DNA of 61,909 nucleotides, counting the filler, from Hausera hauseri (lineage: Eukaryota): the NCBI GenBank assembly GCA_046269625.1. It is 11 parts of 11 records of this genome, joined end to end, with 100 filler letters (N's around TTAATTAATTAA, not from the genome) between each part and the next. Parts side by side here need not be neighbours in the genome. Positions count along the whole stretch, not along the records: positions 32,148 to 39,798 come from JBJURY010003124.1; positions 39,899 to 44,951 come from JBJURY010350379.1; 9 more parts are not named here. One strand, 5' to 3'. This document shows positions 1 to 61,909 of the stretch, one piece after another. Numbering within the stretch: position 1 is the first letter of the stretch; each line of letters opens with the position of its first letter. The notes under the pieces are model-generated. The model saw only the letters and a program-made list of their open reading frames with translations, was not told where the DNA came from and did not search any database. Both the position numbers and the translations under genes were made by a program.

Positions 1-430
1 CTGCGAAGATCAAAACCAGTGGTATCGTAAAATTTTCGTGCTACTTCTTTGTATGTGCCAGTTGCCAACTAATACTGACGAATCACCTCTTCGTGATATA
101 AAATATCACGAACTCCGGCTAACCGTGTGATTGGACATTTGAAATGTTTACAACTATTTCGATAACATCGGCTCAGATTACCACTTTATCTGTAAATATT
201 TCCGCAACATTCCGGTAGAAATCTGGTGGATCCATTTGGTTGTTGATATTAACTTCAGTGAGACCCGTTATATGCGTATCAAAGTTGTTGATACGCTGTC
301 TAGGTGTCATAATTCCATACAGCAATGTATCTCCATGCAAGGTCATAATTGATGCTGTAATGGGCTGGAGCTGATTCCATTAGTCATAGGCCAAACGTAC
401 GGCTGCTATGACCATATCATGGTCTGTTAT
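1..430 (-). pseudogene. DEDDh (REX/ISG20-like) 3'-5' exonuclease-fold domain
   Basis: Read in frame through the stop at 380-382: QPITASIMTLHGDTLLYGIMTPRQRINNFDTHITGLTEVNINNQMDPPDFYRNVAEIFTDKVVI*AD..RLAGVRDI, which matches the REX4/ISG20 core pattern. Confidence 0.7.
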
Positions 431-2606
431 TTTGTCAATTCGCCTAAAGGGAATACTTTTGTATTTGATATAATCCGGCTCTAGGAGGTTAAAACATTTT
501 CCTTCCGGGAGGCTTGGACGAAATTTTTCATTTTTGATTACCTCCATAGCTAGTATTATTCGATTGGTGCCGGATCGGATTTTAAATGTTTTTGCATTGG
601 GGGATGAGTGATCAAAGGCTAGACCGTGTTCCGAATCCAAATTAATCAAGTCTTCTTTTATAGCCGTCTTTTTATCGGATGTTTTTATTTGTAATTGGCC
701 GATAAAGCAATAGAGGTTCATTGAGTGGAATCGTTCTGGTAGGATTAATATGTCAGACAAATAGAATGAGGTTGCTTTGGAAATCTGTAGAAGGGCGAGA
801 GAGCGATTCTCTATACTGTAACCTTTTAGGTTGTTTGGAATTTGTTGCGCCTGAGGATAATTGAGGCTTATCATATTGTCATTGTGGACTATGTGATACT
901 GATTGGATGGATTTGCGTTGATAATATGATTTTTAGCATTGTTGTGTAAATGTTTGGATCGATTGGTCGTTTGGATCTGGTGGAAAGTTGATGATGATAC
1001 TGTAATAGACAAAGTCAATGTTGTTTTATACACGATACTTAAACACAACACAACATTTATCATGCAAATCACTACGGTAATCGTTGTGGTTACACAAGAA
1101 TAGATTTTACGGTGAGCGGTAAATAGGTATTGTTTAATTATCTTTATTCTCAGGGTTTCGCAAACAGCAATCTCTGAAACTAGTTGTCAGCTGGGATTAT
1201 CCGTATCTAACGGATTCGTTAGATCACGCATATTGATTCGCACCAAGCTCCTTTTACGTTTGCATCGTAACCGTATTGGTTTTATTGATATCACCATCAT
1301 CACTATAAGTACCAATGGAACTAATGACCCAAACGGGAATGCTTATACGCCGCTCGTGATGGCTTTTTCGTTGTTTTGTTTCTAATCATGTTAACCTTAT
1401 ATGATGGTTCTATTTTATTATTTTGGTTTGTGATTGCCGACATTACTTTGGTGGAAGTTATTGTATCATTTTCATCTAATAATTGTAAGATGACTGAGTA
1501 TCTCGCATGGGGGTCCAGCGCCGCGAACGGCACTACCAGATCGTCAGGTGTTATGACTCCCTTTGCTACTATTGTATCTTGTTTCTTACAACTGAATTTA
1601 ATTTTCACAAAATCAAGATCTGGTCTAACGGAAATAATTAGTGAAGTAGGGGCTGCCACGATGGTTACGTTATCCCATATGGAACGTTTTTGACGGTAAT
1701 AGGAAGCGTAAGGTTTAATTACAACAGTCATCACCCTCGTATTAGCTGAGGAGTGCACAATCGGTGTCGTGAGCTTTTCTTGTATATCATCATATTCTTT
1801 TTAATTTTTATATCGTATAAACATATTTGGTCCTTTTCGTTCTAGTGGATTCAAAAACTTACCGTTTTTCTTTCGAAACAAGGTATAATTGACATAGTAT
1901 ATTCTTCCTCGTGTAACCATACAACAAACTCGTTTACCTTTAATCCTGCTGATTCTGACTTCCGGAACTACTGTTTCTGTTAGCTTTATTGTTATTCGTC
2001 GAATACATTCTAATTGTACCATCGTTATAATCTCAATTCAGCTTCTCCCGCTCTTAAATCCCATTGGCCTTACAATTAGCTGGTTGAGTATTATTTCGTC
2101 TAATAGTTTCGTTCATTTGTTGTCTAGTAGGGATTACTATTGATCTATAAAATTTTGTTTTCTTGCTTTTATAATAATGCCCCTGCTTCTTAATAAGTGT
2201 AAGATATACAAAGTGGACACCTGAGCCTTGTACTATACACTGTGTCTGACTAGTCCCTGAGTGGAATAGACAATTATACTGTCGCTCATTGGGATGTCTT
2301 TTGTCATCATACCAAGGTATCAATTGTATCCCTATTATTTGTACTAGGGGCATTTGTTCTGGCATACTCCAGATCATCATTTTTCGACCTTTCTCTCAAT
2401 GTTATTTTATACTGTAGCGTTTTCATCAACATATCTTCTTTTATGGCCATTGTATGTCTCATTTTTGCTTGTTCAATTTCTTGATTAGTCATCTGTCCTA
2501 TCACCCCGGGAAATAAGAGGATAATAATTAATAATAGACCTTTCTTTAATTGATGAGGTTTATTTGTTGAGTCTACCTCCATCACTTTCTCATTAGTACT
2601 TCGCAC
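430..2606 (-). pseudogene. Post-integrase cargo: signal peptide, ectodomain, FN3-like domain, two hydrophobic segments and an IPNNLKG domain
   Basis: GLLLIIILLFPGVIG signal-like stretch. FN3-like VPFAALDPHARYSVILQL. TM ISIPVWVISS/LVLIVMMVISI followed by RCKRKK (across frameshifts). Second hydrophobic VVICMINVVLCLSIVY. QIPNNLKGYSIEN at 821-841 is shared with contig 8. Confidence 0.55.
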
Positions 2607-3700
2607 TAAATCTTTTCGCCTTTCCTTAATTCACTCTCCTTCGCGGCGGGTTTACATCTATTAACGTGGACCTTCAGAAAAGTGTTATTTTTCTTCAAAC
2701 AAATGTTTGGGAGGTTTACTTTTTCTACTTCGTATGGTCCTTTATATGGCTTATCCAATTTAGATGTTTTCCCCTTTTTAATTGTCGGTGAGTATAACAT
2801 TACTTGGTCACTTATCTTAATTTTTGGTTGTTTGGTCTTTTTATCATGGCACTTTTTATATTTCGATTTATAATCCTTTTGATTACATCCAACTGTTTTA
2901 TATGCCAACTGAAGGCGTTCCTGCATTAGCTGTTTATAGCCTTCTATTTCCATTAAGTGTGAAACTGGTTTCACATTAAAATCTAAATCGATTGGTAGTC
3001 TGGCCTCCCTTAAATATATTAGATAATAGGAGGTTTCTTTAGTAGCTTCATGGACTGATGTCCGATTCACAAAAACACATGCATTGATATATTCATCCCA
3101 ATCATCTTGTCTAGTGTTTACCACGTTTGTAATTTCCCTTTTAAATCTCCGATATACCTCTCGACCATTCCATTATTCTCTGGATGTCCAGGTGTGGATC
3201 GTAGTTTTAATATCTTTAGAATGTCATATAGATTGCATTACAGTTCCGGTGAGATTTGTTGCTTGATCAGTCAAAAGTATTCTCGGGCTCCATAATTAAA
3301 TACTATATTCTCCAAAAATTTCTTATCAATTGTATCCGCCTTCATATCAGCCATTGGTAGGGCAACAACCCATCGAGTGAAATAGTCAATAAAAACTAAG
3401 ATATATCTATTTCCATTCCGTGTTAGCGGTAATGGTTCCGTTATATCCATTGCGGTAAACTCGCATGGTGCTGGGGGATTGTCCCAAACTTTGAGGGGTG
3501 CCTTGTATTTTGATCCCGTGTTCTTCTGGGTAGCACATAATTTACAACTGTCGCACCATTCCTGTACATTTTTCGTCATTGTCGGCCAAAAGTATTTTCG
3601 TTTCAGTTTATTAAGCGTCTTACTGGCTGATTGGTGTCCTCCGAGTAGTCCATCATGGTATTGGGTCAACAGAACTGCTCTATTTTTCTTAGGAATTACT
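2606..3700 (-). pseudogene. Gypsy integrase with HHCC, DDE core and GPY/F domain
   Basis: HDGLLGGH..YFWPTM..CDSCKLC; AMDITEPLPLTRNGNRYILVFIDYFTRW; KLDKPYKGPYEV..VHVNRCKP. Confidence 0.93.
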
Positions 3701-3899
3701 AAGGCAGGTCCGTTTTGATGAATAAAATATAAAAATTCCTCTCTTCGTAAGCTTCACTGAATCGGGCCAAATGGCAGGTTAATTCTCTATTATCCGGTAT
3801 GGTTTTGTCCTTTATGTATTTCCGAATGGCCCTTATTTCAGCGTCTTCATTTTGATCCGCCTTAATTTTTTCTACGGATCCATCCATGCTTTATACGGC

Positions 3900-5200
3900 T
3901 GCAACTACTGCTTTTTCTATTTCCGGATTTATGGGTATTCTAGATAGATAATCCGCAATTCCTTTTCGCGATCCAGGTTTATACTGGAAATGAAGCGTAA
4001 AAGGCTGTAACTTTAGAGCCCATCGTAGAAATCTGCTATTCGGATTCTCATGGTGCTTTAGCCATTGGAGCTGTCTGTGATCTGTATAAATTAAAAGGGG
4101 TTTATTTTCACTGATACGGTGAAAATACTTCTAGAGCAAATATTACTGCTAATAGTGCTTTTTCTATCACCGCATATTTCTTCTGGTGTTTATTTAGTTT
4201 TCGTGAAGCATAAGCTATTGGGTGTTCCTTTCCGTCTTCCTCTTTTTGTGATAATACAGCTCCTACTCCGTAATCACTTACATCTGTTGTCACGATAAAT
4301 GGTTTGGTCATATCAGGATAAATCAATATGGGGGCCGTTAACAGTCTGTCTTTTAGATATTCAAAAGTTTTCTGACACTCATTCGTCCAGACAACTTTAT
4401 CTAGGTCTTCATATAATAGTTCGTACAGGGGTCTCGCAATTTTACTAAAATCTTTTATAAACCGTCGATAATAGTTTGCCAAACCTAAGAATCGACGTAA
4501 CTCCATAACTGTACCTGGCTTCGGAAAATCTCTTATTTTTCCTAAAAGCTTGTCCTGGTGTTTTACACCATGCCTGTCTACTCTATGTCGGAGGAAATCT
4601 ACTTCTGCTTGAGCAAGTGAACATTTCTTTGGATTTATCTTTAGACCCATTATTTCGCATCAGAGATCTTGTAGATCCCTTAGATGTTGAAAATTCGGTG
4701 ATGCTATTATTACACGTCAATATACACCATGGCATGCGGGGCATTTAATAGCAGTTCTGTTCCTCTCTGGAACGTTGGCGGACCGTTCTTCAGTGCAAAT
4801 GGCATGCTATTAAATTCCCATAGCCCTTCTCCGATTGAGAACGCCGTTCTTGGTTTATCTTCCTCTTTCACCTCCACTTGTCAGTAGCCTATTTGTAAAT
4901 CAATCGTTGAAAATATTGTTCATCCATGCAGTTTATCTAGTATTTCGTCAATTCTTGGTAACGGGTATGTATCCGTCTCCGTTATTTCGTTCAATGCTCT
5001 ATAGTCTATACAAAATCTCATGGTCCCATCCTTCTTGACCATTACCACTAGAGCTGTCCATGGGGAACAACTTGGTCGAATTATCTTGTTTTCTCATTTC
5101 TTTTTTTTCCTGCTTCCTATTTTTTATCGTATGCTAACCGATATGATCTTTTCTTGATTGGTTTATCTTGTCCATCCTTTAACTTAATGGTATGTTGTAT
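3900..5200 (-). pseudogene. Reverse transcriptase and RNase H (gypsy), frameshifted
   Basis: WEFNSMPFALKNGPPTFQR; MVYID (YIDD remnant); LRRFLGLANYYRRFIKDFSKIARPL; TDVSDYGVGAVLSQ; HPIAYASRKL. Confidence 0.92.
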
Positions 5201-5368
5201 TATTTTCATTGTACCAGATCATAATCATTTTGTGCAAATCGATTGTTATTTTTCTCCAGCAGCTCGATTAGCATCTTCTCTTCCTTAGTTAAGATTTCGC
5301 ATTTTTGTAATCTCTCATTCCAATTGATAGCTTTATTTCTATTTGGCTCCCTCTTCAGTTTTCTGTCA

Positions 5369-6103
5369 TTATTCTATTTTATCTACATCTAAAATTGTTG
5401 AGCAGATTTCTTTCGTTATTTCTTCAATGGTTGTTACTTTTCCTAGTCTAGTATCCTTTCGTAATCGTTTTTCCTTGTTTGGCGTATTAAAAAGTCGTAA
5501 ATGGACTTTTCCATCCCTTACTTTATCTATGTAAGGGGCGATTAAGACTTCATATTTTTCCATAACTTGTGGAAAGGGTTCAAAATGAATAACCTCCGGT
5601 AATGCTTGACTTTCTATTTTGCCGAGTACCACTATCTCGGATCGTGGTGGGATCGTGGTGTCTTTGGTTAGTGAAACCATTCCCTCGTTACGGTCTTCAC
5701 CGAACGTCTTGAGTTGACACGTTCTCACATCTATGTAAGCATTTTCTAATTGGCTTAATATATCACATCCGATTAAAATTTCATTAGTCAAATTATCTGC
5801 TATCCTTTTAGTATGTTTTATAATTTGTTTGCCAATTCTAATTTTGTCATCTAAGACCATCTTAATTTCCTCTTCTGTGCCGAATGCTCCTACATTTATT
5901 AATGTAGTTGTCGGTCTTTGTAATTTCCTTTTTAACTCCTTTGGCAATTGGCTCTTTCCTATTATCATTGTTGTAGATCCTGTGTCCAGTAAGGCCGTCA
6001 TTGGATATCCATTCACCTCTATTTCTACTTCTGGTCTTATAGGTGGTTGCCGTTCATTTTTATCATCAGTTTTATATGTAGATTCGCGTTTGTAGGGTAT
6101 CAA
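5369..6103 (-). pseudogene. Retrotransposon aspartic protease plus PR-RT spacer domain
   Basis: VNGYPMTALLDTGSTT catalytic motif; ILIGCDIL; TTIPPRSEIVV spacer typical of gypsy Pol. Confidence 0.9.
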
Positions 6104-8208
6104 ATTTTCATCAAAACTTTGTTTTCTGTTGCATCTGATGTATAGAGTACAGTCCTGTTAGTAGTACATATCGAGAAGCTGAGGGATTCACTAATGGTTA
6201 CTCGTATAACTGTCCATGATATTCCTCTGGGATCTAAGTGAGGTAAGTCTGTTACTAACTTTTGTCTATATTTAGGCTCTCGGGACCCCAGTGCCAGTTG
6301 TTTAATGCCAGTCATTCGTTTACGTTTTGCTTTTACTTTTACTTGATCACGTTCGATATCGTCATCATCAGGTATGCTATATGGGGAATCTTTTCCATCT
6401 TTTCTTTGTAATATCTTTCTTTTCCATTGTGCGTCGTGGTTTGCTAGGAAACAACTGGCTACTGCCGGTATTACGGCTATTAGAATTTTCCATGAGCATC
6501 CTACTGCTGCATGTATTCCATATGCTTTACCTAGTGCCGTAAATATTGTCCGTAAGGCGCTAATAATAAAATATATAGCTTGAAAACCGGAAGCTGCTTG
6601 GCCAAAATATAAGAACTTTTCCCACATCTTCTCCATAATATTTCTTGTTACTTTATTTAGATAATCTTTGCGCATTAAATTTTCCCATTGTGATAATCCT
6701 TCACCATCCCACATTACTCGCCTTGTTAATTCTGTTATAACGCGTTGTCTTTGTTGTAGGAATAACAACATTCGTCGATAGTCTTCTAAATTTTGTGTAT
6801 CAATTCCTCCCTGTGATATTCCTGTTAACGGTTCAAATTTCTGATTCCTTTTCAAATTAATCAAACTTAATTTCTCCGGTTTGGGCACTGGTTCTCTCTT
6901 TGGTATTCTAATCCATTTATCGTTATAGATCTTAAACATTGGCGACATTAAAAGTGCAATTGTATAGTGGAGTGGGCTTTACATTAATATCGAATAATAT
7001 CCTAGTCACCGGCATAACATATCGCGCTTCTGAGTGATAAACTACAAGTAATTCCATTGTACATTCGTCTACTGGCCTGATTGATACTTCCGCCTTCTTG
7101 CATTCTATTGTTATAAGTACTTCGCCCATCACTTCCGATAATCCCATATCCAAAGGGCATTACTGGCGCTACCATGTCAGGATTCGTTATTACCAATGCC
7201 ATTTTATTACGTATTATTTCATAGTTTAGTTTACATTCATTCATTATTGTTTCTCGATATAAACCTCTAATTTCTTTTCTCACGTAATTAATTAGAAAAT
7301 CGATCTTATCGAAATATTGTTAGCTTTGTCTTTCTTATCTATTTTGATTTTCGCACCGGGTATTTCTTTTCTCAATAAGAAGATACACTTATAGTTGGTT
7401 TTTGATATTTCTTCGCTGCACTTATTTGTTACTCCCGTGATTTTGAATCGCATCATTTCTTCTGGGCTTTCCGAATATACAATTGTAGCCACTTCTGTCA
7501 TCTTGGCTTCCTTTGTTCCTTCTTTATATGTCGCTGTTTCTTTTTCTGCCGTTTTCCCTACTGTTTTATTAAACTTTCCTTCTTTTAGCAGCGTCAGATG
7601 ACATTTACTTGCTATGGTTTCCCATGTCATTTTCGACTCCAGTATCACATTCACCATTATCATATTCACACACTCATAGTCGTCATCAATTTCGTTTGTG
7701 AGTCGAATAATCCTTCATATTCATTCAACTGGATATGATAGTCTTCTATGGCTACCGTTCTAGGCGCAATGGTACCTCCAACATCGTAGTCCACTCCTTT
7801 ACAGGTACCTTCCATTGTTTTATCTATTCTTCCTGCCCTGAAAATTCTGGTATATTTTATTCTGTTTCGAACTTCCGGTATGTGCGCGTTTTGTATAGTC
7901 ATGATGCCAATCTTAAAAGCATCCTGACATTCTGCTCGTGATATGATTATCGGTTCGAAAGGTGTTATGGCTGAATTTCCAGAATAACAGGTACAATTAA
8001 AGAGGAAAAATGATCTCTTTACATAACATTCCCTGATTTTCGCTTTTATAAATTCGGATTCTTGGTATACCCAGTATGTAAGACCACTTGTCGTTGTTAA
8101 CTGTTCTGGGTCGGCTTCTGGACACTTCTCCAAATTAACTAGAGAGTACTTTTGTCCTTCGCTAGGTTTAGAACAATCGTAAGTCACTATACCCACGGCT
8201 TTTGGCAT
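6100..8208 (-). pseudogene. Chuvirus-type (class III, gB-like) envelope glycoprotein, frameshifted
   Basis: N-terminus GIVTYDCSKP..YSLVNLEKC..VYQ..IRECYVKRSFFLFNC. Middle GEVLITIECKKAEVSIRPVDECTMELLVVYHSEARYVMPVTRIL. C-terminus WEKFLYFGQAASGFQAIYFII..AYGIHAAVGCSWKILIAV. These match the pattern I recall for chuviral G and its retroelement-captured copies. Confidence 0.8.
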
Positions 8209-8308
8209 NNNNNNNNNNNNNNNNNNNNNNNNNNNNNNNNNNNNNNNNNNNNTTAATTAATTAANNNNNNNNNNNNNNNNNNNNNNNNNNNNNNNNNNNN
8301 NNNNNNNN
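8209..8308. other. Artificial contig linker N44-TTAATTAATTAA-N44. Also at 12713-12812, 17405-17504, 23581-23680, 27846-27945, 32048-32147, 39799-39898, 44952-45051, 51381-51480 and 55976-56075.
   Basis: Ten identical 100-nt spacers with stop codons in all six frames. Confidence 0.98.
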
Positions 8309-9811
8309 TTATTTACTATATAAAACTTATCACATACAGGTACATTATTTTATTTCGAACCTTGGCCGTTGCTACTAGGACAAGTCAGATGTTAGCCACA
8401 GTACCGTTATTCTTTGTCGATATATTGAAATACAATTTTTTTATTCAAAATTACACGGTTTTCCTTCTGTACATTTTTTCCAGAATAAAAGTTTGCCAAG
8501 TGGAGAAGAGTGATGTTTTTGGGTGTTTCGGAACATCTTCGATTAGGAGAATTCGTCTGTTCATAAAATCTCTCTTGCAAAGTCATGGTGATTCTATCAC
8601 CGAAGTTCATCGGGTAGATTGTTGATGAAGCACTAAGTTTATAGATCGGTGTTTCGTTTTCGTTATGGATCAGAATCAGTACACCGTTGAAATCAGATGA
8701 ATCTTCTGGTATTTTTTGAAACTCCTTTAATATTCCATCAAAGTATTCATTTGACATTAACATAGGATTCGAACCATTACTGCGATATAAATATAATTCG
8801 ATGCCCCTAACGTAACCTGATCGAGCATGTAATGCATCGTATGGATCTAAAACAATCTGAAAACAATTGTACATAATTGGATGTTCTTGAGGTTTGATAA
8901 CTTTTAACCAGCTCTTACCATTATAGATACAAGCCAAAAAAGTTGATACCACTTTTGTTCAATAAATTCATTGATTAATAATACAATATTAATAAATAAT
9001 ATAACAATATGGAAATTAGATGAAATTGTCATCAATGAAAGTTTATATTGACATGACATTTTTATAATTATATCTTGAATTTCTAACCTCTATTGCTTTC
9101 ACCACATTTGTTGCTGAAAGCATTATCACCAGCAAGAGTTTTACTATTCACATTAAATTCCCAAGAGATGACATCAGCAAACTTTTCCCAGTCACTTTGA
9201 CTGTCTAAGACTATCGATATCAGTTTAAAATTGTCACTCAAATTAATATGCGATTCTGACACAAACCATTTTTGAATGAAATCCTCAGACAACCTTGAAG
9301 AAAAATTTACCTTTTGTGATCTTTAACATTTCATATAATCCTTTTTACATTTGCCAAATTTGTCCTTTTTTATCTGCGATTGTATTTCATCTTGAAATTT
9401 TAATTGAATGACCTTCTCACATTTAGATATCAAACTTTCAAATTCATTGACAATTATTTGAACTAAGCTCGTATGGTGTCGTCCTGAGTATAATTTGCTA
9501 GTTAACTCTGATTCAATAAACCGATGTCCATTTCCGCTGAATGAATAAACTGTAATTGTGATAGATAATAATACATCGCTTAATTGCATGTCAGCCTGTT
9601 CAAGGGTAATATATAGTCTATAACCTTTTAATGAATTAGATAAGGTCAGCACTTCTGTAATCGAGTTCGCTAAATTTGTAACGATTCTCTTTAGTATGAA
9701 ATTTTCTACGCATTTTACTTTTGAAGTTTGGTCCTTTCGATAATCCGTGATTTTTTATCTAAATAATACTGGTTTCTGGAGAGGATATGAAGTGTCCCCC
9801 TCAGATGCCAT
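8309..9811 (-). pseudogene. DEG/ENaC (amiloride-sensitive channel) family gene, disrupted and 3'-truncated
   Basis: FLACIYNGK..HPIMYNCF..SGYVRGIELYL..GVLILIHNENETP..ITMTLQERFY..PNRRC is the typical DEG/ENaC ectodomain pattern. Upstream YRLYITLEQADMQLSDV..ITV resembles the post-TM1 region. In-frame stops are present. Confidence 0.7.
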
Positions 9812-10281
9812 ATAATGTGTGTCTCAGAAATTTATTCTTTTGTTTCTTTATCATTTCTTTTTCTTTCATATTCATTTTCTTCTATTTTCTTTCTTTTATA
9901 AACATATAACTTTTCTTTTAATTCAAAAAGTATCGATTTAACACGATTTTTAATTATTTATTATTATATACATTGACAAAATTACTCTTTTACTGCAACA
10001 AAACAAAAACTTATACACAATTTACAAGAAAGTTCATAGGATTTGTTATCACCATTTATTCTCATGATCCTGGACCTTGATTATTACAATGATTTATATA
10101 TTCACTGGCAGCTTTCTAGTATAATTCCATCTATTTCGTCACGTCATCTACACCGATATACACCACCGTTCGCCGTCTCAATTCCCCATCTCTTACCTTA
10201 ATTTATTATTTTGGTGTATACAGTATTCTTTGTAAAATTCTCCAAATTTGCTTCCACAAAAACACATCATCATGTGGAGGA

Positions 10282-10532
10282 ATGAATAATACAGTAGCAG
10301 CAGGAAATGCAATGATAATGCCACAAGGACCACGACAATCGACAGTAGTAATGAGACCCTCATCATTAACAACAGCAGCGGCAGTTAAACAACCAATAAA
10401 AGTTCCAGCAGCAAATCAATACAATTCATCATCAGGGACAATTATAAGTAGGGCACCTGCGCCTCCTCCTCCATCCGCTAAACCAGCAAATGTTGCTAGT
10501 TTGCCAACGAATAGAAGGATGAGTGACATGCC
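10282..10532 (+). CDS. Probable host exon encoding a low-complexity Pro/Ala/Ser-rich segment
   Basis: GC-richer open frame in AT-rich surroundings, ending at a candidate donor CCG|GTTTGT. Confidence 0.35.
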
Positions 10533-12421
10533 GGTTTGTGTATTTTATTGTAATTTGTTGGTCTGTTAATTTTATTTTGTAATTATTCAGATTTATTTTA
10601 ATTTAATTTTTATTATTTATTCTAATTAATTTATTTTATTTAAAAAATGAGATGTGTTGCAGCATTTTCAAAGATATTTCTATGACTGCGATTTGCATCC
10701 GTTTTAGCCTTAACTGCATTAACTTGTTTAATGCAAATGTAAACTGAGTTACCGATTCATCCCTTTCGTTGCGTTTTTTTTTAAATGCCATGCGTTTCTG
10801 CTGCGGCATTACAGTCGGTAATAGCGTGTACGATTTAGCGTGCCTAGCGGGTATGAGCAAGTGTGCGCATCAGCAGCAGCCGCATTTATCAATTATAATG
10901 ACACACACAGGCACACACATTTATTCATTACTGCAGTGGGTAAAGTTGGCACCTGCGTACAAAAATTGACAACGTCCGGGTTTGTCGTTTATCTTGTTTG
11001 CACTTTATGATTGGATTGTGTTTTTAACATGCTCCTCTGTATTGCCATTTGAATGGTTCTGATTGCCGCTGTGTGTGTGTGTGCAATTATGTAACTGCCA
11101 TGGCAGGGCAGGCAAATGTTACAGTTACGGATGCGCACTGACTTGCTGCTGACTGTTACAATCTGTACAAATTGCAAATGAAATGCACCCAGATGGTAAA
11201 TAAGCTATCACAACACATCCTATGTAACATTTTACTACTCCTCTAACTCTACTCCAATCAGTGTTGAGGAGCAATCAGAAACGATAACACAAAATAAATA
11301 AAACAAATTTGCAATCAAATTCGTCGTTCAAACGTTCCAGATTTCAGTTCACTTTTCCTCTTTCTGTTTTTAACTAATTTTACAATTTCATCTGCCTCCC
11401 CCTCGCCCCCCTCGCCTCCCCCCTCGGCCCCTCTCCCAAATTATTTAGTTTCTCATAGCGTTTTCCTTTGTAAATTATGAAATTTATTGGCTCGTTGCAC
11501 CAATCTATTTGCAATTGTAAATTTCGCTATTCACACACACACACACAATCAATGTGGGCTTTGTCGTTAGTTGTCATTTTTATCTCATTAACTTGGCAAT
11601 ATGTTGACCATATTCATTTGGAATTTTATCTGCCCATTATTGACAAAGATGATCCGTTGATAGTCGTTGACTAATAGTACTGCAGTAGGACACATTCAAA
11701 TGAGAACAATCAGCGACACACACACAAGCACACACACACAAGCACATACAAACACAGACAATCTGAACGTATCCAATGCGTACTACTCAATTAGCCATGT
11801 TAATCAATTTATTATCCAATTCGAATATTCGGTACACACATTACAAAATTTATAAAAATTCAAACCAATTGTGAATCACTCTGAAAAAGTATTTTATCGC
11901 TAAACCAAAACTGTAGTAGATTAATATAAAATTTCCTAATTTCTATAACAAACAATAATTTGACCATTTTCTCTCTCTCCTCGTCTGAAATCTCTCATCA
12001 TGACATTTTATAAACACATGAAAATTCAAATGTTACAAACACACGAAATTTAATAAAAGCTACCCGAAATCGTAACCAACTAACAAAGGGCATTTGTAAA
12101 ATAAACCAATTCACGATAGCTGCATATGAATGCAAAATGACAATTCTGAGACAAACTCCCCCTCACTCCATATTAATTAAATTAATTCAGTAAAACAAAT
12201 GTCAATGTGACGATTGGGTGAATTCGTGATTATTTTTTATTATCCCACAAGTATCACATGAGATATTTTATGAACATTGTATTTCAAACAAAATTAATTT
12301 TTATTAGTGTTTTTTAAATGCCTTTAGCCAATGGTAATCATTCAGTCGACACATACATTGCGTTGCTCAAAGTTGAGTATTTAATTAAATTAAATGAATT
12401 TACAAATATTTTAGGAAACTG

Positions 12422-12712
12422 TTAAGAAAATGTAATGAAAAATGCAAAGTAAACAAATAATAATATATTTTCTATTACATTTTTAACAATATCATCATAT
12501 TCCAAGGTTTTCAAACCTGTGATTACAACTTTACCTGTGTGGAAAACATTGACACATAATGGATCAAAATTAATTAGTCGAAGTGCTGGGAATATTTCAG
12601 GCTCATAAAAGCATGGTACATTCTGTGATAATCCATATAGATTAATTGATTGTTTGAGATCAATAGTGACTGAGGCTGACTGCATTCTTTCAATAACAAT
12701 ATTCAGAGGTAA
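12422..12712 (-). CDS. Divergent TATA-binding-protein-like protein, second repeat, 5' end cut by the contig
   Basis: MQSASVTIDLKQSINLYGLSQ..YEPEIFPALRL..VNVFHTGKVVITGLK matches TBP repeat 2 (YEPELFPGL..IF.SGKVVLTGAK). Homologous to 28098-28549. Confidence 0.8.
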   Translation of the reverse strand, partial: LPLNIVIERMQSASVTIDLKQSINLYGLSQNVPCFYEPEIFPALRLINFDPLCVNVFHTGKVVITGLKTLEYDDIVKNVIENILLFVYFAFFITFS

Positions 12713-12813
12713 NNNNNNNNNNNNNNNNNNNNNNNNNNNNNNNNNNNNNNNNNNNNTTAATTAATTAANNNNNNNNNNNNNNNNNNNNNNNNNNNNNNNN
12801 NNNNNNNNNNNNA

Positions 12814-12864
12814 GAGTCTACCAGCGAGGTGGAAATAACGAAAAATGGAACCGTCATTGTATAA
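12814..12864 (+). pseudogene. Possible C-terminus of a Polinton major capsid protein
   Basis: ESTSEVEITKNGTVIV* resembles the MCP terminus (E..+EID..R.V) and sits directly before the protease, as in typical Polintons. Confidence 0.4.
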
Positions 12865-12918
12865 ATAAAATCTGATATATTTCTTTTTCTTAGTACCATT
12901 AAATAATTTATTATTATT

Positions 12919-13276
12919 ATGCTTAAATCACGTTTTACGTTTAGCTCCATTGAGCTCAATCACTATGGACTACTCCTCTTGGGTGTGAAATTTCGCTTTG
13001 TGTTTCCATTCGACTGTGTGCCGCGTGACTTACGACAAACCGGTGGTTGTGGTTTTATTGTCAGTACACAAACGTCATCGTTACCGGGAGAATATTGGAT
13101 TGCTGTGTACGTGTATCCGACCGTCGTCAGAGTATTCGACCAGCTCGTATTTTACAATTGAAAGTCAGTCACTTCATCATAGTGTTCAATATAACAAGCT
13201 TCATTATCAACATCCACTGACCGTATTATGTGGAAATTACTGTTTATTGTGGCTTACGTTACAAACACTTTTGTGA
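12919..13276 (+). pseudogene. Polinton adenain-like cysteine protease, frameshifted
   Basis: FVFPFDCVP..FIVSTQTSSLPGEYWIAVY (catalytic H changed to Y) and VQYNKLHYQHPLTVLCGNYCLLWL. Confidence 0.85.
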
Positions 13277-14350
13277 ACAATTGCTGAACGCTTTCTGTTG
13301 CTTTTGTACAACAGCTTTGTGTATTTGAAATATTATTTTGTTACGTGTTAATGCTTATGGCGGTTTCCTCGACTGTTAAACTCAGATTTCACCGTTGTCG
13401 TTTACGTACAACGACAATAAAACTTTGTACGTACAATTTGACACATTTTACAATTACACAGTTTTAACAACGCGTTTCGTGTTATTTTTCACTATCTTAC
13501 AATCGTCTGATCGTGAGGTGTCTATAATATGAAATGCTGAACTCATGACGGGCTGCGTGCCCAACCGATTTCTATCACCGGTCGACTTGCACAAGGGGTA
13601 ATTTTTTCAGTTTGGAAATTTCCCCTGCGTTTTTCCCCATGTTCCAATGTTCGAACGAGATTGAAACCGTGTCCATTCGATTTGCCGATATAGATTTCAC
13701 CTTTGTATCGAGTATTAGCGTGCTAGCAACGTGTGTCGCATTACATGTGGTACATTTCCAGTTTCTCATTTTTGCTCTCTAGCTCCTCACAATTATGTTT
13801 GTGAGCTTCCCCGTGCCATAAACTTTTTCTTGTCTCATCACGCGCTACCGACTTGACTCGGTCCACGGTCCATTGTTCTACCTCCTTTTCGGCCAAGGCG
13901 AGGTCGTGGGTAAAAATTTTAGTGAAATGATCGTTATAACCAATCAGGTGGGAAAAATGGTTTTCTGACCAATCAGAGGAGTGCGGTAGAGAGGACACTT
14001 CTACCTTCTCAAGAAGTATCAGTATTTCAAACTATTATACTGAATTTAGATATTGATAAAGGTAAATAGTATTTGTTATAAAATATAAAAAGTTGTCTTA
14101 ATATTGAGAATTTCGTCCATATATGTGTTTCGCACCAATGTCGTGTTCCTTGTGAGAATCAATAGATTTATTTATTAATCAGTTTAGTAAAAATTCGTTA
14201 TAGATCTTCATAAATCGTCTATCCTTAAATGTAGCAGTATATAATTGCTCATGTGTTAACAAAATACATTGTTATATTTTGCTATCGTTTTATAAATTCG
14301 ATTTGATTCGTCTTTTGATTTTATTAATATTAATGTAAGAATATTTTTAG

Positions 14351-14989
14351 TAACTTATATGGTAACGAAGAAATTATGGTGCAACAGCTATTAACTGTCC
14401 TTCAAAACTGGGGGTCTAAACGAATTAGTATCAGTGAATTTTGTTCAAAATTTAACATTACTGGTGATTCTATCAAACAAGTAGAAGTCCTTTTCAAATT
14501 TTATGATAAGGTTTATATTTTTAGATATTTCTGTTCAATTTTTTACCTTGTTTTATTTTAGGCCAAAGCAGGAGCAATTAATTTAAGAGAATTTGTATCA
14601 CATGTTGCTTTATATTCCATGCCTTACAGTAGAAAAAAAGCTTTTTCAAGCGCCTTTCAAGTTTGTTTTTACATAATTTCGATGAGACATTTAGTGGTGG
14701 TTATTGAAAAATTCAGGCATTCAAATTGACTTCATCGTTTGATGATTGTACCGCATACAACGAAACTTTACGACACGTCTTTGTGCTCAGTCATGATGAA
14801 GTTAATGAAATATTTACTCTGATTCAAGCTCAGACTGAAAATTATACCATAAGTATAGATACTTTGGAAGAAATGATGCAACTGATAAATGGACCTTTTA
14901 ATATTTCTCAGAATTATTTCGATCAATATAATCTCCGTAAAAGATCACGAACCAAAAATCCTGAAATCTTAAAACCAGAAAATGTTTGA
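14351..14989 (+). CDS. 3' exons of an LPCAT1/2-like acyltransferase (EF-hand-like C-terminal region)
   Basis: Splicing GT-AG introns 14511-14561 and 14661-14716 gives RISISEFCSKF..LFKFYDK|AKAGAINLREFVSHVAL..AFQ|AFKL..LRHVFVLSHDEVNEIFTLI, similar to the LPCAT C-terminus. Confidence 0.55.
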
Positions 14990-15469
14990 TGTTTATATTT
15001 GACTATAAATATTGATACGCATAAGCAACATATACAAGAAAATGTATTACAACTGGAGTGAACGACAGAAATGATTATCAGAAATTGACATCGAAAATTC
15101 GTGTTTGTTATGATTTTTATTTTTTTACAGTTTGTTCAAAACGATTCTAGTCATTCAATAGGCAATAATTGATGATTATGAATATTATTTTGTCTCTGTT
15201 TTAATGCAATGATTTCAGTTTATTTGTTGATTGATCGAATTTTTTCTTGTGTAATGTGTCTAGCATTATTTCAATCATGTATGTATACACGAAAGCTTTT
15301 AATCGTATTCATGCTATTGGTTCTTTTGTAAGTTTTTTACGAGATTGTGAAGTTATTGTATATTATCTTTTTATGGCTATATTGTTGGATAATAACTGAT
15401 TTATGTTGATTTATAAATAACACCGTCTTTTATTTTCAATCAACAAGACGAATATTCAAAAAAATCTAA

Positions 15470-15778
15470 TCATAATTGTCGGAGTTCTTTTTCCAATCCG
15501 TACATCATTGCTTTTAAGTCTTTCAATTGACCAGACAATTGATTGGACTTTCTTGCCGTTTGTTTTACCTCTCGCAAAACGGCTAGGTCTAAATTATCTG
15601 GTATGTTATTGCCATTTGAATTATTGAAAGCTATTTGATCGCCGAGACCGAGCATTACCTATTATGTATAAATGAAAATTAAAGCTGTGTAGCAAAAAAA
15701 TTGGATGTGTTAGTCGTTTAACTTGCATTAAATTTCTTTTTAGGTTTCGGATTCTTACAAAAAGTTCTGTCAGATTTC
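15470..15778 (-). CDS. Last exons of an unidentified coiled-coil host gene
   Basis: NLTELFVRIRNLKRNLMQ, then a GT..AG intron of ~65 nt, then VMLGLGDQ..LEKELRQL*. Confidence 0.45.
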
Positions 15779-16035
15779 TACTAATATTGATTTTTTAGAA
15801 CTACACTGAACCATTGTAAATCATGGTTTATTTTATAACAAATAGTCAGAGATATGTAAAATATAATGTTGATCAATAACATGAAAAAATGTTTTGCCAA
15901 CAAAACCAAAATAAGGAAATAAAGCATTTAAATATGACGGCATTGTGTATTTGTTCAATGCTCTTTTCGCAATGTTTAGAAATTTTGAATATTAATAAAA
16001 TATTCGTACCTTTTCTTGGGTTAATATTCTTTTTA

Positions 16036-16758
16036 CCCTTTGAGGGTCAAGTGAGAATTTATGCGCGCTTTTTGTAGGTTTCATAAGCTCAAGAGCGTCT
16101 TAATACGTCATTCATTTAATGCTACGTTACGCACGTATAATTGATCTTCGCTATTTTTGCTCTTATTTATTAGGTTTGTCATAGATATTCTACGTAATTA
16201 GTTTATATAAAATAAGTGAATTTTCGATCGTTTCCAACAGTGGACACCAGCTCTTTTCATGGAACACGTACAAGCAGATATGTAAGTCTTATGCACTACA
16301 TGACCAGAAACGATATACCAGATGACGGTTATGTCAGCGATACTGATGAAAACGGCAGAGACATTGAAGAACATCTTGATTCTGAATCTGATATTGGAAG
16401 TAAAACTGAAAGTGACATTTCTGAAAATGAATCAACTGACGAATTGGAGGCAGATGATTCTTCCTTAAGTTGTTTTAGTGGTAGTGGTGACACCAGCAGG
16501 TTCAATAACAACTGGCAACTGGTCTTCAGTGTGCTAGTTACAAAACTGCCAAGGTCATTTACTTCTGACAGTGGATCATTTGTTGTTCTAGCGGCTGATG
16601 CAAAACCAAGGAATTACTTTGGATTGTTGTTTTCAGAGTCATTATTCAATCTGATCTGCATTGAGACCAACAGACATGCAGACCAGAGAAACTACGCTTT
16701 GCGTCAAGTGTATCAATTTTCGGCGTAATTTGGCAAAATAATCTTGGGCTTCAGATGG
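16036..16758 (+). mobile_element. Internally deleted piggyBac element
   Basis: Left end CCCTTTGAGGGTCAAG; right end (reverse complement) CCATCTGAAGCCCAAG, 11/16 identical. Flanks TTTA and TAAA resemble decayed TTAA. The ORF has an acidic N-terminus plus PRNYFGLLFSESLFNLICIETNRHADQ, typical of piggyBac transposases. Confidence 0.75.
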
Positions 16759-16844
16759 TAAATATTAGATTTAGTGTTTTTATGTTCGACTGCTATAAAA
16801 ATACTCATCTAATATTCGATTTATAATATGTAGTTACTAATTTG

Positions 16845-17404
16845 AGTAGGTAGAAAATGGGAAGTCTGCACCACCGCCTCCGGGAGGTGTGCGAATCGCT
16901 AAATCAATTTGTACATGTGCCAATCGATAATGCACATGGAGAACTATCGATCGGTAATGTGCTAGGCGACGTGCCATTAGCACCCTTGCTATGCACATTT
17001 CACAAATCGATAGCTGCACATTGCACAAACGATCGAATCGATCGGGACAAAGTGCTAATCGATACTGCACATCAAGGCGCATCTTGATATTCATAGTGCA
17101 GGTGCGCAGAACATGTGCAAGTGTGCAAAAATCAATAATATCGGTTTTCCGATGTCCTATATTGATGATTAGCACACGACACCGGGTGCAATCGATTGGA
17201 AATATGGTGCAATATGTGAATGTGCAATTAGAATTTAAATCTATCTAGTGGATTTCGAATAATATCGACCCAAAGTGCAACTGGTGCAGACCTGCCTTAG
17301 TTTTATTAGGTCCCAAGGAGTCCAAATTCGACAAATGTTTAAGCGGGAACATATGGGAAGTGCCACAAAATATAATCTGAGTCTTCTATCTCACATTTCC
17401 GAAA
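16845..17404. repeat. Copy of an unclassified interspersed repeat also present at 19510-21450
   Basis: Collinear similarity with 19510-19920, e.g. gataatgcacatggagaactatcgatc vs gataatgcacacggagcactatcgatc, and aatgtgcaattagaatttaaat in both. Both begin AGTAGG..CCGGG(A/G)GGTGTGC. Confidence 0.85.
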
Positions 17405-17504
17405 NNNNNNNNNNNNNNNNNNNNNNNNNNNNNNNNNNNNNNNNNNNNTTAATTAATTAANNNNNNNNNNNNNNNNNNNNNNNNNNNNNNNNNNNNNNNN
17501 NNNN

Positions 17505-18257
17505 GATTCTGGATATCCGGACAAAGTCACCTATTTTATATTTTTTATTATTTTGTTTCTTGTTATTTCTGCTGCTGCTGCACAATATTAAGTCATTTGT
17601 AACATCAACCGGTTTTAACCCATTGATACCTCCATGTTCTGAATGATTGTAAGCATGGGTGATTTTCGGTAAAACATCTATACATTTCTTATTTCCCTGT
17701 TTCGTAAAATATTTATTAAGCCGACTTCGTAAAGTACGATTTAACCGTTCAACTAATGCAGCTTTATACTGTGCAAATACCGAATAATGATTAATTTTAT
17801 ATTTCTCTAATATAGACTGTACGGAACTATTAAAAAATTCTTTACCCAGATCCGTTTGCAATGATTTTGGTTGTTCCCTTTCCAACATATGCATTACCGC
17901 CTCACGCATATCTTTTTCTAATTTTGATTTTACTGGAACCATTGGCCAAAGTGAATTTATTCCCGCAACGCGGTATTTACGTGTCATAAACCGTTTTCTC
18001 ATCGGCCGGTTTAGACTGTATGCCAATTGCTTTCTCAACCAATTTGCTACCTGTGCCTTTGTCGCATTTGCGGCTTTTGCAGATCTTGCAACTCCCGAGT
18101 AACCTACTGCTCTTCGGGGTTGAATCATAACTTTTTCATCGACTGCATCATCACCATAATCATTATCCGAAACACAACAAATACGTCGAATGTTTAAATT
18201 ACCATTTGGTAACGATGGTGTAGAACCCATAAAATATTTGTTTTTCTGATTAAGCAT
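17505..18257 (-). pseudogene. Polinton rve integrase with an internal deletion
   Basis: WLRKQLAYSLNRPMRKRF; LQTDLGKEFFN; KAALVERLNRTLR; YKIGDFVRIS. The QMD..DVFSRF segment present in contig 6 is missing. Confidence 0.9.
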
Positions 18258-18261
18258 TTGT

Positions 18262-18492
18262 TTATATTAATAAATTATCAGCCATTGCATCGATCGCTTT
18301 GGCTGCTGCATACCCACCCGCTGATGTTGCTGCTCTAAGGGCTGCAGCTTTTTCAGCTGCAGCCAAAATGGGTATTAATGCTGCCAATACAAAATAATTT
18401 CCATCTTGATTAATTGACCTGTTCCTTGTTAACATTGTCCCTATAGAGCGTATCAATTCTGGATTATTTGCCGCTATTCGTGCAAGTGACAT
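18262..18492 (-). CDS. Small adenovirus pX-like virion core protein
   Basis: NQDGNYFVLAALIPILAAA resembles adenovirus pX GGFLPALIPIIAAA; lies between the ATPase and integrase genes. Confidence 0.55.
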   Translation of the reverse strand: MSLARIAANNPELIRSIGTMLTRNRSINQDGNYFVLAALIPILAAAEKAAALRAATSAGGYAAAKAIDAMADNLLI

Positions 18493-18560
18493 CAGTCAGC
18501 CAGCAATATTTATTGATGGTACTATAAATCCACATATTCGTTAACGTCTTTTACCATCTC

Positions 18561-18900
18561 CTATTTGACGAATTTCTGGCGATCCATAATATTGTTGTTG
18601 GTTTTCGATTTTTTTTTCCCTCTTTTCCTTTTTGTTTGTTCTACGGGAAAGTAATTTTCAAGAGTTCGTTTTTTGACTGCATTACTCATACCCTTAGCCA
18701 TATCCACAAGAGCATCTCGATGCTTATTTATCCGCTGTTTTTGTCTTCCGATATTCAGACGACCCAAAACAATATGTTGTAAAATATCCATAAAGGCATT
18801 AAGTACAAACGAAGGGAGTGCTGAATGTAAAGTTTGCCATCTTTGGTTTGCTGGTGTGCGGAGAAGCATTTTAAAGTATGGTATACACCGTTAAAAACGT
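18561..18900 (-). pseudogene. Polinton small basic protein
   Basis: MDILQHIVLGRLNIG..RDALVDMAK aligns with MEIFYNIVVGCVDIG..RLIDLAN in contig 6 (~29620-29720). Confidence 0.55.
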
Positions 18901-19119
18901 CATTGTTGTTGTTCTTTCGGTCCGCTTCTGTTGGGCACACAAATCAATACTTTCTCAAAACTCATTTATTTTTTCTGAATTATTGTGCAACTTTGTTTAT
19001 ACCCGTACCCTTTTGTTTACTTCTTCGTTTGATATTCAAACGTCTTTCTCTTCCTTTTGTTTGTCGTACCATTACTTACTACATTTCTTTTTTCTGTCAC
19101 ACTATTTTGTTTATAAATT

Positions 19120-19512
19120 GTTATATTCTTCGTATTAAATACATCGGTTTTAACACGCACATAATCTGGACACTGTTATGTAAATTCAATAAATAAATAG
19201 CCAAGTGGTTTCTATGTTGCATCATAAAATGCGTCTATAAGAAATCCATTATTGTATGGAAATGTTTAGCGAGCCACAAACTCCACAACTGTTTGATCTC
19301 GCAGATTCTTAAATAATACCAAATACTGAACATTGAGATTACGAGTTCGATGCTGACCACCTTGGTGAAATTCTCATCGAACCCATCAATTAACGTTATA
19401 TTATTTAGTTTACAGAATTTCTTCTGTGTTAATCCGAATTCACCACCACCTCCTTGATGCAAGTAAATATGTCGGAAACGGTTTTTAAACAGATGATTGC
19501 TGTGAAGCAAGT
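19120..19512 (-). pseudogene. Polinton A32/FtsK-like packaging ATPase remnant
   Basis: IDGFDEN joined to HQGGQHRTRNLNVQYLVLFKNLRDQ..FLIDAFYDAT*KPLGYLFIEF..VRVKTDVF. Walker B is deleted and Walker A is replaced by a repeat insertion. Confidence 0.8.
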
Positions 19513-22030
19513 AGGAGGAAGATTGCGGTTTGGTCCCACCCCCGGGGGTGTGCCCATCAATGTTGCATACGTGCCAAGCGATAATGCACACGGAGCACTA
19601 TCGATCCATAGAGTGCTAGGCTACGGTTCCGCTAGGCACAGTTGCTAAGGGCACTTTTGCACTTGTGACAAATCGATCGCTGCACAGTGCAGTATTGATA
19701 GAATCGATCGGTCACAGTGCTAATCGATAGTGCACATCAGTGCGCAACGACTGGTGCACAATCCAAGTGTGCAGCACATGTACAAGTGTGCAAAAATCAA
19801 TAATATTGAATTTCCGATATTTCCAATATTGCTGATTAGCACCTTAAACCGGGTGAAATCAATAACCCATGTGATGCAGTATGTGAATGTGCAATTAGAA
19901 TTTAAATCGGTTGATTGGTGTTCAAATGATTTCCAAGTGGGACCGAATCGCCACAGACCTTTTCGCTATAAATTTTAAATCAATAATACCAATGTGGCGC
20001 ATATACTAGCATGTGTAGTACTTGACGTATTTTTGATCAGTGCCAAACTTGAGTGCGGTGTGCTCTTGGATAAGTTTTCCAGGGCACTTTTTCACTTTGC
20101 ACACTTTTGCAGTTGTGCAGCGTAGTACTGATGGAATTGATCGGGGTCAAGTGCAGGTGGATAGAGCACAGCGAGATGCATCTTTATACATATTGTGCAG
20201 TGCAAAACATGTGTGCAAGTGTGCAAAAATCAATATCGAATTTCCGATATTTCCAATATTGACGATTAGGACATGTGACAGGCTGCATTCGAACACAAAC
20301 ATTCTTTAGTATATGAATGTGCAGTTAGAATTTAAATTTATCCATTAGTTATCGATTAATATCGATCCAAATTGCAAATTTGCCAATATTTCCACAGGTC
20401 TTTTAGGCCCTAGGAAGCAAAATTCAATATAACATTGAGCGGGGACAGATAGGAAATGGACTATGCCGATCTCGAATCTCGAGTCAAAATTCAAAATTGG
20501 AATATTTTCGAGCTCGAATATCGAAGTTCGAACTATTCAAAAAATTTAACAGCGGTAATCGATTCCACATATATGAAAACCCCTTTGTACATAAAAATTA
20601 TTCCATGAAAATGTACTGTATAGGTATAAAATCAATATTTCGAATTAAGCAAAATGTGCATTTGAAGTCCAGTAAAGCGGAAATCGAAAAATCTAATAAC
20701 GGGGCTGGATAGGAAAGCATATATGCCGAATCGGAATATGGCAACAGGTATTCGAATTCGAGCTTACAACTAGAATACTTAGCTACTCGAACTCGAAAAC
20801 TCGGTCAAGCATGCATTATTCGAAGAATCTAATGACATCATTCGATTCCTCATATAGGAAGTCCTATAGGGCAATCAATATTATTGCAGTGCAGTGCATT
20901 TCAGTGTATAAAAACAAGGTTTATCCAATATGGTAAAAGCACTTAATAAATACTAATTAAATATTATATTGATTAAGCAATTGAGGTGAATTTGAAGGTG
21001 AAGCACACTAAAATCAATAAATCTTTAAGCGCACATGGATAGGAAAGCATACATGGCGATTACGAATCCGATGTCAGATATTCGAATACGTTATTCGAAA
21101 TCCATTAATTATCGATTCGAACTCGAAAACTCGGTCAAGAATGCATTATTCGAAGAATCCGATGGTTTTATTCGATTCTACATCTGTGAAAACCTTGTAT
21201 GAAATGGACCACGTTCGATGAATCCTTACCGAGTAAATTGAAAAATTTACAAGTATGTGTGCGCGCTTTAATTAACTTGATTTTCAAGGTGAGGGGTGCA
21301 AGAATCGATAAATCTTTAAGCGTAGGTAGATAGGAAAACATGTATGGGGAGTCCGATTATGACGTCAGAAGTTCGAATATCGGTTCACAAGTCGAATATT
21401 CGAGAATCCATAAATTCAGGTGTTTCACTGAATTTCAAGATGATGATGAATTAAATTTGGTGGGTTTGTTAATTTTATTCAATTGATGCATTAAAACAAA
21501 TGCATTATATTAGCAATACAAACGCAATATCATGAAAATACATAATCACAGATTCATACATGTGTGTCTTACCTTGGCTTTTGTTTAAATTAATCAATTT
21601 TCGAAATATGTGACAAGTTCATGTTATTTGGTGCATTAAAACAAATGCAGTATGTTAGCAATAACAAATGCAATATGATGGTATAAGTACGTGACAAGTT
21701 CATGTAATTAATACATTGAAACAAAAATACATTATGTTGGCAATGCAACGTGTTGACAACAATATACAATGCCAAATTTACCCTACCATTAAAAATTATT
21801 AACTTTCCTTACATGTGTTTTGTTTTAATGCATCAGTAATCAAATGGAGAATTCTGTTCACAAGTCGAATACTTGAAAATCGATAAAGTCCGACGTTTTA
21901 CTGTGAATGTCAAGTGATAAATCACATTTAGCGGGCAAAACAATTTAATTGGTACATTAAAACAACACGCTGGCAATACAAGTGTAACATGTTGGCAACA
22001 ATATGCAGTGCCTTGTTTACACTACCATTA
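19510..22030. repeat. Composite repeat with nested internal tandem duplications
   Basis: Unit A at ~19648-19920 and ~20080-20345. Unit B (GATAGGAAA..ATG.CGA..TTCGAA) at ~20440, 20700, 21030 and 21320. Duplicated unit C in 21480-22030. Rich in ATCGAT, GTGCAC and TTCGAA palindromes. Confidence 0.8.
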
Positions 22031-22039
22031 GGGGGAACT

Positions 22040-23580
22040 AGTGCGGGAATATATCAGGATTGCAGGGAATAGAGAGGGAATATACAAAGATAATAAGGAA
22101 TTATGAAGGAATACGTCAGTATTATGGAGGATTACAAGGAGAGAATATATCAGGAGTATAGGGATTAAGGAGAGGATATGCCAGGATGATAAGGAATTAA
22201 TAGGGAATATATCATGATGATAAGGAATTAAGAGGGGATATATGAAGATAATAAGGAATACTGAGGGAATGTATAAGGAATAGAGAGGGAATATATCATG
22301 ATAAATATGGAATATATGTGCAATGTAGGGAAGGAATATATGGGCAACATATGGGAATATATGCTGTGTGTTTGTCTGTATAGGTAAAATGCAATAAGGG
22401 AAATGTATAGTTTAGATATATGTCTGTGTGCATATGCATGTGTCTGTGTGTGTGTTTTATAGTTATGATAGAGGCAATATGTGTAATATATGGGGTAATA
22501 TATGGGATACTTGTGATATAAGTTAATGTATTAATCAATACATGTAATATACAAGCAGTACGTAAGTAAAATATAGCTATGTAGATTGATATTTAGCTGT
22601 ATGGAGATATATAGAACCATTTATCTAGGCAGACACAAGTAGATATTTAGATCTATATTGACATATGTGAAGATATGAATAGATATATAGGATATGTAGA
22701 TTGATATTTAGCTATGTTGAGCAATGGAGATCTGTGTATTTAGAACTATGTTATAAAGAGCCATGTACTGCTATGCGGAGACACATAGATCTATATTTAG
22801 CTATATAATTCATAAGTAAAGATTCTTGGATCTATACTTAGTTATGTAGAGATATGAATAGATATATAAAGATATGTAGTTCTATACTTAGCTGTGTAGA
22901 GATATGTAAAGTTATACTGCATCAATAAAATCAATACATTAGGAAATATATGTAAAATAATGTAATGTAGGAAATATGTCTTTTGTGTGTGATTAAAATA
23001 CAATAAGGGAAATGTATATCTAAAATATATGCTGTGTGTATGTGCATGTAAAATGTGAGTAACGTAGGAAAATGTATAGCTCAGATATATGTTGTATGTG
23101 TGCTTGTCTGTCTGTACATGTAAGTAACCTAAGGAAGAAATGGTTAAAATATATGTCTGGGTGTGTGTATGTTTGTGTGTGATTAAAAATGTGAGTAACT
23201 TGAGAAATGAATGATTAAGATATATGTCTGTGTCTGTGTCTCTCTATGTGTTTGTCTGTGCTTGTAAAATGTAAGTGACCTGAGAAAAAGTATATCTCAG
23301 ATATATGTCTGTACGCTTGTCTCTGCATGTAAAATGCGACTAGCATGAGAAAAGGTGTAGCTCAGATATATGTATGTGTATTTGCTTGTGTGGGTAAAGT
23401 GCTAGTAACTTGAAAAACGAATAGCTCAAATATATGGTGTGTGTGTGTGTACATGTGTATGTATGTACTTGTCTGTACATGTAAATTGCAACTAACCTAA
23501 GAAAAAGTATAGCACATATATATGTCTGTATGCTTGTGCTTGTAGTTGTCCATGCATGCAAAATGTAAGTAATCTGAGAA
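22040..23580. repeat. Degenerate minisatellite and low-complexity arrays
   Basis: GGAATA/AGGGAATAT units (22040-22350), TAGATATATA/TTTAGCT units (22570-22915), ATATATGTCTGTGTG..GTAAAATGT..GAGAAAA units (22960-23580). Confidence 0.85.
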
Positions 23581-23680
23581 NNNNNNNNNNNNNNNNNNNN
23601 NNNNNNNNNNNNNNNNNNNNNNNNTTAATTAATTAANNNNNNNNNNNNNNNNNNNNNNNNNNNNNNNNNNNNNNNNNNNN

Positions 23681-23788
23681 ACCATCACATCAAAAAAGAA
23701 AGCACTGGATCCCTTTGACGATAAACGACACTGGGTTCATAAAAACCACAGTGTCGCATATGGACGTTATTCTATTTTATGTAAATAA
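23681..23788 (+). pseudogene. C-terminus of a Polinton protein-primed DNA polymerase B
   Basis: TITSKKKALDPFDDKRHWVHKNHSVAYGRYSILCK* matches the K.AL..DDKR....AYGH terminal motif. Confidence 0.85.
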
Positions 23789-23879
23789 TTTTTTATTTCT
23801 TATGCCTTGCTTTGTTCCAGAGAAACCGCTTTGTTCCAGGGTAGGAAAACCGCTTTGTTCTTAACTAAAACAATTAGTA

Positions 23880-24046
23880 AAACCCACCTTTGCTCCCTGA
23901 TTGGTCAGTTTTCCTTACCCCGCGATGACGTGTCCTCTTCCCATTCGACAGTTTCACTTCCCCCGATGACGTGTTCTCCTCCTATTGGCTTCCTTCCCAG
24001 GGGGTGTTTGGGGCGAACTACTCCCTTCCTACTACTTCCAACTACT
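23880..24046. repeat. Probable Polinton terminal inverted repeat / right end
   Basis: GC-rich block after pPolB with TGATTGG (CCAAT) and two GATGACGT motifs, ending in three ACTACT copies (24017-24046). This is the reverse complement of the canonical (AGT)n Polinton terminus. Confidence 0.65.
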
Positions 24047-24749
24047 GAACATGGTCTGCAGATAGGTTATCGGCATCACGGCTCACGAATCTAAATTATC
24101 TCCTCAAGGCCTTTTAACATTCATCACAAAGTAAATCATCTGTCATAACTTTATCATGCGTAATTACGGATTATCTAATTACGGCGATTATCTAATTATT
24201 TAACGAACGACAATTCAAAATAATAATTTACATGGTTTAGTTAATCCAACAGTAATTCAATTTTAAGAATACGTAGAATGCAAGTCTTACCAGTCGAACT
24301 CTCAGCATTCTAATCATTGTACGTGCATCAGCATCTCAGTTTGTATGGCTTCCAGCATTTAGTTGAATATTTTGATAATCCATTTATCCATAGGTGTACG
24401 GTATTAAAAAGCTCAGCCGAGTCGCATGAATTAAACAGATTATCCTCCTTTGAGTTATTATTGAATATCAGTGTGAATTCCGCTTTGCACGTCAATCTAT
24501 TATTCAAATATCGACAGGAAATTCTAGCAACCAGTAAAATTCTTATCTCGAATTATAGTCGATTGCTTTTACCTTCACGTATAATAATTCAATATTCGAA
24601 CCTAGAGGTAAACTTTTGCAGCAAGAATTATGGTTATTTCTAAACATTGATAGCAGTTTGAATACTGCTTTTGAGAGTTATTTTTGAAACCGATTACAAA
24701 AATTACTAAAATTTTCCTTCGGGTTTTTGCATACGGAACCGAACTTTAT

Positions 24750-24905
24750 CAAAATTGAATCCGCAATTATTGAAATTGATGTACCATTTTCTATATGGAT
24801 CTGAAATTTACCGAAATTGAATCCGTAATTATTGAAATTGATCTCCTACCATTTTCTATATGGATCCGAAATTTACCAAAATTGGATCCGTAATTATTGA
24901 ATATG
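24750..24905. repeat. About 2.5 tandem copies of a ~62-bp unit
   Basis: aaattgaatccg(c/t)aattattgaaattgat..taccattttctatatggatc.gaaatttacc is repeated. Confidence 0.9.
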
Positions 24906-25589
24906 ACGTTCGTGCACTTCTACGTTTAGGAATTTTTGAAAAAGATTTGTATAGCAGTTATCAACCGACCAGGGTCTGCGGGAAAACTTGTTGGGTACCG
25001 GTCTTAATTAACTAAAAATCGTTTATTTAACCGGAAATTTTTGTACTTCAAATTAGAATGGAATTTGTAATTCGTTTCCTTGGCGGTTTCAAGGTATGGC
25101 GATTCTTCTGGAGCAGCTCTTAGTGAGATTTAATGTGTAATAATGGATTCTTGTGTTTCCAGAAGAAACATTTCTCAGCTGTTTCACGACAAAATGTCCC
25201 GGTCGGAAGCATGCACTATTGTGTTCACTAACTTGCATTGGCATTTATGCATTATGTGGTACATCACATTGGTACGCGTATGTTTCATGTTCCATTTTGC
25301 ACATTATTTATTTATTTATTATTTTGCATATTTTATTACTTTGCCGCTCTGGCTAACAACAATCTACAATTTACACGAATGGTGAAGATACCATCAAGTG
25401 GTTTAACGTAATCAAAAACAAAAATATATACAACGGTTTATTACTCATACACAAATATTCACATAGTCATAGTCAACTATTTGAATTGCAGAGATTTTGA
25501 ATCACAGTATATTTAGCAATGCTGTTGTTCTAACATCACACAACTGAATGTTAATGTACATTCGTTTTCTGTTTGGTTAGGATTTTCCG

Positions 25590-27080
25590 GGGTCGGATTG
25601 AATTGTGATTTTTTATTTTTGGATTTAGGGTGATTAATATTAAAGAACCCTAACAAGATACATTTTTCACGTTAAAAAAAGAAACTTACTGAAACAAAGA
25701 TATTAATTCACCCAAATTTTTCAAAAGAATTTTTCATCCATACTGACTCTTCCGGCACCGGTCTAGGGGCAGTCCTTGATCAAAAGAGGGCACGTGAGGA
25801 ATTCGATCATGAAATAATGTACACTAGTCCAGTATTAACTGATGCAGAAAGGAATTATGCAGTAATGGAGAAGAAAATGGTTGCAGTAATTTTCACAGTA
25901 AGATCACAATTCTTATAGATCATGCACCACTGCAATTCGTAACTAAGAAGGATCCATTTGTAAGATTAAAACGTTGGTAATTACATTCTCAGCCTTATGA
26001 TATCACATTTGTCTATAGACCTAGAAAAAAATAATATAGTTGCATTAGGAAGAAGAAATTAACAACAATTTGGGTCCGTACATTTAAGAAATCTTGCGTC
26101 AATGGTAAAAGAATTTACAAGAGAAACAATGGACGAGGAATTGAAACAAATAGCTGATCAGCAGAAATGCGATCCGGAAGTAAAATTTATCCGTAAGTAT
26201 GCTAGAACTAAAAATATGACTGAAGCTTCTCAAGATTTGAAAAAAACATTTGCTAATGCAAGGAGCAAGGTATCTGGTAGTTAATGTTGTATTGAGATAC
26301 TTATATAAAGACCGGCAACTAATAGTAATTCCGGAAAATAGGAAGCATGAGATACTGAAGCAAGAGTATAACAAGAGTATAAGTAGCAAAGAAAACTCTT
26401 AGGAGAATTAACAGAAAATGTTATCGGAGAACAATGAAAGAAGATGTCGAAAACTGGTGCCAAAAGTGTAACATATTTGAAAGAAGAAGAAGTAGAGGAT
26501 ATAAGTATAAACCACCATTCTGTCCAATCCCAGCCACATCCACTCCGATGGAATTTGTAACTATAAACATGGCAGGCCCTTTGCTTAAAACCACAAGCGG
26601 AAATAAGTATATTATGGTAATAGTGGATTACCCTACGAGGTACCCGGAAGCATTTGCAATGTCCAATATGACGGCTGACTCGTTCTTCGTAGGCGAAATT
26701 ATATTTCGATACGGAGTCCCAAGGAAATAACTAACGAATGAAGGAAAATCTTTGTTAATAAGATGTTCCAAGAGATGTGTAATATTTTTCAATAACTAAG
26801 ATGTAAACTGCTGCATACCATCCACAGACATATGGAGTGGTAGAAAAAAATGAATGCCACAATGTTAAATGTATTATCCATCGTAACAAATGAAAGACAC
26901 GACAATTGTGACCAATTTGTTCCAGCTTTCATGTTCGCCATAAGAAACAAAGCAACAATGCAACCACCTTTTGCATTCATGTTTGGACTGGAACCGTTAT
27001 TGGCAACGGATTTGCAAGGATGCCAGTCAACGTTTTGTGTATCAGGAAGAAGTAGAAAATATTTGAATATCAAGAGATAA
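25590..27080 (+). mobile_element. Heavily decayed gypsy RNase H-integrase fragment
   Basis: FFIHTDSSGTGLGAVLDQ; DAERNYAVMEK; PMEFVTINMAGPLLKTTSGNKYIMVIVDYPTRYPEAF; TAAYHPQTYGVVEK. Confidence 0.85.
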
Positions 27081-28097
27081 GAATGTTGGAGCATACAGAA
27101 GAATTTATTGAATTACTGGAGCAAGCCTCACTACTAATATTGTATACAAATCCAAGAAGAGTGGTAATCATAGTATTTCCTGATCCCACAATGTGTCAAC
27201 TACAAGATAGCAATTAAAGGCTATAATCGTCGACTTACAACCCAGCACCTCTATTACACCTAACACGTTATAGCATTGGCATTTTGCTATTGCATCCATC
27301 TCGGAGTCGGACGACAAGAAAATCCTTCTCTTAGCGGGTTCCATGGTGGTCCGACAATCATATGTAAAATATCTGTGCCTGTATTTACGACATTTATCGG
27401 AATGATCATCCTACTCAAAGTTCGGTCACTAAAATTCATCATTGTGTAATTTGTACGACAAGCCAACTTCAGCAAATTAATGAAAATTATTGGTTCAACA
27501 AATTACTATGAATTTCCGATTTCCTTTCTTCAAAATTTTATTATTATAAAAATTAGGCAACAAGATGAAGCACCCGACATTTACTTTGATTATTCAATAA
27601 TTCGTAATTAATTTAAAACATTTTATTCAACTTCCAGCATTAATTTCCTAATTGGGTACTGCATTGGGATTTCTATTTTGTCCGTCCATATAATTTTTTG
27701 GAGTCAACGATGAAGGTTTCATGGGAAATTAAAAGTATTCTGCACCGATTTGAGTGTAGCAGCAATATCATCATATAGGAATTGAATTGGTTCTTTTTCA
27801 CGTTCAGAGGAATCGTCACTATAACTTCTATTACAATCCAAAAGTNNNNNNNNNNNNNNNNNNNNNNNNNNNNNNNNNNNNNNNNNNNNTTAATTAATTA
27901 ANNNNNNNNNNNNNNNNNNNNNNNNNNNNNNNNNNNNNNNNNNNNTGACAAATCTAAACTTTTATCAATCTCACAACCCTCATCAAAATAGAGTGGAATC
28001 TTTTTATCGTCGTCTTCCATGGGAGTAATATTTGAATGTGCATGGAAATGGTATTTATATTTTGTTGTTCTTATGCAGCGTACATTATTTTCACTCA

Positions 28098-28549
28098 CTA
28101 AAACATGTGGTTTTTAATTTGATTAATAATGTATGTATAGTCCACTGCCCGTATACGGAGTACAACAATTTTTCCACTGCTTAACGCATCGACACAAAAT
28201 GGGCAAAATAATGTCAGCCTCAGTTCAAAAAACAGTTCGGTTCATACGTACAATCAATGGCCATTGATAATTTGTACAGATTGATTGATGGACAGTCTAA
28301 CTGTGTCGTTACCGTTATTGATTGTATTTGGTCAATGATAATTCCGAATTGTAGTAGTTTACTGTTACCGTTGTCAGCTGTGATTGGTTTGCGACAACCC
28401 ATAATACGGCACTTTCCCGAATAAAATATGATGCATGTAAAATCCGGTGGACACTTGAGGACATACTGCCTCGGATTTTATTGATTAATAGGTAGGGTAT
28501 TAATGTCACACTCGGCAGCATGTCCGCGATAGTTGATATTAGCTAACAT
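28098..28549 (-). pseudogene. Polinton-encoded minimal TBP-like protein (~150 aa; one stop, one frameshift)
   Basis: MLANINYRG..QYVLKCPPDFTCIIFYSGKCRIMGCRK (repeat 1, IF.SGK..+G), then IQSITVTTQLDCPSINLYKLS..YEP/ELFFELRLTLFCPFCVDALSSGKIVVL (repeat 2). Aligns with 12422-12712. Confidence 0.78.
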
Positions 28550-28575
28550 TATAGAAACAGTGTTTACATTATAGC

Positions 28576-28606
28576 TATTTATATGCGTGTAACACGATTA
28601 TAAACA
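28576..28606. promoter_or_regulatory. Back-to-back TATA boxes of a divergent promoter (TBP-like gene and ATPase)
   Basis: TATAAATA on minus (28576-28583) lies 26 nt before the TBP-like ATG. TATAAACA on plus (28599-28606) lies 36 nt before the ATPase ATG at 28643. Confidence 0.55.
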
Positions 28607-28642
28607 AATCATATGAGGAAAGGTTGTATTATTATTATTTAG

Positions 28643-29295
28643 ATGAAGCTGCAAAATGATGCAATTTTCCAGATTGCAGGCCCCAGTGTAAGTGGTAAAA
28701 CACACTTTTTGTGTAAACTATTGCAGAACTACCGTGATATGTTCCATTAACCACCGTACAATCACATATTCGCATCAGGCTGTTGGTGATGATGGTGAGT
28801 CCGGTTTGACACATCGGAATTTTGAAAATTAAAATCGATAACGGTAATTGATGGGTTTGATGAGAACTGGCCTGAGAAATTACGCAATGGTGACGTTATT
28901 GTCATTGAAGATATATTTCAGGAAGCCGCGAAACAATTGGACTTCAACAACATGTTCCCGAAGATTGCACGACACCGTGGTGTGACGGTTATTTCATTAC
29001 GCAAAACATGTTCCATCAAGACGGACAGCATTGAACAAGAAGTCTAAACGTACACTATTTGGTGTTGTTTAAAAATCCCAATGAGCAGACTACCATTAAT
29101 TATGTTGCATGACAAGCATTTCCTCGCAACCGAGCTTACTTCATAGATGAATATCATGATGCTACGACCGAGCCACACGGATACCTTTTTATTGATTTTA
29201 CACAACAGTGTCCCGATGGCATGCGTGTAGAAAGAGATATTTTTAATAAGAAAGGTGTATGTGTCTATCTACAAATTCTAAAATCGACGACATAA
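28643..29295 (+). pseudogene. Polinton packaging ATPase
   Basis: IAGPSVSGKT Walker A; VIVIED Walker B; IARHRGVTV; LNVHYLVLFKNP; DATTEPHGYLFIDFTQ. Confidence 0.9.
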
Positions 29296-29539
29296 TTGAG
29301 ATAAAATGAAGAATTTTCGAAAACCAATTGTTATACGTAAACCTACCAAGCGGGTGTCCGGCAAGTAACGTGTATCAAAACGAACCGCTAAAGTCTAGCG
29401 ATTAATTAATTCTGTGCTTAGAACAACAACAGCAGTATCTAGACGTAAATTTCCGTCACAGTGGCAACGGCTATAAACAATTGCGTCTCGTCAGCATAAA
29501 TACGTTCAAAAATGCGATTCAAACGTAGTCAGCCGTAAT

Positions 29540-29829
29540 TTATTGCTTTGCTCAAGGCACCAACGAGACATAAGCGAAACATGCTACAATCATTTCCGCA
29601 ATTTGTTGAGGACGATTTGATGGAAATTTTTTACAATATCGTTGTGGGTTGCGTTGATATTGGTAGTGGAAAGTGGAATTTCCTAAAGTATTGAAAACGA
29701 CTCATTGACCTTGCCAACGCTCGTAGTAAACGCTCGTAGGTCATGTATCAGCAAGATGGCGGATTCCTTCGTGCAATTCTATTGATTGCCACGTCATTAA
29801 TGGGTAGACTCTTTGGTGGAACAGTTTAA
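29540..29829 (+). pseudogene. Polinton small protein ending in QDGGFL plus an amphipathic tail
   Basis: YQQDGGFLRAILLIATSLMGRLFGGTV* carries an adenain-type xGG|F cleavage signature. Confidence 0.6.
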
Positions 29830-29867
29830 TATAAACAATGACGGTAAGTATATAGTGATTTAGCGAT

Positions 29868-31012
29868 ATGGATGCATGGTATAACTTATTTTGTCCCAGT
29901 TTACTGAATATTTCATTAACGGTTCTTTATAATTGCTGTAGTGCTAACAAAAACGACATCATCGACTACATCGACGATAACGACGGGCGACGTGTGGTGC
30001 GATCCGCGTCATCACGTCGGGTATACTGGCGTCGACAAACTGGCAAAGACTGTTAAACAGATTCGACAACAAACCGAACGTTGGCTCAGGAAACAGTTAG
30101 CATACAGCCTAAACAAACCTATAAGAAGGCGGTTTCCAACTCATGCATATCGTGCTGCCGGTATAAATAACGTATTGCAAATGGATCATGTGGAAATGAT
30201 TCCGTACGCCAGAATCAACGATGGGTATCGGTACGTGCTGATATTTATTGATGTGTTTAGTCGTTTTTCATGTGCAATTGCTGCGAAACCTAAACCCGAT
30301 AAAAAGATTGCCAAGGCTGTTTAGATACTGATACAACAACAACAGCAGCTAAAGCATTTACAAATGGATTTGGGTAAGGAATTCTACAACGCTCACATTT
30401 CAGCAGTCTTAAAACGCTTTGGCGTAAACCACTACTCGGTGTTTTTCTAATACAAGGCTGCACTCGTCTAACAATTTAATCGAACATTGCGTGGTCGCCT
30501 AAACAAATTCTTTACGAAGCAAGGCAACAAACGCTGAGTAGATGTACAGACGGTTATTATTCATGCATACAATCATTCGACACACCGTGAAATCAACGGA
30601 ATGAGCTTGGTTGACGTAATCGATGATTTAAACATGTGGCTTTATCACAAACGAACAAAACTACAGGCAATTAAATGCCAAAAATATAAAATCGGAGCTT
30701 ACGCACTTATTTCCAAAATAAGTACAAAGCCACTCGTTAAGAATTTTAATCAGAACTACGGCGACGAGGTTTTCCGCATTTCGAAAATCAACACAAAACA
30801 AACACATATCAGACGTTTTAGAGGATGAAAACGGTGAAGAAATACGCGGTAAATTCTACAAACAGGAATTGCAGGTACTGCCCGAGAAACTCGATGCTTA
30901 TCGTATTCAGAAAATTCTACGTTCACCTGTCAAAGGTTCAAATAAACATTATCTCATCAAGTGGCACGGATGCAATGCACCGAGTTGGATTTTTTCATCA
31001 CAGATTCAATGA
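29868..31012 (+). pseudogene. Polinton integrase with C-terminal chromodomain
   Basis: LQMDHVEM..IDVFSRF; LQMDLGKEFYN; GEEIRGKFYKQEL; YRIQKILR..HYLIKWHG..SWI. Confidence 0.92.
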
Positions 31013-32047
31013 GCAGTAGCATTTACTTGGTACTTGATAGTAAAAGATCAATATCACAACATGACGACAATGACAATACTGCTAAACAATTTACCATGCA
31101 CTTGGACCAACTGGTCGATTTACGCCAAGGAGCTTGGGAAGTGGCTTTGACGGAATTCACATTTACATTTTCACCAATGATTACGTCAGAACAGTTGTAT
31201 TTACTTTACTCGACAAGAAACGTACCCTATTTCAAGTCGCTTGCGGACAATCCGACACAATAACCGATATATTCTTCGCAATTATTCGCGACAACATTTC
31301 TCGGTTTAGGCTTATTTTTCAAACTACTGTATGAAAGTAATGCATGGAAATCCCATTGAAATGCAGTTTAAATCTATAACTGATGCGCAGGCATGGAGTT
31401 TTCAATCAGTCAATGTACACTAAAAACGTCTACGTCTAGGTGGACATGTTATAATTAATGAAAAATTGGACCTTTCATCCAATGAGGAATCCCATATTAT
31501 AGTAAAGTGGACTAAGTCAAAATCAATCTTTCGCTCATATATTATACCACATGATTTATTAATGGAAACGAAACTGGAATTGTGTGAATACGTCAAGAAA
31601 ACGGCTACACTAGCTGCAAAGGCATGCGAAATAAACGCAGATCGTAATATTTCGCTTACACTACGTGACAATGTAACATATTTTGCCTTTGATAAATTAT
31701 TGTTTCGGAATTTGGGTTTTCCAAAACGCGAAGTCTATCAAGCCATTATTGGATAATCTATTGTTGCTAAATACAAACCACAACTCTCTGGAGCATTTCG
31801 TAGACTGAAAATTTAACGGACTTAACCGAATCCATACTCGTTGGTGGAGAACGTAAACAACTACTGACGTCTATCGAAGTGGATTCTGACACGTACAAAA
31901 CATAGGGTAAAACTGTTCGAGCTAATATTTTCATACATATGTATTTATCATTGTCTCCCAATATTGTGCACAGTATTTCCGTAAATATGCTAGATGAATT
32001 TTGGGATCCCATTAAATTTCTGTTTGGGTCAACGACATATTTATCGT
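31009..32047 (+). pseudogene. Polinton minor capsid (penton) protein
   Basis: IYLVLDSKRS..NTAKQFTMHLDQLVDL..WEVALTEF at the N-terminus and DLTESILVGG..LL..YLSL..ISVNMLDE..IKFLFG at the C-terminus. Confidence 0.85.
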
Positions 32048-32617
32048 NNNNNNNNNNNNNNNNNNNNNNNNNNNNNNNNNNNNNNNNNNNNTTAATTAAT
32101 TAANNNNNNNNNNNNNNNNNNNNNNNNNNNNNNNNNNNNNNNNNNNNATCCGCTGACTGCTACGTTGGAATGTTGGCATCACCAATCTGATCACCTTTGA
32201 CAAAATCTTCCACAAACCGTGTTTGACGTTGACTGTCATCCATCTCATAGTAATCCGCTAATTTCTGATAAGTGCGAAAAATCTGGTCGAATACCGTGTC
32301 ATGTCACCAACAACCTGCTTCATATGTCGTATATGAGGTTCTCGAACCGTCCAATTCTCCTTAGCACGCAGAAGTATTTCTTCGGGCAAACAGTATCATG
32401 CATCATGTAAAGGTCGATCAAGATGGTAAAGGTGACTCCGGAGACCGTCGAAGGAGTGATACAAACGAATGAGTTCTGATAAATTAGACATGTCGTAATG
32501 TCATGCCGTAACGAAGCATAAGTATTTATACTGAAATGTATCAACAACAACAAAGACACGCAAAATAAATTATATTGATTCACGAAAACAAATGCAACAA
32601 AATATGCACAAATGTAA

Positions 32618-32896
32618 TTAAATACGGTCAATCAACTTTCTCATTACCATATAAAGCGATGCAGAAAATACAAATCCAATGATGCAATTAATCCGCTTTT
32701 GTCGTTGTTGTCGTTTTCGTCTCATTTCATCCTCGATACGTTTTACGAATAGAGATCTGACTATTAATTCAATATATTCTCGCCTGCTCATTATTCTCGT
32801 TTCTGTGAACTCACATAAAAACTGTACAACAAACACATATCCAGTCATTATGTCATCGGTCAATCTTTGAATCTCACTTTCAATATACTGTTCCAT
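32618..32896 (-). CDS. Small helical tail-anchored protein, possibly Bcl-2-like
   Basis: MEQYIE..LTDDIMTGYVFVVQFLCEF..RRKRQQRQKR followed by C-terminal TM INCIIGFVFSASLYMVMRK. TATAAACA upstream. Confidence 0.4.
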   Translation of the reverse strand: MEQYIESEIQRLTDDIMTGYVFVVQFLCEFTETRIMSRREYIELIVRSLFVKRIEDEMRRKRQQRQKRINCIIGFVFSASLYMVMRKLIDRI

Positions 32897-33083
32897 TAGA
32901 TTAGTAGTAGTAGTAGTAGAAGTATGAGAACAAATGTTTATAACAGAGTAAGGCAATTTCACAGTCCATTGGGGTTATGTTTAATGTTTAATTTTACGAG
33001 TTTGTATTTTAATTTATTTTATTTTTAATTTTAATTTATTTTAAATGTTAATTTGTTTAAATTTAGAAATGTAAGCAATATCC

Positions 33084-36000
33084 CATGTATTGCGTCTCGC
33101 GCATACATGTAAAGGATCATTGTCATCATCAGATGGAGAAATATTACAACGCAGGACGAAAGGACACGTAATAGTGTCCAGCGTGTAATATTCCAATCCT
33201 CTGTCCGTACCCCGATTTTTATGAAATGCACAGGCATCATCTTGGTCCGTTTACACGATCTAAGAAGATGATCATGAATTTGCATTGCTCCGTATACCCA
33301 CGGTACTTTAATAGTACAACAGTGCATGACTTTGATAATTGTCATAGTAGAATGGAGAGTACTATGGCGTCACAGTGGTGCACGGTAAACCGGCCTATGT
33401 TTGTTCCGGTTGTTCTATAGTTGAAGCACAAATCAACTATGAACAATTTTATAATAAGCACAAGGACCACTTGAACCAATTTCAGCGGTCCAAAAAGCAA
33501 ATAGTAATAAGCATTGCCCCACGTACCCACACTACTGCAATAATAAAGTGCACACGTTAGTGGTTGTCATAGTTCAGTGGAGCAGTACTATGGCACCACA
33601 ATGAACGGGCCTACGTTTGTCCCGGTTGTTCGATAGTTGAAACTCAAATCAACTATGAACAATTTTATAATCTGTACAAGGACCACTTAAACCAGTTTAA
33701 GCGGACTCAAATACAAGCAGCATGCCATCAACAACAACCAGTAGGAAATATCAGGTCTTAGCCAGTCTTGACTACTTAATCGGAAGCTGTACAGAGCAGC
33801 AGCAGCAACAGGAGCAGCAGGAATAGCATCATCAGCAACAACAACAAGAACAGGAGGTCAATATTCCCATTACAGTCAAGTACGATCTGAACAGATCGTA
33901 CGTAGACATAAATGTGAACATGTCGGCGAAAACAACAACTCAACTGAGACATTTTCCCCAAAATGTGCTTAACTGGTTGGAATCCGAAGTGGAGAAATTC
34001 AAACATCATTGCAAAATGCAATATTGCAGAATTCGAAAATTTGGAAGGTGACAGGAAACAATGGTACCTGTCACATCGAGCCAAACTGTATTCCGACTAT
34101 TTTGTTGCCGATGTAGGCGAAAAGCTCGACGAAAAAATCGCCAAATATCCCGAAAAGGGTAGTTGCTTGCAAATTATAAAAATTGTCACTTTCGGCTTTA
34201 TCATAACAAGGTCGAGTAATATAATTTACCTGTTCGGACGATCATTCATACCGACACCTACAGCTCTAAAGCACTGTTATGCGGTATTGAATGTAAAAAT
34301 ACCGACGACGACGAATACTGTTTCATTTACAGTATTCTGGCCGTATTAAAATATGACAAAGTAGGTAGACATAGTGCATATCGTCCAAATCAGTATCCGA
34401 AGTATTTTTCCGAATTGGACTTTGATGAATGTTGGATGTCGATGAAAATGAAAACCATTCCGACTTTTGAGCGGCGTAACCGGACGCTGTTAATTAACGT
34501 GTTCCGGTACAACACAATCGTAGAAATACCGGAAGACGAAGAGATTTACAAGAACCCCCATGTGGGCATAATCTATAGAAGTCGGAACCCGAATGGACGC
34601 CCAATAAATTTGTTGTTGTTAGAGCAAAAGGAGGCGGAAATTTTTCATTATGTGGCCGCGACAAATTTGTACAGACTGTTGAACATAGAACATGACCAGT
34701 TCATCGAAAAGCGTATACCTTGTAAATGGTGTCCTGTATATCTGCATGGATTCGGGTCAGAAACAACATGGGAGAAACATGTGACACTATGCAGACAAAA
34801 TTCATCGGAAACAACAACATATATCATGCTCTTCAAAAAGGAACTAAGGTTCACTGATTGGTGAAAACAAGCTGTTTGGCATATGTAGTATATGCCGATA
34901 TCGAAGCTATCTTATCAAGACACAACATATATGACCAAAAACATGTTCCAACCGCTGTCGGTATGTTGGTAGTCTCAATAAAAGCTGCAGGCCACCAACA
35001 ATATTATGTTTTTCATGGCTAGAACTGCGTACGCGATTTCCTGCACCAGTTGGAAACAATAATAGAAACGGAAATCGCACCTCGGTACAGTAGAGATAGC
35101 AATAAACCTTTTATGTGGACAGATGAAGCTGAGCGTCTGACGTTTGCAGTCACAGATGAATGTTACCTGTGCCACAAAATATTACCGTTTGATGCACAGG
35201 AACAGCTCAAACCGGATCACGACCATTTTACCGGTCGATATCTCGGAGCCGCATGTAATTCATGCAATTTGGCAAGGTGTGTGCAGCCATTCCTACTTGT
35301 GGTATTCTATAACTTCAGGGGTTATGATTGTCACCATATTTTTAAATGGGCCTTAAACAGATTTCTGCACTGAAAACTATCCATAATTCCGACTATGATG
35401 GAGAAATACCTGTCACTGTCTGATCGTATTAACCCGTTACAGGTACACTTTCTCGATTCATTGAAATTTCTCAACGAATCTCTGGTAAAGCTGGTAAATG
35501 CCTTGCCAGATGTGCCGCTAATATTGAATCAGTTCTCCACACGTATTGCACGTAGCAAAGGCATATTCCCGTATGACATTGAGATATTGTACGAGCGACT
35601 CCAGACGACAGACGATTTACCACCGCAATGGCTCGGTATCATAGAAAAAGAATATCACGAAGCACAGTCGTTTTGGGCAGAGCTCGGCTGCAGAAACCTG
35701 TTGGAATAAATGCTTTAGTATCTGAAATTGGACGTGTACTGTTAGCCGATGTGTTTCAGACATTTCGAGCTAAAGCGTTGGAAGAAGATAGGCCGGAGCC
35801 ACACAACTTTTACTCAATACCCGGAATGAGTTGGGCATCAGCTATAATGTCACTGGATCGGGATATCCAGCCATTGCAAGACCCGGAAATGTACCGAATA
35901 TTTGATGTTGGTATTTGTGGTGGCATGACATTTGTCAACAAGCATCACGTAACCAGTGATGATACGGCATCACTGTTGTATATCGACATTAATAGCCTAT

Positions 36001-37161
36001 ACGGCTGGGCGCTTTAATAACCCTTGCCGTAAGGTTCGTTGGAATGATTAGTCGACAAACAGGACCTGGACGACATAATGGAAAATCTGCCGAGAGCAGA
36101 TACAACAGAAAACAGCTCAATCGGGTACCCGATGGAAGTCGATCTCGTGGTACCAGATGAGCTGAATAATTTTCTGGATGAATTACCGGTCGCACTAATT
36201 ATCCAATGTCCGCTGGGCTCAAAGGTGAAGAAGCTGCTTATGACGCATGAACCCAAGCAAAATTACATAGTTCATTGGCGTCTGTTGCAATTTTACATCG
36301 ATCAATCCGATTAGCACAGGCTTTAACATTCAAGCCGTGCATCAGTCGGAATTCGGAAAAACGAGCTGCAGTTTGTACGAAGTTTGAAAAAGTCTATTAA
36401 AAACTGAAAAACAAATCTTTCTACGGAAAAACAGTAGAGAATCTGAAAAAGCGGCTCAATGAACGCCTATGCAATAGCGAAAAGCCGTTGGTCACATACA
36501 CGAGCAAGGCACAATTCAGGCAATCAATGTACATTGCCGATGGTTTGGTTTCCGTGCTTTTAAACAGGAAATAAGTCGTACTAAACCAGCCAAGTTATAT
36601 AGGACAAGTGGTATTTGACCTGAGCAAGTTGCGGATGTATAAGCTGCAGTATCGCGATTTGGTACGTTACCGGCAAATGTTTGGTGGATGCAAGATAAAT
36701 ATAATTGCCGGTGACACAGACAGTTTTTTCTTGGAACTGAAACACGTCAGTCGCGAACAACTAGTGCGGCAAATGATGTTAGAAGGATTACTGGATACGT
36801 CCAATTACCCACAGAATCATTCATTGTACAGCAGCTCCATCACAAACAAAATCGGTTGTTTCAAGGATGAAAGTGAAGGTCGGCCTCAGTATCCAGAGTG
36901 AATATTTCAACGGCCAAAATGTTTAAGCCTTTTAACTGACTGTGGACCGAAATTTCGCACCAAAGGAGTTCAGTTGGAGCAGACGGAAATAAACCACGGT
37001 GATTATCGCCTTATCTATGAAGAAGAAGGACAATCAAAGGCTGTTGTGTCTCAAACGATCATCCGATCAATTGAGCAGCAGCTGTATGTGGTGATCAATG
37101 CAAAAGTCGCTTTATCATGTGGAATAAGAGTTTGGCGTACCGACATTGGCGTTTTGAATAA
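33084..37161 (+). pseudogene. Protein-primed DNA polymerase B with an endonuclease-VII-like zinc insertion, heavily frameshifted
   Basis: YADIEAIL; CYLC..DHDHFTGRYLGAACNSCN; FYNFRGYDCH; FLDSLKFL; KGIFPY; YIDINSLYGWAL; KNKSFYGKTVENL; GDTDSFF; IGCFKDE; RPKC. Confidence 0.93.
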
Positions 37162-38079
37162 AACACATATGAATTCGGCACTGATGATACAGACAGATAA
37201 AAGTGACTCATTTACTGTGCCAATTCATTGTGATTTGTGTTTTGTGAATAATGCATATTGTTCGTAGTTTTGCCTCTTGTTTTATTATCATTTAATTTAT
37301 CTATATATTTAACTAAATGTTACGAGAAACAATGTGAAAAACAAAATCCATAAAATTCATTAATTATAATCTAAAATCAAAAACAAAGTAATTCAAATCA
37401 GCGTAAACTTTCCAAGCTTCCATATTGGTAATTTAACGCCGTGCAGATCCTTGTATCCTTTCAACTTCAAAGTCAGATAGCCTTTAGCTCCTTCAGGTGG
37501 CAAAACTGCTGCTGTTGCTGTTTATCCGCCATGTGAATTGACAATTTTTGCCACATTTCCTTTGAGAAAAATCGACGATGTATCTCGGATACCTCTACCC
37601 AACACCAAACCACTGTCAGCTTTTCTATTTGTGTCGTCCACTGCATCCAAATCATTGTCGCTGATCTTTTTCATCAATAGACCATATTTATCGGTTTAAT
37701 TTTGACCGTTTGCGTCAATGGCAATTGAATAGCCTTGCGCAGCTAATGTAAGTTGTATCCATTATACAAACGCAAATTTCTGAGCGAATACTCGCTGTAT
37801 CTTGGCATTTTTAAGAGACTCGCGGAACTGTCACCTGCTGAATTGTTTTCAAAAGTCATTGTTTAAAGACAAATGCAAAATGAAATTGCATCCATATTTA
37901 TATCGGATTTGTTCATACCGTTTTTTTTTCATTGTAAACAATAGATATTTACCTTGTGAGCATTGCCTCATATCCGTATGATGCATATTGTCTCATCACA
38001 ATGATACATACTAGTTAAAATTACCTCCACGTCATTGTAGCCCATGACACTGTTTCGTTCTGTTATTGAATAAGTCATT

Positions 38080-38561
38080 CGTAATAAAGGTATACAATTT
38101 CAATTATAGCAAATTTACAATCTAAACATTGGGTTCCTTTGGAACACATTTTACAAGATGGCCGCAAAAACAAGATGGCCGCACATTAGGAATACCGTAC
38201 TCACTTTTCTTTGTTTACATATTACAAACATAAGCTGATAGTGTCGTACTTTGTCCATTATTTTCTTTTTCAAGTTCTTTAATTCATTGCGTACCTTTTC
38301 TACAGCATTAAAGTAATTTGTATCATTCAGTCGGTGAATGTAAATTTGATTTAATACAATAATTAGATTTTCTATAGAACTGCAATCTGTTGTTGTTGTC
38401 GTTGTCATTAATGCTATTGACGCTAAATCTTCTTTAAATCCAAAATTGCCTGCTGCTCTCGCATCCAAATCACTATCAAGTACTTGCCACCATCGTACCA
38501 AGTCTGAAATTGCTAATCTATCAGAATTTTGCAATTGCTTCAATTTATTAACTATTTCCAT
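38080..38561 (-). pseudogene. Coiled-coil plus IAP-type RING finger protein
   Basis: QLMFVICKQRKVSTVFLMCGHLV is a decayed C3HC4 of the IAP/Mdm2 class (C..C....+FLPCGHL). Confidence 0.65.
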
Positions 38562-38709
38562 GATGATTAATATTATTATTATAACCTACCCGTATTTATA
38601 GTTTTTGAATTATTCAACTGACCAATACGGCTAAAGATGTCACGGACCTTATTTACAGAAAGAAAGAAAGAAACAGCGAAATACATTTATTTATTTGCAT
38701 GAAATTTAG

Positions 38710-39179
38710 TCAATACAAAGCCGTAGACATCTTTTGTAAGCATAATGCGGTCAATGATCACGATACGGACATCTAATATTGTCAGGTACCATCGCCAGCG
38801 AGCTGTTATATGTTGAATGTGTCGTCATTCGCAACTCGGGAAAGTGTGAATGTAGTTGCGTAAACTTCTGACCGTCAATTTGATCTTTAATGTAAAATAT
38901 TGTATTTTTAATGTTAAAACGATTATAAATCTCTCCCATAATACATGTCACACAGAAAATTGAATTACCTTTATACCTAAGACGTCCCTGATGATGTTGA
39001 AAGAGAAATACGTCTGTAAATTTCGCCTTTTCCATCAGGTAATTCCACACAACACCAGGCTTGAATACGTACACAATCGGTTTGAAAATGTTACCGACGT
39101 CCATAATGCATAATTATTTTATTATGTACCGGGCATTATCAACTTGGAAAGCTTCAATATCTGTAAATCCTGTAGCCAT
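38710..39179 (-). pseudogene. DEDD-like nuclease-fold accessory protein
   Basis: MATGFTDIEAFQV..YIIK*LCI..YVFKPG..W..HHQG..FYIKD..CPYRDH. Shows the D-x-E ExoI-like motif and the FKPP/HG pattern I associate with Polinton accessory ORFs. Confidence 0.55.
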
Positions 39180-39329
39180 TACTTATCATGTACAAAATCA
39201 TTTTTTGCTTATAACACAAACAAAACAAATAACTATTATTATTATTATTATTATTACCACAATCATTAAACATAGGCGGTTTTGTCCATATCACCAAACC
39301 CAAATTCTTTGCATTCATTTTGTGTTGGT

Positions 39330-39735
39330 TCCTTGACACAAAACAATCCCCTCGTTCCGGTGGCATTACATTGAATTCAGCCGCTTCACATCGAAGAAAT
39401 ACAATTTGTGCTATTGCATTGCCTTTCGCAATATCATACAATAATCCGGATTGATTTTCCAGCAACATCTTAATTTCACCACGGAAGTCTGAATCAATGA
39501 CACCGCCCACAACTGTCAGTCCGAGCTCTGCCAGTCCGCTTTTCGATAAAAGTTGGCCGTAGTAACCGGGTGGAATCGCCAATCGAATCTCAGTCGTTAT
39601 GCATTTAATTGTGATATCCGAAATTGTCGTATTAACATTGGAAAACACATCGTAGCCGGCACTGTTTGCTGTAACACGTCTTGGTACAACTGCATTTTTG
39701 TCTGTTAAGATAATCTTTACATTATTCATTATCAT
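39330..39735 (-). pseudogene. dut: dUTPase with a damaged C-terminal motif V
   Basis: SAGYDV; IPPGYYGQLLSKSGLA; GGVIDSDFRGEIK; GNAIAQIVF; ERG. Confidence 0.93.
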
Positions 39736-40619
39736 TATTCTTATACGTATACCAGTATTAAAATTACACGTATATTTATACTCGTTAATTGGGTTAATNN
39801 NNNNNNNNNNNNNNNNNNNNNNNNNNNNNNNNNNNNNNNNNNTTAATTAATTAANNNNNNNNNNNNNNNNNNNNNNNNNNNNNNNNNNNNNNNNNNNNGA
39901 TTTGTTTATTTACTGGAACTATTAACTTCCCTGTCCTTTTTGAACGGAAGATTGAGGTGAGGTAATTTCCTAACTTAGGGTTTTCCCAAACATATGTATT
40001 CTCGAAAACTTCTCTTGCTGGGGCAACTTTGCTGTAAAACATAGCTTCTTTAATTATTTTCTTACTACAATATTCTGTGGATCTTCTTTTCTAAAAGTAC
40101 GTTGACTTCAGTTATTCTATATTCAATAACTTTCTTCTTTACGGACTTTACCTTCTGAGAGGTACTTGGTTCGATTTGTTGATTTTCATATTTTAGCTTA
40201 TCTTTTCTTTCTTTCTTGAATAAGTAGTTGTAAATAGATAGCGTTTTCTTGGGCTGGGGCTTTTCTTCTAATTTATGTTTCTTTATTATTGTTTCTGGCC
40301 TCCATTCTTTTGTGTATTTTTCTAGAGACTTTGGCGCTACATGGAGTATTTTGTTTCCTTTTCCGATCGCTTGTAGGTCACTTTTATCTTCCTCTTGTCC
40401 TTCCATAGGTTTTTGCACTGTGGTCGTCATATTATGCTTGCATGTTGACTGGACAGTTCTGATCGGATAGTAAGGTTTGATATTTCTTCTATATTTTATA
40501 TCTATTTGCTCGGGCTTCAAGGAACTACGTAAATTGTATATGGGGTTTCTAAGGTCCCATTCGTGTTCCAGTTTAATGATTTATAAATTTCTTGCTGATA
40601 TTTGCAGCGTTGGCTAGCC

Positions 40620-41060
40620 GTTAGAAGTCTTTTAATTCTCATTGCTTCGATCATTAACTTGAAGAAGGCTTCTGGAGCGGTCGGTCGATTTGTTCCTTGT
40701 ACAGTTTTCTCCATTCGTTCCTGGATTATTGGGTGGGTGGCCATTTCCCTAATTCCGGCAATTTTTGCATCGGACATTTCTAGTAACACGATTTATCGTT
40801 GTACGTTATATCATGTCAGCATACAGCAGTAAAGACAATAATTCAATTTTGAACGGACTTGTTTAATGTCTTTTCCTCTTATGAGCTGCTCTTTTATTAA
40901 ACCGGTCACTTCTGCATACGATTCTTGGACATGTTTATGGGGTTTATGACTGCAGAGCATATTTCGACCCCATCCCCCTCTCTAATAGATACTTCTATGG
41001 GTATTTCATGTCCATCATCTCCTATGACACAATTTATCGCGATGATTCTTACGTTGCAAC
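40620..41060 (-). pseudogene. DEDDh exonuclease-fold domain
   Basis: RIIAINCVIGDDGHEIPIEVSIREGDGVEICSAVINP..VTGLIKEQLIRGKDIKQVRSKL..LT*YNVQR*IVLL..KIAGIREM; homologous to 1-430. Confidence 0.7.
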
Positions 41061-41149
41061 CATCTTGGATTAGCCTATATGACTGACGGTGTTCATCCTT
41101 TTCTACCTCGTTTAAAATTTGTTCAAATTCTAGGGCTGGCAACCGTCGA

Positions 41150-43300
41150 TTACAATCTTCTCTGCTACTCTAAATTCTAGGCCGTAGTCGATACGTTCTA
41201 AACCTGTCTGTTTATTTTAAATGTACTGAACCGGTATTGACGTCCTTCGTTGGAGTTCAAAGGTTGGTTCTATATATTATAATATAGTTCTCCGTCGGTT
41301 AAGTGGGTATATATGTCTTGAATTTTGACTAGTAAGTTTCGGATTAATTTCTTTAAGGAATATGCTTTAGCCTGATTATCTTCGCGCATTGCGTAAAGGA
41401 AGACTGTGCTATTCTCCTCCGTAATGCCTTTTAGATTATTGGGGATTTCGCTGATTTTTGAAATTTCGATATATGTTTTTGCTTGTAGGGCTTCGGTTAT
41501 CATCCTGTAGAGACTTTGAATTTGGAATAAATACTGTAGTTTGTTCCTGCAAATATTCGTTGATGCTAATTCGGCTATCCATACTTACAATTCTGAAAAA
41601 TAGAAAATAAGGGTCAATTCTATAACAAAGTATTGTTCTAAATCTGAACCAATTCTTTGTTTGATGGTGGAATAACCCGACCTGTAATAGTCAAGTTACT
41701 CCATCATTGATTTTATCCTGTGGTACTATTACCCTTAACTCCCTCTTGGTGATTTTATGACGCTTATTACAGCAGTTTTGGTAATAAATCGGAGAAACGC
41801 AATGAAAGTTACGAGAGCAAACGCTGACGATCTAATGATCGATATTATTGACAAAGTTGTCCATTTAGTTAGGTTTTTTGTTTTAGCAGTAGTCATATTT
41901 TTGCCTTCCGTTTCTTCGTTAATGAGTGGTTTCGTTAAGCCAATTTCGTTTAGGGTCCGTACCGTAAACGTTCTACTTTGTTTGTTCTCTGCACCTATTT
42001 GTATTACGTAGTCTGTTTTGGATTTCAAGTAGGTACATTTGATTTGATAGATACCTTTTGTCAGCGTTACTTTTTGATTATTATGTAATGTTTGGCAGCT
42101 TATTTCTACATCGTAGTTAAGTGCTTCCTTCACAACGAATGTTATTTCATGCTGTTATGTCCAATATTTTATAGGAATCATTTCTAAATCCTTCTGCGGT
42201 AACCCACTTGTCTGGAGGATTTAGATGGAAGTTGAAGTAGTCATATTCCTTCTTGTAATCGTAATTCTGCTTGTTGTCATTTCAGATGGAATTCTTCAAA
42301 TTGGATTTTCCAATTGATAACTTCCTAAGTAAATACTCGACTGGTTCGATAGAATTTCATATAAGTCTATCCGAATTCTATATTTATTTCTCCGAGTTAA
42401 CTTACAACACTTATTCGGCCTTTCGGCGTCGATTTGACAGTACTGTTGATTATGGGCTGCTTTGTCCTCTCTTGTGAATTGAACTGTGATTACTAGTCTC
42501 TTAATTAACCGTCCTTTTTTGTTTATTTGGGTACAGTTGTCCTTTGGATTTTACGTTATACTGGCTATATTTTCTTATAGAATTCGTTTTAATGGGTCTA
42601 TGGACTGAAGCATATCTTCTAGCTCGATATTAAGGTAGTCTCTATAAGTTCGTGGTATAATTAAGTGTGAATCCAGGTTTATTTCGGCGTGTACCTTATT
42701 ACAGTTAGGCAGATATGAACGATAACTGAGAGCATAAGAGTGTCCGTACTCTACGCTGCAACAAATTGTATCGTCATCTGGTTCAAATTTACTATCAGTC
42801 TCTGCTTGGTTAAATAGGTTGTTAAATAGTATATGGATTTGCCCCTCATATGGTCCTGGTATCTTAAACCCGACACATAAGGCCTCTGGCAAAAAATAAT
42901 CTAATTTTATTGCTCGTAAAAATTTTTCGTCTTTTTGTTCTGATTTGCGTCCTGGAGTTTCTTCCCTTGGTGGTGAAGTTTTTAAAGCGATTTTCCAGAT
43001 TCCATATATATTGCTCAACGAAGTTTCATCGACCCACCATTGGGCGTTAGACTTAGGCGTTAGGACAGCAATTAACGATAAGGCTACTATTATCTGTGCG
43101 TAAGGTACCGGTCTTGTGACAACTGACGAGGTCTTGTTTTCTCGCGGTCTTAGATTGTAGTGTTTAGCTGGTCTTATATCTGTTTTAACTACTCTTTGGA
43201 TTGATACGACTTCCGCTTTTCCGTTTTTGTTAACATAGACCGTGGTTGACGTTGTGCGGATGATTTCATATGATCCTCTTCCGGTACGTGTTAATTTCAA
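41150..43300 (-). pseudogene. Integrase C-terminus in frame with signal peptide, ectodomain, FN3-like domain, TM segments and IPNNLKG domain
   Basis: ORF 42575-43300 runs from GSYEII..VSIQRV into YAQIIVALSLIAVLTPKSNA|QWW. FN3-like LKSKTDYVIQIGAEN. TM WTTLSIISII..ALVTFIAFL. EIPNNLKGITEEN at 41426-41446. Confidence 0.6.
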
Positions 43301-46047
43301 GGACGTACATTTTTGCGACTGGGAAATGTATATAAACCAAATTTCCCTTTTTCAGATCACGGGGTTTAATCTTTTTATCATATTGTTTTTTAAATAGTTC
43401 CTGGTATTCGAGTGATAATGTTTTTGCAACTTCTCAACACTTTTGCAATCTTGTCTGTAAGACTTTGGCAAAATTTTGCTCTAGATCTTCGAGGTTATTT
43501 TTGTACGGCGTCATTCCTAGATCTGTTAGTAAGATCGCTTCTCGGCGTACATCATAAAGAACGGTGTAAACCCTGTTGCTGGATGTGGAGTTGTATTAAT
43601 CGCAAACTGTGTCCCTTCTAGGAATTCGTCCCAATCCTTCTGGTCTTTGGCCACTAATCTTGACAGTATACGAATGATTGTTGTATTCATTTGTTCGACC
43701 ATTCAGTTACATTGTAGTGGTACGCGGTAGTGGTTAATCGTTCGATTTCGAATATCTTAGTAATTTTTTCGAATAATTTACTTGTGAAGTTCCTTCCTCT
43801 ATCCATTAGGGTTTGTTCTGGTGGTCCATATCTGCAGATAATTTTCTTTATCACTGCATCGGCTAAAGTTTCTGCCTTTTGATCTAATAGTGACACCAGC
43901 TTGACGAAATGCGTTAATCGATCCACGCATGTTAGAATATATCTGTTATTTTTGTGAGTTTTAGGCAAAGGTCCCACTATGTCCATAGACATAGCTTGCA
44001 TGGGTCTATCTGGTACGTTTATGTGTTTTAGTTCTGCTACGTACCCTTTCGTTTTCCTCTGCTTTGTCGCGCAAACTTCGTAAGCACTACCAAATTCTTT
44101 ACATCAATATAAATGCTTAGCCAATAGTATTTATTTAATATCCTTTCCAAGGTTTTCTTCCAAGACATGTGTCTAGCTAAATATGAATAATGTTCGGCCA
44201 TGAGTACTTCGACACGTAATCCTTTGGGGAAAACTATTAGTTTTCTCCATTTTCGTTCATAATATGGGATATTATTTTGGTTCGATGCGCAACATTTATG
44301 TCCGTGTTTCTGCAGGTGCTTCTTCAGTTGTCGTACTTTGGTCATTTCGCCGTTTTGTGCAAACTCAACAATTTGCAGAATAATCTTATCTTTAGCTTGT
44401 TTTGCGTGATCCCTATCGTTTTATCCAGGGTTAAAATCTTTTGTCGTTCAATTATTTGTTCGATCTGCGTTTTCTTTACCGTGGTGATCCCACTGGTTTT
44501 TGTCTTTAACCTTGATAGTGCGTAGGCGTCGACGTGGTTATTACCTGGTTTGTATTGAAATTCGAGATTTCTTCGATCCAATGGTTTAATATACATGTTG
44601 GGTTATTAACTCGTCCTTTCAATGTCGTGACTGCTTTGTGGTCGGTCACTATTATAATCTTTGTCCACAGGCATAGACAATAAAGTGTTGTAGTGCTTCC
44701 TTTACGGCTAACGTTTCTAATTCGGTAACCCAATAATTCTTTTCTGCTTTCTTTAGTGAGCGTCCTCCATAGGCTATTGGATGTTCTATTTCTTCATCTT
44801 CTCGTTTCTGAGCTTATTCGTAACTTATATCTTCTTTACTTGCATCTGTTTTAATGATGAATGGTAAGTTAAATCAGGGTATTTCCGAACTGGTTCGTTT
44901 GTCAAAAGTTCCTTCATTTCGTCGAATGCTTTTTGCTCCACTTCTGTCCATNNNNNNNNNNNNNNNNNNNNNNNNNNNNNNNNNNNNNNNNNNNNTTAAT
45001 TAATTAANNNNNNNNNNNNNNNNNNNNNNNNNNNNNNNNNNNNNNNNNNNNTTGGACAATAATGTAACAATTTCTGATAGTGAATTATTAGACAAATCGG
45101 AATTTTATGAAACGCATTCGGACCAATTCCTCATATTAAATCAAATATTATGTATGCCGATAAGAAACAACAATAAACAAACGACTAATACTCCATATCA
45201 AATTGAAGAAGAGCTGATCAATAAAACTATGCATAAAAAACATTGTCAAAATTCTTCAGGGCAATTACTGATTGATACGAACACCACTTTTAATCGCAAT
45301 TTGGCAGTCATTTGTGATTTGGATATTCCATCCGATGCCCATTCTTGTACTCATACGATTATACCCGATGATCCCTACGACGATTTCATTTAAAACCATC
45401 CGAGGACAACGAGCCATAACGTTGCCTCACTGTACGTATCGGAACTTTCCAACAAGAAAGAAACACTTTCCGAAGATGAGACCAGTTTGGTTGCCGATGA
45501 CTACTGTAACACGTTACCAAATTCCATATTTCGATGAACACCACATTCACCAGCACCGACACATTCACAAACGAATACTTATTTTTCATTACCTATACTG
45601 TCATAATCCGGAACGAAACGATCACCGGATTTGGATGGAGTTTGCCATCTGTTGAAAAAGATGGATTCGGACTTGGAGAAAATTCAACAAGACGCCTTTA
45701 TGATTATTAATATTGACGATCTCTATTCGGATTCAGTGGCACCGTTTGAAGCGGAAAACCATTCACGAATTGGCGATAGTTGGGACGATATTCCTTTTAT
45801 TGATGATGATGCATGTTATACCGATTCCTTCTATGGTTATTCGAATTATAAGGTGTGGTTAATTAAACATCCACGACTTTCTAAATTTAATGACATATAC
45901 GGAGCACCCGAACAGTCTGCGATAAACATTGGCCATCAAAGATTGGTTTTGGCGACTGCCCCCTCGGCTGTGCGACCAGAACATTATCTGATCGAAAACC
46001 ATGGCGAGTCCGTGATCCGTGCGCCACAACAAGCCTCTGGCATCACT

Positions 46048-46267
46048 CTTCAACCCTTTTTTGTTTTTAAAAATAACACATAATTCTACCATACATACTA
46101 GTAACACAGAGATTACTTACACCCACTATATGTCTCTATCTTCTTTCCCACACACTTCCGACTTTTATTTTTTCGCACCATGGTTCTGTGCTACACCCGT
46201 CTGACTCACTTTCTTCCTTCGCTTCCTTGATCATTCATCTCACCCTTCACTTTCACATCAGGGTGGT
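46048..46267 (+). pseudogene. Ubiquitin-like domain preceding Gag, frameshifted
   Basis: Joined frames give LQPFFVFKN/HNSTIHTSNTEITYTHYMSLSSFPHTSDFYF/SHHGSVLHPSDSLSSFASLIIHLTLHFHIR/GG. The final RGG needs a 1-nt correction. Aligns with 58487-58720. Confidence 0.6.
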
Positions 46268-47324
46268 TCGAACCCTGATTCTTCTGCTGAAAATTCCTCC
46301 AAAACAAGATCTGGTCGTCGCTCTGTTAACTCTGCACAATCTGCTTCTCCTAACCTTCCTTGCACAGAGTTCTTCCTCGATAAAACTAATTCAAGCCGCA
46401 CTTGGCTACAATTTCATTTACAATGGCTTAAAGCCAATCATATTACCGATTCTTTCTTGCACGCCAACAGCTTGTTACTTCTTCTCCCAGCAAATATCAA
46501 GCATCAAATCAATAATCTTACTAATATCCTTACTTCGCCAACACCATATGACATGCTTTATGAGTCTGTTCTTTATATTACCGATCTATAGATTGATAAT
46601 ATAATACAGAAGTACTTCAACGTACATGCTAGAGGCAGTCAAAAACCTTCTGATTTCCTGCAGACCTCTATTTCACACCTAAGTGCTCTTGGCGTTACTT
46701 CCACCAATAATGCGGACTTACTTCGTCGTTATTTCATTTCCTCCTTACCTACTTCCATCAGAGCTATCCTTACTGTCGTTGACGACTCGAAGGGAATCAA
46801 AAAACCTGCCCTATTGGCTAATAAAAGTTTCGAAATCTTGCAACCCAACAACTCACAACCCGTAGCTGCAGCACCACGCATACCTCATCTCATGTAGACA
46901 CGACTGTTTTTGCACAGAAAGTACAATTAATGCAGAAACAATGCAATACTCTACAGCATTCAATCTCCGCCATCACGGCTCAACTAAGTAATCTGTCTAT
47001 GTCTCGGCGAGGCGAGATTCGTGCATCGCGCGAGCGTAGCCTCTCCAGGCACTCATTTCGTTCCAAATCTCCTGGCGGATGAATGATTTGTTTTTATCAC
47101 GAGAAATTTCTTAGAAATGCAGAAAAATGTCTTTTGGGTTGTATATATTATGACGAGCGTTTTGCAGTGGACAGCCCTCTCTGTATTTACCACACAAAAT
47201 TCCACTCTCTAGCCAGATCGTGTGTTCCGGGATGTAAACATTACAAAAACAACTTTAGTTTTTCTTCATCTTCTTCTCCTCCTCCTTCTGTCTACCAGTC
47301 ATCTTCTTTCCCTCCACAATCTTC

Positions 47325-47368
47325 AAAAAACTCAAAAGGCCGCCAGATGTTACAGAACATTCTGGCAT
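47325..47368 (+). promoter_or_regulatory. Gag-Pol -1 ribosomal frameshift signal
   Basis: A AAA AAC in Gag phase, followed by the stem GCCAGATGTT..AACATTCTGGC. The -1 frame is open into the protease motif. Confidence 0.8.
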
Positions 47369-50300
47369 AGGCAATACTGCTCAATCTTCTAGCTGTCTTA
47401 ACACCGACTCCGCAGTTTTTCTGTTAAAAGCTACACTGTTCTCTAGCAATGCTCCACATATCGATTTTCTCATCGACTCAGAAGCTGACTTTTCACTCCT
47501 CCCTTTGGCCTTCGTTCCTACATCAACGGCAGTTTCTTCCCCTCCGCTTTTCATTGCCAGCGGTTAAACTTTGCGAATCGCAGGTACCACGGAACTGGTT
47601 TTTACATTCTCAAACTTACCAGGCAAGTTTGTCTGGAAATTCCACGTGGCCAATAATAAATCGCCAATAATCGGCTCAGATTTTTTGGCCGCACACGACC
47701 TGCTAGTTGACTACAAGTATGGTTGTTTGCTACGTAGAGACTCTGTTGTGAACGTTAGCAACCGTCTGACAGACAGCGCAACAGGCCAATCGTCTGCGAA
47801 CTCACATGTAAATTTGGCAAATTGCTTATCGGTTGATAACGATACATCTAGTAGTTTATCTATTTTCTCAATTACACCTCAAACACCCAAGTCGATTTTA
47901 AAACAATCGGTTAAACCGAATGTTGACGGCGGCAATGTCGTTCGTTCTTCGCCAATCACAGTCACCGCCTCCTCTGATAATACGCCTCAATCATTTTTAT
48001 CACTAGATTCCAATCTCAAATCCTTCATCAATTCTTCTTGTTCTCGCATACTCAAAAATGACTCTAACTTTAAGCCCCTGTCAACAACTTATCACCACAT
48101 TGTCACCCAACACCAAAGACCTATCATACAAAAGATGAGACCATTATCGCCTCGTAGACGAAAAGCCGTGGAATTAGAGTTTAAGGAACTCGAAAAATCT
48201 GGTATCATTCGGAGGTCCAAATCACCATGAACTTTACCATTACATGTAGTAGCAAAAAAGGACGGTACTTTTCGACCATGTGGAGATTATTGTCTAGTAA
48301 ACAATCTAACCATCATGGACGTTTTCCCATTACCGCTCATAAAAGACATCATGCATAGTATTAACAACACCAATACCTATTCCACAATAGATCTGCACAA
48401 AGCCTACCATCAAATTCCCGTTGCACCCAATGACATTCCAAAGACTGCTGTCATCACTCCATATGGCCTTTACGAATACACGTTTATGCCATTCGATTTA
48501 CGTAACGCAGTCTAAACTTTCCAACGCCACATCGACACCGTTCTCTCAGGTCTTGATTTTGCTCATTTCTACATTGATGACATATTAGTTGCCTCCAAAT
48601 CCGTGAAACAACTCCATGAACCCCTCCGAATTATTTTTCACAGACTACATCATAGCAACTTACAAGCTAATTTCTCAAAGTCAACTTCTTTCAGAAACAT
48701 GTCAAATTCTTAGTCCACATTATCACTCCTCACGGCCACTCTCCACAATCTGATCGACTACAGCAATTAAAAAACGTAACACTACCAACGACCACCACAG
48801 ATATGAGAAGTTTTCTTGGCACACTAAATTTTGCCCATAAATACATGTCGCATTGCTCTGAACTTACAGCACCTTTCGTACACCTCTCATCTGGAAAGAA
48901 AAGACAGCTAACCCAATGGACTTCCAATTTAGATACCAAATTCGATCACTTACGTGAAGGCCTAAAAACCGTCGAAATACTGGCCTATTCAAAACCCGAC
49001 GCGGAGCTAATACTTACCACTGATACCTCTTCCACAGCTACTGGTGCAATACTACACCAAATTTCCAACGGCGTCTACGAACCTTTGGAATTTTACTCTC
49101 GAAAACGCAACCAGAAATCCGATATTCTACATTCGATCGTAAGCTACTAGCCATAATTCTAACAGTAAAACATTTCAAGCATCTCCTTCTCTCTCGCCCA
49201 TTTATCATCCAAACGGATCACAAGCCTGTGCTGCACATAATGTCACTAAAACAGTCATCACCGAGGCAGGAACGACAGATATTGTACCTACCTATATTTT
49301 GTTTTGTCATAAAGTATATTTCAGGTACGGAGAATTTTGTCGCAGATTTCCTTTCACGGTCAATCGGCTCAATTACGGTCGATCCAATATTTTCTACCGA
49401 AATTCTAAAGCTCAATCAACTGTCTGCCGATATTCTTAGCTCTTTCAAATCCTTCGAAATCATTGATGGCATTGCATACGACACATCTAACCCGGTAACA
49501 AAAAAATCATTCTCGCTCCTTCTTTACAGAAACCAGCTTTCCTTTACACTCATTCGCTTCATCATCCAAGATCGAAAGCCACGTTTTGTTTGCTCCAACA
49601 TCATGTAGTTTGGCCATCAATGCGCACAGATGTACAGGGTTGGGTTAAGGAATGCGTCGCCTGTCAAAAATACAATGTCAACAAACATCTTAAACCGCCG
49701 CTTTACCATTTCCCATGTACATCACGTTTTCATACCGTCCATTTTGATCTCGTTGGACCCTTACCTTCCGATAACGGGAATCAACATATTTTCACTATGA
49801 TGGATTGTGCTTCTCGCTGGCCTGAAGCCGTTCTTCTCCGTTCAACAAACACTGATTCAGTAGCAGATGCCTTCATCAAAATCTGGTCAGTCGTTTTGGA
49901 TCCCCACGGCATATCATAAAGGACCAAGTTCCGCAGTTCGAATGGAAACTTTTTAAATCGCTTGTGAAACGCTTGGGAATATCACATTTCCATACAACAC
50001 CGTACCACCCACAAGCAAGTGGCCTCCTTAAAAGATTCCATCTAACTATGAAAATTTCTTTAAAAATCCTAGCAGACAATCATCGCAATTGGACGTCTAT
50101 CCTGCCATTTGTTCTACTCGGTTGTCGCAACACTCCTTCTACCACCACGGGTTGCGCCCCAGCCCAAGCACTTTTTGGGACTCCAATACGGGCTCTGTTC
50201 GAACGTTCCGACCTTGACGACAATCCGACAGACGAAAGCATTCGCGCGGCATAGTCGCACTTTGTTGAGGTCAACTCAGACTCATTCTGCCGCTTATTTA

Positions 50301-51015
50301 ACAATAACAAATCGTACATTTCGAAGGATTTATACTCAGCCAAGTTTGCATTGCTGAAAGATTAATCATCTTCGGGCTTTCGACCTCAGTATGTTGGCCC
50401 ATACAAACTGCTTCACCTCTCATCTCATACAGCTACCATCTTACGCCAAGAAAAACCCTACAATGTCCACATTTTAAACCTTAAACCAGCTTTCTTCGTT
50501 GATGACAATCCGAATGCCGATTCTACCTCCAACCCTAACTCAACTCTCACTCCTTCCCTTCCCTCCTCAAACTTTCTCCACGATTTTGCTCCGTTACAGC
50601 AACCATTTTTCTCTCACACTAAATCATCCTCAACTTCCGTACTGCTTACTGAATTTATATCGCTTACTCCGTTTTCTCCGTCCGTCACCTTTCTCCCTCT
50701 TTCATCATCCCCACCACCTTCAGTTTCTTCGCCTTTCATGTTTGATTTATTCTCTTCACCATCTTCAATGCCTGCACCACAAGTAACATAGCACAGTGAA
50801 TCATAAAACCTTACAAAACGTCTACCACAAAATAGCGTTCAACAACCAAGCACAAACCAACCAAATAGGACACGCAGAGTGACATTTAATACCTATAGCA
50901 GGAAAAAATCCGTAGACGGAATACAAAGCCTCATACACACCAAAACGCAATAGGCACTAAACAATTTTAGCGTTTCACCTCCTTCTGTTTCGCTCTACAG
51001 TTTTTCTTCTTCCAC

Positions 51016-51034
51016 GGGGGGGGGTGATGTAGTG
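51016..51034 (+). other. Polypurine tract and start of the 3' LTR
   Basis: G9-TGA-TGTAGTG downstream of integrase. The same TGTAGTG start occurs at 53813 on minus. Confidence 0.75.
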
Positions 51035-51865
51035 CCACGGTCTAGGACATGGTCCTCCATTTCTGGCTATACAGTCACCGTTTGAAGCAGCTAGAACGGA
51101 ATAATTTTCGTCTCGCCTCGTTACCGTTTGGTCTGTGTTTTGTTTAGCAGCCGAACAGCGCATAGTAGTGTCAAATAAAATCAATATTCGTATTTGGCTA
51201 CTTATCAGACTACCAATTATTCTATCTTTTAAATTTTTACCGTTTATTACGTAATCGTCGCTGAAAAGCCTGGATTTTAACTTGGAAGTAACGAATGACA
51301 ATACAAGCCCAACTAAAGCATTTACAGTACATAAAAAATATATACCCATTGAATTTATCGGTTCTGCATAGTCCTGCAAANNNNNNNNNNNNNNNNNNNN
51401 NNNNNNNNNNNNNNNNNNNNNNNNTTAATTAATTAANNNNNNNNNNNNNNNNNNNNNNNNNNNNNNNNNNNNNNNNNNNNTGTCATGAGTTTTGTGTGTT
51501 TCTATAATATAAGTATGTTATTCATTTAAGTTTTGGTAATTTTTTGTAAATTTTTTTGTTAGATATTTTCGTTTTTTTTTGCAATTTTTTTATAAAAAAA
51601 TTTATTTAGCTTTTATATTACATTTTTAACATTTATTTACTTAAATTTCTTTTCAGATTGCCAATGCCAACATCAAGGTAATTTGCAACGGGTGTATATA
51701 CGTGAAATCAGCATAACAAATTACATTGGCATGCAAATTTTCAATAAAATCTGTTTTTAGAAATAAACTAGTGTCCCATGTTAGAAAAGATCTGGCATAT
51801 TGAAAGAATCTACAGGGAAAACCTTAAATATTGTTACTTTCATGCCTTTGTATAAAGAACATAAC

Positions 51866-53515
51866 TCACATACTCCATATTTTAATGATAACATTAAATA
51901 AAAAGACAAATGCATGAAATCGATACAAAAGTTGCAATGGTAAATACATATTCTTACATATTGACCAAAATATGAAATTATCACCATTTTGAATCTCATA
52001 TAACGAAAGGGGCGAACCATTCTCAATAATCAAAACAAGAAGTAACCCCAAATTAGATATACAAAGCACGAATGTTGGCGACATGAATTCTGTCCAACCA
52101 TTTTTCTTAGCTCTAACATTCGTGTAAATCCATAGAGGAGACGTTTCATTTGTCTCTATTTCTGGATAATTACCAGTATCAGAAGGGTTTAATAAATTTC
52201 CATATTCTCGTCGTAAGATCTCTTGACACAAAATTGATTGAACAATAACCTGAAATACACCGAATGCCTTTACCGATATGATCCCATTCAGCCGGGGATT
52301 TGTTCCAAGTAAACTGATACATGATCCAATAATTCCAATACCGCCTAGAATTTCTCCAAATGACCCTAATATTATTGCTAAATAATCCATTTTGTTCTTT
52401 CCATCATTTTTTGGTTTCCAACTGTACACGTCAAACCATACGGCAATCCCTGCAGCAATACATATGACATACGTTATTATTTCCACTGTAAAGTAAAAAT
52501 TCGATTCTGTTGCCAATGACTTCCAAGAATTATACTGCTTACCCGCGACAACTAACAAAATAAACAATACAACTCCTACTATTATACCACCGAACCGAGG
52601 TTTTAATGCTTCCCGAAAACGTTTCGATAAATCATGCAACGATTTTTTATTGTTATATTTCGTCGATTCTCCTTGTTTTTCTTTAACGTTATCTATCTCT
52701 TGCAAATCATAGACTTCTTTATGAAAGTCTTCGAATATTTGTATTACGGGGAATATTAGTTGTATAGTACAAATCGATAAAAACAAATCGACACAGATTT
52801 CTAAAGATGATTCCGTGTATTTTGTATTCATATCCACATTCAAACAATTGGAACTGTTGTATTTATAGACGTATTGTAAAATATCCGATTTCTGCTTAAG
52901 TCCGATCGACCGAAAATTTATGAATAGTGTACTCACAAACGTCATTGCACCGGACATCGTATGAACAGCATTCATTTTATTGTGAGTCTCTAACCATTTT
53001 TCGCTGGGTTGTTTTACAAGTCGTGGCTCTGTCGTTGTTATTATTATTAAATATCCCAGAAGAAATGGATAAAACATCAACACCATTATTTCTCGATAGT
53101 AATACGACGGCCCACAGTTATTATTTCGTACTAATGTATTAAACAAATAAATCGAATGCGTCACGGCTATTATTGTCAATAGTATATTCGTATAGAACAA
53201 AGGTTTATTTTCAACTTTCTTCTTCTGGAAATAACTATCTTCTCTATCGGTTTCGTTTGTTTTGGAAAACTTGTAGAAAAATACGGACGTGGATAGTATT
53301 GAAAATAAGCAGAGTGTTCCTTGGAGAATGTTTAGTGATTCGGTTAAACTATTGTTTTTATAAAACGATTCCAGAATAACCAGCGTAATGACAGTAGTCC
53401 CGAAAAGATATAGAATGATATGCATTATCAAAAGTAATTTGAATCGAATATTCATTGAAAATTTAGGAATAGGAAAGAATTTCATTTCGTTACACATTGA
53501 AAACAAAGGTATCAA
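51866..53515 (-). CDS. Divergent otopetrin-family (proton channel-like) multi-pass membrane protein, single exon, likely ATG at 53497
   Basis: About 12 hydrophobic segments. C-terminal FVLCISNLGLLL..E..FWSICKNMYLPLQLLYRFHA matches the otopetrin W.+...PL.+FYRFHS signature. Intact 549-codon frame. Confidence 0.75.
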   Translation of the reverse strand: MIPLFSMCNEMKFFPIPKFSMNIRFKLLLIMHIILYLFGTTVITLVILESFYKNNSLTESLNILQGTLCLFSILSTSVFFYKFSKTNETDREDSYFQKKKVENKPLFYTNILLTIIAVTHSIYLFNTLVRNNNCGPSYYYREIMVLMFYPFLLGYLIIITTTEPRLVKQPSEKWLETHNKMNAVHTMSGAMTFVSTLFINFRSIGLKQKSDILQYVYKYNSSNCLNVDMNTKYTESSLEICVDLFLSICTIQLIFPVIQIFEDFHKEVYDLQEIDNVKEKQGESTKYNNKKSLHDLSKRFREALKPRFGGIIVGVVLFILLVVAGKQYNSWKSLATESNFYFTVEIITYVICIAAGIAVWFDVYSWKPKNDGKNKMDYLAIILGSFGEILGGIGIIGSCISLLGTNPRLNGIISVKAFGVFQVIVQSILCQEILRREYGNLLNPSDTGNYPEIETNETSPLWIYTNVRAKKNGWTEFMSPTFVLCISNLGLLLVLIIENGSPLSLYEIQNGDNFIFWSICKNMYLPLQLLYRFHAFVFLFNVIIKIWSM

Positions 53516-53790
53516 ACAATTAAGAAATATTCTGAACTACTTCAGTCATATTGCATATAGATGAGCGGTATGTGAATGTATGCAGCTGCAAATTTTCACT
53601 ATCAGTTATTACGGTTAACAACTGATTTATAATGATTACATTGATTCAAAAGTAAAGTATTGAATAGTTTTGAAACATTTACGATAATGATTAGATGTTA
53701 TTTATCGTTGGTTTAGTAGCGTCGTTCGTGAATATGGGTTCGAATTTCAGACGTGCTAGTTTTCTCTACTCTGCATACTTTTCCAAAGTA

Positions 53791-55975
53791 TGTAGAAGCT
53801 GATGACCACTACAATATCCCCTCGCAGGTGAGTTGAGAACTTGAAAGAAAAGATTGAAATAAAGTTCTGAGGATAAACAAAATTTGCCTAATAAGTTTTC
53901 GTGCGTACGAGGCGTTGTACTCCTTTGTTGCTTAATTCTCTGCTATAGTTACTAAAAGTAAAGGATTTGAGACGTTCCTTCACTGTAGTGTCTGGCTGCT
54001 GGTAGGGTTTATCAAAAAGAATTTTAGTTTACGTGTAACTGGATGTTGTTGCTGGGGAAGGTAATACAAAAAGGAGGAGGAGAAACAACTGTAGGTAGAT
54101 TATACCCATTTTCTGCGGTAGTTTGAGCAGGTGATGAATTTAGAGGTGGCGTAGATAGAGACGAAGGTATAACAGTTGAGTGCGGATCAGAAATAGTAAC
54201 AAAAGTAGGGGTAGATGGAAATGTCGAGATGGAGGCAGGAATGAAATTGGTATGTGACAATGTATGCACAGGGATAGTAGCAGCGGAATCATGTGCGGTG
54301 GACTGGGAAATTTAAGTTGAGATAGAGATGGTTATAGGTGTGAGGAATGAGGTTGATGCTTCCGTTGGTGAGGTATCATCGACGTAAAAAGCGGGTTTTA
54401 CGTTAGCGATATGTACTACAACTTCTTTTTCATCTTTGAGGATAACAGCATTATGTGAATATAGTTGTATTAATTTATATGGTTTTAAGTACTGTGGCTG
54501 GAAACCACAAAGTGTCTGGTTTTTAGCCATACAAACTTTGCTAAGTATAAGTCTTGGGATATGTAAGATTTATCATTTTGTAAGAGCCTGCAAAACAAAT
54601 ATTTGCTGATTGTAACAAAATGATTCTGTGCTGCTCGTATCCTCTCGTCTGTAGGAGTCTCTTCTAAAGCGGCTAATTCGAACAATGACCGTACAGGAGT
54701 TCCGAATAATGCTTCCGTTGGTAAACATCCTGTGGAAATGGACGAACTGTTTCGCCAGCCAAGCAGGACGAACGGTAGAAGTGTATCCCAATTTGTGTTT
54801 GACTGCGCAAGGATTCGAAGTGATGTTTGCAAGGTTCGGTGGAAACGTTCGAGCAGGCAATTTGATTGAATATGACTTATGAATGATTTATATCTAATCG
54901 GTTGACTAGAGATTTGAACAGATTTGATTCGAATTGACAGCCTTGATCTGAGATGATGTAACGAGGGGAACCGAATCTACTAATCCACGTACGGATAAAA
55001 GTATTGGCTATTGTGTCAGTGTTTGTGCTCCGCAGTGGAATGGCTTCCGGTCATCGTGAGGCACGGTCCATCATGGTCAGAATAAATTGGTGTCCGTTGT
55101 CTATTTGAAGAGGACCGACGATATCAATATGTACAGTTTCAAAGCGTGATGTGCATGGAAAGTGATATAATGGAGGTTTTAGGTGTTTCATTGTTTTATA
55201 TTTCTGACGAGGCACACACATTGTTTAACCTATGCTTGCACATCTGAACGCATGGTTGGCCACACTACTTGTCGTTGAAGTAAGCAGAAAGTTGCTTTGG
55301 CACCAGGATGATGTAACGAATGTACATTATTAAATGCCTGTTTGTGTAAAGATGGAGCAAGAATTATCTTGGACTGTCCTCGCTTTGAGGTATCTAAGGC
55401 CACGCCGTCGACTATCTGATGAGATTTGAGCGATTTGCGAATACTTTGCGATGGCGGATTTTCCTGGAGCTTCGTCTGAGTGAAGACTGGCGAAAAGTTG
55501 ATCGAACCGACTGATCTGGATAAGAAATCGGTAACTAGGTTGCCAACACCCTTGATATGTTTGATGTCGAAGTTGAATGTGGACCAATATGAAATTTGTC
55601 GTTCTTGTCGAGTGTAAGGATGTTTCATTGCCATTATATTAATCAACGGCTTATGGTCAGTCTGTATAACAAAACAGCGTGATGTAAGTAAATGCGAAAA
55701 ATGTCTTAAAGCGAGAACTATTGCTAACAGTTCCCGATCGAAAGTTGAGTATCTGGTTTTTGATGGCGTTAATTTTCAGGAAAAAAATTCTACCGGTTGA
55801 TTTTCTCCTTTGTATAGCTGGTGTTGTACAGCACCTACTGCGATGTTTGATGCATCTGTAGTTAAAATTAACTCAGCGTCAGGTTTAGGAAATGCAAGTA
55901 TTTCAACGGTTTAGTCCTTCACGTAAGCTATCAAAATCATTAACCAGTTATGATTTTCTGATGCTTCTTTCCTCC
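53791..55975 (-). mobile_element. Mag-like gypsy 3' half (RH-IN, PPT, LTR start), same family as contig 9
   Basis: TTDASNIAVGAV; STFDRELLA; RQERQISY; HSLHHPG; IDIVGPL; GAGGGGA-TAT-TGTAGTG at 53807-53823. Confidence 0.9.
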
Positions 55976-57407
55976 NNNNNNNNNNNNNNNNNNNNNNNNN
56001 NNNNNNNNNNNNNNNNNNNTTAATTAATTAANNNNNNNNNNNNNNNNNNNNNNNNNNNNNNNNNNNNNNNNNNNNTATGGTGATATGTTGTAGAATGCGG
56101 CTTGAAAGTGATTTCTTTTTTAAGAGTAAGGGAACAAGTTTTAATGTAGGATTTATGGTCAGAACCCAACGATAAGAATGTTTGTGGTGCCCACATTCAC
56201 CCAATGGGTAAATTGACGGAAAAACCTTGTTTAAATATTATAGTTTAGTGAAATATTTTTTAGTTAGTTTGTTTGTTTGCCTGTATTATTGAAAAAAGAA
56301 TTAATAATCTTTGTGACTTACATTTTGACTTTAGCAGCCATCAATGATTGTAATTTTGTCAAGCTATTTTATTTTGGATATTTCTGCCATGTTCAGCATT
56401 TTATAATTCATTAATTGATCCTTTATTTTGTAATTGCTGAACATATCGTTTTGGCCATTTTAATACTAATTTCGGTCGATTTTCATTGAGTCTTTATTCG
56501 CCATTTTATTCAGAAATCAGAAAATTTCTGTCTTTGGATTATTCTAATCATTTTGGACATATCATAACCTTAATAAAATGGTGTCAAACTCTTGTCAGCC
56601 AACTCTGGAAACAACTAGTGTAGTTTCCTTCAGTAATCGTCCAAACAATCTACTTGATTTTACAGAAACATTTATGCCATCTAAAACCCTATTTGCCTTA
56701 CTAAAATGGTCGACAAAGATGTAATTATACAGAATACCGATGTCAATTCTTCACTGGACGAGACTTACCAACTTCACAATGATGACGGCATATCATTATA
56801 AGAGTCAGTTGTCGTAATTGATGTAGAATGATTAAATGCTTCATTAACGACATTTGGTTCAGCCGAATGTCAAAAAATTGATTTGTTGCCACTTGACGAC
56901 ATTGAAAATATTGATGAAATGTTAAGTGCATTGTTGTCAACCAATGAACAGGATGTCAAATTGACGTTTGAATGAGCAGAGGAAGACAACGTGTCCGACT
57001 GGTAGTTTGGTGAGCATTTGGTAGAGTTTACAATGAAGTTTCTGCGCAGGAGGCATTTATGCTTTCAATCGACTAACAAATCGTAATCAGCCAGGAAATC
57101 GGAGCCTATTATGGGCGATCTGATGTTGGCTATGTGAAATTTCCAGGAGAATATCCCTGGTATGTTGTAGAATGTGAAAGTCAGTTCTCTGGTACCTACA
57201 ATGTTCAAAGGTTGACCACAAGCAATGAAGAGTGTAGGACAGAAAACTGTGTTAGATATAGGAGCGAAAGACAAAGGAAGAAGTGAAAAAGCAGCTCCTG
57301 GATCAATAAGAAAATATATGTGTGATGTGTTTTCACATAACAGATCAGCTTTCAACAGAAAGACTGCAGAGGCGGTGTTGAAACGGCCAGAAGACTGAAC
57401 GATGTTG

Positions 57408-57451
57408 CCTGCGCCAGAAGGTGCCATACATCTGGCGGAATTGAGTTTTTT
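57408..57451 (-). promoter_or_regulatory. Gag-Pol -1 frameshift signal
   Basis: A AAA AAC (57445-57451) followed by the stem CGCCAGA..TCTGGCG. The -1 frame reads into MAPSGAG and the protease. Confidence 0.75.
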
Positions 57452-58486
57452 GGAGGATTTGGAGGAAAGGAAGAAGAGGAAGAAAAGCTAGGAAATTTTT
57501 TGTCGTAATGTCTATAACCAGGCACACATGATCTGGCCTGTGACTGATATTTGTTGTGGTATATACAAATAGGGTTATGTACAGCGTATCACTCACTAAA
57601 GAATCGACAGCCCAAAAAACATTTCCTTGATTCCTTTCGAAAACACGTGTGATAGAAACAAGTCATGCGTCCGCCTGGTGAAATTGGCCGAGAAGAGTGC
57701 ATTGAAGTGATTCGCTCCCGTGAACGTCTGGTTTCACTTCGTCGAGGCCCATTAAGATTACTTAGTTGGATAGTAATGGCCAAAATCAATTGTTGTAACA
57801 TGTCAAACTGTTGCTGCATCATTTGCAATTGTTTACAAAAGAGTGTTGTATCTGTAGTTGGAGCAGATGTGGTTGCAGCAGCAACAGGGAGAGAACTGTT
57901 AGTATGAAGAATCTTAAAGGATTTGTCAGCCATAATTGCCAGTTTTCGATAGCCGTGGATTCGTCGACAACGGTTAGTAAGGCTCTGATTGATGTGGGCA
58001 AAGAAGATAAGAAATAATGGCGAATGAAATTTGCGTTATTCGTAGGGGTCACTCCTAGCGCACTGAGCTGCAGAATGGCCGTTTGGAGAAAGTCGGATGG
58101 CTTTTGGTTTCCTACCGCGTGGTCATTAAAATACTTTTGTATTATGTTGTCGGTCGAAGGATCCGTGACATGCAGTACAGCTTCACAGAGTGTCTTGTAA
58201 GGTGTCGAGGATTGTAGCAGCTCGGAGATATTATTAACCTGCTGCTTGAAGTTGGCAGTCAGAAGAATTAAAAGGCTATTGGCTCGCACAAAAGAATTTG
58301 TAATGTTGTTCGATTTTAGCTACTGCTGGTGCAACTGAAGCCATGGTTTGCTGTAGTTGTTTTTTCGAGGAAGAATTCAACAAAAGGTAAATTTAACGAA
58401 ACTCGTGACTGTTGGGAGTGTGGCAAACGATAGACGTTGCCTGTATTTGTGGATTTGTCATCCGAGAAGGATGGATTTGAATCCGG

Positions 58487-58720
58487 TCCACCTCGGAGAC
58501 GAAAGTTGAGCACAAAATGGATAACTGGACGTTTATGGCATACGAAGGAAAGAAGTAAGTCAACGGGATGTACAGTGATACCTCGATGTGTAAAAGAGAA
58601 GTTGGCAGTGTCGAGTAAGGAGGATAGAGAGGTGTATAATAGTTGCGCCATGGCATTGAGTGGGGCCTTAATGGTCATTATGTGTTGGTTGTTATTGAAG
58701 ATAAGGAAGGAGAGTTGCAG
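58487..58720 (-). CDS. Ubiquitin-like domain in frame with the Gag N-terminus
   Basis: LQLSFLIFNNNQHIMTIKAPLNAMAQLLYTSLSSLLDTANFSFTHRGITVHPVDLLLSFVCHKRPVIHFVLNFRLRGG: 78 aa, ubiquitin-like spacing, RLRGG end. Confidence 0.7.
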
Positions 58721-59859
58721 CGAAGCAACTCCAGGAGAATGGTAAAATGCAAAAGGAGCTTGTGTGGTTTGCTTCCGTGCTAACAAGAGATATGGGTGTG
58801 CAGCCAGGATAGCGGTGGCAAGTGATGATTGGAGTAAAAGAGTGTCCAAAAACATTAGGCTGAAATTCTTTTTAAAGTAAAAAATGGTGTGAACTATGAA
58901 GGATTTGTAAATGCGAGGAACATGGCCGCACCGGTGGACATAAATCAGTAAAAAGAACCTCGCCCACCTGTGTTTGAATATCTGAGTCCTGGGTGTCGAA
59001 TTTGGACACATCTTAAGTGTTTTCCCCAGTGGATCATCTTTATTGATCAGGGGGACACCGGTCTCGTCGACATCTCTCGAATGTTGGTTCTTTCTTTTGG
59101 TAAATAGATTATTGCTGAAAGACTTTAAGAGGATATTGTGAAGAATTGTAACGAATTTTAAATTCGTCGACTGATTCTGGCTACTTAAAAAATGGAGATA
59201 CTGACAGTAAAATGACTTTACCAACAATTTCATCTGATTTCCGAATGGTTATACTATCACCATTATCAATGTTTATCTTTGGCATGAATTCCAGATGATA
59301 CTTTGGCGACCGAAAAACGTGTTTGCTGTTGCAGTTGTGGGCAAGATGGCAGACATGAGAGGAAGAAGTGGTTGTGTTTGTAAGTACGTTGTTGGCGTTA
59401 TTTTTTTACGCATCTCATTCAGCATATGTTGAAAGATTGCACCTTTGTTAACGTTAGTGAGACTGTTTTTATCAGTGAGATAAAAATCGGAATTTGAACT
59501 GCTTTGAAGGGAATCATGAATAGATGAATTTATGTCAAAACCTATCTGTGATGTTGACCAAATATTGAAAGAATCGGTATTAATTGAAGGTTTATTATCT
59601 GAACTATGTGATGACGCAGCAGCAGACCGGAATGTCGACAATGGATGCCTCTGACTCTGTTACAGAAGCCTTTTAGACTGTAAAACATGTTTCTGAAAAG
59701 GTGTTGATTGTGTTTGGATTGCTGTTTTCAGTTTGATTGTTGTTGGGGTAACAGAGTTAAAAAACCACTTTACGTCATTGTGAAGATCATCATGTGATTG
59801 GGAAGACAAATGTGAAGATTTTGTTATTTTTATTAAGAGAAAATACACCAGAATTTGTA

Positions 59860-60600
59860 AGTGGTGTAGCTGTCTGTTCTGGCATGCGATAACGGAGACA
59901 AAATGCAGCTGCAATACGCAGCAATGATTGATATCGTTCAAGAACAATGTCCTTTTCTTTAAGGTTTAAAACCCCGTTTGTGATCGGTACCATTCGAAAG
60001 ACGTATCAAAGGTAACGACAACCGACTGTTTATCTTCCAGCATGAGATACAAACTAACTCTGGCTGCCAAAATACCAAACCGGTATCGGAATTCAATCGG
60101 TAATGCGCACAGAATCTCAGTGCATCTCGATGCACGGCCTTGTGTCAAATACAATTGTGCCAGATTTAATTGGACCTTAACGAGATTTTCATCGTCCATG
60201 GAGTTCTTGTCGATTGAATCAAGATACTTCTCAAGAAATTTTATAGCTTGCTATGTCTGCTTTTCTTTGCACAATTGTGCTGACTTCGTTAATACCACTC
60301 GGATACAAATCGAACTGTGGACCAACAACTCCGAAGCCATGTTTTTGATAGAATCCCCTTGGTTATTGTAATAGAGAAAGAGCAAATTGTTCTCGTAAAT
60401 AGCTTTGCATTGCTTCGAAATCAGCTTTTGTCGACAGACATCGTTCATGGCTACTTTGATTTTCTTCCGACTATCGAATATGTTCTGATCTTTGTTAATA
60501 CAAACAACGTAATTTGCAGCAACTCCGAAAACGTGACATTCACCGCTCCTCTTCTTCAGAACGTCATGGTAAATATTACTAACTTTCATTTTCTTTTATT
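59860..60600 (-). pseudogene. SRP72: Processed SRP72 fragment
   Basis: GVAANYVVCINKDQNIFDSRKKIK..KLISKQCKAIYENNLLFLYYNNQ; VQLNLAQLYLTQG; GILAARVSLY; LLRIAAAFCLRY. No introns seen; stops and frameshifts present. Confidence 0.85.
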
Positions 60601-61909
60601 TTTGGCTAATAACATCCATACGATTCGCTGAACTTGTATTGAGAACCCTATGGGCAGCATCTGAATGTCTGATTTTCTTTTTAATTAGTTCACTTGCAAT
60701 TAATTGTCTTGTAGAATACGACAGGTTCTTTCGATTCTTATCGGATATTTTAAAGCATACTATTGCTTCAATATTTGGTGATAAGACAAATTCAAGTTGA
60801 TTTTCTAACACCTTTTCTTGAACGTATTCAAGTCCAATTGACAACATTATATTAACAGTATTTTGAAGAATGGCCTTTTCTTTGACGCTATACAATTGGG
60901 TATTTATTGGTCGAATCTGAAGAGGTCTGATGATGTCAATAATATTCAGGAGAACATCGAGAAATGCAGCCTGTTTAGATTGCAACCATCGTGAAATAGA
61001 AACTTGATTTCCCAGAAATGACTCATAAATACCGAGTAATCGTTTCTTCGTCGCATAATCATTCATATCCGACGTTGGCCATTGAATTAGATTTTAAACG
61101 CCAGATGGAGATGCGAATGATAAATGAAAATATGGAAAAATGTATTGCTTATATTTCGTCATTTCTTAAAATTGTTTTTCGTTAATTTATTCATCAGTCA
61201 GATCGTTGAAAACCATCAAATTTGCGGCTTCGACCATTTCTCATTATCATAAATCTTTAAACTTGACAATATTCAAGTAATTTTCATGTATGCCAGTAAC
61301 GACAAGATTTATATCACCAGTGGAATTTGCATATTTAAGAATATTCTGGCATCTTATACTGCAATCACTAAGATGTTTACTCTTATCTCTGTTTAATACT
61401 TTTTCTGATTATGTGTCAGCAAAAATATCGTTCCATACAGAGAAAATATTTTATTGAACATCTTTAATTCAAATATTCATTGACTTCAAATCAAGATAAG
61501 TAATTTCAGCAACAACTTTTTGCTTAAGAAACCGCAATAAATTAAACATGATCGAGTATCTCTATTGGACATATCAATTAAATAATTCAGAACAGTCCGA
61601 TCACAAGCTAAACCTTCCATTTGCAAATATCCGAAAGACGGTGTACCAATTGATTGTAATCTGGTGGTGACACTTTCAAAACGTAACAATATGGGCGTAA
61701 CGCTTTCAATGCTGAGGAATATAAATCATTGCATATGCATATGATAGGTCTTAATAGTTAGTTTCTGTTTCTTTTCATTTGTATCCGATCGCCGCGGTGT
61801 ATTTATAGCGTTGACTAACATTCACGACAGGTTCTGACATACCATCGATTTCATCAATAACTAAACATGATGGCTGCATATGTTTGGATTTTGAAGCGCT
61901 TTTGAAAGA
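60596..61909 (-). pseudogene. CHTF18: Processed CTF18 (RFC-like clamp loader) fragment
   Basis: PSCLVIDEIDG Walker B; NRDTRSCL; GIHENYL; FHLSFAS; IRPINTQLYSVKEK; LSPNIE; LSYSTRQLIASE. No introns over ~1.3 kb; many stops. Confidence 0.88.

Follow-up and report, generated by a model that had tools for sequence, protein, structure and literature searches.

A probable decayed Burro-like Ty3/gypsy element in Hausera hauseri with a gB-type env ahead of the protease and a predicted fibronectin type III membrane protein after the integrase

The window is a 61,909-nucleotide stretch of Hausera hauseri DNA made up of contigs joined by N spacers, and the element described here occupies the minus strand of the contig at positions 1..8208. 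Position 8208 is the contig end, so gag and the 5′ LTR lie out of view. This edge falls inside env, where relatives have the end of the env internal signal sequence (residue 385 of P0003), while the opposite edge, position 1, falls inside a downstream coding region. The visible features are as follows, in the order in which they are read.

6400..8208, minus strand: class III (gB / Monjiviricetes G-type) env, from PF24664 matches, collinear tblastn matches to relatives, and a hydrophobic segment at 6492-6442
6100..6399, minus strand: linker from env to protease, Gag absent; env and protease differ in frame here
5369..6157, minus strand: aspartic protease and following beta-rich region (PF00077, E 8.5e-11; DTG at 5986)
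3795..5141, minus strand: reverse transcriptase (RT) and RNase H, interrupted by stop codons and frame changes, from Pfam, tblastn, and RT identity
2606..3753, minus strand: integrase (H2C2 zinc finger, core, and C-terminal part), broken (PF17921, E 1.4e-20; PF00665, E 1.6e-5)
2490..2540, minus strand: predicted post-integrase internal signal peptide (hydropathy peak 2.33; same position in 11 of 12 relatives)
1860..2037, minus strand: possible first fibronectin type III (FN3)-like repeat, weak (relatives-only profile E 0.2, fifth of 699 pieces)
1420..1710, minus strand: predicted FN3 domain, the C-terminal part of the ectodomain, from an AlphaFold (AF2) model, Foldseek, VIA, and the relatives-only profile
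1283..1333, minus strand: predicted transmembrane anchor, then basic residues (hydropathy peak 2.63; translation)
1..1186, minus strand: downstream coding region, coding-like, with a hydrophobic segment at 1081-1031; contig depth in run X1 continues over it

Within the contig, the visible part of env starts where its internal signal sequence ends and runs as far as two hydrophobic segments close to the C terminus; it is distributed over five pieces in differing frames. Searches by tblastn with intact relatives (P0002, P0003, P0004, P0130, and others) recover these five pieces as collinear between 8208 and 6400, at 17-52% identity per piece. Three minus-strand pieces match the Pfam family PF24664 (Monjiviricetes_fusion): 8208-7669 (E 4e-15, profile positions 19-196 of 653), 7319-7005 (E 7e-4, positions 318-361 of 653), and 6978-6103 (E 1e-26, positions 430-608 of 653). 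The matches stand in profile order along the minus strand. The piece 7714-7295 has no Pfam match, and a PDB sequence search with an env profile returned no fusion protein. On sequence grounds, the gene is best read as a class III, gB-type env located directly upstream of pol on the same strand. The ~2.1 kb of G coding sequence described in an earlier note on this DNA is real, as the ordered PF24664 pieces attest, but it is not one ORF, since four frame changes interrupt it.

The closest relatives of this env are parts of retroelement polyproteins. A length-unbiased HMMER search with a 292-residue env piece against 1.84 billion cluster representatives gave 128 matches. The best is a 203-residue fragment with 78% identity, and the next are long proteins with 27-37% identity (E 1e-30 to 4e-14). 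Stand-alone G-like proteins of ~650 residues, which we infer to be chuviral G, appear from E 2e-8 or worse with 19-28% identity. The earlier label "chuvirus-type" thus holds at the level of the Pfam family (PF24664), while the best relatives are retroelement envs. The parallel drawn with chuviral G capture by mosquito BEL/Pao elements does not fit, the nearest relatives being gypsy polyproteins.

A Pfam scan of 17 of the HMMER matches (14 from the top 15 plus three distant ones) finds env followed by a protease in one ORF in 10 of the 14 top matches, the other four ending in or just after env; none of the three distant matches carries a protease. A second search, limited to proteins of 1651-5256 residues and hence able to find only fused forms, gave 13 matches, all of which combine PF24664 with a protease family. 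The nearest relatives are single-ORF polyproteins of 2,600–4,800 residues with the order Gag–(ubiquitin-like, Bcl-2)–Env–PR–RT–RH–IN, where PR, RH, and IN denote protease, RNase H, and integrase. The single polyprotein suggested earlier is therefore a reality in the relatives, where env and protease share one ORF. Ten out of 15 long proteins show CCHC knuckles on the N-terminal side of env. Further matches include a Ty3 capsid and Bcl-2 in P0136, a ubiquitin/SUMO-like domain (PF11976) and ankyrin in P0137, Bcl-2 in P0004, and ankyrin in P0132, with several of these Gag and accessory-domain matches falling below Pfam cut-offs. A word-based search for homologs of the env piece in longer proteins gave no match, and locus scans of viral contigs (with the env piece and P0004) and metagenome contigs (with P0001) found none.

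A quick tree was built from 64 rows, namely the window env and 63 proteins, out of 144 collected, that passed selection on length and coverage. It places the window env in a 26-row group of polyprotein-type envs with an SH-aLRT of 94, below the tool's mark of 95. Among the other 25 members of this group, a protease motif follows env in 22, Pfam identifies a protease in P0136, and two end at env. The 38 rows outside the group are mostly stand-alone G proteins of ~650 residues, and none of them (0/38) has a protease motif.

Individual records add some variety to this picture. Several polyproteins (P0007, P0009, P0132, and P0138-P0143) carry up to seven retropepsin-like motifs each, some located after the integrase; a single such motif is seen in the window copy. 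The database entry for P0003, a complete env-pol-FN3 polyprotein of this animal-type element, names it a hypothetical protein from a Flavobacteriaceae MAG, probably through eukaryotic contamination of a bacterial bin. P0075 is a 797-residue G-type protein directly followed by an RNase H domain, which may be a gene-calling fusion or another layout.

A retropepsin ORF (6157-5372, minus strand) comes next after the env pieces and is followed by RT, RNase H, and integrase. This PR-RT-RH-IN order, together with a gypsy-type RT, identifies the element as Ty3/gypsy (Metaviridae). The RT core is 62-67% identical to those of 14 env-polyprotein relatives, which were chosen by env, and 44% identical to the other RT match in the window. 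Because the env tree and RT identity point to the same relatives, env and pol belong together, and env is best read as native to the element and not as a nested insertion. The layout proposed earlier, (gag)-env-PR-RT-RH-IN, is borne out from the env pieces through PF00077 to the integrase, with gag seen in the relatives.

The env-protease junction is compact. The distance from the env W-x-K-F motif to the protease DTG is 638 nt (about 213 codons), which lies within the range measured in relatives: in 13 of these, the first D[TS]G follows the env motif after 131-214 residues in the same ORF, although in P0002 the motif reached first is not that of the protease. As the earlier note had stated, no Gag lies between env and protease: the gap of ~300 nt from the hydrophobic end of env to the protease ORF is too short to hold one, and Pfam finds no Gag knuckle remnant there. 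No LTR-like repeat lies between env and protease, and the repeats in 5800-8208 are of 28 nt or less and look like chance, so that a check for the boundary repeats of a nested insertion came back empty over this interval. The 4-nt overlap of G and protease noted earlier has little meaning: it needs TTG at 6103 as a start, and the stop-to-stop overlap is 58 nt. The difference in frame between env and protease is most likely one of many decay breaks.

An alternative is that env and pol are separate ORFs coupled by programmed frameshifting or reinitiation at about 6100-6157. Frameshifts between gag and pol are common in gypsy elements, and here two frames overlap over 58 nt with the env-side piece stop-free up to the junction. 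Against this, every long relative with both domains has them in one ORF, and within single genes the window copy shifts frame at least nine further times. In addition, the junction has no canonical slippery heptamer by eye, and the protease frame has no ATG at the overlap. Coupling of this kind is therefore improbable. Less probable still is that env is an independent chuvirus-derived endogenous viral element (EVE), or part of a different element nested here, with a gypsy pol as its chance neighbor: PF24664 is a Monjiviricetes fusion protein family, Jingchuvirales glycoprotein EVEs are often near gypsy fragments according to the text of PMC10084718, the env and protease frames differ, and X1 depth is lower at the junction bin, but stand-alone G proteins match at E 2e-8 or worse against 1e-30 to 4e-14 for polyprotein envs, the env-protease spacing is as in relatives, env and RT share the same relatives, and no boundary repeats are found.

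This copy of the element is dead, because env lies in five collinear pieces and pol in six or more, with stops in the pol pieces; beyond the four frame changes of env, pol has at least five more and many stops. In run X1, which may be from the source organism and in which contig depth is not a copy number, 24,402 contigs align over the stretch, most of them <95% alike to it, with depth in 30 of 30 bins. This coverage fits a large, diverged repeat family. Depth is 1,002 at the env-protease junction bin versus 7,767 and 20,485 in the flanking bins; no X1 contig among those listed spans the junction in frame, and none of the 12 listed indel rows falls there. Separately, three X1 contigs link 7541 with position 78. 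The joint raised the idea of a further env copy at the 3′ end, for which tblastn and blastn find no self-similarity in the window; it may reflect a short match arising by chance, or a copy that has been rearranged.

The closest described counterparts are the Burro / GYPSM1 elements of dugesiid planarians. According to the text of PMC6431247, these are giant gypsy-like elements (>30 kb, with long LTRs) with a single ORF that runs in frame from gag through env to pol, env matches to mononegavirus fusion glycoproteins, and SUMO-like, Bcl-2, BIR, MATH, and ankyrin accessory domains; the same text reports decayed Burro-type fragments in Dugesia japonica. The Gag, CCHC, SUMO-like, Bcl-2, and ankyrin domains of the relatives found here are among those listed there for Burro. 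The window copy differs in being dead and compact, with one protease, a short env-PR linker, and no ankyrin seen; none of the SUMO-like, Bcl-2, or ankyrin domains occurs within its visible 8.2 kb. A further difference is a post-integrase module of signal peptide, FN3 ectodomain, and transmembrane (TM) helix, which is absent from the text of PMC6431247 (the figures were outside the search).

The same domain order and env class as in the window element characterize the GAG-ENV-POL "ancient errantiviruses" with HSV/gB-type ENV, which include Smed_errantivirus_1-6 of cysteine type C1a (PMC13524379). By eye, domain I of the window env shares a motif and cysteine pattern with Smed_errantivirus_1-6 (supplementary file 2) and is unlike the two bryozoan errantivirus envs examined (PMC13524379). 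The text of that survey differs in having no polyprotein or fibronectin and in discussing no second membrane protein. The earlier note set this order against the usual position of LTR-element env genes 3′ of pol. An env upstream of pol has precedents in PMC6431247 (section 7) and PMC13524379; publications on the env-before-protease layout go back to 2019, and a survey of it appeared in 2026.

Two other systems are less similar. Anakin BEL/Pao elements and Jingchuvirales glycoprotein EVEs of arthropods share the Pfam glycoprotein family but belong to another retroelement superfamily or to no element, as far as the text of PMC10084718 and PMC12440569 describes them, and their G-type proteins appear to be the distant ~650-residue matches found here. 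Bdelloid rotifer LTR elements are gypsy-like and carry small transmembrane ORFs or a DEDDy exonuclease downstream of pol, but the text of PMC5408684 gives them a separate ORF3 and an F-type env, and the exonuclease in the window is a by-eye guess. The contig is very probably a decayed, dead, and compact copy of a Burro-like (planarian-type) GAG-ENV-POL Ty3/gypsy element, "planarian-type" being a description of the element. A place within Burro proper is a more tentative assignment, drawn from domain lists and from the by-eye match to S. mediterranea env rows.

Downstream of the integrase, the window element has a module spanning 2540–1283 (minus strand), with a broken ectodomain. An in-frame arrangement of signal, ectodomain, TM helix, and tail follows the integrase in 11 of the 12 relatives that reach it, several of the 11 being close pairs; P0140 lacks the module. 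The relatives' ectodomains comprise 218-396 residues, with one or more FN3 domains, a Ser/Thr-rich stalk, and a common pattern of Cys and Leu-x-Pro-x-Thr-x-Tyr, and are followed by a tail of 29-112 residues after the transmembrane helix. A profile of 13 such domains matches neogenin, EphA2, and fibronectin in PDB (best E 1e-4).

The window domain at 1420-1710 is predicted to fold as a seven-stranded FN3 beta-sandwich. Its AlphaFold model has a pLDDT of 85.7 and was built with a family alignment, leaning on 12 other rows. Foldseek returns Tencon as the top match (E 4.1e-5, TM 0.67), and VIA-align to fibronectin EDB gives a Z of 10.5 with an rmsd of 2.2 over 85 residues. In a profile built from relatives only, the piece ranks third of 699 window pieces (E 0.014). 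Atlas comparison places FN3 clusters at 0.89-0.90, with low recognition, and Pfam fn3 does not match the piece. The module is divergent, the relatives being 13-24% identical to the window FN3 domain and variable in repeat number. The earlier note's expectation that the 3′ cargo adds a membrane protein unrelated to the glycoprotein is supported by this module.

Nothing relevant on FN3 modules of gypsy elements appears in the literature searched, though such a module may have been described before. Fibronectin, FN3, and signal peptide have no mentions in the text of PMC6431247 (Fig. 2A was outside the search); neither fibronectin, FN3, nor Burro is mentioned in the seven supplements of PMC13524379, and fibronectin is absent from its text.

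A second decayed gypsy element in the window (39899-44951, minus strand) shows the succession integrase, signal peptide (~43100), ectodomain, and TM helix (~41850), with two FN3-like repeats (42550 and 42154; relatives-only profile E 3e-8 and 0.009). Because the element is truncated on its upstream side, env lies outside the view.

The region beyond the module, 1186-1, has no match in database or profile searches, and its ORF 1186-383 has no usable atlas match. By eye, 460-100 (minus strand) and, in the second gypsy element, 41169-40520 (minus strand) resemble a DEDDh/REX4-type exonuclease. For both stretches, Pfam, NCBIfam, PDB, phage records, and a homolog search returned no DEDDh match. The model of 460-100 has low confidence (pLDDT 44.6) and no exonuclease match, and against a profile of five E. 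coli DEDDh sequences, scores this high were also reached by 526 of the shuffles. The exonuclease idea is only a lead, because every tool test failed. The downstream regions of the two gypsy elements have one short motif in common (E 4e-4); the match with 1186-383, which occurs in one of nine frame pairs, is equaled by 1 of 200 shuffles.

Elsewhere in the window, an uninterrupted 556-codon multi-pass ORF at 51866-53536 (minus strand) matches Otopetrin (E 2.9e-7) and is likely a host gene. The stretches 33948-36017, 39154-39846, 17457-18266, and 29920-30324 contain what we take by eye to be pieces of a protein-primed DNA polymerase, a dUTPase, and a Polinton-type integrase. Further decayed gypsy pol pieces without an env match lie at 25607-26718, 47568-50254, and 54485-59248.

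The domain order of the intact relatives suggests how such a protein could be made. Their single ORF would yield a membrane-threaded polyprotein whose N-terminal part is a cytosolic Gag (capsid and CCHC knuckles, often with ubiquitin-like and Bcl-2 domains). An internal signal would then send a gB-like class III fusogen of ~550 residues into the ER lumen, followed by a membrane anchor; if Pol is cytosolic, only one of the env hydrophobic segments would span the membrane, as assumed from gB. The protease or proteases, RT, RNase H, and integrase would stay cytosolic, and a second internal signal would lead into a lumenal ectodomain of 220-400 residues, a transmembrane helix, and a short tail. 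Host signal peptidase would free the glycoprotein N-termini, and the element's protease would cut the cytosolic parts. The chain would give rise to equimolar Gag, Env, Pol, and a further glycoprotein of type I, with both glycoproteins reaching the particle or cell surface. Flavivirus polyproteins undergo similar threading and cleavage. The density of N-glycan sequons per 100 residues is 1.65 in the FN3 ectodomain, 0.74 in Pol, and only 0.35 in the env ectodomain, and because of this last value sequon density says little about topology.

The earlier note had paired the two membrane proteins as a candidate fusogen and accessory protein, a pairing that we likewise infer. Herpesvirus gB needs gD, gH, and gL, and the entry mechanism of gB-carrying elements is stated to be unknown (PMC13524379). 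By comparison with gD/gH/gL, Burro-like elements could be endogenous viruses with two-glycoprotein entry, in which a gB-like fusogen is joined by a host-derived, FN3 receptor-like trigger; we regard this reading as tentative and its correctness as rather unlikely. For the FN3 protein itself, the role we favor is that of an attachment or trigger partner of gB-type entry, at odds that similarly make it a minority possibility. A complex prediction for the P0130 env ectodomain with its FN3 ectodomain, in which alignments were not used, scored 0.00, an outcome that speaks neither for nor against the pairing.

About as likely as an attachment or trigger role is one without a part in entry, in which the FN3-TM protein acts at the surface of the producer cell, through receptor interference or as an immune or cell-competition decoy. 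This is a serious contender, if short of an even prospect. Burro carries several host-modulating domains (Bcl-2, BIR, and ubiquitin-like) according to the text of PMC6431247, FN3 domains are a characteristic feature of host receptors, relatives differ strongly in the sequence of the module and vary in its repeat number, and many gB-type errantiviruses are reported without such a partner (PMC13524379). Conversely, the FN3 module is kept in 11 of 12 relatives while Bcl-2 and ankyrin matches are patchy, and the FN3 protein is made in frame with Env and Pol. A passenger role takes up the remainder beside these two.

The layout of the element is itself not new, and what merits follow-up is the conserved FN3 membrane protein at the C-terminal end alone. 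A polyprotein that alternates between cytosol and lumen would be unusual for an LTR element. If true, the two-glycoprotein reading would provide a concrete candidate for how gB-type errantiviruses enter cells. Burro elements are expressed in a tractable animal, as the text of PMC8532177 indicates, and the FN3 glycoprotein, which shares a reading frame with Env and Pol in 11 of 12 full-length relatives, is a candidate gB partner that can be tested.

Follow-up and report, generated by a model that had tools for sequence, protein, structure and literature searches.

A minimal TATA-binding protein encoded by Polinton-type elements and a candidate promoter box before their virion genes

Decayed Polinton-type DNA from Hausera hauseri carries a broken gene for a minimal, two-lobed TATA-binding protein (TBP), and intact relatives of this gene form a family joined to Polinton core genes. 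In the family loci a positioned box, YATAAACR, precedes most genes of packaging or virion type and none of the TBP genes. From these sequence patterns we judge it probable that the intact protein is a viral factor made early, which binds YATAAACR and, together with the host's TFIIB and Pol II (RNA polymerase II), starts late transcription. The window (the whole stretch of DNA that was analysed, 61,909 nt with filler) consists of 11 contigs joined by N linkers, and the TBP-like gene lies on contig 6 (27946-32047, 4.1 kb).

The gene occupies 28098..28549 on the minus strand (about 150 codons) and was identified by PF00352, tblastn and a tree. Its reading frame runs from an ATG at 28549 to a stop at 28098, and is interrupted by an in-frame stop in the N-terminal lobe (28478..28480) and by a frameshift in the C-lobe stirrup (YEPE motif; ~28229..28238), where tblastn segments from two reading frames adjoin. 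In a Pfam scan of 81 window ORFs the 85-aa piece after the stop matched PF00352 (28.4 bits, E 1.5e-6, cut-off 22.9), and the last piece of 47 aa had no Pfam match on its own. Both pieces are covered by intact relatives (tblastn, combined E 1e-23 to 1e-24). A sequence-only reading of this DNA had described a two-repeat TBP-like gene hidden by one stop and one frameshift, and that gene, with the motifs quoted for it, is present in contig 6. The end of the span given for it, 28098..28606, takes in the 94-nt promoter region between the genes. Several C-lobe positions that are otherwise near-invariant in the family have also changed in this copy. With its stop, its frameshift and this drift, the window copy is a fossil and cannot work. 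A second TBP copy lies on contig 2 (12422..12712, minus strand; PF00352, 40.5 bits). The same reading had taken it for a better-preserved homologue; the homology stands and the frame is open, but the piece is the C-terminal lobe alone, truncated at the contig end, and it belongs to a different subfamily, being 81-86% identical to the intact 144-164-aa proteins P0001-P0004. No other element gene was detected beside it on contig 2.

With the contig-2 piece as query, 43/43 candidate proteins carried PF00352, most of them whole at 144-164 aa. Intact relatives measure 144-175 aa (family median 151 aa) and score 56-63 bits against the cut-off of 22.9. A family alignment (A2) of 33 of those proteins served as search profile, and among 1.84 billion it matched, at E<=1e-30, 61 clusters formed at 50% identity. 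Of 1627 candidates for the same profile, 542 proteins reached E<=1e-12, a number that may include cellular TBPs and of which the best 120 are listed. The gene is a family trait, as had been supposed, and not a one-off capture. One run contained the family at high copy, with 24,825 records spread over all 30 bins and mostly 90-95% alike, which shows that relatives are abundant but points to no habitat or host. Scans of viral contigs recovered neither a family member nor a Polinton control (they yielded 5 distant TBPs and two weak ATPases), phage records gave no match, and an ESM Atlas search returned TBP clusters with uninformative taxa.

An AlphaFold model was obtained for the intact relative P0017 (pLDDT 95.3). 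Foldseek gave 44 PDB matches at E<=0.001, and all matches listed were TBP. The model aligned with human TBP over all 149 residues (Z 13.1, rmsd 2.8 A), and the next unrelated fold reached Z 5.8. It has two C-lobe helices only and no N-lobe helix. On this model the family has the two-lobed saddle fold of TBP, which agrees with the fold originally proposed from the window copy.

The genes around the broken TBP gene are decayed to a similar degree. Four genes follow one another on the plus strand of contig 6: the packaging ATPase, then the small basic ORF, the chromodomain-bearing integrase and, last, the penton-like gene. All four contain stops or frameshifts, so that the whole contig-6 element copy is a fossil. 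The A32/FtsK-like ATPase (28643..29295) is broken by stops plus a frameshift near 28993, and shares 47-67% identity with the intact ATPases of loci L008 and L032, which match Pox_A32 in Pfam. The small basic ORF (29512..29829; 42-44% identity to its L008 and L039 homologues) likely encodes a virion core protein; an Adeno_PX match was sub-threshold and came from one relative only. The integrase is of retroviral type with a C-terminal chromodomain (29992..31006; 50% identity to the L032 integrase) and gave weak rve and Chromo matches in Pfam. The penton (minor capsid)-like gene (31009..32047, to the contig end) was found by tblastn, through N- and C-terminal matches to a gene that lies between the integrase and the major capsid gene in L008, L032 and L035. 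It has no Pfam match, and the name penton is our assumption from its position and an N-terminal motif. An integrase and a penton had both been claimed for this element, and both were matched on contig 6, the latter under a name given by position. On the minus strand a short acidic ORF (ATG at 28020) runs off the contig, and a TATAAATA box precedes it at 28052..28059. Contig 6 thus carries both a packaging ATPase and a retroviral-type integrase, two genes expected of a Polinton/Maverick (adintovirus-like) element. It is an internal element fragment: PolB is absent from its 4.1 kb and present on contig 7, and a capsid-like gene was not found anywhere in the window.

Other contigs hold further pieces. 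On contig 4 (17505-19546, minus strand) a second decayed element piece comprises an ATPase lacking its 5' end, a small basic ORF and an integrase; three TATAAACA boxes lie on its coding strand, and no TBP gene was detected on that contig. Contig 7 (32148-39798) carries a broken PolB (34026-37141), RING and dUTPase genes, an ORF at 38718-39167 that is common to TBP-adjacent loci, and an ORF at 32618-32974 (minus strand), with a TATAAACA box at 32935-32942, whose homologue separates the TBP gene from the ATPase gene in L018 and L039; its genes likely belong to the same element family. A remnant of an adenain-type protease (Peptidase_C5 relatives) lies on contig 3 (12952-13243, plus strand), and the C-terminal tip of a PolB on contig 5 (23681-23776, plus strand). 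Contig 1 (3271-8208, minus strand) contains a Gypsy-type element in which a Monjiviricetes-like fusion glycoprotein gene lies upstream of protease, RNase H and integrase pieces. Two further minus-strand features are a piece with a weak DEG/ENaC (ASC) match at 8407-8958 and a 556-aa open frame with an Otopetrin match at 51866-53536. Pieces of these kinds, alongside Gypsy elements, suggest that the host is an animal.

The genomic setting of intact relatives was taken from a metagenome scan in which 314/599 candidate stretches were confirmed and the best 80 of the 314 were kept. Forty-five were treated as family loci (L006-L049 plus L055, the latter added after its ATPase was seen), and 40 loci that carry some other TBP, 21 being >=4.5 kb, served for comparison. 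A Polinton core gene was present in 20/45 family loci, in 8/9 of those >=4.5 kb, and in 0/40 comparison loci; the reference proteins for the core genes were drawn from seven of the family loci, which match themselves, and their identity comes from Pfam. In loci L008, L035 and L044 the TBP gene shares a block with those for ATPase, integrase, PolB and the penton-like and major-capsid-like proteins, which upholds the claim of an element origin. The capsid-like gene of related loci had a weak Capsid_N match only (E 0.007), and the capsid and penton names are putative ones taken from size, gene order and that single weak match. A protease (Peptidase_C5 relatives) stands beside TBP in L030 and L042. 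Divergent transcription of TBP and ATPase, which had been read from the window, holds there and in L039, where the two genes are likewise head-to-head; as a constant of the family it was rejected, since ATPase and TBP lie on the same strand in 14/16 loci and on opposite strands in 2/16. The gene upstream of TBP (L008:1502-2135; also L009, L011 and L028) looks spliced, with GT...AG between two ORFs, and its second exon folds like the T7 gp2.5/Enc34 single-stranded DNA-binding proteins (Z 7.3-7.8). In L035, L038, L040, L041, L044 and L046 the TBP is longer (165-173 aa) and keeps N-lobe helical segments, and this clade adjoins PLA2-like and KilA-N genes.

Residues were counted over 117 proteins of <80% identity out of 161 that had been selected by two N-lobe motifs; conservation of the two selection motifs themselves was read from the unfiltered alignment A2. 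Residue numbers follow yeast TBP, with the register cross-checked. The stirrup motif EPExFP is near-invariant in the family, and the C-lobe stirrup glutamates are kept in 112/117 and 117/117 proteins. These glutamates are TFIIB contacts (Ravarani 2020, PMC7221094). Phe is kept at three of the four intercalating positions (117, 116 and 117 of 117), and the fourth position (F99, first in order) is Pro in 114/117; the set of four Phe of canonical cellular TBP is therefore not found in the family. The N lobe is reduced: the span of helix 2 is 20 residues, against 33-34 in cellular TBP, that of helix 1 is 21 against 30, and the basic helix 2 patch of eukaryotic TBP is missing. In cellular TBP the N lobe is the binding site of TFIIA, TAF1, Brf1 and Mot1 (PMC7221094). 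The L035 clade, with its proteins of 165-173 aa, keeps a longer, non-basic N-lobe segment, so the reduction is graded and this clade is likely an intermediate in it. The DNA face has changed as well. The equivalents of V71 and V122 are invariant Asn and Arg in alignment A2, and those of I194, V203 and L205 are Arg, Cys and Asn (111, 113 and 117 of 117). Changes at the last three positions give TBPm3 its new specificity at base 2 (PMC1636458). An altered DNA sequence preference would be the natural inference for the family TBP. With both N-lobe helices and one Phe gone, its hold on DNA could be weaker.

These surfaces bear on the job of the protein. The TBP fold might have been reused outside transcription, for instance to bend or hold DNA while it is replicated or packaged, with the box unrelated to it. 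The TBP gene often lies between the SSB-like gene and the ATPase, and the very divergent Giardia TBP binds single-stranded DNA; the family, however, keeps three of the four Phe where Giardia TBP is without three, and its near-invariant stirrup has TFIIB binding as its known role (PMC7221094). We regard such a non-transcriptional role as very improbable. Only somewhat less improbable, in our judgement, is that the element TBP is one half of an orthogonal viral TBP-TFIIB pair, with a TFIIB-like or other partner encoded by the element. Large DNA viruses often encode both TBP and TFIIB with co-evolving interfaces, and the family loci examined are partial; yet no TFIIB match was found by Pfam among 76 locus proteins (48 + 28) or the 81 window ORFs, the commonest upstream neighbour of TBP is a match to a gp2.5-type SSB at a middling Z of 7.8, and the family's stirrup glutamates resemble those of the host, in contrast to large-virus TBPs, for which divergence at the glutamates is reported (both points on large viruses from PMC7221094).

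The descent of the gene was analysed in a tree of 79 TBP rows (quick search, LG+G4), composed without animal TBP or TRF2. A long branch (SH-aLRT 97) separates 44 rows, comprising both window copies and all family loci, from 35 cellular and other viral TBPs. The four TBPs from viral contigs fall on the cellular side of this branch, and several rows labelled archaeal-like group with eukaryotic TBP. A constraint that placed the window copy with the eukaryote-type TBPs, a group delimited after the tree was seen, was rejected (p-AU 0.005). The window copy has a best identity of 48% to family members in the tree, and an intact relative has ~20% identity to cellular TBPs. Identities of TBP and ATPase correlate over 11 loci (rho 0.81, driven by three clades), and third codon positions differ most in 3/4 gene pairs, the fourth pair being near-identical. 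By these sequence comparisons, the TBP gene co-descends with the ATPase.

A recent host TBP or TRF2 retrocopy, decaying in one element copy, would also account for a broken gene, and the tree was built without the animal TBP or TRF2 sequences that such a copy would resemble. Against a retrocopy stand hundreds of intact relatives, the identities and the AU test just given, co-descent with the ATPase, and the equal breakage of that copy's ATPase, integrase and penton-like genes. In addition, N-lobe position L5.1 is Phe and not Trp in 117/117 family proteins, where TBPL1/TRF2 has Trp (PMC7221094). Grouping with host TBP had been named in advance as the outcome that would count against a viral gene, and the family stands apart from the sampled cellular TBPs. 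We consider a retrocopy scarcely credible; the present data refute it, unless TRF-type paralogues from animals should prove to belong within the family.

Upstream regions were compared after near-identical ones had been removed (TBP 39 to 36, ATPase 15 to 14). Between -65 and -11, YATAAACR was found before 37/44 packaging and virion-type genes, 0/36 TBP genes and in 98/5310 background windows. By gene, it preceded 13/14 ATPases, 10/10 small basic ORFs, 4/6 penton-like, 3/4 capsid-like, 4/5 PLA2 and 3/5 myristoylated-type genes, the six classes that make up the 44, and, outside these, 2/7 integrase genes. The box lies 33-58 nt from the ATG, mostly 33-40, and always in sense orientation (37/44, opposite 0/44). 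An unbiased 6-mer scan ranked ATAAAC top, in 40/44 packaging and virion-type genes vs 1/36 TBP genes. The 44 promoters are not independent, as they are drawn from only about three clades. Upstream of the TBP genes TATAWAW occurred in 16/36 and TTGTTTWA in 12/36, with both in one, and 20/36 had no canonical TATA. The TTGTTTWA motif, which in our estimation resembles a forkhead site, lies 31-65 nt before the TBP ATG in L008, L012, L015, L016, L021, L022, L024, L026, L028, L029, L030 and L032, and is nearly exclusive of TATAWAW. In 6/10 cases the box of the small basic ORF overlaps the terminal YKQ codons of the ATPase. This near-invariant YKQ is encoded by TATAAACAA in many copies (alignment A3; window 19108-19115), so its conservation may stem from the promoter box of the next gene.

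The same arrangement is preserved in the fossil on contig 6. A canonical TATA box, TATAAATA, lies 34 nt before the TBP-like start (28576..28583, minus strand) and is predicted to be an early promoter read by host TBP. A TATAAACA box lies 44 nt before the ATPase ATG (28599..28606, plus strand), as in the 13/14 family ATPases, and is predicted to be a late promoter. A second TATAAACA box lies 40 nt before the small basic ORF (29472..29479, plus strand), matching its 10/10 homologues, and a third before the integrase region (29830..29837, plus strand), where the nearest fitting ATG is 38 nt on and the gene uncertain. The target first put forward for the viral TBP was TATAAATA; this turned out to be the box before the TBP gene itself, and the likely target is YATAAACR. 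Enrichment of the box over the whole window was rejected, with 17 observed and 17.5 expected. Contig 6 alone has 3 boxes vs 0.9 expected (reached in 65/1000 shuffles, only suggestive), and the contig 4 element 3 vs 0.4 (10/1000 shuffles).

Under the reading we favour, host TBP would transcribe the element TBP gene early, from a canonical TATA or a TTGTTTWA-type promoter. The changed saddle of the element TBP would then prefer YATAAAC, its kept C-lobe stirrup would dock host TFIIB and hence recruit Pol II, and the loss of N-lobe helices would free it from control by TFIIA, TAF1, Brf1 and Mot1. As an outcome the packaging and virion genes would be turned on, giving an early-to-late switch without a viral polymerase. 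The intact family protein is expected to prefer YATAAACR over TATAAAAG, and to show a preference for C at position 7 among TATAAACA, CATAAACA, TATAAAAG and TATAAATA. Redirection of host Pol II to element promoters, the role first suggested for this protein, has indirect support from the kept TFIIB stirrup together with a positioned box.

Alternatively, the box could be a weak TATA that is recognised by TBP or some other factor of the host, and the small TBP a decoy or repressor that soaks up TFIIB or occupies promoters, damping host or early genes. A cellular TBP was crystallised on the C(-25) variant of the adenovirus TATA box (1QN3), a variant which we take to be TATAAACG, and host TBP can on this showing bind a box of the YATAAACR type. 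ATAAACA, to our eye, resembles a forkhead site, which we count for a host-factor reading, and a kept TFIIB stirrup with a lost coactivator surface would suit a dominant-negative protein too. The C(-25) complex contains a Hoogsteen pair (PMC8643651). Against a decoy or repressor, the box is confined to one strand (37 vs 0 of 44) at TATA distance, unlike an enhancer site, and its C at position 7 is fixed, while TATAWAW or some different promoter serves TBP and further genes of early type. The DNA-face residues, moreover, are changed and fixed, not decayed. We consider this alternative unlikely, though the least so of those weighed here, and continue with the element TBP as a late-promoter factor.

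Compared with cellular TBP, the element protein shares a two-lobed saddle along its whole length, the EPExFP stirrup and three of four Phe. It differs in size (~150 aa vs ~180), in missing both N-lobe helices in the clade of the window copy, in the Pro at the fourth Phe position, in fixed polar residues on the DNA face, in its low identity and in being encoded by a mobile element. The beta- and gammaherpesvirus TBP mimics (KSHV ORF24, EBV BcRF1, HCMV UL87) bring host Pol II to the promoters of late genes (PMC7498053; PMC8360532). In the model proposed for the elements, as in those viruses, a virus without a polymerase supplies a TBP-fold protein for a variant TATA in late promoters. However, the herpesvirus proteins are large, with an N-terminal Pol II-binding domain, act in a six-protein complex and read TATT, whereas the element TBP is a bare saddle with the TFIIB stirrup kept and YATAAACR as its candidate box. 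An N-terminal Pol II-binding domain is not seen in the family, the TBP fold spanning the whole chain, and the fold match to BcRF1 is weak (E 0.011); on present evidence the two are not orthologues. TBPs of Nucleocytoviricota and mirusviruses also have a TBP fold without the eukaryotic N-lobe signature (PMC7221094). The best BFVD match was the TBP of Heterosigma akashiwo virus (E 5e-7, 14% identity). Most Nucleocytoviricota and mirusvirus TBPs serve viruses that themselves encode an RNA polymerase and, in many cases, a TFIIB as well.

Adintoviruses, Mavericks and Polintons resemble the related loci in the PolB, integrase, ATPase, protease and capsid-type genes that surround TBP there. A TBP label appears in an adintovirus genome map (Starrett et al. 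2021, PMC8502044), so that a TBP among these viruses is not entirely without precedent; in the available part of that paper it is a label only, without analysis of family, residues or promoters. The core gene set of vertebrate Mavericks does not include TBP (Barreat and Katzourakis 2021, PMC8097293), and the words TATA and TBP are absent from that paper, a coral polintovirus paper and two 2026 preprints. In the literature searched, a link between polintons and TBP was found only in Starrett 2021 and its preprint, with no treatment of the family, of its residues or of the box; the gene may be named in figures, GenBank annotations, Repbase or subscription papers. The novelty implied at the outset accordingly extends to the family and its promoter, on which no paper was found, and not to the presence of a TBP. 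A bolder proposition, which we advance tentatively and hold to be a little short of an even chance, is that a widespread Polinton clade drives a late-gene programme of its own by means of the smallest natural two-lobed TBP (145-150 residues), its DNA face re-wired for YATAAACR and its N-lobe regulatory surface wholly shed. This protein would engage host TFIIB and Pol II without intermediaries, as an orthogonal module for promoter recognition that is independent of the herpesvirus and giant-virus solutions.

To our knowledge, the timing of capsid and packaging genes in Polintons, which encode no RNA polymerase, is unexplained. The window copy is a fossil of such a system only. In the family as a whole, the factor and the box before the virion genes are both conserved, a combination that is the hallmark of a lytic programme run in stages; factor and box therefore bear on whether these elements are working viruses. 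A TBP of 150 aa without the surface for TFIIA, TAF1 and Mot1 is, in addition, a natural probe of the minimum needed for Pol II initiation.

Follow-up and report, generated by a model that had tools for sequence, protein, structure and literature searches.

The window analysed here is a stretch of 61,909 nt of Hausera hauseri DNA, made up of parts of 11 records joined end to end. The features described below lie on the minus strand of two of these parts, the target contig (39899-44951) and a first contig that carries a diverged sister element (Table 1). The target belongs to a Ty3/gypsy element present in multiple copies, and this copy has decayed. Its contig starts within pol, which is interrupted by numerous stops and frameshifts; the integrase core is recognised by Pfam (rve, E = 5.7e-14, nt 43690-44103) and comes after an RNase H-like region that was identified by eye. 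The order PR-RT-RH-IN is found in the sister element, and the two integrases are 35% identical. The C-terminal region of the target integrase, which we take to be GPY/F-like, continues in one uninterrupted frame (43351-42578) into a signal peptide, IIVALSLIAVLTPKSNA|Q, as a previous sequence-only reading had stated. This peptide begins ORF A, the first part of a 3' cassette that continues, past a UGA, with ORF B. The ORF A frame has five stops in 524 codons; the two alternative frames have 49 and 38, and the ORF A frame is therefore a recently decayed coding sequence.

Table 1. Features of the target element (upper rows) and the sister element (last five rows), numbered along the window.
Feature	Position	Strand	Basis
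Decayed pol with an RNase H region, the integrase zinc-binding region and the integrase core	43319..44951	-	rve match, identity to sister element
Integrase C-terminal region (GSYE), in frame with ORF A	43112..43351	-	single open frame
ORF A predicted signal peptide, cleavage SNA|Q	43043..43111	-	sequence; same position in P0005 (TQA|Q)
ORF A ectodomain	41950..43042	-	33% identity to P0005, E 1e-56; model and fold searches
FN3 domain 1 (preceded by a helical N-part)	~42915-42650	-	coordinates projected from P0005
FN3 domain 2 (followed by a Ser/Thr-rich linker)	~42595-42295	-	coordinates projected from P0005
Probable FN3 domain 3	~42180-41955	-	strand pattern; weak Pfam fn3, E 0.12
ORF A transmembrane helix	41783..41854	-	hydropathy 2.13; aligns with P0005 and P0007 helices; helix in model
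Short basic cytoplasmic tail	41694..41780	-	reached across frameshift near 41780
UGA + CUAUUA, candidate programmed readthrough site	41685..41693	-	conserved stop, hexamer context
RNA hairpin spanning stop	41664..41707	-	-22.2 kcal/mol, z -5.5
Pyrimidine tract + AG, possible splice acceptor	41593..41620	-	best of 155 YAG sites
N-terminal part of ORF B: IPNNLKG domain preceded by a conserved spacer peptide	41150..41690	-	40% identity to P0006
DnaQ/DEDDh-like domain without motif I acids	40580..41142	-	A (41040) and N (41034) in their place; interrupted by a frameshift near 40940
Lys-rich linker and conserved ~60-aa block (40075-39905)	39899..40577	-	match to P0006
gB-type/Monjiviricetes fusion glycoprotein, upstream of protease	6100..8205	-	PF24664, three pieces
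Decayed PR-RT-RH-IN	2606..6157	-	RVP, RT_RNaseH, Integrase_H2C2, rve; RT core by eye
ORF A analogue: own ATG, predicted signal peptide VIG|Q	1190..2582	-	sequence
UGA + CAACUA	1181..1189	-	exact CARYYA; 268 open codons after
ORF B (IPNNLKG domain, DnaQ-like domain)	1..1186	-	homology; cut by contig end

Four database homologues of the cassette were detected (P0005-P0008); P0009, one of the five matches in that search, was dropped as a repeat artefact. P0006 and P0007 are annotated as separate proteins by gene callers, and each comes from a 16,242-base contig, which we assume to be one and the same. No DNA of these relatives was found among viral contigs or JGI metagenomes, and the homologues are represented here by their proteins. 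A word-index search of longer proteins with ORF B of the sister element gave no match, which is weak evidence, and the same type of search with residues 55-430 of P0006 returned only the query itself. A phage search gave no match, and a single weak match to a plasmid exonuclease served only as an active-site reference. Atlas rows all scored below 0.9, the line that was set, and were treated as leads.

Whether the cassette is part of the element can be judged from its genomic context. It might be a host gene or second mobile element lying beside a gypsy pol by chance, as neither window contig shows an LTR, both ending inside ORF B (no PPT-like tract was seen near either end), and the summed depth of the cargo in run X1 is far below that of pol. 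Set against this are the same gene order after integrase in two well-separated elements, the shared frame of integrase and ORF A, and the absence of introns from the match to P0005. Across run X1, 8,384 contigs cover all 30 bins (6,899 of them at less than 95% identity); the joints listed connect pol and cargo, and one diverged contig (record 6, 42702-43189) crosses the end of integrase into ORF A. A chance neighbour is thus very improbable, and the cassette very probably belongs to the element. The results support the view that a cassette with FN3 and DEDDh folds is accessory cargo of a gypsy element.

After its signal peptide, ORF A specifies at least two and probably three FN3 domains, followed by a single transmembrane helix and a short tail. 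The FN3-like domain proposed earlier is borne out by the model of P0005 (mean pLDDT 49), which matches fibronectin and cytokine-receptor FN3 domains (Foldseek E = 6.7e-7) and in a structure search gave Z = 9.1 and rmsd = 2.1 over 84 aligned residues; domains 1 and 2 were assigned by structure search, giving a receptor-like ectodomain before one membrane helix. A sequence search of the PDB with P0005 returned no match. With regard to a fusogen fold in ORF A (class I F, class II Gc or class III gB), FN3 proteins occupy the hit lists of the fold searches; a family missing from those lists is possible. The target ectodomain contains five premature stops, and it is these, not frameshifts as first described, that break it; the first frameshift lies just past the helix, near 41780. 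The target tail aligns with that of P0005 at a level reached in 2 of 2000 shuffles (15 of 2000 for P0007). A tyrosine sorting motif was considered and rejected, as the YDRI and YGRI at the ends of P0005 and P0007 are missing from both window tails. The ORF A product is predicted to be a surface glycoprotein of type I topology that carries FN3 domains.

ORF A of the target terminates at a UGA (41693-41691), and P0005 and P0007 end in the same register, 24-27 residues beyond the transmembrane helix. The stop falls within what had been described as a short loop following that helix, and the sequence-only reading missed that a conserved, leaky-type UGA ends the membrane protein. Past it, ORF B is in frame in both window elements (84 open codons in the target, 268 in the sister), and each stop is followed by a canonical hexamer, UGA-CUAUUA in the target and UGA-CAACUA, an exact CARYYA, in the sister. 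None of 12 other in-frame stops has a readthrough-type context, and the UGA-CAACUA of the sister element is one of two such sites among 529 stop triplets. Other copies (55 contigs) differ at 41689, giving a CARYYA hexamer. In a mammalian reporter, UGA-CARYYA gave about 15% readthrough and UGA-CUAUUA restored high readthrough, according to the part of the source available (PMC4132726). Past the stop, the spacer peptide is conserved: none of 2000 shuffles did as well against P0008, and 22 of 2000 did in a second comparison. Of 499 windows of 70 nt in the contig, the one with the hairpin at the stop has the lowest folding energy, and a 181-nt region folds with z = -3.1; the hairpin sits over the stop and not 3' of it, where the region alone (z = -1.0) is not unusually stable. 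Rfam gave a single sub-threshold, miRNA-like match for it. Summed contig depth rises to 19,266 in the bin 41589-41757, against 215 and 337 in the adjacent bins, which fits a conserved RNA signal but, being summed contig depth, is only a hint. Judged from these sequence contexts, readthrough of the UGA is probably used.

ORF B could instead be a separate, soluble protein translated from a subgenomic RNA that arises by splicing or from an internal promoter (acceptor 41593, ATG 41582), the UGA then being an ordinary stop. The best-scoring pyrimidine tract and AG of 155 lies between the stop and the in-frame ATG, the gene callers report P0006 and P0007 separately, and third ORFs are usually spliced or internally promoted in the sections available of the relevant sources (PMC4402516, PMC5408684). 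The score of the tract is, however, attained by 94 of 1000 shuffles, and the sister element has no comparable ATG past its best local acceptor. The continuation in the same frame in both elements, the readthrough hexamers and the conserved peptide upstream of the AG would also be left unexplained. We therefore consider this origin of ORF B improbable, although the two routes could coexist. The tract overlaps the 'second hydrophobic segment' of the sequence-only reading; a pure splice-acceptor explanation of that segment was tried and downgraded after the stop contexts had been analysed. The segment itself is weak: the best 19-residue hydropathy after the stop is 1.05 in the target and 0.31 in P0008, against 2.07 in P0006 and 2.48 in the sister element. 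A second transmembrane helix is not supported, but the stretch in the sister element and P0006 might form one and reverse the topology.

The N-terminal part of ORF B, with frameshifts near 41515, 41210 and 41150, contains the IPNNLKG domain, which has no match in Pfam. Its model (pLDDT under 50) resembles cupins, GOLD domains and capsid jelly-rolls alike (Z 5-6), and a search of BFVD with the ORF B model returned low-confidence jelly-roll noise. The following domain has a DnaQ/RNase T fold (8h18, E = 1.5e-4; ISG20L2, E = 3.7e-4), ISG20L2 and ISG20 being the top Foldseek matches, and aligns with 2p1j (Z = 7.5, rmsd = 2.8, 77 aligned). Good support for this fold is limited to the N-terminal ~85 residues, and the structure models used here are of low confidence (pLDDT 49 and 37). 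The proposal of a REX/ISG20-like DEDDh domain thus holds for the fold, but not for the catalytic residues. In place of motif I (D-x-E), the target, P0006 and P0008 have A-x-N and the sister element has A-x-R, so that both acids are replaced in all four sequences, two of which are intact database proteins. In the alignments the reference DIE lies opposite AIN and the motif II aspartate opposite M; P0006 reads NVQYM where 8h18 has NIHFD (N-x-x-x-D), and the target has a stop at this point. No H-x-A-x-x-D or H-x(4)-D motif III is recognisable, in a part where the alignment is unreliable, and a Pfam search of all cargo pieces found no nuclease. The domain is very likely dead as a nuclease, and most likely cytosolic.

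These replacements bear directly on the model proposed earlier, in which a membrane protein with two passes bears an active DEDDh nuclease that destroys immunostimulatory nucleic acid in the manner of arenavirus NP or pestivirus Erns. The DnaQ/ISG20-like fold and the hydrophobic stretch past the stop in two of four sequences agree with it. The loss of the motif I acids throughout largely refutes it, and the loss of the motif II aspartate in P0006, the lack of a recognisable motif III, and the absence of the hydrophobic stretch from P0008 and its weakness in the target also speak against it; we regard the model as very unlikely, and the analogy with active viral nucleases fails with the motif I and II acids.

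The cargo extends beyond the exonuclease domain, where the sequence-only reading ended it, up to the end of the contig. The conserved block near that end is 56% identical to residues 610-667 of P0006 (E = 1e-12). Some 80 residues beyond this block, P0006 carries a C3HC4 RING finger (residues 747-790, 30.8 bits against a Pfam cut-off of 21), which had been overlooked at the end of this intact homologue. The target contig stops short of the corresponding position, and the RING is present in one of the four ORF B sequences, the other three ending earlier. On this sequence evidence a RING is likely to be part of the cassette family.

The sister element adds a fusion glycoprotein, also missed previously, between a missing gag and pol. 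The three PF24664 pieces (E = 1.2e-26, 5.7e-15 and 6.6e-4) place a gB-type env upstream of pol, as in errantiviruses, in this contig only, which ends inside env. Its ORF A analogue has its own ATG, out of frame with integrase, an FN3-like stretch recognised by eye, a transmembrane helix at ~1339-1283 and a basic tail. The IPNNLKG/DEDD parts of the two elements align with 14.3 bits, a score reached by none of 171 scored shuffles (maximum 3.1), and the ORF B sequences are 22% identical. Direct BLAST between the two cargos is weak (18 aa around IPNNLKG, E = 4e-4; best other match E = 0.03), and the homology of ORF B is significant because it is bridged through the homologues. For the ectodomains, 14 of 187 shuffles score as well as the real pair and hhalign gives E = 0.49. 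Vertical descent of a shared cargo, as claimed earlier, is accordingly upheld for ORF B and not for ORF A.

The presence of this env raises the alternative that the same two products serve particle assembly and spread. The short form would then be an attachment protein partnering the class III fusogen, and the readthrough form would tie element RNA or Gag to the membrane through its dead nuclease fold, with the RING recruiting budding machinery; arenavirus NP/Z and capsid readthrough proteins provide the logic. It is in keeping with this that the ectodomain diverges fastest (no match, compared with 22% identity in ORF B and 35% in integrase), that readthrough would set a major-to-minor ratio, and that arenavirus NP is an Atlas lead, at 0.87 and so under the 0.9 line. 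The target contig, which starts inside pol, shows no env, and the available descriptions of GAG-ENV-POL elements in PMC13524379 include no partner of this kind. We hold this alternative to be rather unlikely.

In the explanation we propose, to which we give an even chance, the 3' accessory gene yields two proteins from one frame. The short form, an abundant FN3 type I surface glycoprotein, would end at the conserved UGA, and the rarer long form would arise by programmed readthrough, gaining a cytoplasmic tail with a cupin-like domain, a probably inactive DnaQ-type fold and the RING seen in one intact relative. Signal peptidase would release the glycoprotein, whether it is made as part of Pol or in an ORF of its own. 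The short form may then bind a host protein at the surface of the cell or particle, beside the gB-type fusogen in the case of the sister element. The long form may act like a membrane-anchored E3 ligase, a logic familiar from PA-TM-RING proteins and viral K3/K5: the dead nuclease fold would bind the ends of RNAs or proteins loaded with RNA, and the captured host protein, a receptor or defence factor, would be ubiquitinated by the RING and so removed. We lean slightly towards host proteins, rather than the element's own particle, as the target of the long form. The best reading of the cassette is an accessory module that is not an active nuclease.

To our knowledge, the Ty3/gypsy elements of animals are generally credited with gag and pol and, at the most, an env, accessory genes being known from few lineages (bdelloids and the planarian Burro). 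PML carries a RING, and ZNRF3/RNF43 and KSHV K3/K5 are membrane-anchored RING ligases; the latter resemble the cassette in joining a receptor-like ectodomain, a transmembrane helix and a cytoplasmic RING. PML and ZNRF3/RNF43 are host genes and K3/K5 herpesvirus genes, whereas the cassette is element-encoded, and PML restricts retroelements; sequence similarity to the RINGs of all these proteins is at the generic RING level. A RING and a DEDDh-like domain also occur in one protein among the PML/Plex9 DEDDh proteins, as far as the accessible part of that report goes (PMC10123124). Outside Repbase/Dfam and the supplements of PMC13524379, a literature search gave no report of the cassette. GAG-ENV-POL errantiviruses with an HSV/gB-type Env are described from Nematoda, Bryozoa and Platyhelminthes in the available main text of PMC13524379, and the sister element is like them in carrying its PF24664 glycoprotein upstream of PR-RT-RH-IN. 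It differs in the 3' cassette ('exonuclease' and 'fibronectin' do not occur in that main text), and the window contigs show no gag, one ending inside env and the other beginning inside pol. ORF3 of the bdelloid elements Juno and Vesta likewise places a DnaQ-superfamily domain downstream of a gypsy-like pol, but is of the RNase D-like DEDDy type, keeps its acids intact and lacks a TM domain (PMC5408684); the present domain is ISG20/DnaQ-like, has lost its acids, and is tied to a membrane protein with FN3 domains as well as to a cupin-like domain and a RING. The planarian giant gypsy Burro/GYPSM1 has Env between gag and pol and accessory domains tied to ubiquitination and host control, but its cargo (MATH, BIR, BCL2, ankyrin, SUMO-like) is encoded by ORF1, which precedes pol, and the portion of the paper at hand describes no FN3-TM or DEDD cassette (PMC6431247). 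The single in-frame stop with a canonical 3' hexamer resembles type I (stop-CARYYA, TMV) and UGA-CUA (alphavirus) readthrough, and suppression of the SIRE1 pol/env stop is a precedent in the 3' gene of an LTR element, to judge from the available parts of these reports (PMC4132726, PMC2194720, PMC2829016). Unlike in TMV, alphaviruses and SIRE1, the stop here lies within an accessory gene, past the transmembrane helix, where readthrough would swap a short cytoplasmic tail for an effector tail.

Taken further, and only tentatively, these elements may represent an invertebrate Ty3/gypsy lineage that has arrived at the organisation of complex retroviruses. Besides a class III fusogen located between gag and pol, it would have a second, FN3 receptor-like glycoprotein, and a conserved leaky UGA would convert a fraction of this glycoprotein into a ubiquitin ligase that is anchored in the membrane, binds RNA and clears away host receptors or proteins of small-RNA defence. 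If true, the element would encode its own equivalent of antagonists of the Vpu/K5 type, one that mirrors host PML. The occurrence of the cassette in two elements with such distant integrases, and of the readthrough signal in two forms, points to long selection. For the endogenous retroviruses of invertebrates, the cassette provides a candidate for an antagonist of host defence encoded by the element, or for a second glycoprotein used in entry.

The 11 contigs of the window are separated by 10 N linkers of 100 nt each (e.g. 39799–39898), which contain TTAATTAATTAA, and contigs lying side by side are biologically non-adjacent. Otopetrin- and DEG/ENaC-like host-type genes on other contigs indicate an animal, probably an invertebrate to judge from the kinds of element present. 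Contig 8 spans 39899–44951. The Ty3/gypsy copy on its minus strand begins inside pol and continues through the integrase core (rve match, E 5.7e-14) into a cargo that fills the rest of the contig. From the integrase C-terminal region to the transmembrane segment (TM), its frame carries 5 stops in 524 codons, compared with 49 and 38 in the other two frames. In the gypsy element of contig 1, PR, RT, RH and IN follow a Monjiviricetes/gB-type fusion glycoprotein and precede a similar 3′ region; over 95 residues of the integrase core, the two elements are 35% identical. Run X1 placed 8,384 contigs on contig 8, covering 30 of 30 bins (336 at identities of at least 99%, 1,149 at 95–99%, 3,238 at 90–95% and 3,661 below 90%). 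Pol and cargo are therefore multi-copy, and the contig 8 copy is a decayed one; that the cargo stands beside pol through chance adjacency is highly improbable.

Other features of the window, with positions, strand and supporting evidence
Feature	Position	Strand	Evidence
gB-type/Monjiviricetes fusion glycoprotein (contig 1)	6100-8205	-	immediately 5′ of protease ORF; frames overlap 6157-6100; GAG-ENV-POL layout
DEG/ENaC-like piece, host-type gene	8407-8958	-	PF00858, E 5e-5
Small TBP-like ORF at contig end, possibly element-borne	12422-12712	-	PF00352, E 2.4e-10
Polinton-type integrase fragment	17505-18266	-	weak rve match
Polinton-type integrase fragment	29920-30324	+	weak rve match
Decayed Polinton/Maverick-like or other large DNA-virus-like segment	32148-39798		polB-like pieces by eye; Endonuclease_7 domain; dUTPase, E 5e-23; RING-like ORF
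Decayed gypsy copy, another family	46077-50800	+	gag, PR, RT, IN by eye; no match in cargo profile search
Intronless otopetrin-like ORF, host-type gene	51866-53536	-	E 2.9e-7
Decayed gypsy copy, related to that at 46077-50800	54485-59250	-	gag, PR, RT, IN by eye; no match in cargo profile search

A search of 1.84 billion representatives returned five matches to the cargo, four of which (P0005–P0008, all ENA singletons) are genuine homologues; P0009, a repeat, was discarded. The first cargo gene, ORF A, is predicted to specify a membrane glycoprotein. P0005 (479 aa) aligns with nt 43120–41927 in one frame at 33% identity; its signal peptide and ectodomain are followed by one TM and a short tail. 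Its AlphaFold model (3 rows, mean pLDDT 49) shows three beta sandwiches, the first two of which group with the FN3 domains of fibronectin and cytokine receptors (Foldseek E 6.7e-7); VIA on this model gave, for the FN3 comparison, Z 9.1 and rmsd 2.1 for 84 residues. Assignment of the third sandwich to FN3 is based on strand pattern and a weak fn3 match. On contig 8 the signal peptide shares the integrase frame, which makes it possible that signal peptidase cleaves a Pol-A precursor. Fusion to Pol is not a general feature, since the contig 1 equivalent uses a different frame, beginning at an ATG of its own some 25 nt beyond the stop codon of integrase, and in P0005 a Met directly precedes the signal peptide. 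The second-ranked acceptor-like site of contig 8 lies at 43319 (minus strand), in the integrase C-terminal region and in phase with ORF A, and may provide a spliced route to it.

P0005 and P0007, the homologues of ORF A, end soon after the TM. The contig 8 tail resembles both (2/2000 and 15/2000 shuffles as good, respectively) and stops in the same register, at UGA 41693–41691. On contig 1 a UGA (1189–1187) follows a tail with weaker matches (212/2000 and 55/2000). Beyond the UGA the frame stays open for 84 codons in contig 8 and 268 in contig 1, in both cases entering ORF B homology. Immediately behind the UGA stand the hexamers CUAUUA and CAACUA, respectively. The available text of PMC4132726 gives CARYYA and UGA-CUA as readthrough classes, with about 15% readthrough measured for CARYYA and high readthrough restored by UGA-CUAUUA. 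Such contexts occur at none of 12 other in-frame stops; 2 of the 529 stop triplets of contig 1 are followed by CARYYA, and among the 288 of contig 8 there are 3 UGA-CUA sites. Among 40 of 1,172 differences listed, a variant at 41689, present in 55 contigs of other copies, creates a CARYYA hexamer. The post-stop peptide of contig 8 is conserved in P0008 (0/2000 shuffles) and P0006 (22/2000); between contigs 8 and 1, conservation was undetected (1423/2000). A hairpin over the UGA is the most stable 70-nt one of contig 8 (z −5.5), and contig 1 has a weaker stem near its own UGA (z −2.1); RNA stability of the 3′ regions alone was unremarkable in both elements. Stop suppression is also described for SIRE1 (PMC2194720, PMC2829016, in part). 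Weighing against readthrough as the sole route, the best of 155 acceptor-like tracts lies at 41593, ahead of an in-frame ATG, but 94/1000 shuffles reach its score. That ORF B is instead a soluble protein made by separate splicing seems rather improbable. Four nucleotides past this AG there is a GTAAGT donor consensus (41588–41583, minus strand), where P0006 and P0008 have V-S, which could come from the same bases.

ORF B matches P0006 (870 aa) and P0008 in several pieces (nt 41524–39905, 34–56% identity). Its IPNNLKG domain is modelled, at low confidence, as a double-stranded beta-helix or jelly-roll that resembles cupins, GOLD domains and capsids equally well (Z about 6). Both sequence and structure liken the following domain to DnaQ: its sequence matches 8h18 (E 1.5e-4) and, in a pairwise comparison, a plasmid exonuclease (E 2e-8), and its modelled structure matches ISG20L2 (E 3.7e-4) and PolC exonuclease (Z 7.5), the model having a pLDDT of 37 overall and about 70 in this region. 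In place of the motif I D-x-E, three sequences carry A-x-N and contig 1 carries A-x-R. P0006 has M where motif II calls for D, and no motif III can be recognised; judged from these residues, the domain is most likely a pseudo-nuclease. Maelstrom and EXD1 are inactive DEDD derivatives that still bind RNA (PMC5408684, in part). P0006 ends in a C3HC4 RING, and contig 8 ends 80 residues before that position, directly behind a block 56% identical to P0006. Since the RING lies downstream of the hydrophobic segment, we infer that ORF B is cytoplasmic.

The sequence-only reading, which described an integrase-fused signal peptide, an FN3-like domain, a TM with a second hydrophobic segment behind it and a DEDDh fold, is borne out for the integrase/signal-peptide frame, FN3, the DnaQ-like fold and ORF B homology. 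The second hydrophobic segment varies in strength (hydropathy 1.05 in the target, 0.31 in P0008, 2.07 in P0006, 2.48 in contig 1), and a second TM is not supported. A cargo common to contig 1 was recovered for ORF B, where a profile built without the contig 1 row scored 14.3 bits (maximum 3.1 in 171 scored shuffles), but not for the ectodomain, which is alike in layout without significant similarity (14/187 shuffles as good; E 0.49). Its interpretation as a nuclease-bearing accessory module retains the 3′ cargo in two elements but loses the active enzyme, which is very unlikely given the lost motif acids.

Most ribosomes would halt at the UGA, giving a short-tailed surface glycoprotein, while a minority would pass it and make the same protein with an effector tail. 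The long form would capture a host protein through its ectodomain or RNA-binding pseudo-nuclease and then ubiquitinate it. This membrane-anchored ligase, all the functional steps of which are conjectural, is our favoured reading, held with moderate confidence. ZNRF3/RNF43, K3/K5, Vpu, arenavirus Z and the RING of PML are systems to which the cassette can be likened. A role in attachment and budding alongside the gB-type fusogen, likewise conjectural in its functional steps, is unlikely, if somewhat less so than separate splicing.

GAG-ENV-POL elements with gB-type glycoproteins are known, and the available part of their description (PMC13524379) has no 3′ cassette, unlike the element here. Bdelloid ORF3s, as far as PMC5408684 describes them in part, are DEDDy proteins with intact acids and no TM, whereas ORF B has replaced motif I/II acids and lies behind a TM protein. 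Our literature search found no paper on an FN3-TM/readthrough/pseudo-DEDDh/RING cassette. A 3′ accessory ORF, a DEDD cargo, an env ahead of pol and readthrough each have precedents; no published account of their combination was found.

What the first reader, a model, noticed from the sequence alone, without database searches (positions are those of the whole stretch)
58316..59233. Ubiquitin-like domain ending RLRGG fused directly ahead of Gag
Seen: 78 aa with ubiquitin-like spacing (two strands, helix, F.F.H.G..+.P.D.L..F, IHFVLNFRLRGG) in one frame between a long leader and the Gag N-terminus. The sister element in contig 9 has the homologous domain ending IHLTLHFHIR-GG. Established: host deubiquitinases cleave after LRGG, and some pestiviruses use ubiquitin inserts as processing signals. 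Inference: host DUB/ULP proteases release Gag from a leader-UBL-Gag precursor, or the freed UBL acts as a decoy or conjugatable modifier. The P1' residue is Pro here (usually poorly cleaved) and Ser in contig 9.
Basis: partly seen in the sequence, partly recalled or inferred. Interest (0 to 1): 0.8.

Follow-up and report, generated by a model that had tools for sequence, protein, structure and literature searches.

The report
Ubiquitin-tailed domain ahead of retrotransposon Gag
A family of retrovirus-like jumping genes carries, just ahead of its capsid (Gag) protein, a conserved 75-78-residue domain that ends in ubiquitin's own cleavage tail (RLRGG); this could let host enzymes cut Gag free from whatever is fused upstream, but the ubiquitin fold itself could not be confirmed.

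Summary
The minus-strand ORF 59233-58316 holds a 78-aa stretch (58720-58487) ending RLRGG, followed by Pro.

It is a true coding domain. Three public ORFs (P0001/P0002, P0003) carry the same domain at 32-48% identity (E 3e-23). In all of them FRLxGG and an Asp two residues after GG are invariant, and a small residue (S/T) follows GG. A poorly conserved, S/P/K-rich linker of 30-45 aa comes next, then a well conserved Gag, all in one uninterrupted frame.

The window copy is dead. A frameshift (about 58360-58365) and a stop (58322-58320) separate the domain from Gag.

The ubiquitin fold is not shown:
- Pfam and PDB sequence searches give no hit.
- hhalign against 94 ubiquitins aligns only the tail, and the core scores no better than shuffled columns.
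- AlphaFold2 gives pLDDT 38-39, although the order and spacing of its secondary-structure elements match ubiquitin.

Unexpectedly, what lies upstream of the domain is different intronless host cDNA in every copy: CTF18 and SRP72 here, DIS3L1 and CNOT1 in P0002, CARM1 in P0003. In the two relatives these fragments are in frame with Gag.

Best reading (about 0.4): a highly diverged ubiquitin-like pro-domain, cut after GG by host deubiquitinases to release Gag. Main rival: an uncleaved N-terminal Gag domain.

The parts
58487..58720 (-). 78-aa ubiquitin-like-tailed domain. Predicted order: strand, strand, helix, strand, strand, (short helix or strand), strand, tail.
   Evidence: Translation. Conserved in P0003, P0002 and P0001 at 32-48% identity. 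AF2 secondary structure, at low confidence.
58487..58501 (-). Codons for R-L-R-G-G, the ubiquitin-type tail. F-R-L-x-G-G is invariant in the four sequences.
   Evidence: hhalign aligns columns 59-78 to ubiquitin 59-76, P 0.0033. Family copies show third-position changes in both Arg codons (58493, 58499).
58484..58486 (-). The residue after GG. It is Pro in this copy, Ser in most copies of this family, and Ser or Thr in relatives.
   Evidence: 58486 G>A in 1208 of 1281 depth units. Alignment.
58721..58759 (-). Conserved 13-aa stretch (..H-S-P-G..) where similarity between the families begins, just ahead of the first strand.
58391..58483 (-). Poorly conserved linker rich in S/P/K/T/N (15-27% identity, variable length) between GG-x and the conserved Gag part. 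Its first residue, Asp, is invariant.
58760..59233 (-). N-terminal 158 aa of the same ORF. No relatives found and origin unknown. Repeated in the genome, but less so than the domain.
   Evidence: no hit for this part. Depth 250-1500.
58360..58365 (-). Break 1: the frame changes within or next to a run of A. Upstream of it the homology to relatives is in the domain's frame; downstream it is in the Gag frame. It could be a real mutation or a homopolymer assembly error.
58320..58322 (-). Break 2: a stop codon in the Gag frame, inside a stretch that is open in the relatives.
57944..58390 (-). Gag, conserved N-terminal part (60-68% identity to relatives), in the frame of ORF 57819..58289.
   Evidence: No Pfam or PDB hit.
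57589..57942 (-). Gag C-terminal part with a Cys/His knuckle, in a third frame. The frame break at about 57942-57943 is absent from a minority of family copies.
   Evidence: Insertion behind 57942 in 11 contigs.
57065..57427 (-). Retropepsin-like ORF (..LID-P-GA.. and ..IIGSDFL..), one frame back (-1) from the Gag end. Similarity to other copies ends at about 57075.
   Evidence: Motifs read by eye, with no Pfam hit. Loose ends at 57075.
59981..60577 (-). Intronless SRP72 fragment (human residues 247-353 and 367-438) containing an in-frame stop (60251-60253) and followed 13 codons after its last matched residue by another (59966-59968), same strand.
   Evidence: E 2.5e-16; E 3e-7.
60632..61000 (-). 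Intronless CTF18 (CHTF18) fragment (human residues 746-866). The same frame runs up to the piece's end, with a Walker-B-like motif near 61860. It abuts the SRP72 fragment within 57 nt.
   Evidence: E 2e-18..

Best explanation
The stretch is the N-terminal pro-domain of the Gag polyprotein of a high-copy, retrovirus-like (LTR-type) retrotransposon family of an animal genome. It is about 75-78 residues long. Its secondary-structure order and spacing resemble ubiquitin, and it ends in ubiquitin's own tail (F-R-L-R/C-G-G). A small residue (S/T), an invariant Asp and a disordered linker follow, and then Gag.

Most likely it is a very diverged ubiquitin-like module. Host deubiquitinases or UBL proteases would cut after GG and so release Gag with a defined N-terminus from whatever is translated upstream. 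That would matter in this family because the upstream part differs in every copy seen and consists of captured host cDNA fragments.

Shown: the domain is coding, conserved and in frame with Gag in intact relatives, and the tail is invariant. Inferred: the beta-grasp fold, the cleavage and the enzyme. The window copy itself is a dead copy, with a frameshift, stops, Pro after GG and a truncated pol.
For: - Coding and conserved: the 310-codon open frame was longer than the longest open frame in all 2000 simulations. There is 46% identity over 91 aa to P0003, E 3e-23, and E 7.6e-7 against 1.84 billion proteins for P0001.
- Continuous ORF from the domain through the linker into Gag in P0001, P0002 and P0003.
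- F-R-L-x-G-G-x-D is invariant. The identity profile is domain 32-48%, linker 15-27%, Gag 52-68%.
- The tail aligns to ubiquitin 59-76 in register; the domain is 78 aa and ubiquitin 76 aa.
- Both Arg codons of the tail carry third-position changes in family copies, and the residue after GG is Ser in most copies.
- In the single-sequence AF2 model the secondary-structure elements fall within 1-2 residues of ubiquitin's, except residues 54-59, predicted as a strand where ubiquitin has a 3-10 helix; the 4-sequence model gives no final strand.
- For P0003 residues 478-557, four of the five named protein-language-model neighbour families are ubiquitin-like: PF00240 twice, Dsc3_N and Rad60-SLD.
- The upstream parts are heterologous host fragments in every copy.
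- No Met sits at a conserved position in or next to the domain.
- Precedent: pestiviruses carry ubiquitin inserts directly ahead of NS3, often behind mosaic fragments (PMC13517609).
Against: - No Pfam ubiquitin-clan hit at E<=10 for the window domain, and none at E<=1 for P0002 or P0003.
- No PDB hit at E<=10.
- Without the tail, the hhalign score against ubiquitin equals that of shuffled columns.
- AF2 pLDDT is 39 for the single sequence and 37.8 with the 4-sequence alignment. Foldseek finds nothing.
- The window copy's language-model neighbours are PCNA_N fragments, with low recognition. The scores for P0003 are only 0.78-0.81.
- From established knowledge, most DUBs also read the ubiquitin body, which is not recognisably kept here.
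- One family has Cys at the R74 position.
- Only three independent sequences are in hand, plus a truncated list of read-level differences.
Confidence: 0.4

Rival explanations
1. It is an ordinary, uncleaved N-terminal domain of Gag, in the way matrix-like or accessory domains sit ahead of capsid. Its fold may or may not be a beta-grasp. The G-G at its end would be a conserved hinge into the linker, and the match to ubiquitin's tail would be convergence or a relic without function.
For: No detectable similarity to ubiquitin outside the tail. The fold is not predicted with confidence. The strand-hairpin block (F-x-I-F-x-N-N-x-H) is as conserved as the tail, so the tail does not stand out statistically. 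R74 is Cys in one family.
Against: Five of the six tail positions are invariant across families at 32-48% identity, and they are exactly the positions needed in a DUB active-site cleft. The residue after GG is small in intact copies. From established knowledge, UBL domains that remain part of a larger protein usually lack GG. The linker that follows is disordered, as expected at a processing site.
Confidence: 0.33
2. The site is a processing site, but the cutting enzyme is not a host DUB. It would be the element's own aspartic protease, or another host protease that reads the basic R-x-R motif.
For: The element encodes a retropepsin-like ORF, and retroelement polyproteins are normally cut by their own protease. 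The domain-linker boundary is where such a cut would be expected.
Against: From established knowledge, retropepsins prefer hydrophobic residues on both sides of the cut, not G-G/S-D. The conserved pattern is L-x-G-G rather than a dibasic site. The protease motif in this copy reads D-P-G.
Confidence: 0.12
3. The released piece (upstream part plus domain ending in GG) acts as a conjugatable modifier or a decoy for the host ubiquitin system.
For: Only the free GG end that cleavage would create.
Against: The body is too diverged for known E1 enzymes. The N-terminal parts differ in every copy, which is hard to reconcile with a defined modifier.
Confidence: 0.04
4. It is not a protein feature: a chance open frame over leader or LTR DNA, with conservation at the nucleotide level (for example a primer-binding site under the GG codons).
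For: The DNA under G-G-P-D-S-N reads like part of a tRNA T-arm box. Some LTR elements, such as Ty1 (established knowledge), have the primer-binding site inside gag.
Against: The frame is kept over more than 130 aa between families at 32-48% amino-acid identity, with only whole-codon gaps. The copy depth is lower than that of Gag, whereas an LTR should be higher. The spacing from TGG to the T-arm-like box is wrong for a tRNA 3' end. No tRNA or Rfam hit. No repeat of it in the piece.
Confidence: 0.02

Closest known systems
Ubiquitin or ubiquitin-like inserts in cytopathogenic pestiviruses (BVDV Osloss and others), placed directly ahead of NS3
   Same: A ubiquitin-type module ending in GG sits directly upstream of the protein that must be released. 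It often lies behind mosaic host or viral fragments acquired by RNA recombination. Processing is left to host ubiquitin hydrolases (PMC13517609; established knowledge from Meyers/Tautz).
   Different: In pestiviruses the insert is recent, is nearly identical to host ubiquitin and marks rare variants. Here the module is a fixed, old and highly diverged part of a retrotransposon family's Gag ORF. Its fold and cleavage are unproven.
Natural ubiquitin-fusion genes (ubiquitin-L40/UBA52, ubiquitin-S27a, FUBI-S30)
   Same: An N-terminal UBL ending in GG is made as a fusion and removed by host proteases to give the mature downstream protein.
   Different: In those genes the UBL is the very N-terminus and is directly fused without a linker. 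Here there is heterologous sequence upstream and a 30-45-aa linker downstream.
LTR-mediated retroposition (Tan et al. 2016, PMC5131818; Bs1 of maize)
   Same: Partial, intronless host mRNA fragments lie inside LTR-retrotransposon sequence on the same strand, sometimes from two or more parental genes. They arise through template switching by reverse transcriptase. This fits CTF18+SRP72, DIS3L1+CNOT1 and CARM1.
   Different: That work does not describe in-frame fusion of the captured pieces to Gag through a conserved module. The upstream element flank and the microsimilarity at the junctions could not be examined here.
DDI1/DDI2 (N-terminal UBL plus retropepsin-like domain)
   Same: A UBL is combined with retroelement-type protein parts in one polypeptide (PMC7072860, seen).
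   Different: DDI1 is a host gene, its UBL lacks a GG tail and is not cleaved off, and it has no Gag. No sequence similarity was found.

Membership tests
Ubiquitin-like beta-grasp superfamily | Beta-grasp fold (mixed sheet gripping one helix) | tested here: inconclusive
AF2 pLDDT is 39 and 37.8 with the 4-sequence alignment. Foldseek finds no match.
Ubiquitin-like beta-grasp superfamily | Sequence match to a ubiquitin-clan profile or to solved UBLs | tested here: not met
   Pfam gives no hit. PDB phmmer gives no hit at E<=10. The hhalign core score equals that of shuffled columns. Language-model neighbours are mixed.
Processed ubiquitin-type modifiers (ubiquitin, ISG15, NEDD8) | C-terminal L-R-L-R-G-G-type tail at the end of a domain of about 76 aa | tested here: met
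   F-R-L-R/C-G-G ends a 74-78-aa domain in all four sequences. It aligns to ubiquitin 59-76.
Processed ubiquitin-type modifiers (ubiquitin, ISG15, NEDD8) | Cleavage after GG by DUB or ULP enzymes | not testable with these tools
   Needs expression or in vitro cleavage.
LTR retrotransposon (gag-pol element) | Gag with Cys/His knuckles, followed by a retropepsin in the -1 frame | tested here: inconclusive
   The motifs and frame order are read from the translations, and the family has a high copy number. No Pfam or PDB hit supports Gag or the protease. The protease motif reads D-P-G in this copy.
LTR retrotransposon (gag-pol element) | Long terminal repeats, primer-binding site, RT and integrase | tested here: not met
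   None is present within the piece: no long direct repeat and no tRNA-like site. The element is cut off at about 57075, before RT. The absence may simply be due to truncation and the contig end.
LTR-mediated retrocopy (Tan et al. 2016) | Partial intronless host cDNA, same strand, embedded in element sequence; several parent genes are possible | tested here: met
   CTF18 746-866 and SRP72 247-438 are colinear without introns. DIS3L1+CNOT1 and CARM1 occur in the relatives. Only the downstream element flank is seen.
LTR-mediated retrocopy (Tan et al. 2016) | Microsimilarity at the switch points, and element sequence on both flanks | not tested
Pestivirus-type captured host ubiquitin | Insert nearly identical to host ubiquitin | tested here: not met
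   Only the tail resembles ubiquitin.

The most novel reading that the evidence does not exclude
The domain is a cleavable ubiquitin-like 'adaptor' that makes Gag independent of its N-terminal context. Because a host DUB trims everything upstream of GG, the element can be translated from the start codon of any host cDNA fragment it has captured, or perhaps any host exon it is spliced to. Only in-frame captures would stay translatable, which would explain why the captured host pieces are in frame with Gag in both independent relatives and why they differ from copy to copy. This would be a retrotransposon analogue of the ubiquitin-fusion trick, and a standing mechanism for building host-Gag fusion proteins.
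Probability: 0.2. Interest if true: 0.85.

Novelty: new variant of a known kind. Interest (0 to 1): 0.62.

Why it matters
If the domain is cut by host ubiquitin-type proteases, it would be the first fixed ubiquitin-like processing module known in a retrotransposon Gag. So far this trick is known only from sporadic pestivirus recombinants and from a few host ribosomal-protein genes. It would show how a retroelement can outsource the first step of polyprotein maturation to the host. It would also explain how these elements tolerate, and keep translating through, captured host coding sequence, a route to new chimeric proteins. The claim is directly testable with a short expression construct. Even if cleavage fails, the family offers a clean set of in-frame host-Gag fusions made by reverse-transcriptase template switching.

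Tried and rejected
- **ATG at 58345 as the true Gag start.** It has a good Kozak-like context and would make the domain an upstream ORF. Rejected: in the relatives this ATG lies inside codons of one continuous ORF.
- **Chance ORF in a G-poor strand.** Rejected by simulation and by protein-level conservation.
- **LTR or primer-binding site under the GG codons.** Rejected on copy depth, spacing and frame conservation.
- **The whole frame-1 openness from 61066 to 58316 as one giant element ORF.** Resolved instead into a CTF18 fragment, an SRP72 fragment and the element ORF. SRP72 homology could not be shown beyond 59981.
- **Searches that found nothing:**
  - Genome contigs, which holds prokaryotes only
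  - word searches with the 305-aa and 109-aa queries
  - IMG/VR and JGI metagenomes, with both the domain and the Gag profiles
  - Pfam for every element ORF
  - PDB for the domain and for Gag
- **Structure.** Both AF2 jobs gave unusable models, and Foldseek on the first gave noise.
Full report
**What is in the piece**

Everything relevant lies on the minus strand of 56076-61909. The next codon is Pro.

Downstream, in three other frame segments, lie:
- a Gag-like ORF (58289-57819)
- a second Gag piece with a Cys/His knuckle (57933-57589)
- a retropepsin-like ORF (57427-57065; motifs LID-P-GA and IIGSDFL)

Similarity to other copies stops at about 57075, and the sequence becomes AT-rich. No LTR, tRNA or Rfam feature is present in the piece.

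**Is the feature more than chance?**

RLRGG is expected 0.002 times per piece in six frames. The open frame of 310 codons was longer than the longest open frame in all 2000 first-order Markov simulations.

Contigs of two public runs, laid on 56900-59900, show that the whole stretch belongs to a high-copy repeat: 3610 contigs in organism A and 185 in organism B. Summed depth is highest over the protease part (24,000-43,000 at 57102-57404). It is 4,000-7,700 over Gag, 1,200-3,750 over the domain and 250-1,000 further upstream. In most of those copies the residue after GG is Ser (58486 G>A). Both Arg codons of the tail show third-position changes. No majority change is listed in the two Gly codons, but that list is truncated.

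**Relatives**

Word searches found nothing.

The exhaustive phmmer search of 1.84 billion representatives with the 305-aa ORF gave one hit, P0001. It is 996 aa, E 7.6e-7, and matches query residues 159-293 only. Its cluster mate is P0002 (1051 aa). A word search with the domain-to-Gag part of P0002 gave P0003 (900 aa, 52% identical to that part).

All three come from ENA contigs of 3.5-8.8 kb, where each was called as one uninterrupted ORF.

Aligned with the window, read through with X at its breaks, they show this layout:
- a conserved start (..H-S/L-P-G..)
- the domain (32-48% identity)
- F-R-L-R/C-G-G, then S/T/P, then an invariant Asp
- a poorly conserved S/P/K-rich linker of 30-45 aa (15-27% identity)
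- Gag (52-68% identity)

The domain alone gives E 3e-23 between the window and P0003. It is therefore a genuine protein domain.

In the window copy the two are separated by a frame change at about 58360-58365, beside a run of A, and by a stop at 58322-58320. Further breaks lie at about 57942 and elsewhere, so this copy is dead.

An ATG at 58345 that I first took for the Gag start lies inside codons of the continuous ORF in the relatives. That idea was dropped.

**Is it ubiquitin-like?**

Against:
- There is no Pfam hit for the window domain at E<=10, nor for P0002 or P0003 at E<=1.
- There is no PDB hit at E<=10.
- To make a direct test, I fetched 94 distinct ubiquitin sequences from giant-virus contigs with a degenerate DNA pattern. 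I then compared their alignment with the three-family domain alignment by hhalign. Only columns 59-78 align, to ubiquitin 59-76 (P 0.0033).
- With the last six columns removed, the score is no better than for column-shuffled queries: 43% of the shuffles reach it.
- AlphaFold2 gave pLDDT 39 for the single sequence and 37.8 with the four-sequence alignment.
- The protein-language-model search placed the window copy next to PCNA_N fragments, with low recognition.

For:
- The domain has ubiquitin's length.
- In the single-sequence AF2 model the strand-strand-helix-strand-strand-...-strand elements fall within one or two residues of ubiquitin's. The exception is residues 54-59, predicted as a strand where ubiquitin has a 3-10 helix. 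The model from the four-sequence alignment gives a helix there and no final strand.
- The tail is in register.
- The intact relative P0003 has four ubiquitin-like families (PF00240 twice, Dsc3_N, Rad60-SLD) among its five named language-model neighbours, though only at scores of 0.78-0.81.
- The invariant tail positions correspond to ubiquitin R72, L73, G75 and G76, which from established knowledge are the ones a DUB cleft needs. The variable one is R74.

I put the chance of a true beta-grasp at about one half.

**What lies upstream**

This was the unexpected part. The frame of the ORF stays almost open up to 61066, with 7 stops in 917 codons against roughly 45-65 in the other frames.
- Window 61000-60632 matches human CHTF18 residues 746-866 (E 2e-18).
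- Within 57 nt of it begins an SRP72 fragment, matching human residues 247-353 and 367-438 (E 2.5e-16 and 3e-7).
- Both are intronless and on the element's strand, and there are in-frame stops in and around them.

The relatives show the same kind of thing with other genes:
- P0002 starts at the start codon of a DIS3L1-like protein (residues 45-361, E 4e-25) and continues into a CNOT1 MIF4G fragment (439-544, E 1e-16; Pfam E 5e-19). The domain and Gag follow.
- P0003 carries a CARM1 fragment (136-398, E 4e-80) ahead of the domain.

The known process that makes such structures is LTR-mediated retroposition, in which reverse transcriptase switches templates between element RNA and host mRNAs. It is documented in several animals, including two-gene chimeras (PMC5131818).

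What that work does not describe is that in both relatives the captured pieces form one open frame with Gag, and that similarity between the families begins just before this domain. No Met sits at a conserved position near the domain.

I cannot exclude ascertainment, because long ORFs are easier to find. But the exhaustive search found no short, out-of-frame relatives either.

In the window itself the SRP72 piece is followed by two stops just ahead of the 305-aa ORF, so the shared frame there may be coincidence. The 158 aa between that point and the domain have no relatives.

**Mechanism**

The best-supported reading (about 0.4) is a highly diverged ubiquitin-like pro-domain whose L-x-G-G tail is cut by host DUB or UBL proteases. 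That cut would free the linker and Gag from a variable N-terminal part.

This parallels ubiquitin inserts ahead of pestivirus NS3, which also sit behind mosaic fragments (PMC13517609), and the host's ubiquitin-ribosomal protein fusions.

Pro after GG in the window copy would, from established knowledge, block most DUBs. It is a private change of a dead copy, since the family majority has Ser.

The rivals are:
- an uncleaved N-terminal Gag domain with a conserved Gly-Gly hinge (about 0.33)
- cleavage by the element's own or another protease (about 0.12)
- a modifier or decoy role (about 0.04)
- a non-protein feature (about 0.02)

**Limits**

- There are only three independent sequences.
- No DNA of the relatives was available (look-up of encoding contigs closed).
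- Earlier findings were not open.
- The organism is coded and unknown. The strong CARM1, CHTF18, SRP72 and DIS3L1 matches to vertebrate proteins suggest an animal, but that is an inference.
- The clade (Mag or other) cannot be assigned without RT.

**Verdict**

The ubiquitin-tail and Gag-fusion parts of the interpretation hold. The fold and the cleavage remain open. The captured host-gene fragments add a second point of interest.

Noticed in passing
window 59981-61000 (minus strand; the frame stays open up to 61909): A chimeric intronless retrocopy. A CTF18/CHTF18 fragment (human residues 746-866, with a Walker-B-like motif further upstream near 61860) is joined within 57 nt to an SRP72 fragment (human 247-438). 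Both are in the same frame. There are in-frame stops at 60596-60598, 60251-60253 and 59966-59968. It lies directly upstream of the element on the same strand and looks like LTR-mediated retroposition involving two parental genes.
   Followed up: partly
P0002 (ENA contig 7611 nt), P0001 (3554 nt) and P0003 (8766 nt): The relatives are single ORFs of 900-1051 aa in which host fragments are fused in frame to the domain and Gag. P0001 and P0002 carry DIS3L1 from its own start codon plus a CNOT1 MIF4G fragment; P0003 carries CARM1. P0001 and P0002 share the same chimera but differ by a few substitutions and small in-frame indels, so they are two copies, alleles or samples. Why all the junctions are in frame is unexplained.
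   Followed up: partly
window 57134 / 58171: Contigs of both runs join 58171 back to 57134 with two extra bases between them (depth 285 in X1 and 5 in X2). This suggests that some copies carry a head-to-tail repeat or rearrangement of a Gag-protease unit of about 1 kb.
   Followed up: no
window 57102-57404: Summed contig depth over the protease-like part is 5-10 times that of Gag (24,000-43,000 against 4,000-7,700), with many loose ends at 57075, 57336, 57425 and 57442. Either the protease is shared by several families at 80% identity or more, or a separate high-copy repeat overlaps it.
   Followed up: no
window 57299-57304: The protease active-site motif reads Asp-Pro-Gly in this copy rather than the usual Asp-Thr/Ser-Gly. 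Pfam gives no retropepsin hit for the ORF at E<=10.
   Followed up: no
window 58760-59233: The 158 aa of the ORF upstream of the conserved domain have no relative among 1.84 billion proteins, yet they are open and moderately repeated (depth 250-1500). They could be a family-specific N-terminal extension, an unrecognised captured fragment, or element leader kept open.
   Followed up: partly
window 58468-58492: The DNA under G-G-P-D-S-N-P contains a stretch that resembles a tRNA T-arm box (GGATTCAAATCC) shortly after a TGG. The spacing does not fit a primer-binding site, and no tRNA or Rfam hit was found. It is probably chance.
   Followed up: yes
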